Shown here: in pieces, positions 1-33,631 of the stretch | How the letters are laid out: each line of letters begins with the position of its first letter | Position numbering within the stretch: position 1 is the first letter of the stretch | Origin: a virus | IMG/VR virus record: IMGVR_UViG_3300048598_000014 | Location: 1 to 33,631 of that record | Length of the DNA stretch: 33,631 nt | Strand: one strand, 5' to 3' | The notes under the pieces: generated by a model | What the model was told of the DNA's origin: nothing | Seen by the model: only the letters and a program-made list of their open reading frames with translations | The model's database searches: none | Translations under genes and position numbers: made by a program

Positions 1-127
1 ATGGGAAGCGGCGACATATATAGCGGAACATAAAGAAAAGGAGCAGGAAAAATGAGAACAAGCATTATGTGGCGGCAAGGTATGCTAGATATGTACGGAG
101 AGCGCAAGAGCCTCCGAGACTATCACA
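1..127. repeat. Terminal direct repeat, identical to 33505..33631 (circular assembly overlap or terminal redundancy)
   Basis: The first 127 nt (atgggaagcggcgacatatatagc...gagactatcaca) recur base for base at the end of the window. Confidence 0.95.
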
Positions 128-237
128 AGAGGCTTGTGACCGCAAGCAAGAATTACCGAATGCCTGAGACAAGGAAGTCTGATCTTGATAAATTTTTTGA
201 AGAGTGCGATGAAAGAATTAAGGGGCATAAAAAATGA
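52..237 (+). CDS. hypothetical early protein (61 aa)
   Basis: ORF with RBS aaggagcagg upstream. ATGA overlap with the end of 33257..33559 across the circular junction and with the next gene. Confidence 0.55.
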   Translation: MRTSIMWRQGMLDMYGERKSLRDYHKRLVTASKNYRMPETRKSDLDKFFEECDERIKGHKK

Positions 238-560
238 CGTTCGAAAAATGGTGGAATGAGACAATATCATATCAATATTTGGAACATGTAAATTTATTTC
301 ACAGAGATACAGCAAAACAACTTGCTCACGATGCATGGAACGTCGCACGGTCAAAGTGGAATTATTGCAAGGACGGTAAAAAGCCGAAACAAAATCAGCG
401 TGTCAATGCAATTATTAAGCCGGAAATTAAAAAGAATCCGCTGTATGTTGACACTGTTGTCTATCGTAACGGTAATTACATCAATGAGCGCACGTGCCAC
501 TTTGAAGAGGTCATCGCATGGATGCCGTTGCCGGAGGCTCCGAATGTACACGATGACTGA
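234..560 (+). CDS. DUF551-like phage protein, paralog of 2732..3115
   Basis: C-terminal VIAWMPLPEAP motif typical of DUF551. Shares WW.E...AHDAW...KW.YCKDG with 2732..3115. Confidence 0.7.
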   Translation: MTFEKWWNETISYQYLEHVNLFHRDTAKQLAHDAWNVARSKWNYCKDGKKPKQNQRVNAIIKPEIKKNPLYVDTVVYRNGNYINERTCHFEEVIAWMPLPEAPNVHDD

Positions 561-1428
561 AAAATCTGTGAGGCAGATAGAAATGCCAGGATTCGCGGAC
601 AGCATGAAATATCTGAGCGAACACCCAGACAAGGACGCTGAGATAACCCTGCACTGGAACACGATGCAGGAGGTCAGCCACTGGAATGACGTTGAGCGCA
701 AGTACAGGAGGGAGGTGCCAAAGAAATACTGGGATATCTCCACGGAGCCGACTGCGCTTAGCGAGCATCTGCCGTCAACGCTCATCGCACCGGAAATCAA
801 GGCATACATGCGGATGCTACAGCAGTATCTCGGAGCTATAGAGGGGCGCGTGAAGAGGGGCATGCACACGAACATCGTCCTGCTTGGAGAAAGCGGAATC
901 GGCAAATCATACCTAATGGCATGGACGATGAAAAGCCTGATGAACACGATAAAATATTACGAGAATCCGCTGAACGAATCGCCGACACCGAAGGACTTCC
1001 CGCATTACTGGAACGTGGAGTACACCACCGGTCAGACGCTCGGAAGAAGGTACAAGGCTTGCGACAGCTACAGGTCAACGGAATCGAAGAGGGACGTATG
1101 CAACGTCTACGCATACTGCGATTTGTTCATGCTCGATGAGGGCGGGCGGGTGCCGACAACGTACGAAAAGGAGGCTCTGTTCGACATCATGGACGAACGC
1201 GAGAAGAGCTGTATAATATCGGCAAATTTCAAGAGCCTTGACGAGATGCAGGACTACTACGGGGACGCGTGCATGGACAGGATACGGCAGAACATGGTTG
1301 TGCCGAACACGGAGGGGTGTGCGAGCATGAGGGGCAGCACCGAGCTGTCGCAGGACAGGGACTTGACAGAGATGCAGGACTTCGGTGATGGTGTATCAGA
1401 GCAATATACGGACGATGTGCCGTTTTAA
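544..1428 (+). CDS. DnaC/IstB-like AAA+ ATPase (putative helicase loader)
   Basis: Walker A GESGIGKS and Walker B DLFMLDEGG. Start chosen at ATG 544, 6 nt after GGAGG (533..537). The upstream part of the 322..1428 ORF overlaps the DUF551 gene. Confidence 0.75.
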   Translation: MYTMTEKSVRQIEMPGFADSMKYLSEHPDKDAEITLHWNTMQEVSHWNDVERKYRREVPKKYWDISTEPTALSEHLPSTLIAPEIKAYMRMLQQYLGAIEGRVKRGMHTNIVLLGESGIGKSYLMAWTMKSLMNTIKYYENPLNESPTPKDFPHYWNVEYTTGQTLGRRYKACDSYRSTESKRDVCNVYAYCDLFMLDEGGRVPTTYEKEALFDIMDEREKSCIISANFKSLDEMQDYYGDACMDRIRQNMVVPNTEGCASMRGSTELSQDRDLTEMQDFGDGVSEQYTDDVPF

Positions 1429-1448
1429 TCACATCAAGGAGCAAATAT

Positions 1449-1523
1449 ATGAGCAAGAAGACATTCACGCTCGTAAGCGCAATCGTGGGCGGAGTGTCCA
1501 CAACTGCTTCAACTGGACAATAG
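1449..1523 (+). pseudogene. Truncated copy (24 aa) of the small membrane-protein gene at 3112..3285
   Basis: MSKKTFTLVSAIVGGVSTTAS matches MSKKTFTLVTAIVGGVSTTAS of 3112..3285, with the same RBS context. The frame leaves the homolog exactly where repeat R1 begins and stops 3 codons later. Confidence 0.6.
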
Positions 1524-1553
1524 TAATTGCCAGTTAAGCAAATGTTAGAACGA
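1497..1553 (+). repeat. Structured intergenic repeat R1 (bulged hairpin GCTTCAACTGG / CCAGTTAAGC followed by AAATGTTAGA)
   Basis: Aligns with R2 and R3. The arms are complementary with one extrahelical C. Confidence 0.7.
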
Positions 1554-1610
1554 CAAACAACCGAGTACCGGCCTTCGGCCACTACACGGATAATTTGCGA
1601 GGAGGAAGCC

Positions 1611-1892
1611 GTGAAGATATTCAAGCTGAATGATTGCGATTGGTACGCCGCCGAGGATATGGAATCTGCCATTAAACAGATAATGTGTGACACCGGGAAT
1701 ACCCGCGAGGATTGCGTTGATTCTTCCGCTCACGAACTGACCGACAAGGAAATGGATCGTCTCAGATTCGTTGACGATATAGAGAACGACCCGGAGGCCG
1801 CAGGGTCTTCGCGCTCTTTCCGCGAACAACTTGCGCTCATGGTTGAACGCGGCGATACGTTTCCTTGCCCGTTTGCCACGACGGAGTTCTAA
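1611..1892 (+). CDS. hypothetical protein (93 aa)
   Basis: GTG start 5 nt after GAGGAGG. The rest of the 1527..1892 ORF lies in repeat R1. Confidence 0.6.
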   Translation: MKIFKLNDCDWYAAEDMESAIKQIMCDTGNTREDCVDSSAHELTDKEMDRLRFVDDIENDPEAAGSSRSFREQLALMVERGDTFPCPFATTEF

Positions 1893-1939
1893 CAACTGCT
1901 TCAACCTGACGCTTTGCGCCAGTTAAGCAAATGTTAGAT
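1888..1939 (+). repeat. Structured intergenic repeat R2 (TCTAAC-AA-CTGCTTCAACCTG...CCAGTTAAGCA-AAT-GTTAGAT)
   Basis: Nested imperfect palindrome. The outer arms are TCTAAC/GTTAGA. The inner arms are TGCTT(C)AAC(C)TG / CAGTTAAGCA with two bulged C. It contains the stop codon of the preceding ORF. Confidence 0.7.
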
Positions 1940-1950
1940 GGATCCTTTAG

Positions 1951-1979
1951 CAGTCTACCCGCCTTAGGCGGGTAGACTG
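1951..1979 (+). promoter_or_regulatory. Perfect 13-bp stem hairpin (cagtctacccgcc tta ggcgggtagactg) with no U-tract, just upstream of an RBS
   Basis: Perfect inverted repeat read directly. It is followed by acacgaacaaagccaaggagg, not by T-rich sequence. Confidence 0.7.
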
Positions 1980-2006
1980 ACACGAACAAAGCCAAGGAGG
2001 AATAAC

Positions 2007-2156
2007 ATGGCGAAGTTTAATGTTGATGTAGAAAAAATGACGGAAGCTCAGGCGAAAGAAACCCTGCAAAAAATCATTGAGGCACTCGACAATCTCGATG
2101 GCGACGATTATTTTGGCACCGAGGGATGGAGGCATTTCATGGGCTTCGAGGATTAG
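2007..2156 (+). CDS. hypothetical protein (49 aa, MAKFNVDVEKMTEAQ...)
   Basis: Hand translated, below the ORF-track length cutoff. RBS AAGGAGG lies 7 nt upstream. The ORF is bounded by repeats R2 and R3. Confidence 0.55.
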   Translation: MAKFNVDVEKMTEAQAKETLQKIIEALDNLDGDDYFGTEGWRHFMGFED

Positions 2157-2159
2157 GCC

Positions 2160-2217
2160 TCTAACAACGGCTTCGACCTGACAAGCTAACGAATGCAGGT
2201 CAACTCAATGTTCTACG
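2160..2217 (+). repeat. Structured intergenic repeat R3 (diverged copy: TCTAACAACGGCTTCGACCTG...CAGGTCAACTCAATGTTCTAC)
   Basis: Same layout as R1 and R2. The stem changes from AACTGG/CCAGTT to GACCTG/CAGGTC, so pairing is preserved. The bulged C is conserved. Confidence 0.6.
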
Positions 2218-2227
2218 GACGTTTTAG

Positions 2228-2254
2228 CCGTATAAGCGCCCCGTGCTTATACGG
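2228..2254 (+). promoter_or_regulatory. 10-bp stem hairpin CCGTATAAGC gccccgt GCTTATACGG upstream of the HNH gene
   Basis: Inverted repeat read directly. The arms recur at 30872..30912. Confidence 0.65.
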
Positions 2255-2283
2255 ACACACGCCAAGCCCCGGCGGAGGTTATC

Positions 2284-2514
2284 GTGGATAGAAAACAGTT
2301 GCGCGAAATGTTCGGCGGAAAATGTGCCTACTGCGGGAAGCCGCTCGGAAAGGTTTTTCACGCGGATCACGTCGAGCCGATTTATCGCGGATGGACAGAC
2401 GCATCGCGCCCTAGACAAGCAGGAAAGGACGTTGTGGAAAACCTATTTCCTGCTTGTCCTCGGTGCAGCTTGCGTTGTGACGGCAGTAGTGCTGTCGATT
2501 ATTCAGTTATTTAG
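2284..2514 (+). CDS. small HNH endonuclease-like protein (76 aa)
   Basis: CAYCGKPL...HADHVEPI...ENLFPACPRC layout of HNH/His-Me finger proteins. GTG start follows GGAGG. The last motif reads CPRCS rather than C..CN. Confidence 0.6.
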   Translation: MDRKQLREMFGGKCAYCGKPLGKVFHADHVEPIYRGWTDASRPRQAGKDVVENLFPACPRCSLRCDGSSAVDYSVI

Positions 2515-2536
2515 AAAATAATAAGGAGCAGGCGAA

Positions 2537-2719
2537 ATGACAGTAGAAGAGTTCAATCTTCCGTTATGGAAGCGAAACAAGATTAAGGTGCTTCCAAAAG
2601 GTGCGACATACTTTGAATGCCCTCGTTGTGATATTAAAATAAGAGTGACAAGGAACGACGCTATTCTAGGAACCGTTTCCTGCCCAGAGTGCGGTCATAA
2701 TTATGAATACGGACTATAA
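2537..2719 (+). CDS. zinc-ribbon protein (60 aa)
   Basis: Two CxxC pairs (CPRCD, CPECG). RBS AAGGAGCAGG. Confidence 0.65.
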   Translation: MTVEEFNLPLWKRNKIKVLPKGATYFECPRCDIKIRVTRNDAILGTVSCPECGHNYEYGL

Positions 2720-2731
2720 GGAGCAGAAGAA

Positions 2732-3115
2732 ATGACGTTTAAGGAATGGTGGAAAGAAAAAGCATTAAAAATGATTGTACTTAATTATGGAGCAGAAGAA
2801 ATTGCTCATGACGCATGGCAAGCCGCACAGCCGAAGTGGACGTACTGCAAGGACGGAATGCCGAAAGAAAAAGACGGAAAAGTTATTACCACGCATGAAA
2901 CTGACGCTAGCTTTTATTCGCACGAGATAAAAGTTATTCGAGTTTATGTAAAACTTGAAACACAAAACCCGTTCAATGAAACTAGAATTGATAATTTTTG
3001 TCTTTCGACAAACAAGTTTGAAAAGTATGAAGACTTGGTTATCGCATGGATGCCGTTGCCGGAGGCGCCGGCAGAAATTAACAGTGGCTTTAATAAGCAA
3101 GGAGTACATATATGA
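2732..3115 (+). CDS. DUF551-like phage protein, paralog of 234..560
   Basis: C-terminal VIAWMPLPEAP and shared N-terminal motifs with 234..560. Confidence 0.7.
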   Translation: MTFKEWWKEKALKMIVLNYGAEEIAHDAWQAAQPKWTYCKDGMPKEKDGKVITTHETDASFYSHEIKVIRVYVKLETQNPFNETRIDNFCLSTNKFEKYEDLVIAWMPLPEAPAEINSGFNKQGVHI

Positions 3116-3285
3116 GCAAGAAGACGTTCACTTTGGTGACCGCAATCGTGGGGGGCGTGTCTACAACCGCTTCAGCAATCGTGACCTACGTCAACCCTGC
3201 ATGGGCTGTCGCAATCGTGGCTTCAATCGGCATCGTCAACACTGCGGTGGTGGCGGTGTGTAACCAGTTCGTCAAGGAGGAATGA
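3112..3285 (+). CDS. small hydrophobic membrane protein (57 aa)
   Basis: Hand translated: MSKKTFTLVTAIVGGVSTTASAIVTYVNPAWAVAIVASIGIVNTAVVAVCNQFVKEE. ATGA overlap with the upstream gene. Two hydrophobic stretches. Confidence 0.65.
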   Translation: MSKKTFTLVTAIVGGVSTTASAIVTYVNPAWAVAIVASIGIVNTAVVAVCNQFVKEE

Positions 3286-3409
3286 CAATGGCATGTGGAA
3301 AGAAATCTTCTGCCGGCAAGGGCGGGAAGAAATAAGCCCAGAACGGAACGGAAACACTGCGGCGGTGTAATTTCACGTCTTTCGTGAAAAGTACGCTATA
3401 AACAGGCTT

Positions 3410-3431
3410 CTCGCGCGTTTGCGGGCTTTTT
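3410..3431 (+). terminator. weak intrinsic terminator (CUCGC gcguuu GCGGG + U5)
   Basis: 5-bp stem including one G-U pair, followed by ctttttag. It lies at the end of the early small-gene block. Confidence 0.35.
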
Positions 3432-3476
3432 AGCTGGCACACTGTACGTCTATTTCTTGCTTGAATAATAAAACAG

Positions 3477-3505
3477 TGGACTTTAGGCGTAGAGTGTGGT
3501 ATACT
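3477..3505 (+). promoter_or_regulatory. sigma70-like promoter (TGGACT-17-TATACT with TGn extended -10) ahead of the ParB/rSAM/packaging operon
   Basis: Hexamers and spacing read from the sequence. Confidence 0.4.
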
Positions 3506-3572
3506 TAATCCATAGCGGAGACCTCCTGCCAGACCCCACATGATCAGGTTTCCGCTTCACTGGTGGGAAAAA

Positions 3573-4169
3573 ATGGACGAAATAAAAGTAAACTGCAAGG
3601 CAGCCGACACTCTCGACATACAGGACATGACGCTCTTTCAGGGCGAGTTGAAGTCACGCACCGATGCAGACTATGAGCATATAAAAAAATCAATACTTGA
3701 ATACGGCTTCTGCGCTCCGTTCTTCATCTGGGAGCATGACGGAGTGAACAGCGTCCTTGACGGTACGGGACGCTATGAGACATTGCAGCGAATGAAGTCA
3801 GAAGGATATGACATACCGCTCCTGCCGGTCGCATACATAGACTGCAAGGACGAGGCGACGGCGAAGCAAAAGCTGCTCAGACTTAATTCACACTACGGAT
3901 ACATGACTTCTGAAAGTGTAAAAGAGTTTGTCGGAGATATGGAAATAGACTATTCGGACATATCACTTCCAGAAGGTACGCTCGACTTTTCAAAGTTAGA
4001 AGAATACGAAACTGGTACGGAAGAAGGTGTTGAAGATATGATAAGCACCTTCGGAGTTACGCTTAATTTTGACAAAAGATATGAGCCGGATATAAAGCAG
4101 TTTGTAAAGGACAATGGGAAGCAGGCTGTAGTAGAGCAGATTATCAGCATGGCAGAGGCTAACGAATGA
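3573..4169 (+). CDS. ParB/Srx-like N-terminal domain protein 1
   Basis: The SILEYGFCAPFFIW...LDGTGRYETL pattern resembles the ParB-like nuclease domain (SI..fG...Pi.v...DG.hR). Start set at ATG 3573 by alignment with its paralog (MDEIKVNCKAADTL vs MIKIECKANDTL). Confidence 0.65.
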   Translation: MDEIKVNCKAADTLDIQDMTLFQGELKSRTDADYEHIKKSILEYGFCAPFFIWEHDGVNSVLDGTGRYETLQRMKSEGYDIPLLPVAYIDCKDEATAKQKLLRLNSHYGYMTSESVKEFVGDMEIDYSDISLPEGTLDFSKLEEYETGTEEGVEDMISTFGVTLNFDKRYEPDIKQFVKDNGKQAVVEQIISMAEANE

Positions 4170-4777
4170 TAAAAATTGAATGCAAGGCTAACGACACGCT
4201 CGCCATAGAAAAAATGAAACTATTTCAGGGGACGCTAAAGACAAGACTCCCAGAAGATTATGTAAAGATACAGAAATCAATTGAGCAGTACGGATTCAGT
4301 TTCCCGTTTTTCATTTGGAATTACAAAGGCGACAACTGGGTAATAGACGGTACAGGAAGATATGAAACCTTAAATAAAATGAAGGAAGCAGGGGAAAAAA
4401 TACCTGAACTACCTGTTGTATATATAAATTGCAAGGACAAAGAAGATGCGAAGCAGATACTTCTGAGAATAAATTCACAGTACGGGTCCCTTTCGCAGAA
4501 GAGTGTAGAAAAGTTTTCGGAGGATATTGAAGTTGAATATGCCGACTTGGACTTGCCAGAAGGATGCATATATTTCAGCGAAGATGAAGATGAGCCTCTG
4601 AATCTTGAATATGACACAGGGACAAGTGAAGATTCGGCAACGGCAGATACATTTGCAATGACGTTCGACATAGACAACGGGTACAGGGACAAGGTGCAGG
4701 AGTATATACGGAAAAATGGAAAACAGCAGCTCGTTAAGGTTGTGATGGAGCTTGCAGGAGTTGAGCAAGATGCCTAG
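4166..4777 (+). CDS. ParB/Srx-like N-terminal domain protein 2 (tandem paralog)
   Basis: Collinear similarity to 3573..4169 along its whole length (FQG.LK.R...DY..I.KSI..YGF..PFFIW, DGTGRYETL, LP..YI.CKD, LPEG). ATGA overlap with paralog 1. Confidence 0.65.
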   Translation: MIKIECKANDTLAIEKMKLFQGTLKTRLPEDYVKIQKSIEQYGFSFPFFIWNYKGDNWVIDGTGRYETLNKMKEAGEKIPELPVVYINCKDKEDAKQILLRINSQYGSLSQKSVEKFSEDIEVEYADLDLPEGCIYFSEDEDEPLNLEYDTGTSEDSATADTFAMTFDIDNGYRDKVQEYIRKNGKQQLVKVVMELAGVEQDA

Positions 4778-5765
4778 ATGCGGAAGCCAAATCGTTCTTT
4801 GCGATGTACCGGTTAGATTTGATACATACGAAGGGTGTACACATGCCTGCAGGTACTGTTTTGTGAAAAGGAAAACAGACATAAGAGACGTAAAGCTCGG
4901 AGAAAGCCCTGAACAGCTCATAGGGTTTATACACGGGAAAAGGACTAACGAGACGAAGTGGTGCGACTGGAAGATACCGATACACTGGGGAGGGATGAGC
5001 GACCCGTTCCAACCGTGCGAAAAAATACACAAACGTTCATTGGAGTGCCTAAGGGTTTTTGCAGAAACGGGCTATCCGTTCATGGTAAGCACGAAGAGCA
5101 TACTGCCCACGCAGAAAGAATATCTTGATTTATTCAAGAGGTGCAACTGCGTCTTTCAGGTAAGCATGGTATGCAGCAAATATGACGCATACGAGAAGGG
5201 CGCACCGACATTCGAGGAAAGAAAAAAGATGCTTGCCATAATGGCTCCGAACGTTAAAAGAGTTGTGGTGAGAATACAGCCGTACCTGCTTTCTGTAGAA
5301 AAAGATGTTATCGCACAGTTAAAAGATTATGCAGAAATGGGTGTGTACGGTATCACAATCGAAGGCATGAAATACAAAACACTCCAGAAGGATACTGAGA
5401 AGGTATACGGAGACTATGGATTCAAGCTGGACATTCTGCGGAGAAGTTTTGAGCGGATAAAAAACGAGGCGCACAGGGTAGGGCTCGTTTTCCTGAGCGG
5501 AGAAAACAGACTGCGCAGCATGGGAGACAGCCTGACGTGCTGCGGTTGCGAGGGGTTGGAAGGATTCAGGGTAAACACATACAACCTGAACAGCATGAAC
5601 TGCGGAAGGAGACCAGAGCCAACATCAGGGATGAGTGAAAGCGGGACTGCATTTGTATTCAAAGCCTTGTTTCAGGATTCTGGGGCAACGAAGGCATTTG
5701 AAAAGGCGTGCATGAAAGACGTAATGGACAGATACAGAAACGACCATAAGGACGTGGTAAGATAA
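4770..5765 (+). CDS. radical SAM enzyme, spore-photoproduct-lyase/COG1533-like
   Basis: CTHACRYC (CxxxCxxC) followed by WGGMSDPFQPCE, as in SplB/COG1533 proteins. ATG 4770 lies 9 nt after AGGAG. Overlaps ParB-2 by 8 nt and TerS by 1 nt (TAATG). Confidence 0.8.
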   Translation: MPRCGSQIVLCDVPVRFDTYEGCTHACRYCFVKRKTDIRDVKLGESPEQLIGFIHGKRTNETKWCDWKIPIHWGGMSDPFQPCEKIHKRSLECLRVFAETGYPFMVSTKSILPTQKEYLDLFKRCNCVFQVSMVCSKYDAYEKGAPTFEERKKMLAIMAPNVKRVVVRIQPYLLSVEKDVIAQLKDYAEMGVYGITIEGMKYKTLQKDTEKVYGDYGFKLDILRRSFERIKNEAHRVGLVFLSGENRLRSMGDSLTCCGCEGLEGFRVNTYNLNSMNCGRRPEPTSGMSESGTAFVFKALFQDSGATKAFEKACMKDVMDRYRNDHKDVVR

Positions 5766-6172
5766 TGACAGCAGGAAGAAAGTCGAAATACAGAGCAGAA
5801 ATGCTTGAAACCATTCTCAAGTTATACGAACAGGGAAAAAGTGATGCATACGTATGCGCGAAACTTGAGATAGACCGGACGACTTTCTACCGTTGGTATA
5901 AATCAAAAACAACATTTCGCCACACTGTTGATGAAGGAAGGCTGTTGGCGCAGTGTTGGTGGGAAGATTTGGGACAGAGGCTGTCAGGTGGGAGCGCCCA
6001 TGACAAGAACGGAAACCAGATTGTTACGAAGGGAAACGGGCGCGTGTGGAACTTCATAATGATAAACCGTTTCAGACAGGATTATCAGAACGCCCCTGAA
6101 AGACAGGCAACGACAGACAGCCTTGACGCAATACGCGAGGCGATACAGTCTGCGCTCGGAGGCGGTAAATGA
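5765..6172 (+). CDS. terS: terminase small subunit (HTH)
   Basis: Position directly upstream of TerL. HTH-like KSDAYVCAKLEIDRTTFYRWYK. ATGA overlap with TerL. Confidence 0.7.
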   Translation: MTAGRKSKYRAEMLETILKLYEQGKSDAYVCAKLEIDRTTFYRWYKSKTTFRHTVDEGRLLAQCWWEDLGQRLSGGSAHDKNGNQIVTKGNGRVWNFIMINRFRQDYQNAPERQATTDSLDAIREAIQSALGGGK

Positions 6173-7458
6173 AGCTGCTGCCGTTCAATGCTAAGGCGCG
6201 TGAGGTGTGCGATGCCAATCAGTTCGGCTATCTCACAGTGCTTGAGGGAAGCGTCAGAAGCATGAAAACAGTCACGTCGTTAATTGCGTGGCTTTTGTAC
6301 GTCATACGCTCTGACGAAAAAGTATTCCTGATGTCGGGCTATACAGCAGGCTCACTGCTCCATAACTGCATAACAGAGGAATACGGCTTGCAGAACATAT
6401 GCGGGGGAATGCTGACATTCAGGGCAGATGAGAACGGGCGCAAATACATGGCTCTAGGCGGAAAGCACATCTACTACTGCGGAGCGGGCACTGCGGACGC
6501 GCAGAGCGTAATAACCGGCTTGAGCATCGGCGGGTGGTATGCGGACGAAGTAAACAAGCACCACAAGACGTTCGTAAATCAGGCATTGAACAGAAGCATT
6601 GCAAGCCAGGACAGGTGCAACTTCTGGACGCTCAACCCTGAGGCGCCGTCACACTGGATTTACAAAGATTACATAGACAAGTACAAGGAGCAGAATCTTT
6701 CCGGCTACAGGTGGTATCACTTCACGCTTGATGATAATCCGGCAATCACAGCGGAACGCAAAGCAGAATTGAGACAGCAGTACACTGGAGTATTCTTCCA
6801 GCGCGACATACTCGGCTTGCGTGTTCGGGCAGAGGGAGCCTGCTTTCCTTCTTTCGTGCACAATGCAAAGGGAGCATACGGCAATGTCATGTATGAACTG
6901 CCGGAACATTTCAAACCGCTTTTTGCAAACATCGGCGCGGATATAGGCGGAACTGGATCTGCAACAACAAACGCCTGCACGGTGTTCTACCGGAACGATA
7001 AAGGCGAACTGTGCGGACTGCTCATTGATGAGATGTATGACACGGACAACAAGAGCACCGAGAGCATAATTGCCAATTTTAAGCAGTTTGTAATCAGGAA
7101 TAAAGCTAAATACAGAGTAGCAGGAGCAAGAAGCGACAGTGCGGAACAGCTCATCAAGAAGAGCTACGCTGCCACCGGTGTGTGCAACGTTGCGGACAGC
7201 TTAAAGCGTCCTATCGTTGACCGCATACGCTTCTTTGACCTTGCATACAGCCTTAAGCGCTTTTACATCTGGCATGAGTGCGTGCATACGATTGAGGCGG
7301 TTGAATCCGCGGTGTGGAGCGACAAGCCTAGCAAGGACGGAACGGAAACGCGCCTTGATGACGGAAGCACCAACATAGACAGTCTGGACGCTATGGAATA
7401 CAGCGTTGAGGAATACATGAGTGATTTTAATTTGGTAAAAATGGAGGCAGGGGAATGA
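6169..7458 (+). CDS. terL: terminase large subunit
   Basis: 429 aa. Deviant Walker A GSVRSMKT. PBSX/Terminase_3-like layout with acidic nuclease motifs (GADIGG, SLDAMEY). Position between TerS and portal. Confidence 0.8.
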   Translation: MKLLPFNAKAREVCDANQFGYLTVLEGSVRSMKTVTSLIAWLLYVIRSDEKVFLMSGYTAGSLLHNCITEEYGLQNICGGMLTFRADENGRKYMALGGKHIYYCGAGTADAQSVITGLSIGGWYADEVNKHHKTFVNQALNRSIASQDRCNFWTLNPEAPSHWIYKDYIDKYKEQNLSGYRWYHFTLDDNPAITAERKAELRQQYTGVFFQRDILGLRVRAEGACFPSFVHNAKGAYGNVMYELPEHFKPLFANIGADIGGTGSATTNACTVFYRNDKGELCGLLIDEMYDTDNKSTESIIANFKQFVIRNKAKYRVAGARSDSAEQLIKKSYAATGVCNVADSLKRPIVDRIRFFDLAYSLKRFYIWHECVHTIEAVESAVWSDKPSKDGTETRLDDGSTNIDSLDAMEYSVEEYMSDFNLVKMEAGE

Positions 7459-8153
7459 AATCAGAGACTTACAACATCGACTGTATGGATTACATGCGCA
7501 CGTGCAAAGATAAACAGTTTGATCTTGCGATTGTTGACCCGCCGTATGGACTTAATATAGATAAAAAAAATAATAGTGAAATAAAATTATCTGACAAGTC
7601 AGCAACGAAATCAAAATATTATGGAAATCAGGAATGGGATAATAATGTTCCTGATGAAAACTATTTTAACGAATTATTTAGAATATCAAAAAATCAAATA
7701 ATATGGGGTGTAAATTATTATCCTTATAATTTTTTATCAGGAGGAAGAATTTATTGGAATAAAAAAGTTACAATGCCCACATATAGTAGCGGAGAACTCG
7801 CATATTGTTCGTTGCAAAACAATATAAAACAATTTGATTATGAATGGCATGGAATGCTTCAACAGGATATGAAAAATAAAGAATTCCGTATTCATCCCAC
7901 CCAGAAACCCGTTGCTCTGTATAAATGGCTCCTGTCACATTATGCTCATGCCGGAGACAGAATTATTGACACACATCTTGGTTCTGGCTCTTCACGCATT
8001 GCATGCCATGACATGGGATTTGATTTTGTCGGCATCGAGATTGACAAGGATTATTTTGAAGCAGAAGAAAAAAGATACAGTGATCATGTTTCACAGCTTG
8101 ATTTAATAAAGCCGGAAGAGATACAGCAACTGCAATTCGCAGTAAACAAATAA
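7455..8153 (+). CDS. DNA methyltransferase (N6-adenine/N4-cytosine type, beta class)
   Basis: Motif IV DPPYG near the N-terminus, HPTQKPVALYKWLL, and motif I-like DTHLGSGSS near the C-terminus. Confidence 0.9.
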   Translation: MKSETYNIDCMDYMRTCKDKQFDLAIVDPPYGLNIDKKNNSEIKLSDKSATKSKYYGNQEWDNNVPDENYFNELFRISKNQIIWGVNYYPYNFLSGGRIYWNKKVTMPTYSSGELAYCSLQNNIKQFDYEWHGMLQQDMKNKEFRIHPTQKPVALYKWLLSHYAHAGDRIIDTHLGSGSSRIACHDMGFDFVGIEIDKDYFEAEEKRYSDHVSQLDLIKPEEIQQLQFAVNK

Positions 8154-8166
8154 CGGGGGCAAAATT

Positions 8167-9612
8167 ATGAGCGACTTGACGGACAAAATACGGCAGATAT
8201 GGGCAATCATCACAGGGCACACGCTCGGCGAGAACGTGACAGCATTCGATGACCTTATTCAGAACTGGTGGAGCGTATACAGAGGCAACCCGTCATGGCT
8301 TGACTACTCATACGCAACGCTTGGCGGAAACAAGCAGAAGCGCACACGCAAGGAAATGAACGCGGCAAAGATTGTATGCAGTGAGCTTGCAGGCCTGTGT
8401 TTTACGGAGACACCGGAGCTGACAACGGATAAGGACATCACCGACTTTCTGAACAGGGAGCACTTCTGGGAGCACATGACAGAATACGCAGAATATGGTG
8501 CGGCTCTTGGCGGATTCGCTCTCAAGTTCTATGCGGACGCTACAGGCCCGCACATCGATTACGTTACTGCCGACTGCTTCGTTCCAGTGTCATGGAACAG
8601 TGCACGCATTACGGAGGCGGACTTCATCTCAAAAATGGTGCATGACGGCAAAAGGATTCTGAGCGTTGAGCATCACAAGAAAGCGATGTGGAAGGACGAG
8701 CAGGGCAATGACGTATGCGGATATGAAATCAGCAGTGACTTTTACGATGACGCGCAGGGCACCTGGACAAGGACGGACGCACAGCACGCAGGGCAGGAGG
8801 CAGTTGTCACGCGCATTGCAACAGACACACCGCTGTTCGTGTACATCAAGACACCGGAAGCAAACAATAAGACGCTGGACAGTCCGCTCGGCATATCAAT
8901 ATTTGCAAACGCAATGGACACGCTTGAAAGCCTTGACATCGCATTCGATGCGCTGCAGCTTGAAATCACTCTCGGCAAGCGCAGGATCATTGTTCCGTCA
9001 CAGTGTGTCAGGGCTGTCATTGATACAAAGACAGGAAAGCCGGTACAGTATTTCGACCCTGCCGATGAAACGTTTATCGCATTCAATTCAACAGACGCAA
9101 AGGAAATGAAAATCACCGACAACACTGTTGAAATCAGAACAGAAAGCATCAAGGGAGCAATACAGGCGCTTCTGTCCATTCTTTCCGCGCAGGTGGGATT
9201 CAGTGCCGGCTATCTCAATTTTGACGGCACAAGCATGAAAACAGCAACAGAGGTTGTCAGCGAGAACAGCAAGACGTTCAAGACAAAGACTGCATACGAG
9301 AACAACATCGGCAGCGGTATCTTGCAGTTGCTTGAGACTATACGCACTCTCGGCAGCCTGTACGGCATGAAAACAACGAGTGCAGAGTACACAATATCAT
9401 GGGATGATGATGTAATTGAGGACAGGAACGCGCGCGCTACATACTGGATTAACAGATACAGCGCAGGTACAGTATCGCTCGTGAAACTGCTTATGAAACT
9501 TGACGGCATGAGTGAGGAAGAGGCACAGAAGGAAGCGGACACAATCAAGGCAGAAAAAGCAACGATAGATGCAGGTAGTATGTTCGGCATGGACACAGGA
9601 GCAACGGCATAA
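8167..9612 (+). CDS. portal protein (SPP1 gp6-like)
   Basis: 481 aa. Position after terminase. N-terminal W.VYRGNPSWL typical of SPP1-family portals. Confidence 0.8.
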   Translation: MSDLTDKIRQIWAIITGHTLGENVTAFDDLIQNWWSVYRGNPSWLDYSYATLGGNKQKRTRKEMNAAKIVCSELAGLCFTETPELTTDKDITDFLNREHFWEHMTEYAEYGAALGGFALKFYADATGPHIDYVTADCFVPVSWNSARITEADFISKMVHDGKRILSVEHHKKAMWKDEQGNDVCGYEISSDFYDDAQGTWTRTDAQHAGQEAVVTRIATDTPLFVYIKTPEANNKTLDSPLGISIFANAMDTLESLDIAFDALQLEITLGKRRIIVPSQCVRAVIDTKTGKPVQYFDPADETFIAFNSTDAKEMKITDNTVEIRTESIKGAIQALLSILSAQVGFSAGYLNFDGTSMKTATEVVSENSKTFKTKTAYENNIGSGILQLLETIRTLGSLYGMKTTSAEYTISWDDDVIEDRNARATYWINRYSAGTVSLVKLLMKLDGMSEEEAQKEADTIKAEKATIDAGSMFGMDTGATA

Positions 9613-9615
9613 AGC

Positions 9616-10677
9616 ATGACATCATCGGAACTGTTTTACGAAATGGAAACTGAACTACTCAAGAATCTAGTGCGATATCTGTCAAAGGGATCTGTCGGCT
9701 CCGCGCAGTGGCAGTTGGACAAACTGCACGAAATGGGCAAGCTGAAAAGCGTCAACGCAAACACGATTGCAAAGTACAGCAGAGAGGCAATCAAGGAAGC
9801 AGAACGCGAGATACAGCGGGCGACAATACGCGGTGCAAGCGTAATAGACAAGGCGAGCGAGGGACACACGGATAAATTGAACACGGCAGTACCTGCAAAT
9901 GCTGACGAGCGCATACTGCGGACGGCACAGTCATGGAGCAACATCGCGGCAAACGGATTAAACCGTGTCGGCACATCGTTGTTGAATAAGTCCGTTGCCA
10001 TGTATCAGCAGGGAATAGACAGCGCAAGCAGGGCAGTCGCGGAACAGGTGACGGGAGCGATAACAGGACGGCAGGCAATAGCGCAGATGTGCACCGAGTG
10101 GAGCAGAACGGGCATAGGCGCGCTTGTGGACAAGGCCGGCAGGACATGGACACCGGAAGCATATGCGCAGACGCTCGTAAGAACGAACATGCGCAATGCG
10201 ACAACAGAAAGCCAGCTTGAGCGCATGGACGAACTTGACGAGGATTTAATTGAGGTATCATCACATGCAGGCGCAAGGCCGCTGTGCGCACCGTATCAGG
10301 GGCATGTATACAGCAGGACCGGCAAGAGCACGCAGTACCCGTCACTCAACAGCACATCATACGGAGAGCCGGCAGGGCTGTTCGGCATTAACTGCGGTCA
10401 TGTAATGTATCCGTTTTTCCCCGGCACAAAGCAGACATACAAGCCGACAGACGATGAATCACAGAACGCGGAAGATTACAAGCAGAGCCAGAAGCAACGG
10501 CAGATAGAGCGCAGTATCAGGAGTGCAAAACGTGAGCTTGAATTGCAGAAGATAAACGGAGACACAGCTGCAGTCAGCAGGGCGCAGGAGCGTGTAAGCA
10601 ACCGGCAGTCTGCTATGCGCAATTTCATCGATGAATCGGGAAGAACACGGCATTATGACCGTGAGCAAATATATTAA
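9616..10677 (+). CDS. minor head / head morphogenesis protein (Mu F / SPP1 gp7-like)
   Basis: Position after portal. GINCGHVMYPFFPG motif characteristic of the Mu-F-like family. Confidence 0.75.
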   Translation: MTSSELFYEMETELLKNLVRYLSKGSVGSAQWQLDKLHEMGKLKSVNANTIAKYSREAIKEAEREIQRATIRGASVIDKASEGHTDKLNTAVPANADERILRTAQSWSNIAANGLNRVGTSLLNKSVAMYQQGIDSASRAVAEQVTGAITGRQAIAQMCTEWSRTGIGALVDKAGRTWTPEAYAQTLVRTNMRNATTESQLERMDELDEDLIEVSSHAGARPLCAPYQGHVYSRTGKSTQYPSLNSTSYGEPAGLFGINCGHVMYPFFPGTKQTYKPTDDESQNAEDYKQSQKQRQIERSIRSAKRELELQKINGDTAAVSRAQERVSNRQSAMRNFIDESGRTRHYDREQIY

Positions 10678-10692
10678 CGGAGGAAATTAATT

Positions 10693-11238
10693 ATGGCAGA
10701 AACAACAGCAACACCGGAAACTGCACCGGCACAGACAGCGACAGAGACACAGGCACAGGAAGCGCCGAAGTACACCGACAAGCAGTTGAACGACCTTATC
10801 GCGAAGAACAAGGGCAAGGGAGTTGAAGAACTGCTAAAGACTGCGGGATTTCAGACGCAGGATGAACTGACTAAGGCTCTTGCAGACTATAAGGCAATGC
10901 AGGACAAGAACAAGACCGATGCGGAAAAACTTGCAGACGAAAACAAAAAGACTGCTGAAAAACTCGCAGAAGCAGAGAAGAAAGCCGCTCTTGCAGATTT
11001 CCGCGCAGAAGCGCTTGCACAGGGAGTGAGCAAGGAAGCAAGTGAGAAGGTGGCGAAGTGGGCGCAGGATTATGACGGCAAGACGGCAGAGGAAAAGATT
11101 ACCGCGTTCCTGAAGGACAATCCGCAGTTCGCACAGAGCGAAGCAAAGCTTGCGGCACCGAAGATTTCGAGCAAGACTGTATCGCAGACACCTGACGCAG
11201 AAGCCGCACTGCTTGAGCGCATCAAGAAGCAGATGTAA
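10693..11238 (+). CDS. scaffolding protein
   Basis: A/E/K-rich predicted coiled coil, 181 aa, upstream of the major capsid gene. Confidence 0.7.
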   Translation: MAETTATPETAPAQTATETQAQEAPKYTDKQLNDLIAKNKGKGVEELLKTAGFQTQDELTKALADYKAMQDKNKTDAEKLADENKKTAEKLAEAEKKAALADFRAEALAQGVSKEASEKVAKWAQDYDGKTAEEKITAFLKDNPQFAQSEAKLAAPKISSKTVSQTPDAEAALLERIKKQM

Positions 11239-11268
11239 TTTTTTTGTGCCGTTGCAATAAAATAATAC

Positions 11269-11297
11269 TTGCAACAATAGGCGAACGGTGCTATATT
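11269..11297 (+). promoter_or_regulatory. sigma70-like promoter TTGCAA-17-TATATT
   Basis: Hexamers with an exact 17-nt spacer. The -35 is part of a 7-bp inverted repeat GTTGCAA(11)TTGCAAC. Confidence 0.55.
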
Positions 11298-11303
11298 GTT
11301 TGA

Positions 11304-11460
11304 AACACCACTGAGGATAACGTCTGTTATGCAGACGCAGCCAAAGAAAACCTGCCGTGAGGTTATACCACGGGTAAAAAGGGCCAGACCTTCAATTCTG
11401 GGTAGACAAGTCAATCCGTATGGAATGACTAAATACCTGTTTGAAGCGTCGGCCTTTTTT
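11304..11460 (+). ncRNA. candidate structured leader/sRNA ending in a long-range stem plus U6
   Basis: Local hairpins: CGTCTG/CAGACG, CCGTG/CACGG, CCAGA/TCTGG. Long stem GGCCaGACCTTC (11382..11393) / GAAGcGTCGGCC (11443..11454), then TTTTTT. No RBS-led ORF. Confidence 0.35.
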
Positions 11461-11498
11461 ATTGCCCATGCGCCTCAAACGTAAACAGAGGTGCCAAT

Positions 11499-12398
11499 AT
11501 GGCAAACTCAATCGCATACGCAACACTGTTCCAGACAGCTCTGGACGAAAAAATCACGGCACAGCTTGCATCGGGCGCACTCGAAGCAAACGCAAGCATG
11601 GTGAAGTACAGCGGCGGAAACACCGTCAAGATTCCGAAGGTCAGCACAAGCGGTCTCGGAACATATTCAAAGACAACTGGATTCCCTGCCGGATCGGTAA
11701 CACTTGAGTGGGAGGAAAAAAACCTCACACAGGACAGAGGACGCGAGTTCACAATCGATGCAATGGACAATGACGAATCTGCATTCGTTGATTCAGCTTC
11801 TAACGTGCTCGGTACGTTCCAGAAAGACCATGTTGTTCCTGAGGTTGACGCATACCGTTTCAGCAAGATTTATTCTGCTGCTGTAGCCGGTGGAAAAACT
11901 GCAAACAGCTACACACCTGCGAAGTCAAGCATCTATTCAACTCTCTCTGATGAAATCGCAGACATCCGCGACAAGGTTGGAGACAACGTAAAACTCATGG
12001 TGTACATGAGCGGCATTGCCTACAAAGCACTCAAAGATTCAAGCGAGTTCGAGAAGAAGATTGACGTTGCCAACTTTGACAACGGAACAATCAAGACGCA
12101 GGTCCGCGCAATCGATGACGTGCCGATTTTCCGCGTGCCGTCAGACAGATTCAAAACTGCATACACATTCGGCGATGACGGATATGCCGCCGCAGCAGGC
12201 GCACTCCAGATGAACTGGATTATCCTTGCGGACAATGCGGCAATCGCAATCGTAAAGACGGATAAAATCCGCATCTTCGACCCTGCGACTAACCAGAGCG
12301 CGGACGGATGGAAAATCCAGATGCGCAAGTATCACGACCTGTGGCTGCTTGACAACAAGATCAACACAATCAGCATCAGCGCAACACCGTCAACATAA
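11499..12398 (+). CDS. major capsid protein
   Basis: 299 aa after the scaffold gene. N-terminus MANSIAYATLFQTALDEK... resembles SPP1 gp13-type capsid proteins. Confidence 0.8.
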   Translation: MANSIAYATLFQTALDEKITAQLASGALEANASMVKYSGGNTVKIPKVSTSGLGTYSKTTGFPAGSVTLEWEEKNLTQDRGREFTIDAMDNDESAFVDSASNVLGTFQKDHVVPEVDAYRFSKIYSAAVAGGKTANSYTPAKSSIYSTLSDEIADIRDKVGDNVKLMVYMSGIAYKALKDSSEFEKKIDVANFDNGTIKTQVRAIDDVPIFRVPSDRFKTAYTFGDDGYAAAAGALQMNWIILADNAAIAIVKTDKIRIFDPATNQSADGWKIQMRKYHDLWLLDNKINTISISATPST

Positions 12399-12415
12399 CG
12401 TAGCAGGAGGCAGTC

Positions 12416-12796
12416 ATGTACGCGACAGTAGATTTCTACAGATCAACATATCTCGGAAGTGACGCCTCTGATACTGAGCTGACGAAGTGGCTCACACGTG
12501 CGAGTGACGACATTGACGCGGCTACACAGTACCAGATTACAAGTCTGGACGATTACGGCGCGACAATCCAGACGCTCGTGCAGAAAGCCACGTGTGCGCA
12601 GGCTGAATGGTACATCAATAACGGAGGCGACCTGTCGGGAGTGAGCAACCTTTCAGTGGGTTCGTTCTCTATCGGCAAGTCTGATGCTGGTACAACTGCT
12701 GTATTGTGCAGCAGAGCTATGCAGTATTTATCGCCTACAGGTCTAGCCTGCCGTGTGATAGGAAGTGCGGAATGCAGATACCCCGTGCAGTATTGA
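12416..12796 (+). CDS. head-tail connector/adaptor protein
   Basis: Size and position after the capsid gene. RBS AGGAGG. Confidence 0.6.
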   Translation: MYATVDFYRSTYLGSDASDTELTKWLTRASDDIDAATQYQITSLDDYGATIQTLVQKATCAQAEWYINNGGDLSGVSNLSVGSFSIGKSDAGTTAVLCSRAMQYLSPTGLACRVIGSAECRYPVQY

Positions 12797-13116
12797 TACA
12801 TTCTGCGACCTATGCCCACTACACAGGCACTGACCGGAGCGGTGAAAAGACATACGGCGCAGAGCAGACGTTACAGTTCGTACGCTTTGAAGTGTCGAAG
12901 CAGAACGCATTGACTGCTCTCGGTGACCAGAAGAATGACCGCTACACGATGTTCTATGACTGTGAGAACAGCCTTCCGGCTGGGATAACATTCTCTGCCG
13001 GTGACAAGGTTACATACGGCAGTGAGGCGCTTGAGGTGCGTACGGCAAATCTGTACAGCGCATTCAGCGCACATCACTGGGAAATACAGTTGGTGGGTTC
13101 AAGCGATGCAAGCTGA
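12772..13116 (+). CDS. head closure / neck protein
   Basis: Position in the neck module. Start moved to ATG 12772 to limit overlap with the upstream gene. Confidence 0.5.
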   Translation: MQIPRAVLIHSATYAHYTGTDRSGEKTYGAEQTLQFVRFEVSKQNALTALGDQKNDRYTMFYDCENSLPAGITFSAGDKVTYGSEALEVRTANLYSAFSAHHWEIQLVGSSDAS

Positions 13117-13459
13117 CATTGACGTAGATTTCCTGCCGCAGGAAGTAAAGGAAAAACTTGCGGAGAAGATACAAAACAAAGTTCAGCTTGCATTGAATGA
13201 ACAGGTTATTAAGGACAGCAATGTCTATTGTCCTGAGGACACAGGAACGCTTCAAAGTTCCGTTGTCATGGGTCTCGGTGATGATGCCTTCGTTGAGTGG
13301 AATGAATCCTACGCAAGCAGGCAGTATCACGGAGACGAAAACGGGTTCAACTACTCGAAGGACAATAACATAAACGCCCGCGGTCACTGGTTCGAGGCGG
13401 CAAAGGCGGAACACGTAAAGGACTGGGAGGCTCTTTGCAATGAAAGACTTAAGAAATAA
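13106..13459 (+). CDS. neck/tail attachment protein (HK97 gp10-like)
   Basis: Position in the neck module. Start ATG 13106 overlaps the previous stop. Confidence 0.5.
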   Translation: MQADIDVDFLPQEVKEKLAEKIQNKVQLALNEQVIKDSNVYCPEDTGTLQSSVVMGLGDDAFVEWNESYASRQYHGDENGFNYSKDNNINARGHWFEAAKAEHVKDWEALCNERLKK

Positions 13460-13826
13460 AATTGCCGATTACATCGATACTCTCGACCTTTATTCGATTA
13501 CGTATCTTGACGCATTTCCTACCACACCGATAGAGGCAGTCATGCTGCGGGCTATGCCGAGTACTGCAAAGGAGACGGCATACATGGACGGATCAGCGGA
13601 AGGTTCTGTCAGCTTCAACATTTATGCCAGAAGCAAGAAGCAGGAAACTGCAATCAATGCTCTGGACAAAATTGTAAAAGCGCTGGACTGTCCGCAGATT
13701 GAACTTGAAGAAGGCCTGTACATTGTAGCACAGCCGACAACGTTTCCGGCTCTCGTACAGAAGACGGATGCAGGCGAGTACACATACTCGTGTGCAATAA
13801 AAATCAATTATACATGGGAGAAATAA
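13440..13826 (+). CDS. tail completion protein
   Basis: Position immediately upstream of the major tail gene. RBS GGGAGG. Confidence 0.5.
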   Translation: MKDLRNKIADYIDTLDLYSITYLDAFPTTPIEAVMLRAMPSTAKETAYMDGSAEGSVSFNIYARSKKQETAINALDKIVKALDCPQIELEEGLYIVAQPTTFPALVQKTDAGEYTYSCAIKINYTWEK

Positions 13827-13828
13827 TT

Positions 13829-14551
13829 ATGGGTAAAACATTTCCGTTGAACTTTCAGAATCTTTTTGAAATCAACACAACTCCGGGAGCGGCCACGAAA
13901 ACATGGGCGCGCATCGCAGCGGGCATCAGCTCATGCACTCCTGCAAACAATGAGAATGTGGACCAGACCGCATATCTTGACGGAGACGGATTCGGTTCGT
14001 CCGATGTCATCGGCATGCAGAAAACATACGCGTTCAGCGGTCACCGTGTTGTCAACGATGCTGCGCAGGACTACATCTTCAATGATCTCCAGGAGACTCT
14101 TGGTGACAACCGCAAGACAGAAATACGCCACACCGATGCGAACGGCAAGGTTATCACCGGTGATTGCACCGTGTGCAATATCGTTGAGGGTGGCGGAGAT
14201 GCGAACGCAAAGACTGAAATCAGCTTTGAAGTCCACATCAACGGAAAACCAGAAACAACAGCTGCGACAACTGCTCCGGAACTGACAGCAACCTTTGCAG
14301 CCGGTGTAACAGTTGGAACGACAACTGCAACAGTCACGGCAGGTTCAAACGACACGCTTGCATACTGTCTGCGTGGCTCGGCGCTCTCTCCTAACGGAGG
14401 GGCGTATGTTTTCGGACTCACCTCTTACACCTCTGCCGCGGAAATCAAGGCAAGCGTAGGACAGGTGCTCAATCTGTTCGAGCTTGACGCGAACAACCGT
14501 GTTGTAAAGTTTGTGGCCCACACTCTTGTGACGGCAGACATCAAGGCATAA
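13829..14551 (+). CDS. major tail protein
   Basis: Position before the chaperone and tape measure genes. T/A/G-rich C-terminal domain. Start ATG 13829 follows GGGAG. Confidence 0.7.
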   Translation: MGKTFPLNFQNLFEINTTPGAATKTWARIAAGISSCTPANNENVDQTAYLDGDGFGSSDVIGMQKTYAFSGHRVVNDAAQDYIFNDLQETLGDNRKTEIRHTDANGKVITGDCTVCNIVEGGGDANAKTEISFEVHINGKPETTAATTAPELTATFAAGVTVGTTTATVTAGSNDTLAYCLRGSALSPNGGAYVFGLTSYTSAAEIKASVGQVLNLFELDANNRVVKFVAHTLVTADIKA

Positions 14552-14568
14552 TCATAAGGAGATAGACA

Positions 14569-14946
14569 ATGGGCGACAGCATGAAGGTGCTGTCGTCTGT
14601 CCGCACTCTTGACGTTGAGTGGGCAGACGGCAGAAAGAAAACATATCACATTGACGTATCGAACAAAGAGCGTCTTACTAAGTGGCTCGGTCAGGAAGCA
14701 AGCCTCGACAAGCTCAAGGGAGTGACCGACAAGAGCGTGAACGAGCAGACACTTGGAGAGATGTTTGATGTATGCAGTGACCTTGTGAGCAACTTGGTTG
14801 GAGACAAGGAGGCGAAGGACATGCTCAAGAGATCAAACGGTTCGCTGTTCGTGTTGCTCCAACTGATTGCGAAGATGGGAAGCATGGCGAATGCCGCGCT
14901 TGCAGAGGCACAGAGCGTTGTGGAATCCATTACTAAGCAGCGTTAA
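14569..14946 (+). CDS. tail assembly chaperone
   Basis: 125 aa between the major tail and tape measure genes. Confidence 0.6.
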   Translation: MGDSMKVLSSVRTLDVEWADGRKKTYHIDVSNKERLTKWLGQEASLDKLKGVTDKSVNEQTLGEMFDVCSDLVSNLVGDKEAKDMLKRSNGSLFVLLQLIAKMGSMANAALAEAQSVVESITKQR

Positions 14947-14965
14947 AGACGGTGAATATAGGGGC

Positions 14966-15472
14966 GTGAGAATAAACACAGATTTCCGCGCCTCGCTCCG
15001 TTTTTTGGACAAAAAGAAATATTACGACATCATGTCGATGTCTCTCGGTGAGAAGGAGACCGCGGAGGGGCTTGCGAAGTCTGCCGCGGAGATTTTCTGG
15101 AACAACGAAGTTCCGGACATACCGGACATCATGGAAGTGCTCACCGGATTTTTGACTATGGAAAACAAGACTGAATCAGACGGTGAGGAATGCTTCGACT
15201 ACTACTGTGATTCAGCAAGGATTTATTCCGACTTTTTGCAGTACTACGGAATTGATTTGACGATAGCAAAACTGCACTGGTGGAAGTTCAACGCGCTTCT
15301 ACAGAATCTGCCGGAAGGTTCCTCGCTCATGCGGGCGATTGAGCTACGGCAGAGGGAAATTGACAAGAACATGACGCCTACTGACAAGGCGAAATTATAC
15401 AAGGCCAAAGAAGCCGTGATGATTACTAATCACTGGGAGGAAGATGTATGGCAGAAGCAGACGGCACAATAA
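14966..15472 (+). CDS. Gp15-like tail assembly protein
   Basis: INTDFRASLRF N-terminal motif as in the Bacteriophage Gp15 family. GTG 14966 is proposed as the start. Overlaps the tape measure start. Confidence 0.55.
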   Translation: MRINTDFRASLRFLDKKKYYDIMSMSLGEKETAEGLAKSAAEIFWNNEVPDIPDIMEVLTGFLTMENKTESDGEECFDYYCDSARIYSDFLQYYGIDLTIAKLHWWKFNALLQNLPEGSSLMRAIELRQREIDKNMTPTDKAKLYKAKEAVMITNHWEEDVWQKQTAQ

Positions 15473-18400
15473 GAATAGCAACAAGCATCGACATCAAGAA
15501 TCTCCAGTCTCAGCTTGAGCAGATGAAATCAGACATCAAGAAAACATCTGACGACAGCAAGAAGGACTTGTCACAGATTGCAACGCAGTTCGCGGCAGTG
15601 GCGGCAAGCGCGGCAGTGCTAGTCAAGGCGGCACAGAAAGTCGGCGAGACGATAGACGCATACGCACAAAAGACAGATAGAATAGACAAGATGAGCCAGT
15701 CTCTAGGGCTGACGCGGAAAACGTTTCAGGAACTTGACTATGCATTCAAACAAAACGGAACTAACCTTGATAACTTCGGAATGGGAATGAAGTCGTTGCA
15801 GGAGATAACGGCTAAGGCGGCAACGGGAGCAGTGACCGCATTCGACAAGCTCGGTGTGTCCGTCAAGAACTCGGACGGCACTCTTAAATCACAGGACGAA
15901 ATATTAAAGGAGACGCTCAGCGCATTCAACAACATGCAGCAGGGAGTTGAAAAATCAACGCTTGCTACTGACGTGTTCGGAAGAAGCGCACAGGAGCTGA
16001 TGCCTCTGCTCAACCAGACGAGCGGAAGCGTTGACGAACTTCGTCAGAGGGCGCACGACCTTGGAATCGTTCTCGGCAATGACGATGTTGACGCAGGAGT
16101 GACATTCGGTGATGCGATGGACGACTTAAAGACATCTTTCGGTGCGCTTGCACAAGGTGCGTTCGTGCCGTTCATCTCATTGCTCACATCTATAACGAAC
16201 GGACTGACGAAGGCTGTGGCATGGCTCAACAGCGGAAGTGCCGCGGCAGAAGTGATAAAGGCGGCAGTAATCGGGATCACTGCCGCAATAGGAGCGCTCA
16301 TCGCAATATTCGTGGTGCTCCCTGCCGTCATTACGGCTGTGTCAACGGCATTCAAGATTCTCACTGCCGCCATGGCAAGTAATCCTATCGGAGCGATTGC
16401 CGTTGTAATAACAGCAGTGCTCATACCGGCAATTATCTATCTGTACAAAAACTGGGACAAGGTGTGTGTGTACATAGAGAAGTGGTGCGCCGAGCTGGGG
16501 CAGGACTTCAAGATTGTAGGCGCAAAGATAAAAGAGGGCTTTGTTGTAGGATTCAACGGTGCGAAGATTGCGGCACTGTCACTCGCGCAGATTATATTCG
16601 ACAAGGTTCTAGGGGCGGTTGCTAAGCTACTCAACGTCATGGGCAAGATGCCGTTTGTAGGGGACAACTTCAAAGCGGCGGCAGATGCAGTCACCGGATT
16701 CAAGGACGGACTTGACAATGCCGTCACATCTGCAAAGCAGGAGAGCGCGGAGGCGATAGCGGACAGCAAGGCGCAGACAGCAAGCGCGATAGCGGACAGC
16801 AAGGCTCGCATAGCGCAGATTGAAGAGGAGAGCAAGGCGCGTCTTGCCGCACTCAAGAAGGTTGAGGAAGAGGCACCGGCAGACACAAGCACCGGTACAG
16901 ACACAGGTACGGGAACGGGAACAGGCACAGGTACGGGAACGGGAACAGGCTCGGAAAGCGGAGAAACAGGCAACGTTGAACTAACGCGCACTCATATAGA
17001 CGTGCTCAAGGACCTCACCAAAGAAGAGGAAATCAATTCAAGCAAGGTGAAGGACGGATATATCACCGAGCATGACGAGCTAGAGAATAACATAAGCGCC
17101 ATAGGTGATGCGATAGACGAGATGTATACGATGGGAATAACTGCTGACGCAAGCGGAAATGAACAACAGCGCGCTCTTTCAGAACTAATAGCGAAGTACA
17201 AGTCATTGTCCAAACAAAATATAAATATCGGTCAGTTGTTCATTGACAACTTAAAGAAAGACATTTCCTCAATGAAGAAAAAAATATCTTCTGTTATGGC
17301 ACCGGTGCTGAACGGTCTCAAGTCAAGCGCTATATACAAAAAGTGCGCTGAGGTTGGAAGCGCTGTGTCTGAAAAAATCGGTGACGGAATAAGCAAGGCG
17401 AAGGACTACGTTGTCAAAGCATTGTTCGGTGTCACACGTGACGCGGCAACCGACAGTGCAATAAAGACGGCGCTCAAGAATGCGGGCAAAAATCTTGCCT
17501 CTTCGCTTGTGTCAGGGTTCACGGCTGTTAAAGACTTCCTGTCCAAGACATGGAGTGCGATAGACTGGATGGCGAACTTCGACCTTTCGTCTGCACAGAG
17601 CGCTGTCACTGAGTTTGTGTCTGGTCTTGGTGACTTCTTCATCAACGACCTCCAGAACTTGCCTGCGTTCTTTGATGCGGCAGTCGATGCCGTTGACAAC
17701 ATGGTCTCAGGTCTTGTGTCGGCACTGCCAACAATTAAAAAGAACATCATCATCTTACTAAAAAAAATTGCGGCATACCTGAAAGGCGATGGATTTAAAA
17801 CATTAATCAAAAACGTGCTGTCCATCATTGTGGGAATAGCAGAGGTGATCCTGGACAATCTCGGTGACATTGTGGAAGCAGTGCTTGAGGCTGTGCCGAT
17901 GATCATACTTGCTCTTGCAGACGCTCTGCCGGATATAGTCAAGGCGATAATAAGCGCCATACCGCAAATAGTAGTGGCGGTGGTCAAGGCCATACCTGCC
18001 ATTATCTATGCTCTTGGCGTGGCGTTCGGTAACTTGTGCAAGGCGATATTTGACATGGCGGTGGGCGCAGGAGACTACATCTGGCAAGGAATTGTTTCAG
18101 GATTTGAATCCGCAGGTGACTGGCTGTACACATACATCATATCTCCGATAGAGGGCGCGTTCAGCGCGATGTGTGACTGGATAGGCGGCATATTCGGCAA
18201 AATTGGAGACGCAATCGGCAGCATACTCAAGGCGCCTATCAACGGCATCATCGCGGCAATCAACTGGATAATAGACCAGATAAACAAAATCAGGATTGAC
18301 AATGACCTTCTGAACATACATGTAGGATTCTCCCTAGGACATCTCGACTATCTCGCAAAAGGCACTGACAACTGGAAGGGAGGAGAGGCGATTGTCGGCG

Positions 18401-18648
18401 AGAAGGGTCCTGAACTCGTAGACCTTCCTGCCGGCAGCGCGGTGCACCCTGCATCGGAAACGGCATCGCTGCTTTCCGGAATGTCCGCTCTCAGGTCAGG
18501 CTTCATGCCGTCACTTGCGTTCACATCTTCGGGAAGTGGCAATAGCAGCATGTCGGTGAACGTGTCACCGACCACTGTGCAGATAGACGGGCGCACTGTC
18601 GGGCGCATCGTGTATGAACAGATAGACAGACTGGCGGCAAACTCATGA
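15448..18648 (+). CDS. tape measure protein
   Basis: 1066 aa, helical and hydrophobic-rich. C-terminal GEKGPELVDLPAGSAVHPASET motif. Confidence 0.9.
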   Translation: MAEADGTIRIATSIDIKNLQSQLEQMKSDIKKTSDDSKKDLSQIATQFAAVAASAAVLVKAAQKVGETIDAYAQKTDRIDKMSQSLGLTRKTFQELDYAFKQNGTNLDNFGMGMKSLQEITAKAATGAVTAFDKLGVSVKNSDGTLKSQDEILKETLSAFNNMQQGVEKSTLATDVFGRSAQELMPLLNQTSGSVDELRQRAHDLGIVLGNDDVDAGVTFGDAMDDLKTSFGALAQGAFVPFISLLTSITNGLTKAVAWLNSGSAAAEVIKAAVIGITAAIGALIAIFVVLPAVITAVSTAFKILTAAMASNPIGAIAVVITAVLIPAIIYLYKNWDKVCVYIEKWCAELGQDFKIVGAKIKEGFVVGFNGAKIAALSLAQIIFDKVLGAVAKLLNVMGKMPFVGDNFKAAADAVTGFKDGLDNAVTSAKQESAEAIADSKAQTASAIADSKARIAQIEEESKARLAALKKVEEEAPADTSTGTDTGTGTGTGTGTGTGTGSESGETGNVELTRTHIDVLKDLTKEEEINSSKVKDGYITEHDELENNISAIGDAIDEMYTMGITADASGNEQQRALSELIAKYKSLSKQNINIGQLFIDNLKKDISSMKKKISSVMAPVLNGLKSSAIYKKCAEVGSAVSEKIGDGISKAKDYVVKALFGVTRDAATDSAIKTALKNAGKNLASSLVSGFTAVKDFLSKTWSAIDWMANFDLSSAQSAVTEFVSGLGDFFINDLQNLPAFFDAAVDAVDNMVSGLVSALPTIKKNIIILLKKIAAYLKGDGFKTLIKNVLSIIVGIAEVILDNLGDIVEAVLEAVPMIILALADALPDIVKAIISAIPQIVVAVVKAIPAIIYALGVAFGNLCKAIFDMAVGAGDYIWQGIVSGFESAGDWLYTYIISPIEGAFSAMCDWIGGIFGKIGDAIGSILKAPINGIIAAINWIIDQINKIRIDNDLLNIHVGFSLGHLDYLAKGTDNWKGGEAIVGEKGPELVDLPAGSAVHPASETASLLSGMSALRSGFMPSLAFTSSGSGNSSMSVNVSPTTVQIDGRTVGRIVYEQIDRLAANS
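16903..16950 (+). repeat. perfect 24-bp tandem duplication (acaggtacgggaacgggaacaggc x2) encoding a (TG)n linker
   Basis: Read directly. Protein segment TGTDTGTGTGTGTGTGTGTGSESGETG. Confidence 0.9.
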
Positions 18649-20636
18649 GCTTAAGCGTTCTTATCAACGGCACCGCATATACTGCGGAGTCACACTTCTC
18701 AATCAAACAGCAGGCGGGAGCAATCAGCGTGAGCGACATAGACGTACTCATGCCTGCGACTGCAAGCGTGCCTGTAGCCAAGCAGGCCGTTCAGATATTT
18801 AACGACGGGAACGCGTTCTTCTATGGATTCATCTCAAGCGTTGAGACGCCGGAATACTCCACAGGGCTGGAGGTCCAGCGTTATCGGCTTGAGATTAACA
18901 GCGCAGAAAGCGTTCTGAAGAATCGCCTGGTGACTGAAACGTTTTCGGGCGTATATACACATGATATCGTGCAGTCTCTTTTTGAGAATTATATTTCTGA
19001 AGAAGGTTTTGAATTCGGTGCGATAAGCACAACTACTCGATACTGGGAGACATGGAGTCAGTCGTACTACAATCTATATGATGCACTTGTTGAGCTTGCG
19101 GATGATGTCGGCGCTTTGTTTTATATAGCGCCGGACAAAAAGTTTTACTTCCTGTTGAAAACTGATCTGACACAAATTGATATGCCGGCACACGTCACGA
19201 AGTTGAAGCGCCATGAGAACGCAGACAGCATCATCACTCTGCAGACCATAGCAGGCGCGACAGAAGAGACCACCATACAGACAGAAACATTCTTGTGGGA
19301 TGTGAGCAATGAGACATACCAGAGCACCACCACTCTGTCATATCCTGTGTCAAGCATCACCGCATGTTACATCGGCCAGAAGACTGATACCGGAATGTCC
19401 TGGACATCCGTACTTTTCGGCGTGAAGAACGTGGACGACAGTGATACTTCTGTGACTTTCCTCTATGAAGAATCCAGTAACACCATCAAATTGAATGCAA
19501 CGGCAGTAACCAGACCGACAAGCAGCAATCCGTATATCAAGATAGTGTATGTCGGAAACTATGACATTATGGTGACCAACACTAACGAGACGTTGCAAAA
19601 AGAAATCGCAGCGCTCAACGGCACGAGCGGAAAGATTGAGGCGTATACAAGCGACAGCACCATTAAGACATTTGCTGATGCTAACACTGCGGCAATCAAT
19701 CTGTTGAACGAAAATGACGAATGGACCGAGGAGATAACGGCAAAGTGCCATTCGCTTGACGATACCTCTCTCTATACTGCATGGAAAATACAGAGCACTG
19801 AATCAAGAATTTCCGGCATATATGTGATTGTCGAACGCACCATAGAGGATTTCGGACCTGATAATTTTTTCATAACGGTGAAACTCAAAAACCGTTCGTT
19901 GTATTCAAGATACGGGACTTGTTTGAAAAATACCACGAAGAATAATGGAACGGACGTGCTCATCTACAAGACCGCGGTTTATACCGAAAAAATGTCGTTC
20001 TCAGATTCTTTCTTTGCAGAGTATGAGGCCGCGAACTGGGCTTACTACCCTTCAAGTGATTTGACAGACCCTATGCTTATAGACGGAATGACGGACACTA
20101 CATTCTCATGCATCCATACGCATGACGTAGCCGCAGTGCAAGAAACAATTGCAAAGAAAAATCTTATCACCAGCATATCCGACATCACATATGTGGACGT
20201 GAGAGCGAAGATTACCCTGGGAAGCATTGACGATGAGCTTAAGGCAACGGACGGAGTATACATAGTGTTCGATGTCACGGTTGCGACTCCATTCAAAACG
20301 ACCGGAAAGTATGGCAGCACGTACACGGAGCATTGGTATACTGAATCGCTGATACAGAATTTCCAGACTGCAAAAACCACACACAGGATAATTGTCAAGG
20401 CGACAATGTTTTCTTCGATGTCTTCCGCGTATCCATACATCATGCTACCTACAAGGTTATACGACACCAACGGGGCAATAATCTATGATGACATTGCCGT
20501 GTCAAACATAGCATGGTATGCAGATGTGGATGACGCTGTGATTGACGCTCTCAAGAACGATCCGCCATCATACGTGGCCCCAAAATGCACGGGCACATGG
20601 TGCAAACATATAACAGGAGTGACAATAAATGAATGA
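18645..20636 (+). CDS. distal tail / baseplate hub protein (Dit/Tal-like, 663 aa)
   Basis: ATGA overlap with the tape measure stop. Position and size only, no enzymatic motif recognised. Confidence 0.55.
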   Translation: MSLSVLINGTAYTAESHFSIKQQAGAISVSDIDVLMPATASVPVAKQAVQIFNDGNAFFYGFISSVETPEYSTGLEVQRYRLEINSAESVLKNRLVTETFSGVYTHDIVQSLFENYISEEGFEFGAISTTTRYWETWSQSYYNLYDALVELADDVGALFYIAPDKKFYFLLKTDLTQIDMPAHVTKLKRHENADSIITLQTIAGATEETTIQTETFLWDVSNETYQSTTTLSYPVSSITACYIGQKTDTGMSWTSVLFGVKNVDDSDTSVTFLYEESSNTIKLNATAVTRPTSSNPYIKIVYVGNYDIMVTNTNETLQKEIAALNGTSGKIEAYTSDSTIKTFADANTAAINLLNENDEWTEEITAKCHSLDDTSLYTAWKIQSTESRISGIYVIVERTIEDFGPDNFFITVKLKNRSLYSRYGTCLKNTTKNNGTDVLIYKTAVYTEKMSFSDSFFAEYEAANWAYYPSSDLTDPMLIDGMTDTTFSCIHTHDVAAVQETIAKKNLITSISDITYVDVRAKITLGSIDDELKATDGVYIVFDVTVATPFKTTGKYGSTYTEHWYTESLIQNFQTAKTTHRIIVKATMFSSMSSAYPYIMLPTRLYDTNGAIIYDDIAVSNIAWYADVDDAVIDALKNDPPSYVAPKCTGTWCKHITGVTINE

Positions 20637-21105
20637 GAAATTTAATGAAAAAAACAAGCTGCACGGACACTACACGATAGAGGCGTATGACAAGCATGGA
20701 AGACTGGTGGAAACATATGAAATTGACAATTTGTTAACAACATCGCTGTACACGCTCATCTTCAATGCGCTCAACTACGATGTAACAGCGCAGACCGCGA
20801 ACGCATTGAATATCAACTTTATGGCTACAGGGACGGGGACTGCTCCCCTTTCGCAAAGTGACACAAAGATGAGCGCTGAACTTTTCCGCAAGGCACCGTC
20901 AAGCAAAGCGGCAGGTGCCGGAATTTTCACCTGCAAATTTCTTCTTGCAACGACGGAGAGCATAGGGACAATAACGGAGCTTGGCGTGTTCTGCAACGGC
21001 ACGAGCACCGCCGACAGTGGGACTCTCATATCGCATGCATCTTGCAACATCGTCAAGACGGCGGCTGTTAAATATCTTATGACGTGGGGACTCACACTGG
21101 CATAA
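20629..21105 (+). CDS. hypothetical tail/baseplate protein (158 aa)
   Basis: Lies between the baseplate protein and the fibre. Overlapping start. Confidence 0.45.
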   Translation: MNEKFNEKNKLHGHYTIEAYDKHGRLVETYEIDNLLTTSLYTLIFNALNYDVTAQTANALNINFMATGTGTAPLSQSDTKMSAELFRKAPSSKAAGAGIFTCKFLLATTESIGTITELGVFCNGTSTADSGTLISHASCNIVKTAAVKYLMTWGLTLA

Positions 21106-21120
21106 ATTAAAGGAGAAACT

Positions 21121-22044
21121 ATGTATACAAAGCACGTATGGTTGCCGAGACTCGGCACGAAGTTGAACAGATATCTCAAGACGAACGACACGACAGAAAG
21201 TGTCGAACTCACAAACTCGCCAGACACGATTACGCAGGCAGGCACGCCGTTCAGCCCCGACATCATGAACGAGATGGAGGGCGGTATATCGATGGGTGCC
21301 GCCAACGCATCATACTTCGCCACGGAGACCACCGCAAGCGGGACGACAGAGGCAAAGACCGCAGGCGGTAGCAATGATATAGACTATGATGACAATCCGA
21401 TTATCGAAGTCATGATGTCGTATGCACAGCTGTATGACAACAGAACACTCGTAAGCGGAAGCACTGTCACGTATCAGAATACGATTCTTAAAGCGAACGC
21501 GCTTACACTGTCATATAACGGCGGTACCGCATATCCGATTAAAGGCGGGCGCGGAGAGTATCTTGGTATCGGTGCATGGGGAGCAGGGGAATTGCTTAGA
21601 TTTCGTTTCGTTGGAAGTTTAGCCGCTGGCGGTTACTGGTACTGTGAAAACGCACAAGCTATCATGCAGGGCGGAGATGAAACTAACGGATATTATACAA
21701 AGTATACGAACGGTCAGATTACACAACCGACACAACCAGACTGGAAGAACGCGGTAAACATATCATCCCACACAACAAAGACAAATTATTATACAGCTCC
21801 TACTGACGGATATGTAGTTACTTGTGGTACTGACTCGTATACAGCTAACGTATGGCTGTATGTATCAAATGACAATGGAACAAATTGGACATATTTAACA
21901 ATATTCTATACCGACGTGAATTCCAATACGAAGGGAAGTTTTGGAATTGTACCTATGAAAAAAGGAGATTTGGTATATGGAGCTCCTTTTGAAAAGTCTA
22001 CAATGTTTTCTTTTGTACCCCAATATACCTTGATAAAACCATAA
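21121..22044 (+). CDS. tail fibre / receptor-binding protein (currently expressed tip)
   Basis: N-terminal ...ITQAGTPFSPDIMNEMEGGI motif common to fibre N-termini. The last structural gene. AT-rich C-terminal third. Confidence 0.75.
   Translation: MYTKHVWLPRLGTKLNRYLKTNDTTESVELTNSPDTITQAGTPFSPDIMNEMEGGISMGAANASYFATETTASGTTEAKTAGGSNDIDYDDNPIIEVMMSYAQLYDNRTLVSGSTVTYQNTILKANALTLSYNGGTAYPIKGGRGEYLGIGAWGAGELLRFRFVGSLAAGGYWYCENAQAIMQGGDETNGYYTKYTNGQITQPTQPDWKNAVNISSHTTKTNYYTAPTDGYVVTCGTDSYTANVWLYVSNDNGTNWTYLTIFYTDVNSNTKGSFGIVPMKKGDLVYGAPFEKSTMFSFVPQYTLIKP
21707..21726 (+). repeat. recombination core site F (cgaacggtcagattacacaa) inside the fibre gene
   Basis: Identical 20-mer present in inverted orientation at 22261..22280, and 18/20 identical at 22499..22518. 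Confidence 0.85.
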
Positions 22045-22050
22045 GGGTAT

Positions 22051-22260
22051 TTATTGTCCTTCAGTTTCCCAATAATAATTTGAACCGTAGATGCTTCCGC
22101 TTAAAGTATACAATGTCATTGTACGGAGTGATGCCTTGGTTATTCTTTCTGTATAATTCGCCTTATCTCCATTGTAAGCAACAGAGTAAGTCGGTGTATA
22201 GAATTTTGAATAAGGTATTGGAAATGTTACCGTTATTCCTGTTCCTCCTGTAGTTCCATA
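22051..22260 (-). other. silent tail-fibre tip cassette 1 (69 aa + stop, no start codon of its own)
   Basis: The minus-strand frame continues from the core NGQITQ into YGTTGGTGITVTFPIPYSKFYTPTYSVAYNGDKANY...YYWETEGQ*. Same codon phase as the expressed gene. Confidence 0.7.
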
Positions 22261-22280
22261 TTGTGTAATCTGACCGTTCG
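22261..22280 (-). repeat. recombination core site C1 (inverted, 20/20 identical to site F)
   Basis: ttgtgtaatctgaccgttcg is the reverse complement of 21707..21726. Confidence 0.85.
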
Positions 22281-22282
22281 CA

Positions 22283-22498
22283 TTAATAACCTATTGTATA
22301 TAGGTCTACATAAATTCCCATGAATCCTGCGTTGTCACCAAATTTAACAGCGCTAGTTGTTTTCATCATTTTTAGAATATCAGGTCCCATGCTACTTGTG
22401 CCTGTATAACTAATAATTTCAAAAGATGCAAAATAGTTAGCAGACGTATAAATTATTAGTAAATTTTTAGATGCACCTGTGCTCAATCCGAATAGATG
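22283..22498 (-). other. silent tail-fibre tip cassette 2 (71 aa + stop)
   Basis: The minus-strand frame runs from the core NGQIVQ into HLFGLSTGASKNLLIIYTSANYF...VDLYTIGY*. This is part of ORF 22283..22618, whose upstream part runs through the invertase promoter. Confidence 0.6.
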
Positions 22499-22518
22499 TT
22501 GTACAATCTGACCGTTCG
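22499..22518 (-). repeat. recombination core site C2 (inverted, 18/20 identical)
   Basis: ttgtacaatctgaccgttcg. It differs from site C1 at two adjacent positions. Confidence 0.8.
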
Positions 22519-22583
22519 ATTTGATTTTGCAATTCAAAATAATTTTATATAATGTACACGGTGGAAGGAAAGGAAGATGATAG

Positions 22584-22839
22584 ATGATATACGGATATAT
22601 CCGCGTTTCCACCGACAAGCAGACAGTAGAAAATCAGAAATATGAAATTAAAAAATTCTGCCGTAGAAACAAAATAAAATTATCAGAAATAAATTGGATT
22701 GCAGAAACAATTAGCGGTTGCAAGTCTCCTAAAAAAAGAAAGCATGGTCGCACACCATCGAAGCATAAATTCAATAGCGCGTAGGTACGGGGTGGAGTGG
22801 GAGACTGTGCGGACGTACATAGACAAGCACATGAAGTGA
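22584..22839 (+). pseudogene. serine recombinase (DNA invertase) remnant with an internal deletion and frameshift
   Basis: N-terminus MIYGYIRVSTDKQ...ETISG matches the Hin/Gin/Cin catalytic start. The ORF stops after 66 aa. The +1 frame then encodes SINSIARRYGVEWETVRTYIDKHMK*, a resolvase-type C-terminal HTH. The central DRLGR-containing catalytic core is absent. Confidence 0.75.
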
Positions 22840-22847
22840 GCAAGGTG

Positions 22848-22875
22848 TTGATTTTTTATGAAATTGCAGTATACT
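22848..22875 (+). promoter_or_regulatory. possible promoter TTGATT-16-TATACT for the lysis cassette
   Basis: Hexamers read from the sequence. Confidence 0.35.
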
Positions 22876-22944
22876 AAAGGCGTACAAAATAATAAAACAA
22901 TCCGATAGGCGTATGCACGGACGCACACCGGAAGGGGAAAAACA

Positions 22945-23232
22945 ATGACGATAGGAGAAGGAATTGCAGTCGCATCCCTCGTGCTCACCGTGCTTATATC
23001 TCTCGTGACTCTTGCCGTGAAGGTTGGACGCTACGCAGAGCAAGTGAATGACTTAATCGAGCAGGAAAAGAAATACGACAAGAAATTTGACGAACTGTAC
23101 GCGGACAGAAACCGCCATGAGAACAAGCTGACGGAAATCAGCACGATACTGTGCTCTATAACCGAGAAGCTGTCCGCAATGGACACGAAGCTCGACAAAC
23201 TTGCGGAGGCTGTCAATGAAAGTCACCGCTAG
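22945..23232 (+). CDS. membrane-anchored coiled-coil protein (lysis-associated, holin/XhlA-like)
   Basis: N-terminal TM segment IAVASLVLTVLISLVTLAV followed by a charged helical region. Lies immediately before the endolysin. Confidence 0.5.
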   Translation: MTIGEGIAVASLVLTVLISLVTLAVKVGRYAEQVNDLIEQEKKYDKKFDELYADRNRHENKLTEISTILCSITEKLSAMDTKLDKLAEAVNESHR

Positions 23233-23803
23233 GCTTATCACACCGAATGAATACAGCAGGCCCCAGAAGAAAATTAATAAGGTTATGGCTGTCGTCATGC
23301 ACTGGACCGCAAACCCTTCGGCAGACGCAATCGAGAACAGGGATTTTTTTGACAGCAGAAAGACAGGCATGGGCGGCTGCGGCTCCGCTCACTACATAGT
23401 AGGGCAGAACGGAGAAATCGTGCAGTGCATACCTGAGAACGAAATTGCATATCACTGCGGAAGCTCTGAAATTGACCCGGAAAGCAGGAAAATATACACA
23501 GACTATGCCCGAATGAAGTTTGGAAGGTTCGCGATGCTCCCGAAGATAACATCGCCAAACTTCGTGACTATCGGAATAGAAATGTGTCCTGTCGACATGG
23601 ACGGAAATTTCACAGACGAGACTATTGTATCCGCTGCGGAGCTGTGCGCGGACATTATCGAGCGTTACAACCTAACGGCAGAAGATATTACAACTCATCA
23701 TGCCGTTGTAGGGTGGAAGGACTGCCCGAAGCTGTGGGTCAAGAAGCCTGAGCTTTTCGAGGCGTTCAAACTTACTGTATCGGATATTTTAAGGAGAAAA
23801 TAA
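23216..23803 (+). CDS. N-acetylmuramoyl-L-alanine amidase endolysin (Amidase_2/PGRP fold), single domain
   Basis: VMHWTANP...SAHYIVGQNGEIVQ...AYHCG...TIGIEMC...THHAVVGWKDCP motifs. ATG 23216 lies 6 nt after GGAGG. Confidence 0.85.
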   Translation: MKVTARLITPNEYSRPQKKINKVMAVVMHWTANPSADAIENRDFFDSRKTGMGGCGSAHYIVGQNGEIVQCIPENEIAYHCGSSEIDPESRKIYTDYARMKFGRFAMLPKITSPNFVTIGIEMCPVDMDGNFTDETIVSAAELCADIIERYNLTAEDITTHHAVVGWKDCPKLWVKKPELFEAFKLTVSDILRRK

Positions 23804-23804
23804 T

Positions 23805-24062
23805 ATGACAGACGAAACGACAGAAAAAACAGAGACAGGAATACATGCGAAGCCGGTGTCGCTCAATGCGCAGATAATCGCGGCTATATGGATCGCGCTT
23901 TGGAGCGGTGCAGGCTTCGTTTCAAAGATGGTTCACGGACTGGACATACCGATATGGGAGATAGTTACGTCAGGTCTTTCAATCGCTGCGTGCTTCTCTG
24001 CCGTGTACTTCAACCTTGTCATGGACAAGATTAAAGACTGGAAGTTGGGGGCGCAGGCATGA
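23805..24062 (+). CDS. holin (85 aa, two TM segments)
   Basis: Hydrophobic stretches IIAAIWIALWSGAGFV and IVTSGLSIAACFSAVYFNLV. Adjacent to the endolysin. Confidence 0.6.
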   Translation: MTDETTEKTETGIHAKPVSLNAQIIAAIWIALWSGAGFVSKMVHGLDIPIWEIVTSGLSIAACFSAVYFNLVMDKIKDWKLGAQA

Positions 24063-24316
24063 ATGTGTATGTGATACTTGGTATCGTCGGACTTGCGCTG
24101 GCTGTCTTTTTTGCAGTCGGTGCATTTTGTCTGAATGTCGGGGGAAAAAAGGCGGAAAGAAAAACCGTGGAGGCTTTGCAGAAATATGAGGAAGAACAGA
24201 AGAAGCTTGAACTTGAAAAAATCACCAGCAAGGAGAGCATGGAGACCGGCAGCGGCGCTTCTGATTTTGATGCTTCCATTGCTATCCTGCACCACGACAA
24301 GCCAACCGGACGTTAA
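24059..24316 (+). CDS. i-spanin-like protein (N-terminal TM + charged helix)
   Basis: MNVYVILGIVGLALAVFFAVGAFCL followed by KKAERKTVEALQKYEEEQKKLELEK. ATGA overlap with the holin. Confidence 0.5.
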   Translation: MNVYVILGIVGLALAVFFAVGAFCLNVGGKKAERKTVEALQKYEEEQKKLELEKITSKESMETGSGASDFDASIAILHHDKPTGR

Positions 24317-24461
24317 ACCAGAGGTAGTGTTTCCCGATCCGGTGCAGACGGACGGTACATGCGTGGTCAAGTATGACGCGCAGAGCGACACCGTTTCAAT
24401 GCCTCTATGGTACTGGAAAAAGATAGTGCGCTATGCAGTGGACACGGGCGGCACGCAATAA
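24186..24461 (+). CDS. o-spanin-like lipoprotein, starting in the +1 frame inside the i-spanin gene
   Basis: Basic n-region, hydrophobic AAALLILMLPLL, lipobox LLSC, then a Pro-containing mature part. Overlapped Rz/Rz1-style arrangement. The exact start is uncertain (ATG 24186 or TTG 24207). Confidence 0.5.
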   Translation: MRKNRRSLNLKKSPARRAWRPAAALLILMLPLLSCTTTSQPDVKPEVVFPDPVQTDGTCVVKYDAQSDTVSMPLWYWKKIVRYAVDTGGTQ

Positions 24462-24463
24462 AA

Positions 24464-24487
24464 AAGCCTGCTATGAAAAGCAGGCTT
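24464..24487. terminator. bidirectional intrinsic terminator (AAGCCTGCT atgaaa AGCAGGCTT)
   Basis: Perfect 9-bp stem between convergent genes. An A-run lies upstream and T-rich sequence downstream. Confidence 0.7.
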
Positions 24488-24491
24488 GATT

Positions 24492-24944
24492 CTATTCAGC
24501 GCATCTCTTGCAGATGTATTCGCTCATCGTCATGCCGGCATCGCATGCGTTCCGCTTTATCTTGTCCAAATCTTCCGGCTTGCACCTGATGGCAATGTTT
24601 GCAGATTTTCCTTCTGACTTCCTGCCGCCGCCGTGGTAGCCGTAGCCGACATATTCTGTTTTTGCGTCTGCTTTTGATATCAAATCATCAAGATTTGATA
24701 TTGTGTTATCGTAGTCATCGATATCGATGTAAAAATCGTTTTTAATGTCAGAAACTTCTGAAATGCATAGTATAAATTTCCCTGTTTTTGTACCGTGTAT
24801 ATTTTCCTCTGATTTTATAAGCTCAAAATCTTTACCGCCTTGATTTACAATAACTCTTGCGAGTCCATTTTTGTATGATATTATTTTTGCATCCTTGACA
24901 ATTTCGCTTGCTTTTTTGCCATACCAATTATCATTGTTTGTCAT
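24492..24944 (-). CDS. hypothetical protein with a C-terminal ribbon-helix-helix-like segment
   Basis: C-terminus IRCKPEDLDKIKRNACDAGMTMSEYICKR resembles CopG/MobC-type RHH. AT-rich gene on the opposite strand. Confidence 0.55.
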   Translation of the reverse strand: MTNNDNWYGKKASEIVKDAKIISYKNGLARVIVNQGGKDFELIKSEENIHGTKTGKFILCISEVSDIKNDFYIDIDDYDNTISNLDDLISKADAKTEYVGYGYHGGGRKSEGKSANIAIRCKPEDLDKIKRNACDAGMTMSEYICKRCAE

Positions 24945-24955
24945 GTTTTTACTCC

Positions 24956-25297
24956 TTATTTAGCGACTGCTGTGTCACAGTCAATTATCGCCTGTTTTGC
25001 TTCGGCTTCTTTCTGCGCCTTGTATTCTGCCGACACATGCGCGGGGAGCTCGGTTACCATGTCATTAGGCCATGCGTGATTAAGAGCAATCATCTGGAGC
25101 TGTGCAGTTTTATTGGCGGCAACGTAATCAGCGCAATACATCCAGTTATTTACACACCAGTCAAAACCCTTTGTAAGCATGCTGTCCATCTGTTTTACGG
25201 TTGACGGTTTAAGTGTACTTTTATCCGCCGCATTGTATGCTTCTGCAACCTGTTTTTTCTGTTCTTCGATTGCCTGTAAAACCTGTTCTTGTTTCAT
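24956..25297 (-). CDS. hypothetical protein (113 aa)
   Basis: Start ATG at 25297 follows AAGGAGAT. First gene of the leftward operon. Confidence 0.55.
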   Translation of the reverse strand: MKQEQVLQAIEEQKKQVAEAYNAADKSTLKPSTVKQMDSMLTKGFDWCVNNWMYCADYVAANKTAQLQMIALNHAWPNDMVTELPAHVSAEYKAQKEAEAKQAIIDCDTAVAK

Positions 25298-25336
25298 ATT
25301 AAATCTCCTTGATGCTTTTCTGCATCTCATGGTTAT

Positions 25337-25365
25337 AATATACAACATATTACTGTTTATGTCAA
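25337..25365 (-). promoter_or_regulatory. leftward promoter TTGACA-17-TATATT (minus strand)
   Basis: Plus-strand tgtcaa at 25360..25365 and aatata at 25337..25342. Exact 17-nt spacer. Confidence 0.55.
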
Positions 25366-25473
25366 TACAAAAACAAAAATAATTTAATTATTTTTTAGGC
25401 TCAAAAACAGCTTTTTTGTACTATATAATCAACAATAAGCGTACAAAAATACACAAAAACAATACTAAAATAC

Positions 25474-25502
25474 TTTACAAATATACAAACATGATATATA
25501 TT
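25474..25502 (+). promoter_or_regulatory. rightward early promoter TTTACA-17-TATATT flanked by 9-bp inverted repeat TATACAAAC/GTTTGTATA
   Basis: Hexamers read directly. Inverted repeat arms at 25482..25490 and 25521..25529. Confidence 0.55.
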
Positions 25503-25571
25503 GATGTTATCAAATAACAAGTTTGTATATAACAACTAAAAAATGTAACAGACTTGTGGGAGGAAAGCTAA

Positions 25572-25760
25572 GTGAACGAAACAGAAAAACCCATATCCAA
25601 AGCCGAGGCGGCTGAGTATCTGGGCATTGCTTTGAGCACGCTCAACAAGTGGGTGAGCGAAGGGATTGTCAAGGTGCACAAGCCAGGTCTTGGTCGGGGG
25701 AAAAACCAGAAGGTTTTTTTTCTGAAATCCGAACTTATCGAGATGGTAAAGGAGGCATGA
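25572..25760 (+). CDS. excisionase/MerR-type HTH DNA-binding protein (62 aa)
   Basis: ISKAEAAEYLGIALSTLNKWVSEG pattern of Xis/AlpA-family HTH proteins. GTG start follows GGGAGG. Confidence 0.7.
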   Translation: MNETEKPISKAEAAEYLGIALSTLNKWVSEGIVKVHKPGLGRGKNQKVFFLKSELIEMVKEA

Positions 25761-25761
25761 G

Positions 25762-25920
25762 ATGTACCATTCGTATTTTACACGGAATTTGAGAGACCCT
25801 GCTGACGTTGAAGATGAGGAAGAATACGAATCAAGACAACGCAGGATTGAGAAGAAGGTTGACGAAGAAATCGACAGAAGGATTGACGAGGAATGTGAGA
25901 GGGAGGCGGTTAATGCTTAG
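25762..25920 (+). CDS. small highly charged acidic protein (52 aa)
   Basis: Hand translated: MYHSYFTRNLRDPADVEDEEEYESRQRRIEKKVDEEIDRRIDEECEREAVNA. RBS AAGGAGG lies 6 nt upstream. Confidence 0.5.
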   Translation: MYHSYFTRNLRDPADVEDEEEYESRQRRIEKKVDEEIDRRIDEECEREAVNA

Positions 25921-26071
25921 ATGCGGATTTGCTTACAAGGGACGTGTGGCAGAAAAGAGGGTCATCGGTGATGTCGAGTGCTACGTGTGGTATGAGCCGA
26001 CCGACTGCGACTACCACAGGGCGGCAAGCGTGCTCGAGATGCGGGCATACATAGACGGACTGCACAGATGA
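25913..26071 (+). CDS. hypothetical protein (52 aa)
   Basis: ATG 25913 lies 6 nt after GGGAGG. The rest of ORF 25808..26071 overlaps the previous gene. Confidence 0.45.
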   Translation: MLRCGFAYKGRVAEKRVIGDVECYVWYEPTDCDYHRAASVLEMRAYIDGLHR

Positions 26072-26412
26072 GGCTTGACAGCGTTACAGAGGACATGGTT
26101 GTCCGCGAGGTGCGCGAGGTGCTCAAACTGCACGGGCTGTTGATACAGCGGATAAATACGGGGTGCTTTGCGATAGGGGATTTTAACAACCGCAGGTACA
26201 TCAGGACTGCGGAAAAGGGGACTTTGGACTTCGTGGGCATGGATCACCACGGACGGCATGTGGAAATCGAGTGCAAGAGACCTGTTGGAGGCAGGCTCTC
26301 GCCGGAGCAGAAAAGGCGCATCGAGACCATCAACGGATGCGGAGGTGTGGCGATTGTCGTACACAGCGGATATGAAGCAATCACATTACTGAAAGAAAGA
26401 AATTGTTTATAA
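26068..26412 (+). CDS. VRR-NUC domain nuclease
   Basis: GTLDFVG...HVEIECKRP.GGRLSPEQ matches the PD-(D/E)xK VRR-NUC pattern. Confidence 0.7.
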   Translation: MRLDSVTEDMVVREVREVLKLHGLLIQRINTGCFAIGDFNNRRYIRTAEKGTLDFVGMDHHGRHVEIECKRPVGGRLSPEQKRRIETINGCGGVAIVVHSGYEAITLLKERNCL

Positions 26413-26425
26413 TAGGAGTAATTTT

Positions 26426-27394
26426 ATGGCAACAACTGGAAAAAAGAAAACAGCAAAGACTGTAGAGACAGCAGAAACAAAACTGCCGAAGGTACTGGAC
26501 ATACCAACGGCAGTGAATGCGCTCATGGCAGAGGCGGCAGGGAAGTCGCTCAGCGTGAACAACATCACGATGAGCATAGACGGTTTGGAGGCATACGTCA
26601 ATGAGACGTTGCCGAACTATGCACCGGACAAATACACCGGTGACGCTGATGCGGCGAAGAAAGACCGCGCAGTGCTGAATGGCGGTCTCAAGCAGATTGC
26701 GGACGCACGCAAGCAGATTATCGCAAAGGCAATGGAGCCGTTCAAACTGCTTGAAACAAGAATGAAAACTCTTGAAAAACAAATGGAGAACGGTTCAGCG
26801 GCGCTTGACGCAATCGTAAAAGAAAAAGAAATCGCAGAAAAAGACGCAAAGAAAAACTTGTGCCTTAAAATCTGGAACGACAAAGGGTTCACCCTTATCG
26901 ACTTTGAGCTAATCTTTGACATCAAATGGACTAATAAGACAACGAAGCTTGAAGACGTATCAAAGGAAATCGACACAATCATCAACCGCATTAAAACGGA
27001 TATAAAGACACTCGAAGCATTGCCGGATGCTGACACACTCAAGGCAATCTATCTGCAATCTCTTGACCTGTCCTATGCAATGAACGAAGCCGCACAGCTT
27101 AAAGCAAACCGGGAACGCGCGACAGCGGAAGCAGCGGCACGCGCTGCGGCAGAACAGCGCGAGCAGATCGTATCACAGTATCACGAAGAGACGGTTGAAT
27201 ATTTCGAGCAGCAGAAGGAAGAGAAGCCTGTAACGCTTGCGGCGGAAGTCCTTGGAGTGGAGCCTGACATTGACCCGATTACAACATACTCACTTGAGTT
27301 TACCGGCAGAAAATCGGATTTGATCGCCATGCGTACATACATGAGCGAGCATGGAATCACATACAAGAAACTGGAAACAGAAGGAGCGTACTAA
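26426..27394 (+). CDS. DUF1351-like recombination-module protein
   Basis: Coiled-coil protein with KKDRAVLNGGLKQIADARKQI. Conserved position upstream of SSB and RecT in Firmicutes-type phages. Confidence 0.6.
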   Translation: MATTGKKKTAKTVETAETKLPKVLDIPTAVNALMAEAAGKSLSVNNITMSIDGLEAYVNETLPNYAPDKYTGDADAAKKDRAVLNGGLKQIADARKQIIAKAMEPFKLLETRMKTLEKQMENGSAALDAIVKEKEIAEKDAKKNLCLKIWNDKGFTLIDFELIFDIKWTNKTTKLEDVSKEIDTIINRIKTDIKTLEALPDADTLKAIYLQSLDLSYAMNEAAQLKANRERATAEAAARAAAEQREQIVSQYHEETVEYFEQQKEEKPVTLAAEVLGVEPDIDPITTYSLEFTGRKSDLIAMRTYMSEHGITYKKLETEGAY

Positions 27395-27852
27395 TGAACG
27401 GAACGAACGTTGTCGCAGTAGTCGGACGTCTCACACGGGACGCGGGAATTAAATACACGGGCGCAGGCATGGCGATTGCATCATGCGCTGTTGCAGTTAA
27501 CACAAGCAGAAAGGACGCACAGGGAAACTGGACTGATGAAGCCAACTTCTTTGATGTCACAATTTTCGGGAAAACGGCAGAAACGCTCAAGCCTTATCTC
27601 ATCAAGGGCAAGCAGATTGCAGTCACCGGACACCTCAAGCAGGACAGGTGGGAAAAGGACGGACAGAAGTTCAGCAAGGTATCAATTGTTGCAGATACTG
27701 TCGAGCTTCTGGGCGGAGACAGACACAGCACGGAAGCAGCACCTCAGGCTATGCAGCAGAGCAACTATGCACAGCAGTACCAACAGCAACAGCAGGCTCC
27801 TGCACAGCAGGAATTCCCCGAAGATATTCCATTCGGCGACACGACATTCTAG
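27394..27852 (+). CDS. ssb: single-stranded DNA-binding protein
   Basis: OB-fold N-terminus VVAVVGRLTRD...FFDVTIFGK.AE, Q-rich linker, acidic C-terminal tip EDIPF. Confidence 0.9.
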   Translation: MNGTNVVAVVGRLTRDAGIKYTGAGMAIASCAVAVNTSRKDAQGNWTDEANFFDVTIFGKTAETLKPYLIKGKQIAVTGHLKQDRWEKDGQKFSKVSIVADTVELLGGDRHSTEAAPQAMQQSNYAQQYQQQQQAPAQQEFPEDIPFGDTTF

Positions 27853-27863
27853 GAGGCAGAAAA

Positions 27864-28793
27864 ATGAGCGATACAGAAGTGGCGGTCAAGCAGACCGCAG
27901 TACAGAGCGTCAACGAGACACCCGAATATTTTTACAACCTTGCTCAGGAATATGCGCACAACAACTACCGTGACCTCACACCTGCACAGTTCAACTTGTT
28001 TGTTGCGACAGCGCGTGAGTGCTGTCTCAATCCGGTAAAGCGTGAGGTTTATGCAGTCACATACAACGACTACAAGTCCGGCGAAAAGAAGATGAACATC
28101 ATCACCGGCTATGAGGTTTACCTCAAGCGAGCAGAGCGCACAGGCAAGCTCAACGGGTGGGAGTGCCACATAGACGGACAGGGAAATCAGATGAAGGCTG
28201 TTGTCACCATCGACCGCAAGGACTGGGAGCACCCGTTCAAGCACGAGGTGTACATGAGCGAGTACAACACCGGCAAATCACTATGGTCAACTAAGCCTAT
28301 CACAATGTTGAAGAAGGTTGCAATGGCGCAGGCTTTCCGACTTGCGTTCCCTGATGAGTTGGGCGGCATGCCGTACACGTCAGACGAACTTGGAACGGAA
28401 GAACAGACGGAGCGCAACGTGACACCGCAGAAGCCTCAGGCTGTAACTGGTGAAGAGACTAAGCCGGCAGAGCCGAAGCAGGTTGAAGCACCGAAGCCGG
28501 AAGAGAAGAAACCGCCGGTGGAGGGCATGACAACTGCGAACAAGATTGCACCACACTGCACACCGATGCAGGCAGAGGAGATGAAAAAACTTTTCGCTTC
28601 AACATATCCAGACGGAACACCTGTCATGGCAGACGATGAAAAGGAAATGTACCGAGCAATGGGCAGAAGCAAGTCAATGCAGGACACAATCACGTCATGC
28701 AGGAAGTATGTCGCTGACAAACTTGCACAGTACAAGCCGCAGACTGCACCGAAGCCGGAGCAGGTGAAGCCGATACCGGAAGAAATATTCTAA
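27864..28793 (+). CDS. recT: RecT/Bet-family single-strand annealing protein
   Basis: LNPVKREVYAV...GYEVYLKRAERTG...LWSTKPITMLKKVAMAQAFRLAFPDELGGMPYTSDE. ATG 27864 follows AGGAGG. Confidence 0.8.
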   Translation: MSDTEVAVKQTAVQSVNETPEYFYNLAQEYAHNNYRDLTPAQFNLFVATARECCLNPVKREVYAVTYNDYKSGEKKMNIITGYEVYLKRAERTGKLNGWECHIDGQGNQMKAVVTIDRKDWEHPFKHEVYMSEYNTGKSLWSTKPITMLKKVAMAQAFRLAFPDELGGMPYTSDELGTEEQTERNVTPQKPQAVTGEETKPAEPKQVEAPKPEEKKPPVEGMTTANKIAPHCTPMQAEEMKKLFASTYPDGTPVMADDEKEMYRAMGRSKSMQDTITSCRKYVADKLAQYKPQTAPKPEQVKPIPEEIF

Positions 28794-28804
28794 GGAGCAT
28801 TGTC

Positions 28805-29236
28805 ATGGCAGTGACCATTGTTTTACATAGGCATTTTCAAAAAGGTTTAATAAGTTTTGATTTGCCAGAAAAAATGTACCAACCGCAGATTATTAATCTG
28901 CTGACCACCTGCCGTGACAAGCACAATGATTATGTGTGTGTGACGCTTGCTACACCGCGCAAGCCTCGCACCACAGGTCCGGGAAGCCAGAATAATCATG
29001 TGTGGGGTCATGCAACGCAGATTGCAACGGAGACAGGAAACGAAGTCGATGATGTCATGGACGCGGCTAAGGAGCGGGCGTTGAAGCGAGGCTATCCGTA
29101 CCACGTGAACAAGCTCACCGGCAAGGTGAAGCCGTACGGCACGGAGGAGCTCGACACCGAGCAGTGCGGGATGTTGATAGATGAACTGCACATGATTGCA
29201 GGAGAAATGGGAATAACACTAATAGAGGCGGAATAA
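28805..29236 (+). CDS. hypothetical protein (143 aa), weak NinB/Orf-like resemblance
   Basis: ORF in the recombination module. The PRTTGPGSQNNHVWGHATQIA segment is loosely reminiscent of NinB RSLDQNRKLW. Confidence 0.5.
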   Translation: MAVTIVLHRHFQKGLISFDLPEKMYQPQIINLLTTCRDKHNDYVCVTLATPRKPRTTGPGSQNNHVWGHATQIATETGNEVDDVMDAAKERALKRGYPYHVNKLTGKVKPYGTEELDTEQCGMLIDELHMIAGEMGITLIEAE

Positions 29237-29279
29237 TGGAACTTAACATAAGCGATAGCGCAAGACAGAGCGCGAACAT

Positions 29280-29507
29280 ATGAAATCAAAACGTATCCAA
29301 CAATCCTGTTATACATGTGACAACCTGATGTTCGATGTGACCAAAGAGGAAATCGAAACACAAAGGATATGCGGTTGCAGGAATCATTCGGGAATATGTT
29401 TTTGGATTGATAAAGGAAAGACGCTTGAGCAGTCTAGAAAAGACCTTTTAAAAGGTGGTTGCAGTGACTGGACAAGGGACGCGGAAAAACAACTGTCCCT
29501 GTTCTAA
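29280..29507 (+). CDS. Cys-containing hypothetical protein (75 aa)
   Basis: ORF in the operon context. Confidence 0.5.
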   Translation: MKSKRIQQSCYTCDNLMFDVTKEEIETQRICGCRNHSGICFWIDKGKTLEQSRKDLLKGGCSDWTRDAEKQLSLF

Positions 29508-29527
29508 AAATTAACGGAGGAAGAAGA

Positions 29528-29746
29528 ATGAACAAATGTTTGATGTGCACAAATATGTGCAAGAGAAAGACGGTAAGCGGAAACTACCGCATAACATGCG
29601 CGGTTAATCGCGATGTTGTTCTTTTTGGTGAGCTTGGCAACGAGCCTATCGTTGACTGCTGTGGGAAATACTCTCCAATGCGCGAGTACGGAAGCAGTTG
29701 TCACGGCATGGCGGTGAACGGACATAGGGCAGGAGGCGGAAAATAA
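29528..29746 (+). CDS. Cys-rich hypothetical protein (72 aa)
   Basis: RBS GGAGGAAG. Its stop abuts the next start. Confidence 0.5.
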   Translation: MNKCLMCTNMCKRKTVSGNYRITCAVNRDVVLFGELGNEPIVDCCGKYSPMREYGSSCHGMAVNGHRAGGGK

Positions 29747-30568
29747 ATGGAACGTATTGCATTGTATTGTGACAGCTTCCAAAACTGGAAGTCACACGAT
29801 ATACAAAAGGCGCAGTTGATTCTGACAGACATACCGTATCAGCTCGGAGATTCTGCATACGGTAGCAATCCAATGTGGTATAACGGTGGTGATAACGATA
29901 ATGGAGAATCAAAATATGCACATAAATCATTTTTCGATACAGATTCAAAAGCAGGTTTCCGCATTGCAGAGTTCTTTCATTTTTGCAGTAATTTGTTAAT
30001 CAAGGAACCGAAAGAAACAGGGAAAGCGCCGTGTATGATTTTATTCTGTGCATTTGAACAGCAGTTTGAATTGATTCAGGAAGCACAGAAATACGGTTTC
30101 AATCATTATATTAATTTGGTATTCAGAAAAAACTTTTCCGCACAGGTACTAAAAGCAAATATGCGCGTAGTCGGCAACTGTGAATACGGTCTTATTTTTT
30201 ACCGCGATAAATTACCGAAATTCAACAATGATGGCAAAATGATTTTTAACTGCATGGACTGGATAAAAGATACCGTGACGCCAAAAGTGCACGAAACACA
30301 GAAGCCGGTCCCGGTGCTCGAAAATCTTATCCGCATTTTTACCGATGTGAATGACGTTGTAATTGACTGCTGTGCCGGTAGCGGGACAACTTTGCTTGCG
30401 GCAAAAAATCTTGAAAGAAGGGCTTACGGATTTGAACTTAAAAAGAAATACGTAAATGATTTTTATGAAAAGATTCTGCCGTGCTATCAACCAGACATGT
30501 TCTGTGTACAAGAAAAGGAAAATAAAAAACTTAAACAGCTAGAATTTATGGAGGCTGTAAATGACTGA
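29747..30568 (+). CDS. DNA methyltransferase (N6A/N4C family) with variant motif IV DIPY
   Basis: LILTDIPYQLG, HETQKPVPVLENLI, DCCAGSGTT. Confidence 0.85.
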   Translation: MERIALYCDSFQNWKSHDIQKAQLILTDIPYQLGDSAYGSNPMWYNGGDNDNGESKYAHKSFFDTDSKAGFRIAEFFHFCSNLLIKEPKETGKAPCMILFCAFEQQFELIQEAQKYGFNHYINLVFRKNFSAQVLKANMRVVGNCEYGLIFYRDKLPKFNNDGKMIFNCMDWIKDTVTPKVHETQKPVPVLENLIRIFTDVNDVVIDCCAGSGTTLLAAKNLERRAYGFELKKKYVNDFYEKILPCYQPDMFCVQEKENKKLKQLEFMEAVND

Positions 30569-30857
30569 CAGCCAGAGGGAGCAGAGACGCACTGCGCTTG
30601 CATGGTCTGGAGGTGTGTGCGAGGTGTGCGGCAAGCCACTCGGTGCATATGCACAGGCTGCACACCGCATTGCAAACACAGAGCCGAACAGAAGGAAGTG
30701 GGGCGCGTGGATAATCGATTCGCCTCTCAATGTCGGTTACACATGCTCGCTTGAGTGCAACCAGTCTTTGAACATCGGCATGGACAAGGGCGCGTGCCTT
30801 GAGCTTGTGCAGAAGATACTTCGGTACGAGCAGAAGAAGTTCATCGATCCGATGTGA
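30561..30857 (+). CDS. HNH endonuclease-like protein
   Basis: CEVCGKPL...AAHRIANTE...CSLECNQ. Overlaps the methyltransferase stop. Confidence 0.6.
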   Translation: MTDSQREQRRTALAWSGGVCEVCGKPLGAYAQAAHRIANTEPNRRKWGAWIIDSPLNVGYTCSLECNQSLNIGMDKGACLELVQKILRYEQKKFIDPM

Positions 30858-30862
30858 TTCAC

Positions 30863-30891
30863 TTTACAAAAAGCGTATAAGCGTATATAAT
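30863..30891 (+). promoter_or_regulatory. strong sigma70-like promoter TTTACA-17-TATAAT
   Basis: Near-consensus hexamers with an exact 17-nt spacer. Confidence 0.6.
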
Positions 30892-30912
30892 ATTAGCGTG
30901 AGCTTATACGCT
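30872..30912. promoter_or_regulatory. 11-bp inverted repeat AGCGTATAAGC(19)GCTTATACGCT bracketing the -10 element (operator-like)
   Basis: Perfect arms read directly. The same arms are found at 2228..2254. Confidence 0.6.
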
Positions 30913-30948
30913 TACTACCGGAGTAGTGACCGGAATGTCGGATAGAGA

Positions 30949-31030
30949 GCCTTTAATCATTGGCATAGCAGGGTTTTATCCGAGCCTTGTGCAGATTCAC
31001 AATCTGGTGCCAATGGTCAAAGGCTTTTTT
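30949..31030 (+). terminator. leader terminator/attenuator-like long stem (GCCTTTAATCATTGGCA / TGCCAATGGTCAAAGGC) + U6 directly before the RBS
   Basis: 17-position stem with one mismatch and one G-U pair, a 42-nt loop, then TTTTTT. AGGAGG and ATG 31047 follow. Confidence 0.45.
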
Positions 31031-31046
31031 ATTAGTAGGAGGTTAT

Positions 31047-31610
31047 ATGACAGTAAAAGAACTTGCACAGTTTACAGGAAAAAGTGAAACAACAGTACAA
31101 CGGTGGGTAAAAAAAGCTAACTGCAAAATGCAGTTATGTAACAACAAAATGCAGTTGCAGAGAGGTCATGAAACAGATTTCAAACTTGAAGAAGTTGAAG
31201 CAATACTCAATTCTTCTAGCATGTCAAAGGATGCTGTTTCAATACTTATCGCTAATGCAAAAAAAAGTCAGCAGAGAGATTGCGGCTCTATGCTGACACA
31301 GAAAGACATGGCTGAAATTTCCGCTGTTGTCTCTATGACAATAAGCCAGATAATGACACCCATTAATGAAAGGATATCGAAACTTGAGAACGGAGTCAAT
31401 GCGCTTCCGGAGCCTGAATATTATTCAATAATCGGTTATGCGAATAAACACGGTGTCAGAGTTGATATTCACGGTGCTCTTGAGCTTTCAAAAAGAGCAA
31501 AACAGCTTTCAATATCAGAGCATAAAGATATCAGGAAGATACCTGATGAACGCTGGGGGCAGGTTAATTCATACAGCGTTTCTGTTCTCAAAGAACTGTT
31601 TGAGGTGTGA
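31047..31610 (+). CDS. HTH DNA-binding protein (first gene of the replication operon)
   Basis: MTVKELAQFTGKSETTVQRWVKK HTH. ATG 31047 follows AGGAGG. Confidence 0.6.
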   Translation: MTVKELAQFTGKSETTVQRWVKKANCKMQLCNNKMQLQRGHETDFKLEEVEAILNSSSMSKDAVSILIANAKKSQQRDCGSMLTQKDMAEISAVVSMTISQIMTPINERISKLENGVNALPEPEYYSIIGYANKHGVRVDIHGALELSKRAKQLSISEHKDIRKIPDERWGQVNSYSVSVLKELFEV

Positions 31611-31612
31611 CC

Positions 31613-32572
31613 ATGAGTGAAAATCATAAATATTATTATCTGAAACTCAAGGATAATTTTTTTGACAGTGAGGAAATGAAGCTGCTGGACACGATGAAGA
31701 ACGGTAAAGACTATCAGATTCTTTATTTGAAATTGTGCCTGCTGTCATTAAAAAATGACGGAGCGCTGATGTTCAAGGGCATGATTCCGTACGATTTTTC
31801 GATGATTTCTACGATTACAAATATGTCAATTGACACCGTAAAAACGGCTCTGGAACTGTTCAAAAAAATCGGTCTTGTAACGGTCACTGACACCGGAACA
31901 ATTTACATGTCGGATATACAATTGCTTATAGGGCAATCAACTACGGAGGCTGAGCGCCAACAGAAGTACAGACAGCGCATAACAAATGTTACAACAAATG
32001 TAGATACAAGTGTACAACATTTATGTAACAAAAGTAGTAACAAATGTAACAACAAATGTGCAACAAACGGACACCAGAGATTAGATATTAGAGATAAGAG
32101 ATTAGAGAATAATATTATTGCTCCTGCTACCGCAGTAGCCGACACGCAAAAAACAACAGACGCTCCTGTTGATAAAATCAAGCACACGGAGGAATACAAG
32201 GAAGTCGAGGGACACTACACAGAGCAGTGGGCAATACTGTACACGGAGAAGAAGGTGGTTACGGACAAGCCTGCAATCGACTTCAAGATAACGCGGACAT
32301 TGCTCAAGGGTCTTTTTGAAAGCGGATTCACTGTTGAGCAGATAAACGGTGTCGTTGACAAGGCGATGCGTGACGGATTCATTCAGCAGAACGGCTACTC
32401 GCTCAAGACTATTCTGAGCGCGGGCATGTTCAACAAATTGCTTAACGGTAGCGAGCCTGAGAAGGAGTGGGACGTATCCAAGCAGGGACTGCTGGGACGG
32501 CATGAGGGCAAGAAGCGCGACTGGAGCGAGTACTATGCGCCTGATCCAGATGCTCAGGACTGCACATACTAG
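31613..32572 (+). CDS. phage replisome organizer (DnaD-like)
   Basis: N-terminus KYYYLKLKDNFFDSEEMKLLD...GKDYQILYLKLCLLSLKNDG matches the Phage_rep_org_N pattern. ATG 31613 follows GAGGTG. Confidence 0.8.
   Translation: MSENHKYYYLKLKDNFFDSEEMKLLDTMKNGKDYQILYLKLCLLSLKNDGALMFKGMIPYDFSMISTITNMSIDTVKTALELFKKIGLVTVTDTGTIYMSDIQLLIGQSTTEAERQQKYRQRITNVTTNVDTSVQHLCNKSSNKCNNKCATNGHQRLDIRDKRLENNIIAPATAVADTQKTTDAPVDKIKHTEEYKEVEGHYTEQWAILYTEKKVVTDKPAIDFKITRTLLKGLFESGFTVEQINGVVDKAMRDGFIQQNGYSLKTILSAGMFNKLLNGSEPEKEWDVSKQGLLGRHEGKKRDWSEYYAPDPDAQDCTY
31981..32106. repeat. iteron cluster / candidate origin of replication inside the replisome organizer gene
   Basis: AACAAATGT occurs four times (31981, 31993, 32039, 32051), followed by three AGAGAT(T/A)AGA repeats in an AT-rich stretch. 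Confidence 0.5.
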
Positions 32573-32583
32573 GAGGTGTAAAA

Positions 32584-32892
32584 ATGATGGACGAACTGCT
32601 TAAAGAAATTGCACCACTTGTGGCAGCGGAGACAGCACGCGCAAGCAAGCAGTACGGAGACAGGTACGCAAGTGCGCACGAAGCGGAAAGCGTACTGCGG
32701 GAAGAAATTGAAGAACTGGCAGAAGAAAGCATACAGACGCAGATAGAATTGACATCAATGCAGAAAACTTTGCACAAACAACATACTTTAGAAAATTACT
32801 TACAGGTGAAGTTTTATGCTCTAAATGCCGCAGCAGAAGCGGTACAGGTTGCCGCCGTGTGTGAAAAAATATCACGGGGGTTTGAAGAATGA
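32584..32892 (+). CDS. hypothetical protein (102 aa)
   Basis: RBS AGGAGG. Helical, acidic. Confidence 0.55.
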   Translation: MMDELLKEIAPLVAAETARASKQYGDRYASAHEAESVLREEIEELAEESIQTQIELTSMQKTLHKQHTLENYLQVKFYALNAAAEAVQVAAVCEKISRGFEE

Positions 32893-33086
32893 CGAAGTTG
32901 CAAAAATATATCAACGAACAGTTCATAAAGCGAGTGATTGATAATTCATTAGAGCACAAGGCTTATATAAGCGAAGTCAGAAAACGCGCTTATAAAAAGA
33001 ACGTTGGATTGCAGATGTTGAATCTTAAGAGGAAACAGCAGGCAATAGAGAAAAAATTGAAGGAGGTAAATCATGATGACGTTTGA
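32889..33086 (+). CDS. hypothetical protein (65 aa)
   Basis: ATGA overlap with the upstream gene. Confidence 0.5.
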   Translation: MTKLQKYINEQFIKRVIDNSLEHKAYISEVRKRAYKKNVGLQMLNLKRKQQAIEKKLKEVNHDDV

Positions 33087-33270
33087 TTTTGACAACATAC
33101 AAGAAGGAGATATTGCGATACTTCACGGAATAAGGGGTGTGTATAGCAAGACGGATAATAAATCATCATGTTATGGATGTGCGTTTAGAAATGTTACTTG
33201 CTATGAAACACTGTGCGATGAAAATCATATCTGGAAAGATGAATCAGAGGTAAATCATGAAGACATTTGA
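33073..33270 (+). CDS. hypothetical Cys-containing protein (65 aa)
   Basis: RBS AAGGAGG. Overlaps its neighbours. Confidence 0.5.
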   Translation: MMTFDFDNIQEGDIAILHGIRGVYSKTDNKSSCYGCAFRNVTCYETLCDENHIWKDESEVNHEDI

Positions 33271-33559
33271 AGAAGCATGGGAAAATACCCAGAAAGATTA
33301 TTCAGAACTTACAGCAAGTTCGTATGTCGGTCTGTCTCTGAACAGAACGAAGGAACTTGCACGGCAGATGTATGCTGAAGGCGTATCGGCTATGTGCTCG
33401 TTGCAGGACTACAGGAATTTCAACGAATGGTTTGAAAATTACGGTGAGCCGGAAAAGAAGCACTCGACCATGAGTATGAGACGAGAGGACTTGGCGGAGA
33501 AGGCATGGGAAGCGGCGACATATATAGCGGAACATAAAGAAAAGGAGCAGGAAAAATGA
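33257..33559 (+). CDS. hypothetical protein (100 aa)
   Basis: ORF ending in an ATGA overlap with the gene that equals 52..237. Confidence 0.55.
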   Translation: MKTFEEAWENTQKDYSELTASSYVGLSLNRTKELARQMYAEGVSAMCSLQDYRNFNEWFENYGEPEKKHSTMSMRREDLAEKAWEAATYIAEHKEKEQEK

Positions 33560-33631
33560 GAACAAGCATTATGTGGCGGCAAGGTATGCTAGATATGTAC
33601 GGAGAGCGCAAGAGCCTCCGAGACTATCACA
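33505..33631. repeat. second copy of the 127-nt terminal repeat
   Basis: Identical to 1..127. Confidence 0.95.

Follow-up and report, generated by a model that had tools for sequence, protein, structure and literature searches.

A probable integrase-less cluster of integron attC sites in the early region of a siphovirus-like phage

Three probable attC sites in a phage

The viral DNA analysed here, referred to as the window, comprises the whole 33,631 nucleotides of IMG/VR record IMGVR_UViG_3300048598_000014. Three elements in it, R1 to R3, are in our view integron attC sites (we put the probability at about 0.88), and with the two small genes that they enclose they would make up an integrase-less attC cluster (CALIN) in a siphovirus-like phage, located in its early post-replication region, served by an integron integrase (IntI) acting in trans and by now mostly a relic. 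R3 is homologous to a site that has been tested: window positions 2162-2282 are 76% identical, over 120 nt, to positions 1019-1136 of the Tetrasphaera phage TJE1, and this TJE1 stretch is exactly the site listed as TJE1_attC2 in Suppl. Table S3 of Qi et al. 2023 (Qi, Rajabal, Ghaly, Tetu, Gillings 2023, Front Microbiol 14:1091391). In that study, the first report of attC sites in phages (21 genomes), the TJE1 sites were predicted by IntegronFinder and by HattCI+Infernal, and TJE1_attC2 was recombined with attI1 by IntI1 at a frequency like that of attCaadA7, with the junction at G|TT and more efficiently as bottom strand than as top strand; TJE1_attC1 was also shown experimentally to be recombined (PMC9892861). 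A preliminary description of this DNA, made from the sequence alone, had proposed a structure-conserved, attC-like recombination signal that brackets mini-cassettes. The result is stronger than what was proposed, in that the units appear to be members of an attC family with a homologue that IntI1 recombines.

Anatomy and spread of the family

The shared architecture described earlier for three units holds where it was placed. Its 5' motif occurs five times in the window, a number equalled in none of 100 shuffles. With a covariance model built from 81 family copies, R1 to R3 are found at 56.8-63.7 bits (E 1e-12 to 1e-14) and no other convincing copy is found in the 33.6-kb window, while outside it there are 191 more sites in 87 other loci, giving a total of 194 sites in 88 loci, with up to seven sites per viral contig. 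(In a first, loose pattern scan about 25 of 120 matches were real and the rest mostly chance.) Members of the family occur in several bacterial chromosomes and in no fewer than 70 contigs of uncultivated viruses; one of the chromosomes, from a Treponemataceae (OY762953, locus L133), has a 10-site array of the same R- and L-box sequence. The model recovers all three reported TJE1 attC sites, and its single match in a class 1 integron plasmid is the canonical attCaadA7 (34.5 bits, E 2.6e-7), which may serve as a proxy for recognition by an attC model. Such a scan of related contigs had been suggested in the preliminary description, and it places the element beside many unrelated cargo ORFs. A fourth candidate in the window, at 29479-29552 (15.5 bits, E 0.1), was rejected, as only its AACAACTG..CAAATGTT ends match, it has no fold and it contains a ribosome binding site (RBS) and a start codon; possibly it is a remnant.

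Across the 81 distinct copies the core triplets AAC and GTT are essentially invariant, and the inner four pairs of the R box are Watson-Crick in 80-81 of the 81. They are followed by an unpaired central spacer of 2x2 nt, with AC opposite AA in every copy, and by an L-box stem that carries two extrahelical bases six pairs apart, a C (81/81, in agreement with the unpaired C already reported for the 5' arm) and an A (79/81), which on the bottom strand are a G and a T; all three copies in the window have both. The tip varies from a few to about 100 nt, and the length from R'' to R' has a median of about 56 nt and a range of 37-134. For attC sites in general the length is roughly 57-141 bp. Aligned with attCaadA7, the consensus reads TCTAACAA....TTCAA...GAC[..]GC...TTAA...A...GTTAGATG. 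Only about half of the copies fit the full consensus, RYYYAAC for R'' and GTTRRRY for R', a point against the assignment; among the variants of R', GTTAGAT, GTTGGAT, GTTAGGC and GTTAGAC fit it and GTTATAC and GTTATGC do not. The R' of TJE1_attC2, which was recombined nonetheless (Qi et al. 2023), is GTTATGC and thus also off consensus.

The structure is supported by covariation: of the 22 pairs, 13 show changes in both partners; the share of paired cells is 88%, which drops to 40% or less if the partner is slid, and none of 500 shuffles reaches the score. The two-sided stem change that had been pointed out in R3 is one instance of this family-wide pattern. Three copies in 800 bp, two of them (R1 and R2) with an identical 21-mer in common, might also suggest a local triplication, or chance palindromes, without function. 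This we find hardly credible: the 191 further copies at 87 other loci, in distant phages and in bacterial chromosomes, refute it, and so do the strong covariation and the unrelated genes that flank the copies. The preliminary description had named restriction to this locus, constant cargo and a lack of covariation as grounds for giving up its proposal; the copies elsewhere, the varied cargo and the covariation are the opposite of these.

The array in the window

All three sites, which lie within 720 bp, and all genes of the array are on the plus strand. The first gene, at 1449..1523, is a truncated copy (24 codons) of a small membrane-protein gene, with its 3' end fused into R1 and its frame ended by a TAG (1521-1523) in the R1 loop; window 1435-1511 is 84% identical to 3098-3174, and the complete gene lies at 3112-3285. 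R1 itself (1497..1550; 56.8 bits) has intact L boxes (AACTGG/CCAGTT), bulges and R' (GTTAGAA, GTT at 1544-1546) and a damaged R'' (TCC-ACAAC, one A missing), damaged because the 5' end of R1 is coding sequence of the truncated gene. It folds as DNA with z -4.3 to -4.6, with just three R-box pairs formed. An identical core with an intact R'' (ATCTAAC) is found 3' of a methyltransferase gene in two other loci, L124 and L223.

Cassette A begins with a leader hairpin at 1551..1598, for which only a 4-bp GGCC hairpin had been noticed earlier; it actually has an imperfect 13-pair inner stem (1561-1589), enclosed by an outer helix of CAAA (1554-1557) and TTTG (1594-1597) and followed by the RBS GAGGAGG. 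Its DNA fold is -10.3 kcal/mol (z -4.3) on the bottom strand and -7.3 kcal/mol (z -2.7) on the top strand. The cargo ORF at 1611..1892 (93 aa) matches PHROG 5459, a family without an assigned function, and no Pfam family; an identical protein occurs in two other assemblies with altered contexts. Its stop codon, TAA (1890-1892), lies within the R'' of R2.

R2 (1887..1939; 63.7 bits) is the best preserved of the three sites, with an R box of seven pairs (R'' TTCTAAC and R' GTTAGAT, the latter fitting the consensus, GTT at 1933-1935), so that the pairing of outer arms TCTAAC/GTTAGA seen by the preliminary description is also seen in the DNA fold (z -5.7 for the bottom strand, -4.1 for the top strand). 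In the L box, which is of hybrid make-up, a 5' AACCTG faces a 3' CCAGTT, with one extra bulge as the result. Cassette B follows with a leader at 1940..1993, whose stem at 1951-1979 has 13 pairs and no mismatch (z -5.8 for either strand), and with a cargo ORF at 2007..2156 (49 aa, from the ORF list) that has no significant family in Pfam and PHROG searches; this cassette accompanies cassette A in loci L223 and L224.

The TAG of cassette B (2154-2156) stands just before R3 (2159..2216; 60.0 bits, with marked non-pairs), so that stop codons overlap or adjoin all three units, as had been described. R3 is a decayed site of the type of TJE1_attC2 and locus L155. It retains AAC, GTT (2210-2212), the two bulges and the GACCTG/CAGGTC stem; the tip stem, the GGCTT/AACTC helix and the flanks of the R box have lost their pairing. 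In contrast to the earlier description, the complete R3 unit makes a poor DNA fold (z about -1). After it comes a leader at 2217..2270 (inner stem 2228-2254, outer helix GG(A)CGT / ACGCC; z -2.1 to -3.4), which precedes a short HNH endonuclease gene at 2284..2514 (76 aa; Pfam HNH 2.2e-07, PHROG 2118 1.3e-21). Since no attC lies 3' of the HNH gene, the array ends with it.

Cassettes and their cargo

In the family as a whole, the strand of the sites is uniform in 49 of 50 multi-site loci and their median spacing is 346 bp. The longest ORF is co-oriented with the sites in 90 of 103 cassettes and has a median length of 92 aa. The genes flanking the sites are unrelated across loci, and 90 cargo proteins fall into 77 clusters, with anti-restriction functions recurring among them (DNA methyltransferases of several classes, Mom, Lar, RtcB). 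The commonest neighbours of the arrays are genes for ParB-domain methyltransferases, SSB, DnaB and terminase.

The leader hairpin and the folded strand

The preliminary description counted the two hairpins as a single repeat unit; similarity between loci breaks at the GTT that lies between them, and the second hairpin belongs to the cassette that follows, as a leader that covaries and bears signs of folding on the bottom strand. The leader type of cassette A is also found in L173, L155 and L077 and that of cassette B in L088, L155 and L158, and the leader of the HNH gene is conserved with compensatory changes in TJE1 and in L015, L176 and L069. This feature has not been described before and is absent from Qi et al. 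2023.

Hairpins between genes may also act in the mRNA, by RNase III-type processing as in T7, as stabilisers or weak terminators, or in the regulation of translation, and their likeness to attC would then be convergent. The intergenic position, the orientation of all copies with the genes, the length of the imperfect hairpins with their internal loops and coding-strand loops such as TTCG and TACG, which resemble UNCG loops, are all in line with this, as is the notion, cited in a passage of PMC9892861, that attC hairpins are weak transcription terminators. However, neither a U-tract (the two strong second hairpins had already been noted to have none, and their folds at 1951-1979 and 2228-2254 have z -2.1 to -5.8) nor a terminator-like match on the plus strand within 1497-2280 was found, and Rfam gave nothing relevant in 1-4200 at E up to 10 and nothing at gathering score in the whole window; a tRNA scan had no match. 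In attC stems pairs of G:U type (47) are not commoner than those of A:C type (52), so that this count does not tell the strands apart. In the second hairpin, read on the coding strand, 58 A:C against 8 G:U is a bias opposite to what RNA would need; moreover, the loops close as triloops that are TNC on the top strand, which equals GNA on the bottom strand, in 30 cases against none of the opposite kind. Since neither the wobble counts nor the loops point to selection acting on the transcribed strand, the RNA-processing alternative raised in the preliminary description is unsupported, and as the same sequence also builds a classical chromosomal cassette array we regard it as very improbable.

Two other candidates were tried and rejected. 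A self-cleaving ribozyme or riboswitch, considered because of the conservation across phyla, was dropped in view of the attC anatomy, of the published work on TJE1 and of the strand statistics. A protein-coding remnant came up because one frame of the 5' arm reads ..TTAST* or ..NNxFxLT, and frame usage rules it out: upstream genes enter R1, R2 and R3 in all three frames, so the element is not a conserved coding tail.

Breakpoints, shuffling and decay

A DUF551 cassette is found downstream of five different attC sites and always starts directly after GTT. Three contigs have this cassette with an unusual attC of its own, whose 3' arm is atypical and after which three different neighbours diverge right behind the GTT; for the family at large the switch in similarity falls within -4..+3 of GTT. 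In the mechanism that is established for attC sites at large and has been shown for the TJE1 homologue, the bottom strand folds into a bulged hairpin when single-stranded, an integron integrase supplied in trans binds the R and L boxes, with the extrahelical G and T setting the choice of strand, and cutting and strand exchange at G|TT of R' excise and insert units of the form [TT-leader-ORF-attC-G]. The phage arrays of this family were presumably assembled and reshuffled in this way, and would offer places at which small accessory genes, often with anti-restriction functions, can be exchanged.

One may also consider that the units are merely short homology linkers, across which RecT/SSB single-strand annealing or host recombination swaps ORFs, with no role for an integrase in these phages. 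The window has genes for RecT and SSB and an integrase is absent; the R1 junction lies inside a gene, in 13-14 nt of microhomology; R2, L069 and L187 are hybrids between attC subtypes; and unrelated ORFs are flanked by the same attC or the same leader, with 44 pairs of identical attC sites 3' of unrelated genes. This reuse of attC sites and leaders with unrelated ORFs also makes the attC-tip linkage test (upstream gene against downstream cassette) less decisive, and the argument rests instead on the DUF551 cassette and on where the breakpoints fall. In addition, the deletions seen in two population variants, L223 and L224, do not end at G|TT; that of L224, which lacks window 2194-2522, has its breakpoint in the R3 loop. 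From the identical attC sites after unrelated genes, the intragenic R1 junction and the hybrids it follows that not all shuffling took place at G|TT, and the R1 junction and the two variants show, as far as sequence comparison goes, that homology-driven or illegitimate recombination also acted. As a full account, however, homology linkers leave unexplained why the extrahelical bases, AAC and GTT are invariant and the stems covary, why attC and leader types assort independently, why the break is confined to GTT even though the neighbouring positions (-1 to -4) differ, and why the cassette with the atypical 3' arm parts from its three neighbours exactly after GTT; the TJE1 homologue, besides, is a proven IntI substrate. 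We therefore consider this explanation improbable and retain that of attC sites. The damage to R1 and R3 suggests that the array in the window is now mostly a relic, and R2 may, by prediction, still be usable for recombination.

Integrase and host

No integron integrase was found in the window, either by Pfam on all large ORFs or by tblastn with IntI1, no tyrosine recombinase among the scanned window ORFs or the conserved array neighbours, and no intI within about 6-7 kb of any related array. The earlier statement that no cognate recombinase is encoded thus stands for an integron integrase, but the phage does encode RecT (27648-28793) and SSB (27394-27852). A CALIN is a cluster of attC sites lacking an integrase, that is, at least two nearby attC sites without an adjacent intI (Cury et al. 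2016), and as neither the window nor the related loci have an integrase and the attC sites are close together, the array is a CALIN rather than a complete integron. By its portal protein, the phage has its nearest cultured relatives among phages of Bacillota, at no more than 39% identity. The host of TJE1 is an actinobacterium. In Cury et al. 2016, complete integrons were absent from both the Bacillota and the actinobacterial phyla. Both this and the missing integrase weigh against the attC reading.

The window adds one case to the phage attC sites, and an integrase-less array in a phage is a known but rarely seen arrangement. A very conserved attC family with unusually small cassettes, rich in anti-restriction genes, supports the participation of phages in the integron cassette economy, and raises the questions of what role the bottom-strand leader hairpin has and of what integrase acts on phages with likely hosts that lack integrons. 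Conceivably, the leader that opens almost every cassette is a second single-stranded DNA element beside attC, either an accessory site for folding or for the integrase or a signal at which priming on the single-stranded cassette starts after excision, and attC and leader together could be a phage-adapted mini-cassette system that trades counter-defence genes among unrelated phages, including those of Gram-positive hosts, for which no integron integrase is known, possibly by way of an unrecognised recombinase; we offer this as speculation, with the odds against it.

Comparison with known systems

The closest parallel is the CALIN of the Tetrasphaera jenkinsii phage TJE1, which has the same attC family (the 76% identity holds for its second site with the leader against R3 with its leader, and its third site resembles R1 and R2 in type), methyltransferase cargo, no integrase and, in the early region, small cassettes of uniform orientation. 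However, the phage is a different one, with just the element and the methyltransferases common to both, and the three predicted sites of the window are all imperfect. The study that reported it (Qi et al. 2023) gives no account of the leader hairpin or of the extent of the family.

With canonical attC sites such as the class 1 attCaadA7 the elements share the order R''-spacer-L''-variable tip-L'-spacer-R', the AAC/GTT cores, the extrahelical G and T and a GNA-type tip loop on the bottom strand, and the position at the 3' end of promoterless ORFs. Unlike complete integrons, the array has no intI, attI or Pc nearby; its spacer of 2x2 nt is smaller than that of attCaadA7, its cassettes are far smaller, each starts with a leader hairpin, and it resides in a virus rather than in a chromosome or plasmid.

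Treponema is a clade with chromosomal integrons (Wu, Doak, Ye 2013, BMC Evol Biol 13:16; PMC3607928), and the array of locus L133 has matching R and L boxes and also a short hairpin after R'. Long attC sites of 120-135 nt match the 115-132 bp class of some Treponema species (PMC3607928). The chromosomal cassettes, however, measure 0.35-1.2 kb and have long variable tips, whereas the phage sites are mostly of 50-60 nt and are followed by elaborated leaders.

Repeated intergenic hairpins that flank small, variable, early accessory genes are also a feature of the PeSL cassettes of T4-type phages. A PeSL unit consists of an early promoter and a stem-loop and is thought to recombine by homology. 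A PeSL-like nature, which the preliminary description had offered as an alternative, is not supported, because a promoter scan (sigma-70-like) found no promoter-like match on the plus strand at the R1 to R3 units; the hairpin anatomy, moreover, is that of attC. The RNase III sites of T7, finally, are likewise a family of imperfect hairpins with internal loops between co-transcribed early genes, but here the strand-polarity tests favour bottom-strand DNA over RNA, and the conservation across unrelated phages and bacteria goes far beyond what RNase III requires.

The phage attC family

The bulged hairpin repeats R1 (1497-1550), R2 (1887-1939) and R3 (2159-2216), whose positions in the preliminary description were borne out on re-examination of the window, are attC sites of a CALIN, i.e. 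an attC cluster without an integrase, carried by a phage. They are flanked by a DnaC-like loader gene (553-1428) on one side and by a series of small early genes on the other, upstream of the terminase. The 5' motif common to all three is counted more often in the window than in any one of 100 shuffles; R3 as a whole folds weakly (z about -1).

The family consensus, (T)CTAACA-AC-NGCTT-C-AACCTG-A-C[variable tip]G-CAGGTT-AAGC-AA-TGTTAGA, can be aligned with attCaadA7 of class 1 integrons, the sequence of which was taken from Suppl. Table S3 of Qi et al. 2023. Across the 81 distinct copies that we aligned, AAC and GTT are essentially invariant and the spacer AC/AA fully so, and a C is bulged in 81/81 and an A in 79/81, with six pairs between them; read on the bottom strand, these two are the defining extrahelical G and T of attC sites. 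Both sides have changed in 13 of the 22 stem pairs, and 88% of stem cells are paired, as opposed to no more than 40% with the partner slid; none of 500 shuffles matched the observed score. A covariance model trained on this family alone has R1, R2 and R3 as its sole convincing matches in the window; in 8 kb of class 1 integron sequence its single match is attCaadA7 (34.5 bits, E 2.6e-7). The initial interpretation of an attC-like recombination signal bracketing mini-cassettes was thus right, and we found no support for the alternatives raised with it, namely the PeSL cassette boundaries of T4-type phages and RNA processing.

Separately, the stretch 29479-29552, upstream of an N6_N4 methyltransferase gene (29747-30568), resembles attC weakly (15.5 bits, E 0.1). 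The resemblance is confined to the outer AACAACTG..CAAATGTT, there is no fold, and the stretch may be the remnant of a lost attC site.

The point of exchange

One DUF551 cassette was found behind five different attC sites, and its start is always GTT|GGATGGACGCTT. Three contigs have this cassette with an atypical attC of its own (..AAATCATAGTT); the next cassette is a different one in each, with divergence immediately past GTT. In 45 of the 68 site pairs with only the right flank in common, the last mismatch precedes the G by 1-6 nt; when only the left flank is common, the first difference is the base directly after GTT in 60 of 133 pairs and one base further on in 45 more. Both kinds of pair point to the same place, so that the switch point is GTT, the crossover site of the integrase. 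Since identical attC sites occur behind unrelated genes (44 pairs) and identical leaders ahead of unrelated ORFs (86 pairs versus 23), part of this flank pattern is due to modules being reused and not to single events.

A leader hairpin with signs of bottom-strand folding

A second hairpin lies behind each unit (1561-1589 after R1, 1951-1979 after R2 and 2228-2254 after R3) and has a better folding energy than shuffled sequence (z -2.1 to -5.8). Those after R2 and R3 had been recognized previously, whereas behind R1 only a short hairpin had been noted and the longer one overlooked. Since the second hairpin lies between the outer box R' and the RBS (the latter at a median of 52 nt past GTT), it is the leader of the next cassette. 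Across 38 non-redundant leaders both sides of the inner stem have changed in 7/7 pairs, and cells are paired in 92%, against at most 41% when slid (score matched by 0/500 shuffles); an outer helix often surrounds this stem.

Transition-type mismatches in leaders, read on the coding strand, are A:C in 58 cases and G:T in 8 (p = 2e-10; 20 vs 4 in non-redundant leaders). Leader triloops have the form TNC on the top strand, equivalent to GNA on the bottom strand, in 20 vs 0 cases, as do the attC tip triloops (10 vs 0), and of 81 leaders, 68 fold better as the bottom strand and 11 as the top strand. Mismatch polarity, triloops and folding energies all point to a hairpin that folds on the bottom strand. 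Many leaders contain an R-box-like palindromic core, e.g. GCATAAC-AA-GTTATGC. No description of such a hairpin was found in the literature searched.

Spread and cargo of the family

About 90 viral contigs contain the element, according to loose-pattern and 16-mer scans. A 28-base pattern matched 17 genome contigs, several of them long and bacterial: Desulfosarcina (2.6 Mb), a Treponemataceae chromosome and contigs of more than 60 kb from Deinococcota, Vulcanibacillus and Proteobacteria. The covariance-model scan proposed in the preliminary description found 194 sites across 88 loci. All sites share one strand orientation in 49 of 50 multi-site loci; viral contigs have up to 7 sites, with a median spacing of 346 bp. 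The longest ORF (median 92 aa) is co-oriented with the site in 90 of 103 cassettes, and the cargo is diverse, 90 proteins falling into 77 clusters. Pfam matches of cluster representatives include N6_N4, D12, Dam, MT-A70 and C5 DNA methyltransferases, as well as Mom, Lar, RtcB and DUF551, and most representatives had no Pfam match. The loci are mostly unrelated to the window phage, with which they share only methyltransferases (17-21 loci), SSB (8) and terminase/portal (4). What merits following here is how far this attC family has spread among uncultivated phages, along with its very small counter-defence cassettes and its bottom-strand leader hairpin.

In three long bacterial contigs from unrelated phyla (L122, L129 and L132), attC sites of this family lie singly or in pairs beside ordinary genes and resemble solo cassettes at secondary sites. 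Upstream ORFs often run into the attC 5' arm (e.g. L124:812-1704, L150, L151 and window 1497-1523) and have tails such as ..HLTTAST(GQ) or ..NNEFDLTT; attC thus supplies their last few codons and the stop (TGA in CCTGAC, or TAA in CTAAC).

State of the array in the window

R1 begins in protein-coding sequence: its 5' end belongs to a truncated copy (1449-1523) of the small gene found at 3112-3285. The join falls within the microhomology ACAAC(T/C)GCTTCA, and one A of the outer box R'' is gone. An attC identical to R1 with R'' intact closes a methyltransferase cassette in two other loci, L124 and L223. R2 is near-intact, with a hybrid inner (L) box and one extra bulge, and R3 is a decayed copy of the type found in locus L155 and TJE1_attC2. 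Two near-identical relatives, L223 (SRR33038077) and L224 (Logan SRR35987655), encode the same 93-aa cargo protein and differ by cassette-scale indels. L223 has no attC ahead of the 93-aa gene, and contains, besides an extra 83-aa cassette, the methyltransferase cassette in intact form, closed by the R1-type attC. L224 is without window 2194-2522, which covers the 3' half of R3, the R3 leader and the HNH gene; the breakpoint is in the R3 loop.

A two-gene module is also duplicated in the early region: a DUF551 gene (234-560 and 2732-3115) is followed by a small membrane-protein gene (1449-1523 and 3112-3285). In the first copy the DnaC-like gene lies between both genes, and the small gene, fused to R1, is reduced to 24 codons. 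Two tandem ParB-like paralogues (3540-4169 and 4166-4777) lie downstream of the array, and the commonest array neighbour in related contigs is a ParB-domain/DNA-methyltransferase fusion (19 loci). The 250-nt gap at 3290-3540 is probably an operon boundary right after the small early genes. It contains a terminator-like hairpin and T-run (3410-3425) and, at 3477-3505, a promoter-like site with TG extension. Further on are a radical SAM protein gene (4752-5765), directly upstream of a small terminase-like HTH gene, and a second N6_N4 DNA methyltransferase gene (7455-8153) between the large terminase and portal genes, with no adjoining attC.

Integrase and relation to known integrons

Pfam scans found no tyrosine recombinase in the window's large ORFs, tblastn with IntI1 as query found nothing IntI-like in the window or the other fetched loci, and no recombinase of the tyrosine/IntI kind is among the conserved neighbours of the arrays. 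The earlier statement that no cognate recombinase is encoded here therefore holds for integrases of the IntI kind. The phage does encode RecT and SSB. Its nearest cultured relatives, by portal, are phages of Bacillota (at most 39% identity); Firmicutes and Actinobacteria were found to be without complete integrons (Cury et al. 2016).

The Treponemataceae chromosome (OY762953, locus L133) has 10 attC sites of 120-135 nt with phage-type R/L-box sequence, and a short version of the leader behind attC. Its cassettes are 0.35-1.2 kb long, with PIN-domain, peptidase S51 and methyltransferase genes among the cargo. This is a classical sedentary chromosomal cassette array, whose integrase is beyond the 8-kb stretch examined, in a clade (Treponema) known for sedentary chromosomal integrons (PMC3607928).

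Among cultured phages, a sensitive DNA search gave one match, Tetrasphaera phage TJE1: window 2162-2282, comprising R3, the hairpin behind it and the RBS, has 76% identity with TJE1 1019-1136, and the rest of the window's first 4.2 kb had no match in this search. TJE1 has two further copies, one of R1/R2 type at 1465-1520 and one at 239-301, and the family-only covariance model recovered all three. The sequence aligned with R3 is exactly TJE1_attC2. Sites in TJE1 were detected with IntegronFinder and HattCI by Qi et al. (2023), who observed that IntI1 recombined TJE1_attC1 and attC2 with attI1 at a frequency like that of attCaadA7, with junctions at G|TT and the bottom strand favoured.

Follow-up and report, generated by a model that had tools for sequence, protein, structure and literature searches.

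We found that positions 3573-5765 of the analysed viral DNA (IMG/VR record IMGVR_UViG_3300048598_000014, 33,631 nt; hereafter the window) encode two paralogous proteins of the ParB/Srx fold and one radical-SAM (rSAM) enzyme. This gene set is a conserved module and not a chance arrangement, given at least 1222 homologues of the rSAM enzyme and strong synteny. Our best explanation, to which we assign a probability of about 50%, is that these are the genes of a post-replicative DNA-modification module that stands first in the late operon for packaging. An exact 127-nt overlap of its two ends shows that the window is a complete genome of 33.5 kb, assembled as a circle. An original prediction made from the sequence alone had held that the arrangement could not be assigned to a described system, which fits our finding no description of a ParB and rSAM module in the full-text literature searched.

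Gene organization of the module

All three predicted open reading frames are present. The features of the region and its flanking context are:

3410..3434, + strand: terminator-like hairpin and T-run from a consensus scan (stem CTCGCG/GCGGG, then CTTTTTAGCT), closing the upstream (early) gene block
3477..3505, + strand: promoter-like site, TGGACT, 17 nt, TG-TATACT (9/12 match, extended -10 TG; consensus match only)
3573..4169, + strand: ParB-like A, 198 aa, pI 4.4; ParB/Srx-fold N-terminal domain, DGTGR box II, acidic linker and small C-terminal domain
4166..4777, + strand: ParB-like B, 203 aa, pI 4.5; paralogue of A
4770..5765, + strand: rSAM enzyme, 331 aa from ATG 4770, pI 8.9
5765..6172, + strand: small terminase subunit, TerS (context); N-terminal HTH, start overlapping the rSAM stop
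6169..7458, + strand: large terminase subunit, TerL (context); ATGA overlap at either side
7455..8153, + strand: N6/N4 DNA methyltransferase (context), within the same coupled gene string

The start of ParB-like A is best placed at ATG 3573, as a GGTGGGA Shine-Dalgarno-like run precedes this codon and none precedes the upstream ATG 3540. The rSAM reading frame opens at TTG 4752, and ATG 4770 is the likely start because homologues of 331-342 aa all begin MP.CGSQ. Each of the gene overlaps reported earlier is exact (ATGA at 4166, 8 nt at 4770-4777 and TAATG at 5765), and further ATGA overlaps join TerS to TerL at 6169 and TerL to the methylase at 7455. The proposed coupling to the terminase genes is thus borne out, with overlapping junctions running through TerS, TerL and the methylase, and the methyltransferase in this string shows that DNA-modifying genes are expressed from the operon. 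The promoter-like site sits inside a 287-nt intergenic gap and is probably the start of a transcription unit spanning the module and the packaging genes; this site and the translational coupling to TerS, TerL and the methylase together point to late expression. The terminator-like site is weak evidence, since such sites are no more numerous than in shuffled sequence. A search of positions 3100-6300 for parS-like or pac-like repeats returned only short chance repeats and echoes of the paralogy between A and B.

ParB-like proteins

ParB-like A and B share 49% identity across 197 aa (E 1e-67). When compared with Pfam, neither gave a match at E<0.1, and PF02195 was not reached by these two proteins, whereas it is present in most homologues that the family profile recovers. 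Three PHROGs (phrog_498, phrog_620 and phrog_940) match the window proteins at 1e-7 to 1e-12, with phrog_498 the best at 1e-11, and the family profile finds Spo0J/ParB (6sdk) in the PDB at 3e-5. The AlphaFold2 model of ParB-like B is confident for the N-terminal domain (7-117), and has a disordered stretch (132-162) and C-terminal helices (171-196). With this model, Foldseek recovered Noc (7nfu, 3e-5), the pNOB8 ParB-N domain, sulfiredoxin (6ky4), ParB (6t1f and 7bnk) and KorB, as well as SbnI (5uje, 25% identity over 80 aa) and the free serine kinase SerK (5x0b). The N-terminal domain in the model is therefore of the ParB/Srx alpha-beta fold, and the original ParB/Srx-type calls stand on the PHROGs, PDB-profile and Foldseek matches. 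The proteins consist of more than the ParB/Srx N-terminal domain described at first: they also contain a pair of helices, a linker that is acidic and disordered, and about 40 aa of conserved C-terminal domain.

The G-x-x-R phosphate-binding motif of box II reads DGTGR in both window proteins, with G62 and R65 invariant in A4, and GGHQR in most relatives. Box I in the window is FQG(T/E)LK, not NPR. From this motif conservation we predict an N-terminal domain of NTP-binding type. As had been claimed, the proteins have neither an HTH (by Pfam and the AlphaFold2 model) nor a fused methylase, and no ParA partner was found among the ORFs scanned in the complete circular genome. None of the canonical ParABS features sought (central HTH, ParA among the scanned ORFs, parS-like repeat array at the module) was detected. 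The C-terminal domain profile had no match in the PDB. We considered a ribbon-helix-helix for it, as its pattern TF..TF.FP..-helix-NGK-helix resembles Arc/CopG, and rejected this candidate when hhalign against Arc gave a probability of 2.7%, though in the expected register.

Several observations bear on the pairing of the two copies. A natural protein of 373 aa (P0135) fuses both, ahead of rSAM, PALP, TerS and TerL genes, which supports the suggestion that they act together. The duplication arose at least twice, and in the window a divergent subtype has duplicated within its own lineage. ParB family members have a median pI of 4.6, and such very acidic proteins could equally serve a role away from DNA.

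Radical-SAM enzyme

PF04055 matches the rSAM enzyme with 34.3 bits against a cut-off of 29.5. Its motifs include C23-X3-C27-X2-C30, HWGGMSDPFQP-E, STK, an invariant C257-C258-G and a near-invariant C11, and the three cysteines of the CX3CX2C motif are conserved in 118 of 119 rSAM sequences. The motif first reported as SDPFQPCE is present, but its cysteine is conserved in just 20 of the 119. In structural comparisons with the AlphaFold2 model (pLDDT 93), rSAM enzymes fill all the top places among the PDB matches, led by the spore photoproduct lyase (SPL) entries 4fhg, 4k9r and 4rh0 (E 7e-8, TM 0.5, identity 13-14%). This similarity is modest, little above that to SkfB, SuiB, PFL-AE and LipA, and a viperin-like enzyme and protein- or peptide-acting enzymes are also among the fold matches.

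Sequence searches gave a similar picture. Against NCBIfam, the enzyme scored far below the cut-offs for PA0069 (35.2 vs 360 bits), Rv2578c (33.9 vs 430) and mobile pair B (23.9 vs 410), which are COG1533-type models and represent related branches, not its own family; no SPL or QueE family model in NCBIfam was matched, and phmmer against PDB sequences found nothing. Two homologues carry the JGI label 'DNA repair photolyase'. Taken together, the SPL entries at the top of the fold search, the weak NCBIfam matches and the JGI names support the earlier placement in an SPL/COG1533-like branch and not among RiPP or cofactor maturases.

The rSAM family is basic (median pI 8.8); we counted the charge contrast with the acidic ParB-like proteins in favour of DNA modification. 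Some homologues have a C-terminal extension of ~90 aa, absent from the other proteins of the loci, and this weakly HTH-like region was likewise counted for DNA modification. Its HTH nature is supported solely by weak similarity to a designed repeat protein whose sequence pattern is HTH-like, and we did not retain the assignment. A distant long relative of the enzyme sits between a SAM-methylase-like gene and PolB. A locus search with the long relative P0358 alone found nothing, and an alignment-based search mostly returned the same family, plus two long relatives.

Distribution and synteny

The 1222 or more rSAM homologues form 273 clusters (50% identity, E<=1e-30), and confirmed relatives number 372 in IMG/VR, with 96 species genomes. 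We checked the gene neighbourhoods of 162 related loci on viral contigs and genomes, and a ParB-like gene lies directly upstream of the rSAM gene in 149 of them; the gaps measured for the first 85 range from -38 to +3 nt. Terminase genes of several unrelated families follow. The tandem ParB pair is common, with two copies in 63 of the 162 loci, but the duplication is not universal. Carriers are IMG/VR contigs and genomes of Clostridia, Coriobacteriia, Bacteroidales, Planctomycetota, Elusimicrobia and others. The hosts are anaerobes of many phyla, mostly from the gut and also from sediment, and Clostridium sp. D33t1 is among those with a carrier prophage. GenBank phages gave no match in a DNA-level search, and tblastn found only weak partial matches to two uncultured faecal contigs and no close relative.

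The downstream TerL proteins belong to at least four Pfam families among 50 cluster representatives: Terminase_6N in 24 of 50, Terminase_3 in 20 and TerL_ATPase in 3 (one cluster can count in more than one family), with single clusters matching the GpA and T7-type nuclease-domain models. We base this statement on the Pfam scan of the representatives because phmmer searches chained from four TerL seeds left some of the terminase families unconnected. The place of the module next to the terminase genes may represent a permissive insertion site and not a functional link.

PLP partner and comparison with phage M6

Of 141 distinct related loci, 33 contain a gene for a PLP enzyme, nearly always directly after the rSAM gene (+1), between it and TerS. 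It is concentrated in loci with two ParB genes (28 of 51, vs 5 of 79 one-ParB loci) and is absent from the window itself. The enzyme belongs to the ACC-deaminase/D-cysteine-desulfhydrase (DcyD) subgroup and is homologous over its full length to gp52 of Pseudomonas phage M6 (hhalign 96%, E 2e-9; hmmsearch E 5e-12 in a single comparison). The rSAM enzyme in turn is remotely homologous to M6 gp53, through the rSAM core alone (hhalign 91%, E 1e-6, 169 core columns) and with a shared (S/T)DPF-P-E motif.

In the thymidine hypermodification of M6, the SPL-like rSAM isomerase gp53 and the PLP decarboxylase gp52 lead to 5-(2-aminoethyl)uridine in DNA, gp52 acting on DNA-borne adducts, and gp53 is the one known case of a modification being installed in DNA by an rSAM enzyme (PMC8989533). 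The module relatives resemble M6 in having a phage SPL-like rSAM gene adjoining that of a ~280-aa ACC-deaminase-type PLP enzyme, with CX3CX2C and (S/T)DPF-P-E in common. They differ in several ways. M6 gp53 is longer (480 aa), has other N- and C-terminal regions and lacks the C11 and CCG cysteines, and the gene order is reversed; we know of no ParB partner in M6. Furthermore, M6 requires 5-hmdU, a P-loop kinase and an amino-acid:DNA transferase. When we scanned the larger ORFs of the complete window genome with PHROGs, where several ORFs have no match, we found no component of the 5-hmdU pathway (hydroxymethylase, 5mYOX, P-loop kinase or amino-acid:DNA transferase). For this reason, the M6 chemistry cannot apply as such to the window phage.

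Relation to other known systems

An architectural parallel for the ParB-like proteins comes from thymine dioxygenases. Phage ParB176, encoded beside its enzyme, is required for the activity of 5mYOX176 on dsDNA, and 5mYOX-associated ParB proteins consist of an NBD, a helix pair, a disordered linker and a C-terminal domain, with no DNA-binding domain (PMC13229309, 2026). Our AlphaFold2 model has the same layout, next to an rSAM gene; the likeness is one of architecture. The partner there is a Fe/2-oxoglutarate dioxygenase, whereas here it is an rSAM enzyme, and the single ParB of that system contrasts with the frequent presence here of two paralogues or a fusion. Similarly, DpdB is a ParB-like ATPase assisting the DNA base-modifying enzyme DpdA in the 7-deazaguanine system (summarised in PMC12839542), which has in common with our module a ParB-like helper beside a modifying enzyme, although the module has no TGT-like DpdA and no preQ0 genes. 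The spore photoproduct lyase SplB, which gives the best solved structural match (4fhg), is likewise an rSAM enzyme that acts on duplex DNA and is of similar size (340 aa); it differs in its identity of only 13-14% and in that our module is set in phage late operons of anaerobes.

The original prediction also stated that this phage ParB domain is usually fused to methylases. We agree, as close relatives of the window proteins (44-54% identical) end in a DPPYG methylase, phrog_498 contains ParB-N6/N4-methyltransferase fusions with the same type of N-terminal domain, and phage ParB-methylase fusions are enriched in prophages (PMC12704722). In PADLOC, the ParB-like proteins match only a methylase N-terminus, and the rSAM enzyme matches none of the defence models. 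Unlike phrog_498, the window has a free-standing ParB domain, and next to it an rSAM enzyme and not a SAM methyltransferase.

ParB-fold proteins also accompany DNA-modification enzymes in Dnd (ParB-like DndB, PAPS-reductase-like DndC, PLP desulfurase DndA) and in IbrA/IbrB. In the nearest relatives of the window (L009 and L012), the gene before ParB encodes a PAPS-reductase-family protein (PF01507, 7e-18), and other loci have the D-cysteine-desulfhydrase-like PLP partner. However, neither DndD nor DndE was seen, the PLP enzyme is of another fold type than DndA, and the window has no PAPS-reductase gene; sulfur chemistry in the module is a conjecture.

Proposed function and alternative explanations

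Based on these comparisons, we propose that the basic SPL/COG1533-like rSAM enzyme would be the catalyst, cleaving SAM at its [4Fe-4S] cluster so that the 5'-deoxyadenosyl radical could take a hydrogen atom from phage DNA, which we infer to be the substrate, at a base or at an adduct of one. The acidic ParB paralogues would probably form a heterodimer that binds the rSAM enzyme and serves as its activator or gate on duplex DNA, by analogy with the phage ParB activators of thymine dioxygenases and with DpdB for DpdA. Where the PLP enzyme is present (33 of 141 loci), it may trim or supply an amino-acid-derived group. The modified DNA would then be packaged, presumably shielded from host nucleases. 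Among the roles suggested earlier, DNA modification before packaging is favoured by the new evidence, and repair and a pac-site accessory function are weakened.

A more specific version is tentative, and we think it somewhat improbable in full. Here the radical-generated modification would be made directly on canonical or methylated bases, with no 5-hydroxymethyl precursor; the ParB-fold activator would be heterodimeric and NTP-gated; and the C11/C257/C258 triad would carry an additional Fe-S cluster, for binding the co-substrate or donating an atom.

An unlikely alternative, yet the one that fares best, is that the substrate is not DNA. The ParB/Srx proteins would then resemble SerK, SbnI or sulfiredoxin and act on small molecules as kinases or NTPases, and the rSAM enzyme (with the PLP enzyme where there is one) would transform a nucleotide, amino acid or protein, either for anti-defence, through synthesis or destruction of a nucleotide with a signalling or antiviral function, or to modify a virion or packaging protein. 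SbnI works with the PLP enzyme SbnA in staphyloferrin B synthesis, and this partnership supports the idea, as do the Foldseek matches to SbnI, the free serine kinase and sulfiredoxin, the strong acidity of the ParB-like proteins with no DNA-binding domain detected and the ribbon-helix-helix test failed, and the viperin-like and protein- or peptide-acting enzymes among the rSAM fold matches. Against this, the rSAM family is basic and its best matches are two DNA-acting rSAM enzymes, SPL and M6 gp53; the PLP partner is homologous to gp52, which acts on DNA adducts; and the nearest N-terminal domains are fused to DNA methylases, the only kind of match obtained in PADLOC.

DNA repair appears quite improbable. 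An SPL-like lyase with ParB-like helpers could clear concatemeric phage DNA of a lesion, for example a thymine dimer-type crosslink, before packaging, and SPL does supply the best solved structural match. The 'DNA repair photolyase' labels and predicted expression of the rSAM gene just ahead of packaging would also agree with repair. However, no NCBIfam SPL model was matched and the other NCBIfam scores lie far under their cut-offs, and the hosts are gut and sediment anaerobes, in which UV photoproducts are presumably rare. To our knowledge, the invariant C11 and C257/C258 of the CCG motif have no counterpart in SPL, and the frequent gp52-homologous PLP partner has no part in lesion reversal.

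Finally, a packaging accessory role, with the pac region marked or organised by the ParB-like proteins, or TerS aided by them, and the rSAM enzyme a passenger or regulator, would fit a module lying immediately upstream of TerS/TerL of at least four Pfam families and translationally coupled to them in the window, but this is very improbable given that the constant partner is the rSAM enzyme and no terminase type is constant, that the PLP gene nearly always separates rSAM from TerS where it occurs, and that the ParB-like proteins are acidic and lack an HTH, TerS has its own HTH and no parS-like repeat array lies at or close to the module.

Returning to DNA modification as the preferred reading, the module would join two ideas: an rSAM enzyme in DNA modification, represented by M6 gp53 only, and ParB-fold activators of DNA-modifying enzymes, first shown experimentally in 2026 (PMC13229309). 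Hundreds of phages of anaerobes open their packaging operon with this gene set, and their DNA chemistry is almost unexplored. If the module does modify DNA, it would bring new chemistry to the phage anti-restriction repertoire, bear on sequencing and host-range work with gut phages and offer a new radical enzyme for DNA tagging; a direct radical modification needing no precursor, if true, would establish a new and widespread class of DNA hypermodification among the phages of gut anaerobes. Direct testing is possible, as we found carrier prophages in the culturable hosts Anaerotruncus colihominis and Mediterraneibacter gnavus.

Conservation and genomic setting of the module

The window comprises a complete, circularly assembled genome of siphovirus type and about 33.5 kb, with positions 1-127 identical to 33505-33631. 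Its replication module is divided across the window ends, and its capsid protein is closest to those of Clostridioides difficile phages (47% identity). A 287-nt gap separates the replication/recombination block from the late block, and the three genes of the module, encoding two ParB-like proteins (A and B) and a radical-SAM enzyme, lie directly after this gap:

Replication/recombination block, before the gap: DnaD-like, DnaC-like, SSB, RecT-like, HNH and Lar-like
3410-3434: terminator-like hairpin inside the gap
3477-3505: promoter-like site with an extended -10, inside the gap
3573: ATG, most likely start of ParB-like A, preceded by GGTGGGA
4166-4777: ParB-like B
4770: ATG, most likely start of the radical-SAM gene
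Late block, long, plus strand: TerS, TerL, methylase, portal, head, tape measure and endolysin

An alternative start for ParB-like A at ATG 3540 lacks a signal resembling GGTGGGA, and the radical-SAM start was placed at ATG 4770 because the homologues of 331-342 aa all begin with MP.CGSQ. The gene overlaps are as listed in the original prediction, and further ones carry the chain on to TerS, TerL and an N6/N4 methylase. The genome has two such DNA methyltransferase genes, one (7455-8153) set between the TerL and portal genes and coupled by ATGA, the other (29747-30568) in the early region.

At least 1222 homologues of the radical-SAM protein were found in a 5.8-billion-protein set, the family forming 273 clusters at E<=1e-30 in a 50%-identity library. 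We retrieved 169 loci containing the gene (L-numbers below) from contig look-ups, IMG/VR (372 relatives confirmed, 80 kept) and GTDB species genomes (96 confirmed, 80 kept), and classed the neighboring plus-strand ORFs, called by a custom script, with HMMs built in this analysis. This neighborhood survey, which had been suggested along with the original prediction, found a ParB-like gene immediately upstream of the radical-SAM gene in 149 of the 162 loci that have 650 nt or more of upstream sequence, and no more than two genes before it in 153; two tandem ParB-like copies occur in 63 loci. Among the first 85 loci, the distance from the ParB-like stop to the radical-SAM start ranges from -38 to +3 nt. 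The first large downstream protein, by contrast with this constant pairing, belongs to several families.

Pfam families of the first large downstream protein (50 clusters below 50% identity; memberships can overlap)
Terminase_6N: 24 clusters
Terminase_3: 20 clusters
TerL_ATPase: 3 clusters
GpA nuclease: 1 cluster
T7-type RNaseH: 1 cluster
Portal or capsid: 4 clusters

Because these families differ, what stays constant beside the ParB-like genes is the radical-SAM gene; the packaging machinery beside the module varies in type, not in position. The module is real and widespread, and its carriers are anaerobes from many phyla (Clostridia, Coriobacteriia, Bacteroidales, Planctomycetota, Elusimicrobia and Victivallales), a distribution that would suit an oxygen-sensitive radical-SAM enzyme. 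In loci with a single ParB-like gene (for example L079 4846-5274, L058 4510-5163 and L016 4587-5231), the preceding gene often weakly matches sigma-70 region 4/HTH and may be a late-gene activator just before the module.

The ParB-like proteins

Pfam did not recognize the window's ParB-like proteins, but their assignment to the ParB/Srx fold in the original prediction is upheld by several comparisons. These include PHROGs matches to phrog_498 (methylase N-terminus), phrog_620 and phrog_940; a 41-sequence family profile that, searched against the PDB, picks out Spo0J/ParB and a nuclease with a ParB domain (3e-5 to 3e-4); fold matches of the AF2 model to Noc, ParB, KorB, PadC, sulfiredoxin, SbnI and serine kinase; and the presence of PF02195 in most homologues. 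The AF2 model of ParB-like B has a mean pLDDT of 72 and the following predicted layout:

Residues 7-90: ParB/Srx domain, confident
Residues 92-117: two helices
Residues ~119-162: disordered, very acidic stretch, net charge -17
Residues 171-196: two C-terminal helices, with a conserved TF..TF motif ahead

The family is acidic throughout (median pI 4.64, 205 sequences). Relatives whose N-domains are 44-54% identical to those of the window have differing C-termini, a DPPYG methylase among them. A ribbon-helix-helix reading of the C-terminal domain failed when tested.

ParB-like A and B are 49% identical. The NPR, GGHQR and LNK box motifs are retained by both copies in the main clade with two copies, where upstream and downstream copies fall into distinct subfamilies (mean bit scores 224 and 136 inside the groups, 104 across them). 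The window pair represents a divergent subtype with FQG(T/E)LK, DGTGR and LR(I/L)NS; A and B are mutual best matches, each 45% identical to the single copy of the nearest phages (L009-L012), so the window duplication is independent of that in the main clade. One homologue, P0135 (L091 1108-2229), is a single 373-aa protein with two fused ParB-like copies, followed by radical-SAM, PALP, TerS and TerL genes. Given the independent duplications and this fusion, we infer that the ParB-like protein acts as a dimer, often a heterodimer.

The radical-SAM enzyme

The window radical-SAM protein exceeds the PF04055 gathering score and gives a confident model (pLDDT 93, pTM 0.91). In the PDB, its fold is matched best by three spore photoproduct lyase (SPL) entries (E 7e-8 to 1.5e-7, TM ~0.5), with SkfB, SuiB, TsrM, PFL-AE, NifB and LipA next (1e-5 to 1e-4); NCBIfam gives only far sub-threshold matches (PA0069, Rv2578c and radical-SAM mobile pair B), and PHROGs places the protein in a family of unknown function. 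On these grounds the enzyme is SPL/COG1533-like, in agreement with the branch originally proposed, but lies outside the PA0069, Rv2578c, mobile pair B and SPL families.

Invariant or near-invariant residues are C23/C27/C30, H72-W-G-G, S77-D-P-F-Q-P-x-E84, S107-T-K, Q130, S132, R168-x-Q-P, E198, K201, E245-N-R-x-R, G252-D and C257-C258-G. The cysteine of SDPFQPCE, emphasized in the original prediction, does not share this conservation, its position usually being I, V or A across the family. C11 is kept in 118 of 119 sequences and C4 in 111; a second tier of relatives, 400-470 aa long, likewise shows no variation at C11 or the CC pair, and one might conjecture that this three-cysteine site could hold a second metal cluster. 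The family is basic (median pI 8.78).

Some homologues carry a conserved C-terminal extension of ~90 aa (consensus FTRWLKSTGI.AKE.NELTGTQMASHYLC..GQTA.PT), namely those of L113, L118-L120, L124, L129-L131 and L137, which are Collinsella, Eggerthella and Eggerthellaceae genome assemblies, together with L015, L037 and the homologous proteins P0029 and P0096. Its HTH-like look is supported only by weak similarity to a designed repeat protein. In L174 (5361-9144), a distant 453-aa relative has the C11, CX3CX2C and CCG cysteines and lies in a replication module, flanked by a SAM-methyltransferase-like ORF on one side and a family B DNA polymerase on the other, with no ParB-like gene.

Proposed relationship to DNA hypermodification

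A functionally closer relative is known from the literature. In Pseudomonas phage M6, gp53 is an SPL-like radical-SAM enzyme that isomerizes N-alpha-glycinylthymidine on DNA, and it adjoins gp52, a PLP decarboxylase (PMC8989533). The gp53 sequence, extracted from the M6 genome, has CTVGCAFC and SFTDPFLPIE and matches our family profile with 91% probability (E 1e-6, 169 columns). To our knowledge, no ParB partner of the M6 enzyme is known. The best viral structural match to the radical-SAM model is BFVD A0A7S5RCB4 (E 8e-12, TM 0.58), whose 469 aa are near the 480 aa of gp53.

A PLP enzyme (Pfam PALP) is present in 33 of 141 loci with distinct radical-SAM sequences, directly after the radical-SAM gene in 31 of 33 placements, and is commoner with two ParB copies (28/51 loci) than with one (5/79). 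It belongs to the ACC-deaminase/D-cysteine-desulfhydrase/XcbE/CuyA subgroup (profile matches to PDB 1f2d, 1.5e-8, and 4d8t, 1e-7). The M6 ORF lying upstream of gp53 gave the gp52 sequence, which aligns with this PLP enzyme end to end (hhalign 96%, E 2e-9, 253 columns; hmmsearch E 4.9e-12 as a single comparison). Both members of the gp53/gp52 pair thus have homologues in the module, remote ones in the case of gp53, and of all the evidence this points most strongly to DNA hypermodification. In L009 (4458-5342) and L012, the gene before ParB is of the PAPS-reductase family (PF01507, 7e-18), a combination that recalls the DndC/DndB and IbrA/IbrB pairs; it stands where the window has its first ParB copy, and in L010 and L011 that position is taken by a 282-aa protein that matches no family. 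The window itself has neither a PLP nor a PAPS-reductase gene.

For the ParB-like proteins, precedents come from a phage ParB required by a neighboring thymine dioxygenase on dsDNA, in vivo as well as in vitro (PMC13229309, 2026), from DpdB, a ParB-like ATPase aiding preQ0 insertion into DNA by DpdA (as summarised in PMC12839542), and from a ParB-fold survey covering phage methylase fusions and CTP, ATP or GTP binding (PMC12704722, 2025). The thymine-dioxygenase ParB has no DNA-binding domain; its parts are an NBD, a pair of helices, a linker without structure and a dimerisation domain at the C-terminus (PMC13229309), and the window proteins are predicted to have the same layout. A radical-SAM partner is mentioned in neither PMC13229309 nor PMC12704722, and our search of full-text literature on ParB and radical SAM with terminase, prophage or hypermodification turned up no account of the module, which is, as far as found, undescribed.

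The observation behind the original prediction is confirmed, and its interpretation is supported and extended: we give roughly even odds (about 50%) to a late-expressed DNA-modification module. On this reading, replicated phage DNA would be the substrate of the basic radical-SAM enzyme. The acidic ParB-fold dimer would bind the enzyme and either activate or gate it, possibly with NTP as the control, the PLP enzyme, where present, would process an amino-acid-derived moiety, and packaging would come at once after modification. Such a module would join two recent themes, the activation of DNA-modifying enzymes by ParB-fold proteins and the involvement of SPL-like radical-SAM enzymes in DNA hypermodification. 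A direct transfer of the M6 chemistry is disfavored on several grounds: a PHROGs scan of the larger ORFs of the window genome showed no recognizable 5-hmdU pathway, the window has no PLP gene, and the SPL fold match is only moderately better than those to other radical-SAM enzymes. A substrate other than DNA is unlikely. DNA repair is improbable, and a packaging accessory role slightly more so; an explanation we have not considered takes the remaining probability.

Other genes near the module

About 0.85-1.3 kb upstream of the module lie genes for a short HNH endonuclease (2284-2514) and a Lar-like restriction-alleviation protein (2537-2719). Two small paralogous proteins of 108 and 127 aa (234-560 and 2732-3115; 37% identical, E 2e-17) both begin with MTF.EWW and end with AWMPLPEAP, and one of them matches phrog_924.

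Follow-up and report, generated by a model that had tools for sequence, protein, structure and literature searches.

The window analysed here is a 33,631-nt stretch of viral DNA, a metagenomic contig seen once, which holds the complete genome of a 33.5-kb siphophage whose ends overlap by 127 nt (circular closure). Its tail-fibre (receptor-binding) protein gene lies on the plus strand at positions 21121–22044 and encodes 307 aa in the current isoform, composed of a constant part (21121–21706) joined to an expressed tip, tip A. A tape-measure gene (15448–18648, PF10145), a 663-aa ORF and a 158-aa ORF of the tail-fibre family phrog_4176 are located upstream, and lysis genes, with an amidase at 23201–23803, are located downstream. 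The constant part shares 94% nucleotide identity with the relative L009, and this identity runs from position 20600 to position 21727, where a 20-nt core sequence has its right edge. The fibre ORF reads T-NGQITQ-PTQPDW... across the core, and the fibre relatives P0002–P0004 are conserved through GYYTKYxNGxIxQ and divergent beyond it. The fibre protein occurs in only four clusters among 5.8 billion proteins and in none in IMG/VR or GTDB genomes, and blastn of positions 20600–23300 against deposited phages returned no match. The phage encodes RecT/SSB and makes strong use of Shine-Dalgarno sequences (22 of 28 genes). Its portal protein has a 35% identity match in a Ruminococcus MAG only, from which the host assignment is weak.

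The 20-nt core is present in three copies. Site F, CGAACGGTCAGATTACACAA, is located within the fibre gene at 21707–21726 on the plus strand, where its codons spell NGQITQ with 0 mismatches. Site 1 (22261–22280, minus strand) is inverted and 20/20 identical to site F, and site 2 (22499–22518, minus strand) is inverted and 18/20 identical, carrying ATTGTACAA in place of ATTACACAA. A mismatch scan recovered the same positions, orientations and identities that a sequence-only reading of this DNA had listed, and placed the inverted-repeat crossover sites where constant and variable parts meet. Among 100 dinucleotide-preserving shuffles, not one contained a match to the core, as compared to the three copies in the window. 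The extended match between sites F and 1 is 23 nt (96%) and that between sites F and 2 is 21 nt; F and site 1 share their 20 identical nucleotides with unrelated flanks on either side, giving the identity sharp edges. The stop codon of the second silent cassette lies 2 nt from site 1, and the same tight packing of a stop codon against (C)GAACGG is also found in the related loci L035, L040 and L009. Exact scans with AACGGTCAGATTRYACAA in IMG/VR and with CGAACGGTCAGATTRYACAA in JGI metagenomes gave seven and two matches, respectively, each of them single-copy and taken as chance.

The core doubles as a conserved protein motif, NGxIxQ, and part of its conservation is due to this coding role. Core identity is 0.83 within loci versus 0.72 between loci, a weak discriminator, and the sites of different loci differ at wobble positions. 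Of the loci compared, L022 likewise has an invertase-proximal cassette that starts with NG-x-IVQ and carries the ATTGT variant. Sites of the hix/gix type are 26 bp long and consist of two imperfect, inverted half-sites that flank a 2-bp crossover. By inspection, the window's core shows no convincing dyad symmetry of the hix/gix type, and none that holds across loci. A palindrome in the L022 site, GTTTAATTAAAC, has a different register from the ATTGAT-T-ATCAAT of L035.

Each inverted site is followed, on the minus strand, by an open frame in the codon phase of the fibre gene. Silent cassette 1 (22051–22260) encodes tip B, 69 aa after the core with a stop at 22053–22051, and the minus strand from 22281 to 22054 reads A-NGQITQ-YGTTGG...WETEGQ-stop. 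Silent cassette 2 (22283–22498) encodes tip C, 71 aa after the core with a TAA stop at 22285–22283, and the minus strand from 22521 to 22286 reads S-NGQIVQ-HLFG...TIGY-stop. Translation bears out the tip lengths of 105, 69 and 71 aa and the shared NGQITQ/NGQIVQ phase as they were first described. The cassettes were also said to lack start codons; cassette 1 has an in-frame stop four codons upstream of its core, and the frame of cassette 2 is open as far as a TTG at 22618, on the strand opposite the start of an invertase gene, an extension that is regarded as incidental. When we inverted the DNA in silico, recombination of F with site 1 produced an intact 271-aa fibre ORF and recombination of F with site 2 an intact 273-aa fibre ORF, as expected from the proposal that inversion would replace the tip without breaking the frame. 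The fibre gene has three alternative 3′ ends in phase with its constant 5′ part; one is expressed and the other two are inverted. The cassettes are packed stop-to-site, with no space for a co-inverted fibre-assembly (U/Tfa) gene. A collection of about 15 billion proteins, in which the phage is found on one contig only, contains neither of the two hybrid proteins (271 and 273 aa) as an exact match.

We then consider what the three tips may be. Tip A (21727–22044, plus strand; 105 aa after the core and a stop) is predicted to form a C1q/TNF-like jelly roll. A word-based search with tip A returned no matches, the window's own protein included, and its relatives were obtained by an exhaustive HMMER search. 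An AF2 model built from a seven-sequence alignment (pLDDT 76, pTM 0.70) matches C1q, Cbln1 and adiponectin in Foldseek with E values of about 2e-3. Its best viral structure match is a ‘Complement C1q-like protein [Myoviridae sp.]’ (E 2e-4, TM 0.61), with tail-fibre proteins alongside, and in the five inspected of its eight distant HMMER relatives the domain is C-terminal in fibre-like proteins of 256–741 aa. Single-sequence AF2 of the whole fibre was uninformative (pLDDT 32). Tip B was suggested to resemble a fibre-tip domain, and by its profile matches it is probably a Gp53-like fibre knob: it matches Pfam PF21882 (Gp53-like_C) with an E of 7e-5 and 23.7 bits, just under the 24.9-bit cut-off, it also matches the tail-fibre family phrog_1396, and its leave-out profile score is 22.1 bits versus a shuffle maximum of 14.0. 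The membership of tip C in the knob family is marginal; its NGQIVQ start and ...YTIGY end resemble those of family cassettes, its profile score is 9.7 bits with a higher score in 1 of 200 shuffles, and it has no match in Pfam. Across the family, PF21882 matches 11 of the 18 aligned cassettes at E values up to 0.01 (best 7e-12), and the cassette profile matches a solved fibre tip, 4mtm, with an E of 2e-8. Tips within one array family may have unrelated folds, here a probable Gp53-like knob and a predicted C1q-like head.

The tips A, B and C, sites 1 and 2 and the remnant of an invertase gene form a 1.14-kb AT-rich module (21727–22867) that replaces the matching region of the closest relative. 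Homology to the L009 backbone ends at 21727, exactly at the core, and restarts at 22868. The low GC content that had been noticed by eye is quantified as 36.1% in the module versus 47.0% in the whole genome, with values of 33–36% over about 21750–22800 and 45–52% in the flanks.

Directly downstream of the array, at 22584–22839, we found the remnant of an Mpi-family serine DNA invertase. Its N-terminal piece is a 66-codon ORF on the plus strand (22584–22784), in which invertase residues 1–54 occupy 22584–22751. Its C-terminal helix-turn-helix piece (22759–22839, plus strand) is in another frame and corresponds approximately to residues 173–197 of a 227-aa invertase, so that codons 55–172, about 118 of them, are deleted between the two. 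The N-terminal piece matches positions 1–47 of 145 in Pfam Resolvase (PF00239), positions 1–54 of 203 in the Mpi-family model NF009949 (E 3e-21, 76 bits; the curated cut-off is 272 bits) and the DNA invertase family phrog_125. The remnant was detected by tblastn with the invertases of L040, L035 and L078; its C-terminal piece is 60% identical to that of L078 over 20 aa (E 3e-4), with Pfam helix-turn-helix matches and blastp support. The intact L040 and L035 invertases score 256 bits against NF009949, just below the cut-off, and we class them by sequence as Mpi-like, not as equivalogs. The remnant has kept MIYGYIRVSTDKQ, which carries the nucleophilic serine in the N-terminal catalytic motif YxRVSTxxQ. 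This motif is necessary, though by itself insufficient: the remnant lacks the E-helix and the remainder of the catalytic domain. The cis invertase is certainly non-functional. A promoter-like element at 22526–22553 on the plus strand (TTTGCA-16-TATAAT, 10/12 to consensus) is a consensus match only, and the intergenic stretch that contains it aligns with the DNA upstream of an intact invertase gene in L111. There is no other invertase-like sequence in the window by tblastn, and there is no integrase, tyrosine recombinase or other site-specific recombinase among the annotated ORFs of the complete circular genome.

The intact counterpart of the remnant is P0133, a 211-aa protein on L111 from another metagenome, which is identical to the N-terminal piece at 53 of 53 aa; the corresponding codons differ by 16 synonymous and 0 non-synonymous changes. 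In L111, an inverted NGKIEQ cassette and its site are located directly upstream of the intact invertase. P0133 is 31–33% identical to Pin/Hin-type phage invertases, and the L040 homologue distantly matches the solved Gin-type ‘DNA-invertase’ 4m6f (E 3e-14). The closest deposited invertase, at 48.5% identity, is that of Bacteroides phage B124-14; we rejected this phage as a comparator because its invertase gene lies in the early/replication module with no adjoining fibre. Only short proteins were listed in a search with the 53-aa fragment, which reflects the way candidates were selected; a naturally truncated recombinase family was dismissed, as the IMG/VR loci have full-length genes of 197–238 aa.

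The same layout, with an intact invertase, recurs in about a dozen viral contigs (L040, L035, L098, L099, L101, L120 and others). In each, the order is a fibre constant part, (C)GAACGG... sites at NGxIxQ codons, 2–12 stacked cassettes and the invertase. L040 has a site F, two inverted cassettes and an intact invertase, whereas the site counts are 7 in L035, 4 in L098, 11–12 in mixed orientation in L099, 5–6 in L101 and 4–5 in L120. In all of these arrays, the last site lies 45–66 nt before the invertase ATG. A tip with 87% identity is silent and inverted beside the invertase in L099 and joined to the fibre in L101. The invertase family itself has 509 loci in IMG/VR. We did not retain L022 as a comparator: it has three cassettes and sites with an intact invertase, carries a second invertase gene where the fibre is expected and is possibly chimeric. 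The expectation that relatives would carry inverted cores holds for these dozen or so arrays with similar sites and fails for the same-backbone relatives L008 and L009, whose silent cassettes are in direct orientation with no invertase, and L010, which has no silent cassettes. Arrays seem to decay in this phage lineage. The sites do differ from the known ones, as the sequence-only reading stated of the core; two stacked cassettes are not unusual in a family of 2–12-site arrays.

To our knowledge, most documented cases of fibre-tip inversion come from enterobacterial phages (Mu, P1, p15B, e14) and bifidophages (Rin). As described in two sources, p15B Min, Mu Gin/G, P1 Cin/C and e14 Pin are fibre inversions adjoined by their invertases (PMC6109161; PMC9881135). 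As in p15B Min, the invertible DNA has a serine invertase gene beside it, the constant 5′ part of the fibre gene is accompanied by inverted alternative 3′ parts, and several in-phase coding crossover sites allow several possible fibres. The analogy to Mu G, P1 C and p15B Min drawn by the sequence-only reading was sound in its in-phase sites, knob cassette and invertase position, with the same layout in L040. Unlike these systems, the invertase here belongs to an Mpi-like family and is a deletion remnant, the sites are (C)GAACGG... and not hix/gix-like, and the carrier is a siphophage with strong Shine-Dalgarno use instead of an enterobacterial myovirus or plasmid-prophage. Unlike Mu and P1, the tip cassettes are about 70 aa long with no co-inverted U/Tfa assembly gene. 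A functional adjacent serine invertase, a trait of the Gin/Cin/Pin/Min type, is lacking here; the gene's position and family are right.

The Rin shufflon of Bifidobacterium prophages, described by Mavrich et al. 2018, includes one member with a stop codon in rin (PMC6109161). Like Rin, the locus combines a siphophage receptor-binding protein, a constant N-terminal part, stacked dissimilar C-terminal cassettes, short sites and a recombinase at the far end. In contrast, Rin is a tyrosine recombinase acting on 11-bp rix sites, whereas a serine recombinase and sites of about 20 nt are found here, and the tip folds differ. Mpi is the master DNA invertase of Bacteroides fragilis, with the repeat motif ARACGTTCGTN (PMC8375218). 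Its family model, NF009949, is also the one that the enzymes described here match, and CGAACG is common to the Mpi motif and our sites. While Mpi flips capsule-locus promoters at many distant chromosomal sites, the enzymes here are phage-borne and local and would alter coding sequence, and their hosts appear to use Shine-Dalgarno sequences. In the portions of the survey by Milman et al. 2023 available to us, tail-fibre proteins are among the predicted inversion targets, Mpi-family recombinases are enriched nearby and prophage fibre inversions are confirmed by long reads (PMC9881135). The fibres in those portions are COG5301 and Mu-like, and we found there neither Gp53-like knob arrays with sites at NGxIxQ codons nor arrays of 11–12 sites (PMC9881135).

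By its architecture, the locus is best read as a genuine host-range switch of known type in which both the invertase family and the sites are unlike those of the classic systems. We consider it probable that it is a fibre-tip shufflon of the Mu G/P1 C/p15B Min type, built from another toolkit and now most likely frozen with tip A expressed. The toolkit would consist of (C)GAACGG... sites at the NGxIxQ codons between shaft and tip, inverted cassettes arranged tail-to-head without chaperone genes, and an Mpi-like invertase after the last site. A complete invertase would bring site F into synapsis with either of the inverted sites, presumably cut at the (C)GAACGG... sequences, and invert the DNA in between. 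Inversion would join the constant 202 codons to tip B (271 aa) or tip C (273 aa), displacing tip A (307 aa). The three tips may bind different receptors, and exchanging them would then alter receptor specificity. The working three-way switch proposed earlier is unsupported because the adjoining recombinase, overlooked in that reading, is a deletion remnant. The array is most likely frozen because the invertase gene lacks codons 55–172, its two pieces are out of frame and the genome encodes no further site-specific recombinase; tip A would stay expressed unless an Mpi-family invertase of the host or a co-resident phage acted in trans. Since the cassettes, the sites and the invertase codons that remain have all stayed intact, the deletion seems recent. 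Several points count against this reading: no orientation isomer among about 15 billion proteins, a non-functional cis invertase, no obvious dyad symmetry, a core whose conservation is partly that of a protein motif, a marginal tip C and same-backbone relatives in which arrays seem to decay.

The intact sites, cassettes and frames would also be expected if the switch were still active as an orphan shufflon, with the host or another resident phage supplying an Mpi-family invertase in trans, a reading that we judge unlikely. Such enzymes are very common in viral contigs, as the 509 IMG/VR loci indicate, and Mpi acts globally on distant ARACGTTCGTN repeats (PMC8375218, PMC4747536). The reverse complement of its motif resembles ACGAACGG of site F, and a trans-supplied invertase for phage fibre inversion was proposed earlier (PMC6109161). 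However, no isoform appears in about 15 billion proteins, the Shine-Dalgarno use and the Ruminococcus MAG portal point away from Bacteroides, where Mpi was characterised, a foreign invertase may not recognise sites that differ in their wobble positions between loci, and arrays in relatives have decayed.

It is improbable, in our view, that there is no programmed inversion, with the cores being simply the codons at which NGxIxQ knobs start, the extra tips debris of homologous exchange and the recombinase fragment unrelated. The core's protein motif is common to unrelated fibres, cores are only moderately more alike within a locus than between loci, the phage RecT/SSB could promote exchange at short homologies, and L009 has direct-orientation silent cassettes without any recombinase. 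However, tip A, which is not a knob, is joined at exactly this 20-mer, with no difference even at synonymous positions, and both cassettes are intact ORFs packed stop-to-site in AT-rich DNA. Moreover, some dozen independent contigs have an invertase of the remnant's family next to an array of this kind, equally far from the last site, and homologous tips occupy mixed orientations and swapped positions in L099 and L101. A chimeric or collapsed metagenome assembly across the repeats is the least credible account, and a very improbable one. The contig is metagenomic with a single occurrence and the related L022, with two invertase genes flanking three cassettes, is odd; against this, repeats of merely 20 nt are far under assembly k-mers, the contig closes on itself through its 127-nt overlap, the architecture recurs in many independent samples and the flanks are collinear with relatives.

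Returning to the preferred reading, a shufflon that appears to be locked after losing its invertase, the locus and its dozen intact relatives indicate that uncultured siphophages follow the same logic with an Mpi-like invertase and short knob cassettes. The junction motif, GYYxKYxNGxIxQ in protein and CGAACGG... in DNA, would be a natural frame-preserving splice point for exchanging unrelated tip folds, useful for host-range prediction and phage engineering. The window appears to be a snapshot just after invertase loss, bearing on the speed at which silent cassettes decay, and it offers a test case for orphan arrays driven in trans. Possibly, though we propose this only tentatively, it represents in decayed form a family that is undescribed as far as we found, in which Mpi-like serine invertases of Shine-Dalgarno-using, probably Firmicutes, gut or rumen siphophages shuffle stacks of 2 to at least 11 tips that lack chaperone genes, through sites embedded in NGxIxQ codons. 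If so, the L099 array, with 11–12 sites, would exceed p15B Min, which has six. In the boldest form of this reading, orphan arrays could still be switched by invertases supplied in trans, and the host range of a phage would then be under the control of its hosts or of co-resident phages.

The 20-mer CGAACGGTCAGATTACACAA lies inside the fibre gene at 21707–21726 (plus strand) and recurs on the minus strand at 22261–22280 (20/20 identical) and 22499–22518 (18/20), the positions and orientations that a sequence-only reading had proposed; shuffled versions of the window contain no match to it. Repeat finding lengthens the core pairs to 23 nt and 21 nt. The fibre ORF (21121–22044, 307 aa) reads ...YTKYT-NGQITQ-PTQPDW... 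through the core into its expressed tip (tip A). Read on the minus strand, the frame runs from the copy at 22280 through YGTTGGTGITVTFPIPYSKF...WETEGQ to a stop codon (silent cassette 1, or tip B; 69 aa), and from the copy at 22518 through HLFGLSTG...DLYTIGY to a stop codon (silent cassette 2, or tip C; 71 aa); the translations agree that both share the fibre's codon phase. Inverting 21727–22260 in silico yields an unbroken 271-aa fibre ORF, and inverting 21727–22498 one of 273 aa, so that the predicted replacement of the tip does preserve the frame. The segment is AT-rich, as had been noticed, with a GC content of 33–36% over ~21750–22800 versus 45–52% outside (36.1% for the module, 47.0% for the genome). 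The frame of cassette 2 also stays open as far as 22618 (a TTG); the resulting 111-aa ORF (22283–22618, minus strand) lies antisense to the start and promoter of the invertase gene and is probably spurious, although a gene caller could list it.

When aligned, 18 cassettes from the array loci described below start with NG-x-I-x-Q-(W)-G and end with W-x-A-I-G-Y; 11 of the 18 match the Gp53-like fibre C-terminus (Pfam PF21882) at E ≤0.01 (best 7e-12), and their profile matches the solved fibre fragment 4mtm (E 2e-8) and, more weakly, a short tail fibre and the R2 pyocin fibre. Tip B alone scores 23.7 bits against PF21882, below the cut-off of 24.9, and 22.1 bits against a cassette profile that leaves it out, compared with a maximum of 14.0 for motif-preserving shuffles; these scores favor the suggestion that cassette 1 is a fibre-tip domain. 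Tip C is marginal (9.7 bits against the cassette profile, with 1 of 200 shuffles higher). For tip A, an exhaustive HMMER search found eight distant relatives, and in the five that were read its domain is the C-terminus of fibre-like proteins of 256–741 aa. Aligned with these relatives, tip A is modeled by AF2 as a β-sandwich (pLDDT 76, pTM 0.70) resembling C1q, cerebellin, adiponectin and TNF heads (E ~2e-3, TM 0.44–0.51). Several tail fibres resemble it too, as does a phage 'C1q-like protein' (E 2e-4, TM 0.61). As the fold predicted for tip A is unlike that of tip B, the locus would swap unrelated folds at a single splice point.

The recombinase, which the sequence-only reading overlooked, adjoins the silent cassettes as a deletion remnant, and a working three-way switch is therefore not supported. 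An ORF beginning MIYGYIRVSTDKQ starts ~65–66 nt past the second inverted site, downstream of a promoter-like element (22526–22553) that is a good consensus-type match. It matches the PHROG 'DNA invertase', only positions 1–47 of 145 in Pfam Resolvase, and positions 1–54 of 203 in NCBIfam NF009949, the 'master DNA invertase Mpi family' (E 3e-21). A second small ORF in a different frame (22699–22839) bears a helix-turn-helix. Using intact relatives in tblastn, and numbering by an intact enzyme of ~227 aa, we located residues 1–54 at 22584–22751 (frame 3) and residues 173–197 at 22759–22833 (frame 1); residues 55–172 are absent, and there is no other invertase-like sequence in the window. Small serine recombinases need their catalytic domain, E-helix and linker to function, and the remnant retains only a minor part of the first and neither of the others; the cis invertase consequently cannot work.

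An intact counterpart shows what was lost. The remnant's 90%-identity cluster includes P0133, a 211-aa protein encoded on the 1.2-kb contig L111, whose residues 1–53 are identical to the remnant. All 16 differences across these 53 codons are synonymous (0 non-synonymous), which argues for purifying selection during nearly all of the time since the lineages split, and thus for a recent deletion; a recent deletion also fits the intactness of both silent cassettes. Upstream of its invertase, L111 carries the window's intergenic region (84% nucleotide identity over 22504–22753, stopping at the deletion junction) and, further upstream, an inverted cassette beginning at the site atGAACGGCAAGATTGAGCAA (NGKIEQ); downstream lies a membrane/coiled-coil gene resembling window 22945–23232. 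The helix-turn-helix fragment (22759–22839) is GC-richer than the remainder of the module, and at the nucleotide level it does not resemble the C-terminal end of the intact L111 gene (L111:700–829), which is otherwise near-identical. Two invertase alleles may have contributed to the remnant, making it a chimera and not the outcome of a simple deletion.

By analogy with Gin, Cin, Min and Mpi, an invertase would bring the fibre site together with one of the inverted sites and flip the intervening DNA. Mpi, the master DNA invertase of Bacteroides fragilis, is a serine invertase whose targets are ARACGTTCGTN repeats (PMC8375218, PMC4747536). From constant co-occurrence and geometry, we infer that (C)GAACGG sites are substrates of Mpi-like invertases; we found no convincing hix-like dyad in the sites. 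With the cis enzyme dead, flipping would need an invertase supplied in trans, as proposed for another phage locus (PMC6109161); otherwise the only route is homologous recombination over 20 nt, a rare event. Public protein calls do not contain the exact hybrid fibres, which is weak evidence because the phage was seen only once. A three-way switch correctly describes the task for which the locus is built; as an account of current activity it is incomplete and probably wrong.

Comparison with relatives places the breakpoint at the core. Among 5.8 billion proteins, the fibre has four homologues, conserved up to GYYTKYxNGxIxQ and unrelated beyond. Homology with the nearest relative, L009 (94% nucleotide identity), stops at 21727, the base adjoining the core, and restarts at 22868; the 1.14-kb AT-rich block that holds the tips, sites and invertase remnant thus behaves as a single module gained by horizontal transfer. 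In L009 and L008, the contig's own tip is followed by two directly oriented silent cassettes (tcgAACGGTAAGATTGAACAG..., then degenerate aatggcaagattacacaatatg), each starting from an AACGG/AATGG core (L009:6831–7160; L008:4512–4840). The second is truncated and has GATTACACAATATG in common with window cassette 1. Neither contig has an invertase, and the related contig L010 has no cassettes. The L009/L008 cassettes look like a fossil array, and on this comparison arrays in the phage lineage seem to have been first gained and later to be decaying.

Scanning IMG/VR with the invertase N-terminus returned 509 loci, with full-length members of 197–238 aa. The subfamily nearest the helix-turn-helix fragment and P0133 comprises the invertases of L035, L040, L078, L017 and L022 (64–65% identity to P0133 for L035 and L040), and most of its members lie directly 3′ of fibre-tip arrays. 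L040 has exactly the window's layout: the fibre carries a site at 4232 (gcgAACGGCTTGCTGATACAGTGGGGA, NGLLIQWG), two inverted silent cassettes of 84 aa each are stacked at 4696 and 4954, and the invertase lies at 5001. In L035 (array at 3300–5700), a 1157-aa fibre ending ...NNGYIKYANGLIINYG... is followed by six cassettes, five of them inverted and one direct, ahead of the invertase. L098 has 4 sites, L120 (4400–6600) 4–5, L101 (4100–6600) 5–6, and L099 (IMGVR_UViG_2623620477_000002, 2600–6600) 11–12 in mixed orientation ahead of the invertase, each (C)GAACGGTTTAAA..., an array larger than the six sites of p15B Min. In all of these loci, the final site lies 45–50 nt from the invertase ATG, versus 66 nt in the window, and each cassette's stop codon falls 0–4 nt ahead of the next (C)GAACGG. 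An 87%-identical tip is inverted and silent beside the invertase in L099, and joined to the fibre and expressed in L101. Mixed orientations within an array are the expected product of repeated inversions. These observations are comparative evidence of shuffling in the family, not in the window itself.

Other arrangements also occur. L022 (270–2500 of a 4.3-kb contig) has three tip cassettes, no fibre constant part, and a pair of diverged invertase genes that flank the cassettes and are oppositely oriented; the contig is either misassembled as a chimera or carries an unusual cassette element that stands alone. Multiple inverted repeats, GCCCCTAAAATATGCAAGGTATGGCAGAAGA among them, flank another subfamily of Mpi-like invertases (197–202 aa, MIYAYIRVS...; L041:1400–5000, L019, L043, L045, L069, L075 and L082). 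The repeats overlie the start codons of a number of small genes that share an N-terminus (MQGMAEDI...) and differ in their bodies; the locus looks like a 5′-end or promoter shufflon. Further relatives have the repeat cores ACCTTTTGGAGAGGG, CCACCCTTTAAAAGTGGC and TTGAACGTTTAAACGTTCAA 3′ of the invertase gene (L013:5391–6185; L015:936–1731; L024:1181–1725; L029:1625–2144; L056:7107–8009).

The window is a complete ~33.5-kb siphophage genome, closing on itself through a 127-nt terminal direct repeat (1–127 and 33505–33631). It encodes a terminase, SPP1-type portal, tape measure, RecT, SSB, replisome organiser and amidase endolysin; neither an integrase nor any other site-specific recombinase was found, and it has no tRNA genes. 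Within the tape-measure gene, a tandem ACAGGn/ACGGGA repeat (16897–16950) encodes a (TG)n stretch (TSTGTDTGTGTGTGTGTGTGTGSESG) that may be a length-variable linker. The replisome-organiser gene (31607–32572) holds tandem repeats at 31981–32117 (a 12-nt unit x 7.5, then a 7-nt unit x 4.7) that resemble origin iterons. A radical-SAM protein gene just upstream of the terminase and two N6/N4 DNA methyltransferase genes (4752–5765; 7455–8153; 29747–30568) may have anti-restriction or DNA-modification functions. Strong Shine-Dalgarno use (22 of 28 genes) and a weak link of the portal to a Ruminococcus MAG suggest that the host type likely differs from those of known switch systems.

Fibre switches with serine invertases are known from p15B (Min), Mu (Gin), P1 (Cin) and e14 (Pin), while Rin in bifidophages is a tyrosine recombinase (PMC6109161). 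The likeness to Mu G, P1 C and p15B Min holds in its logic of inverted in-phase tips, sites and an adjoining invertase gene, here of a different family. The window's family differs in its Mpi-like invertase, in a site sequence of its own placed on NGxIxQ codons, in cassettes that are very short and lack chaperone genes, and in arrays reaching 11–12 sites. The nearest deposited phage invertase shares 48.5% identity and comes from Bacteroides phage B124-14, where its gene is not beside a fibre. In the survey by Milman et al. (PMC9881135), tail-fibre targets are predicted and Mpi-family recombinases are enriched near programmed inversions; in the literature searched, we found no description of a family of NGxIxQ-site arrays with Mpi-like invertases. 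The window is a degenerate, newly found example of a known fibre-switch strategy, a clean yet broken switch that pointed to a family of larger, intact arrays worth surveying.
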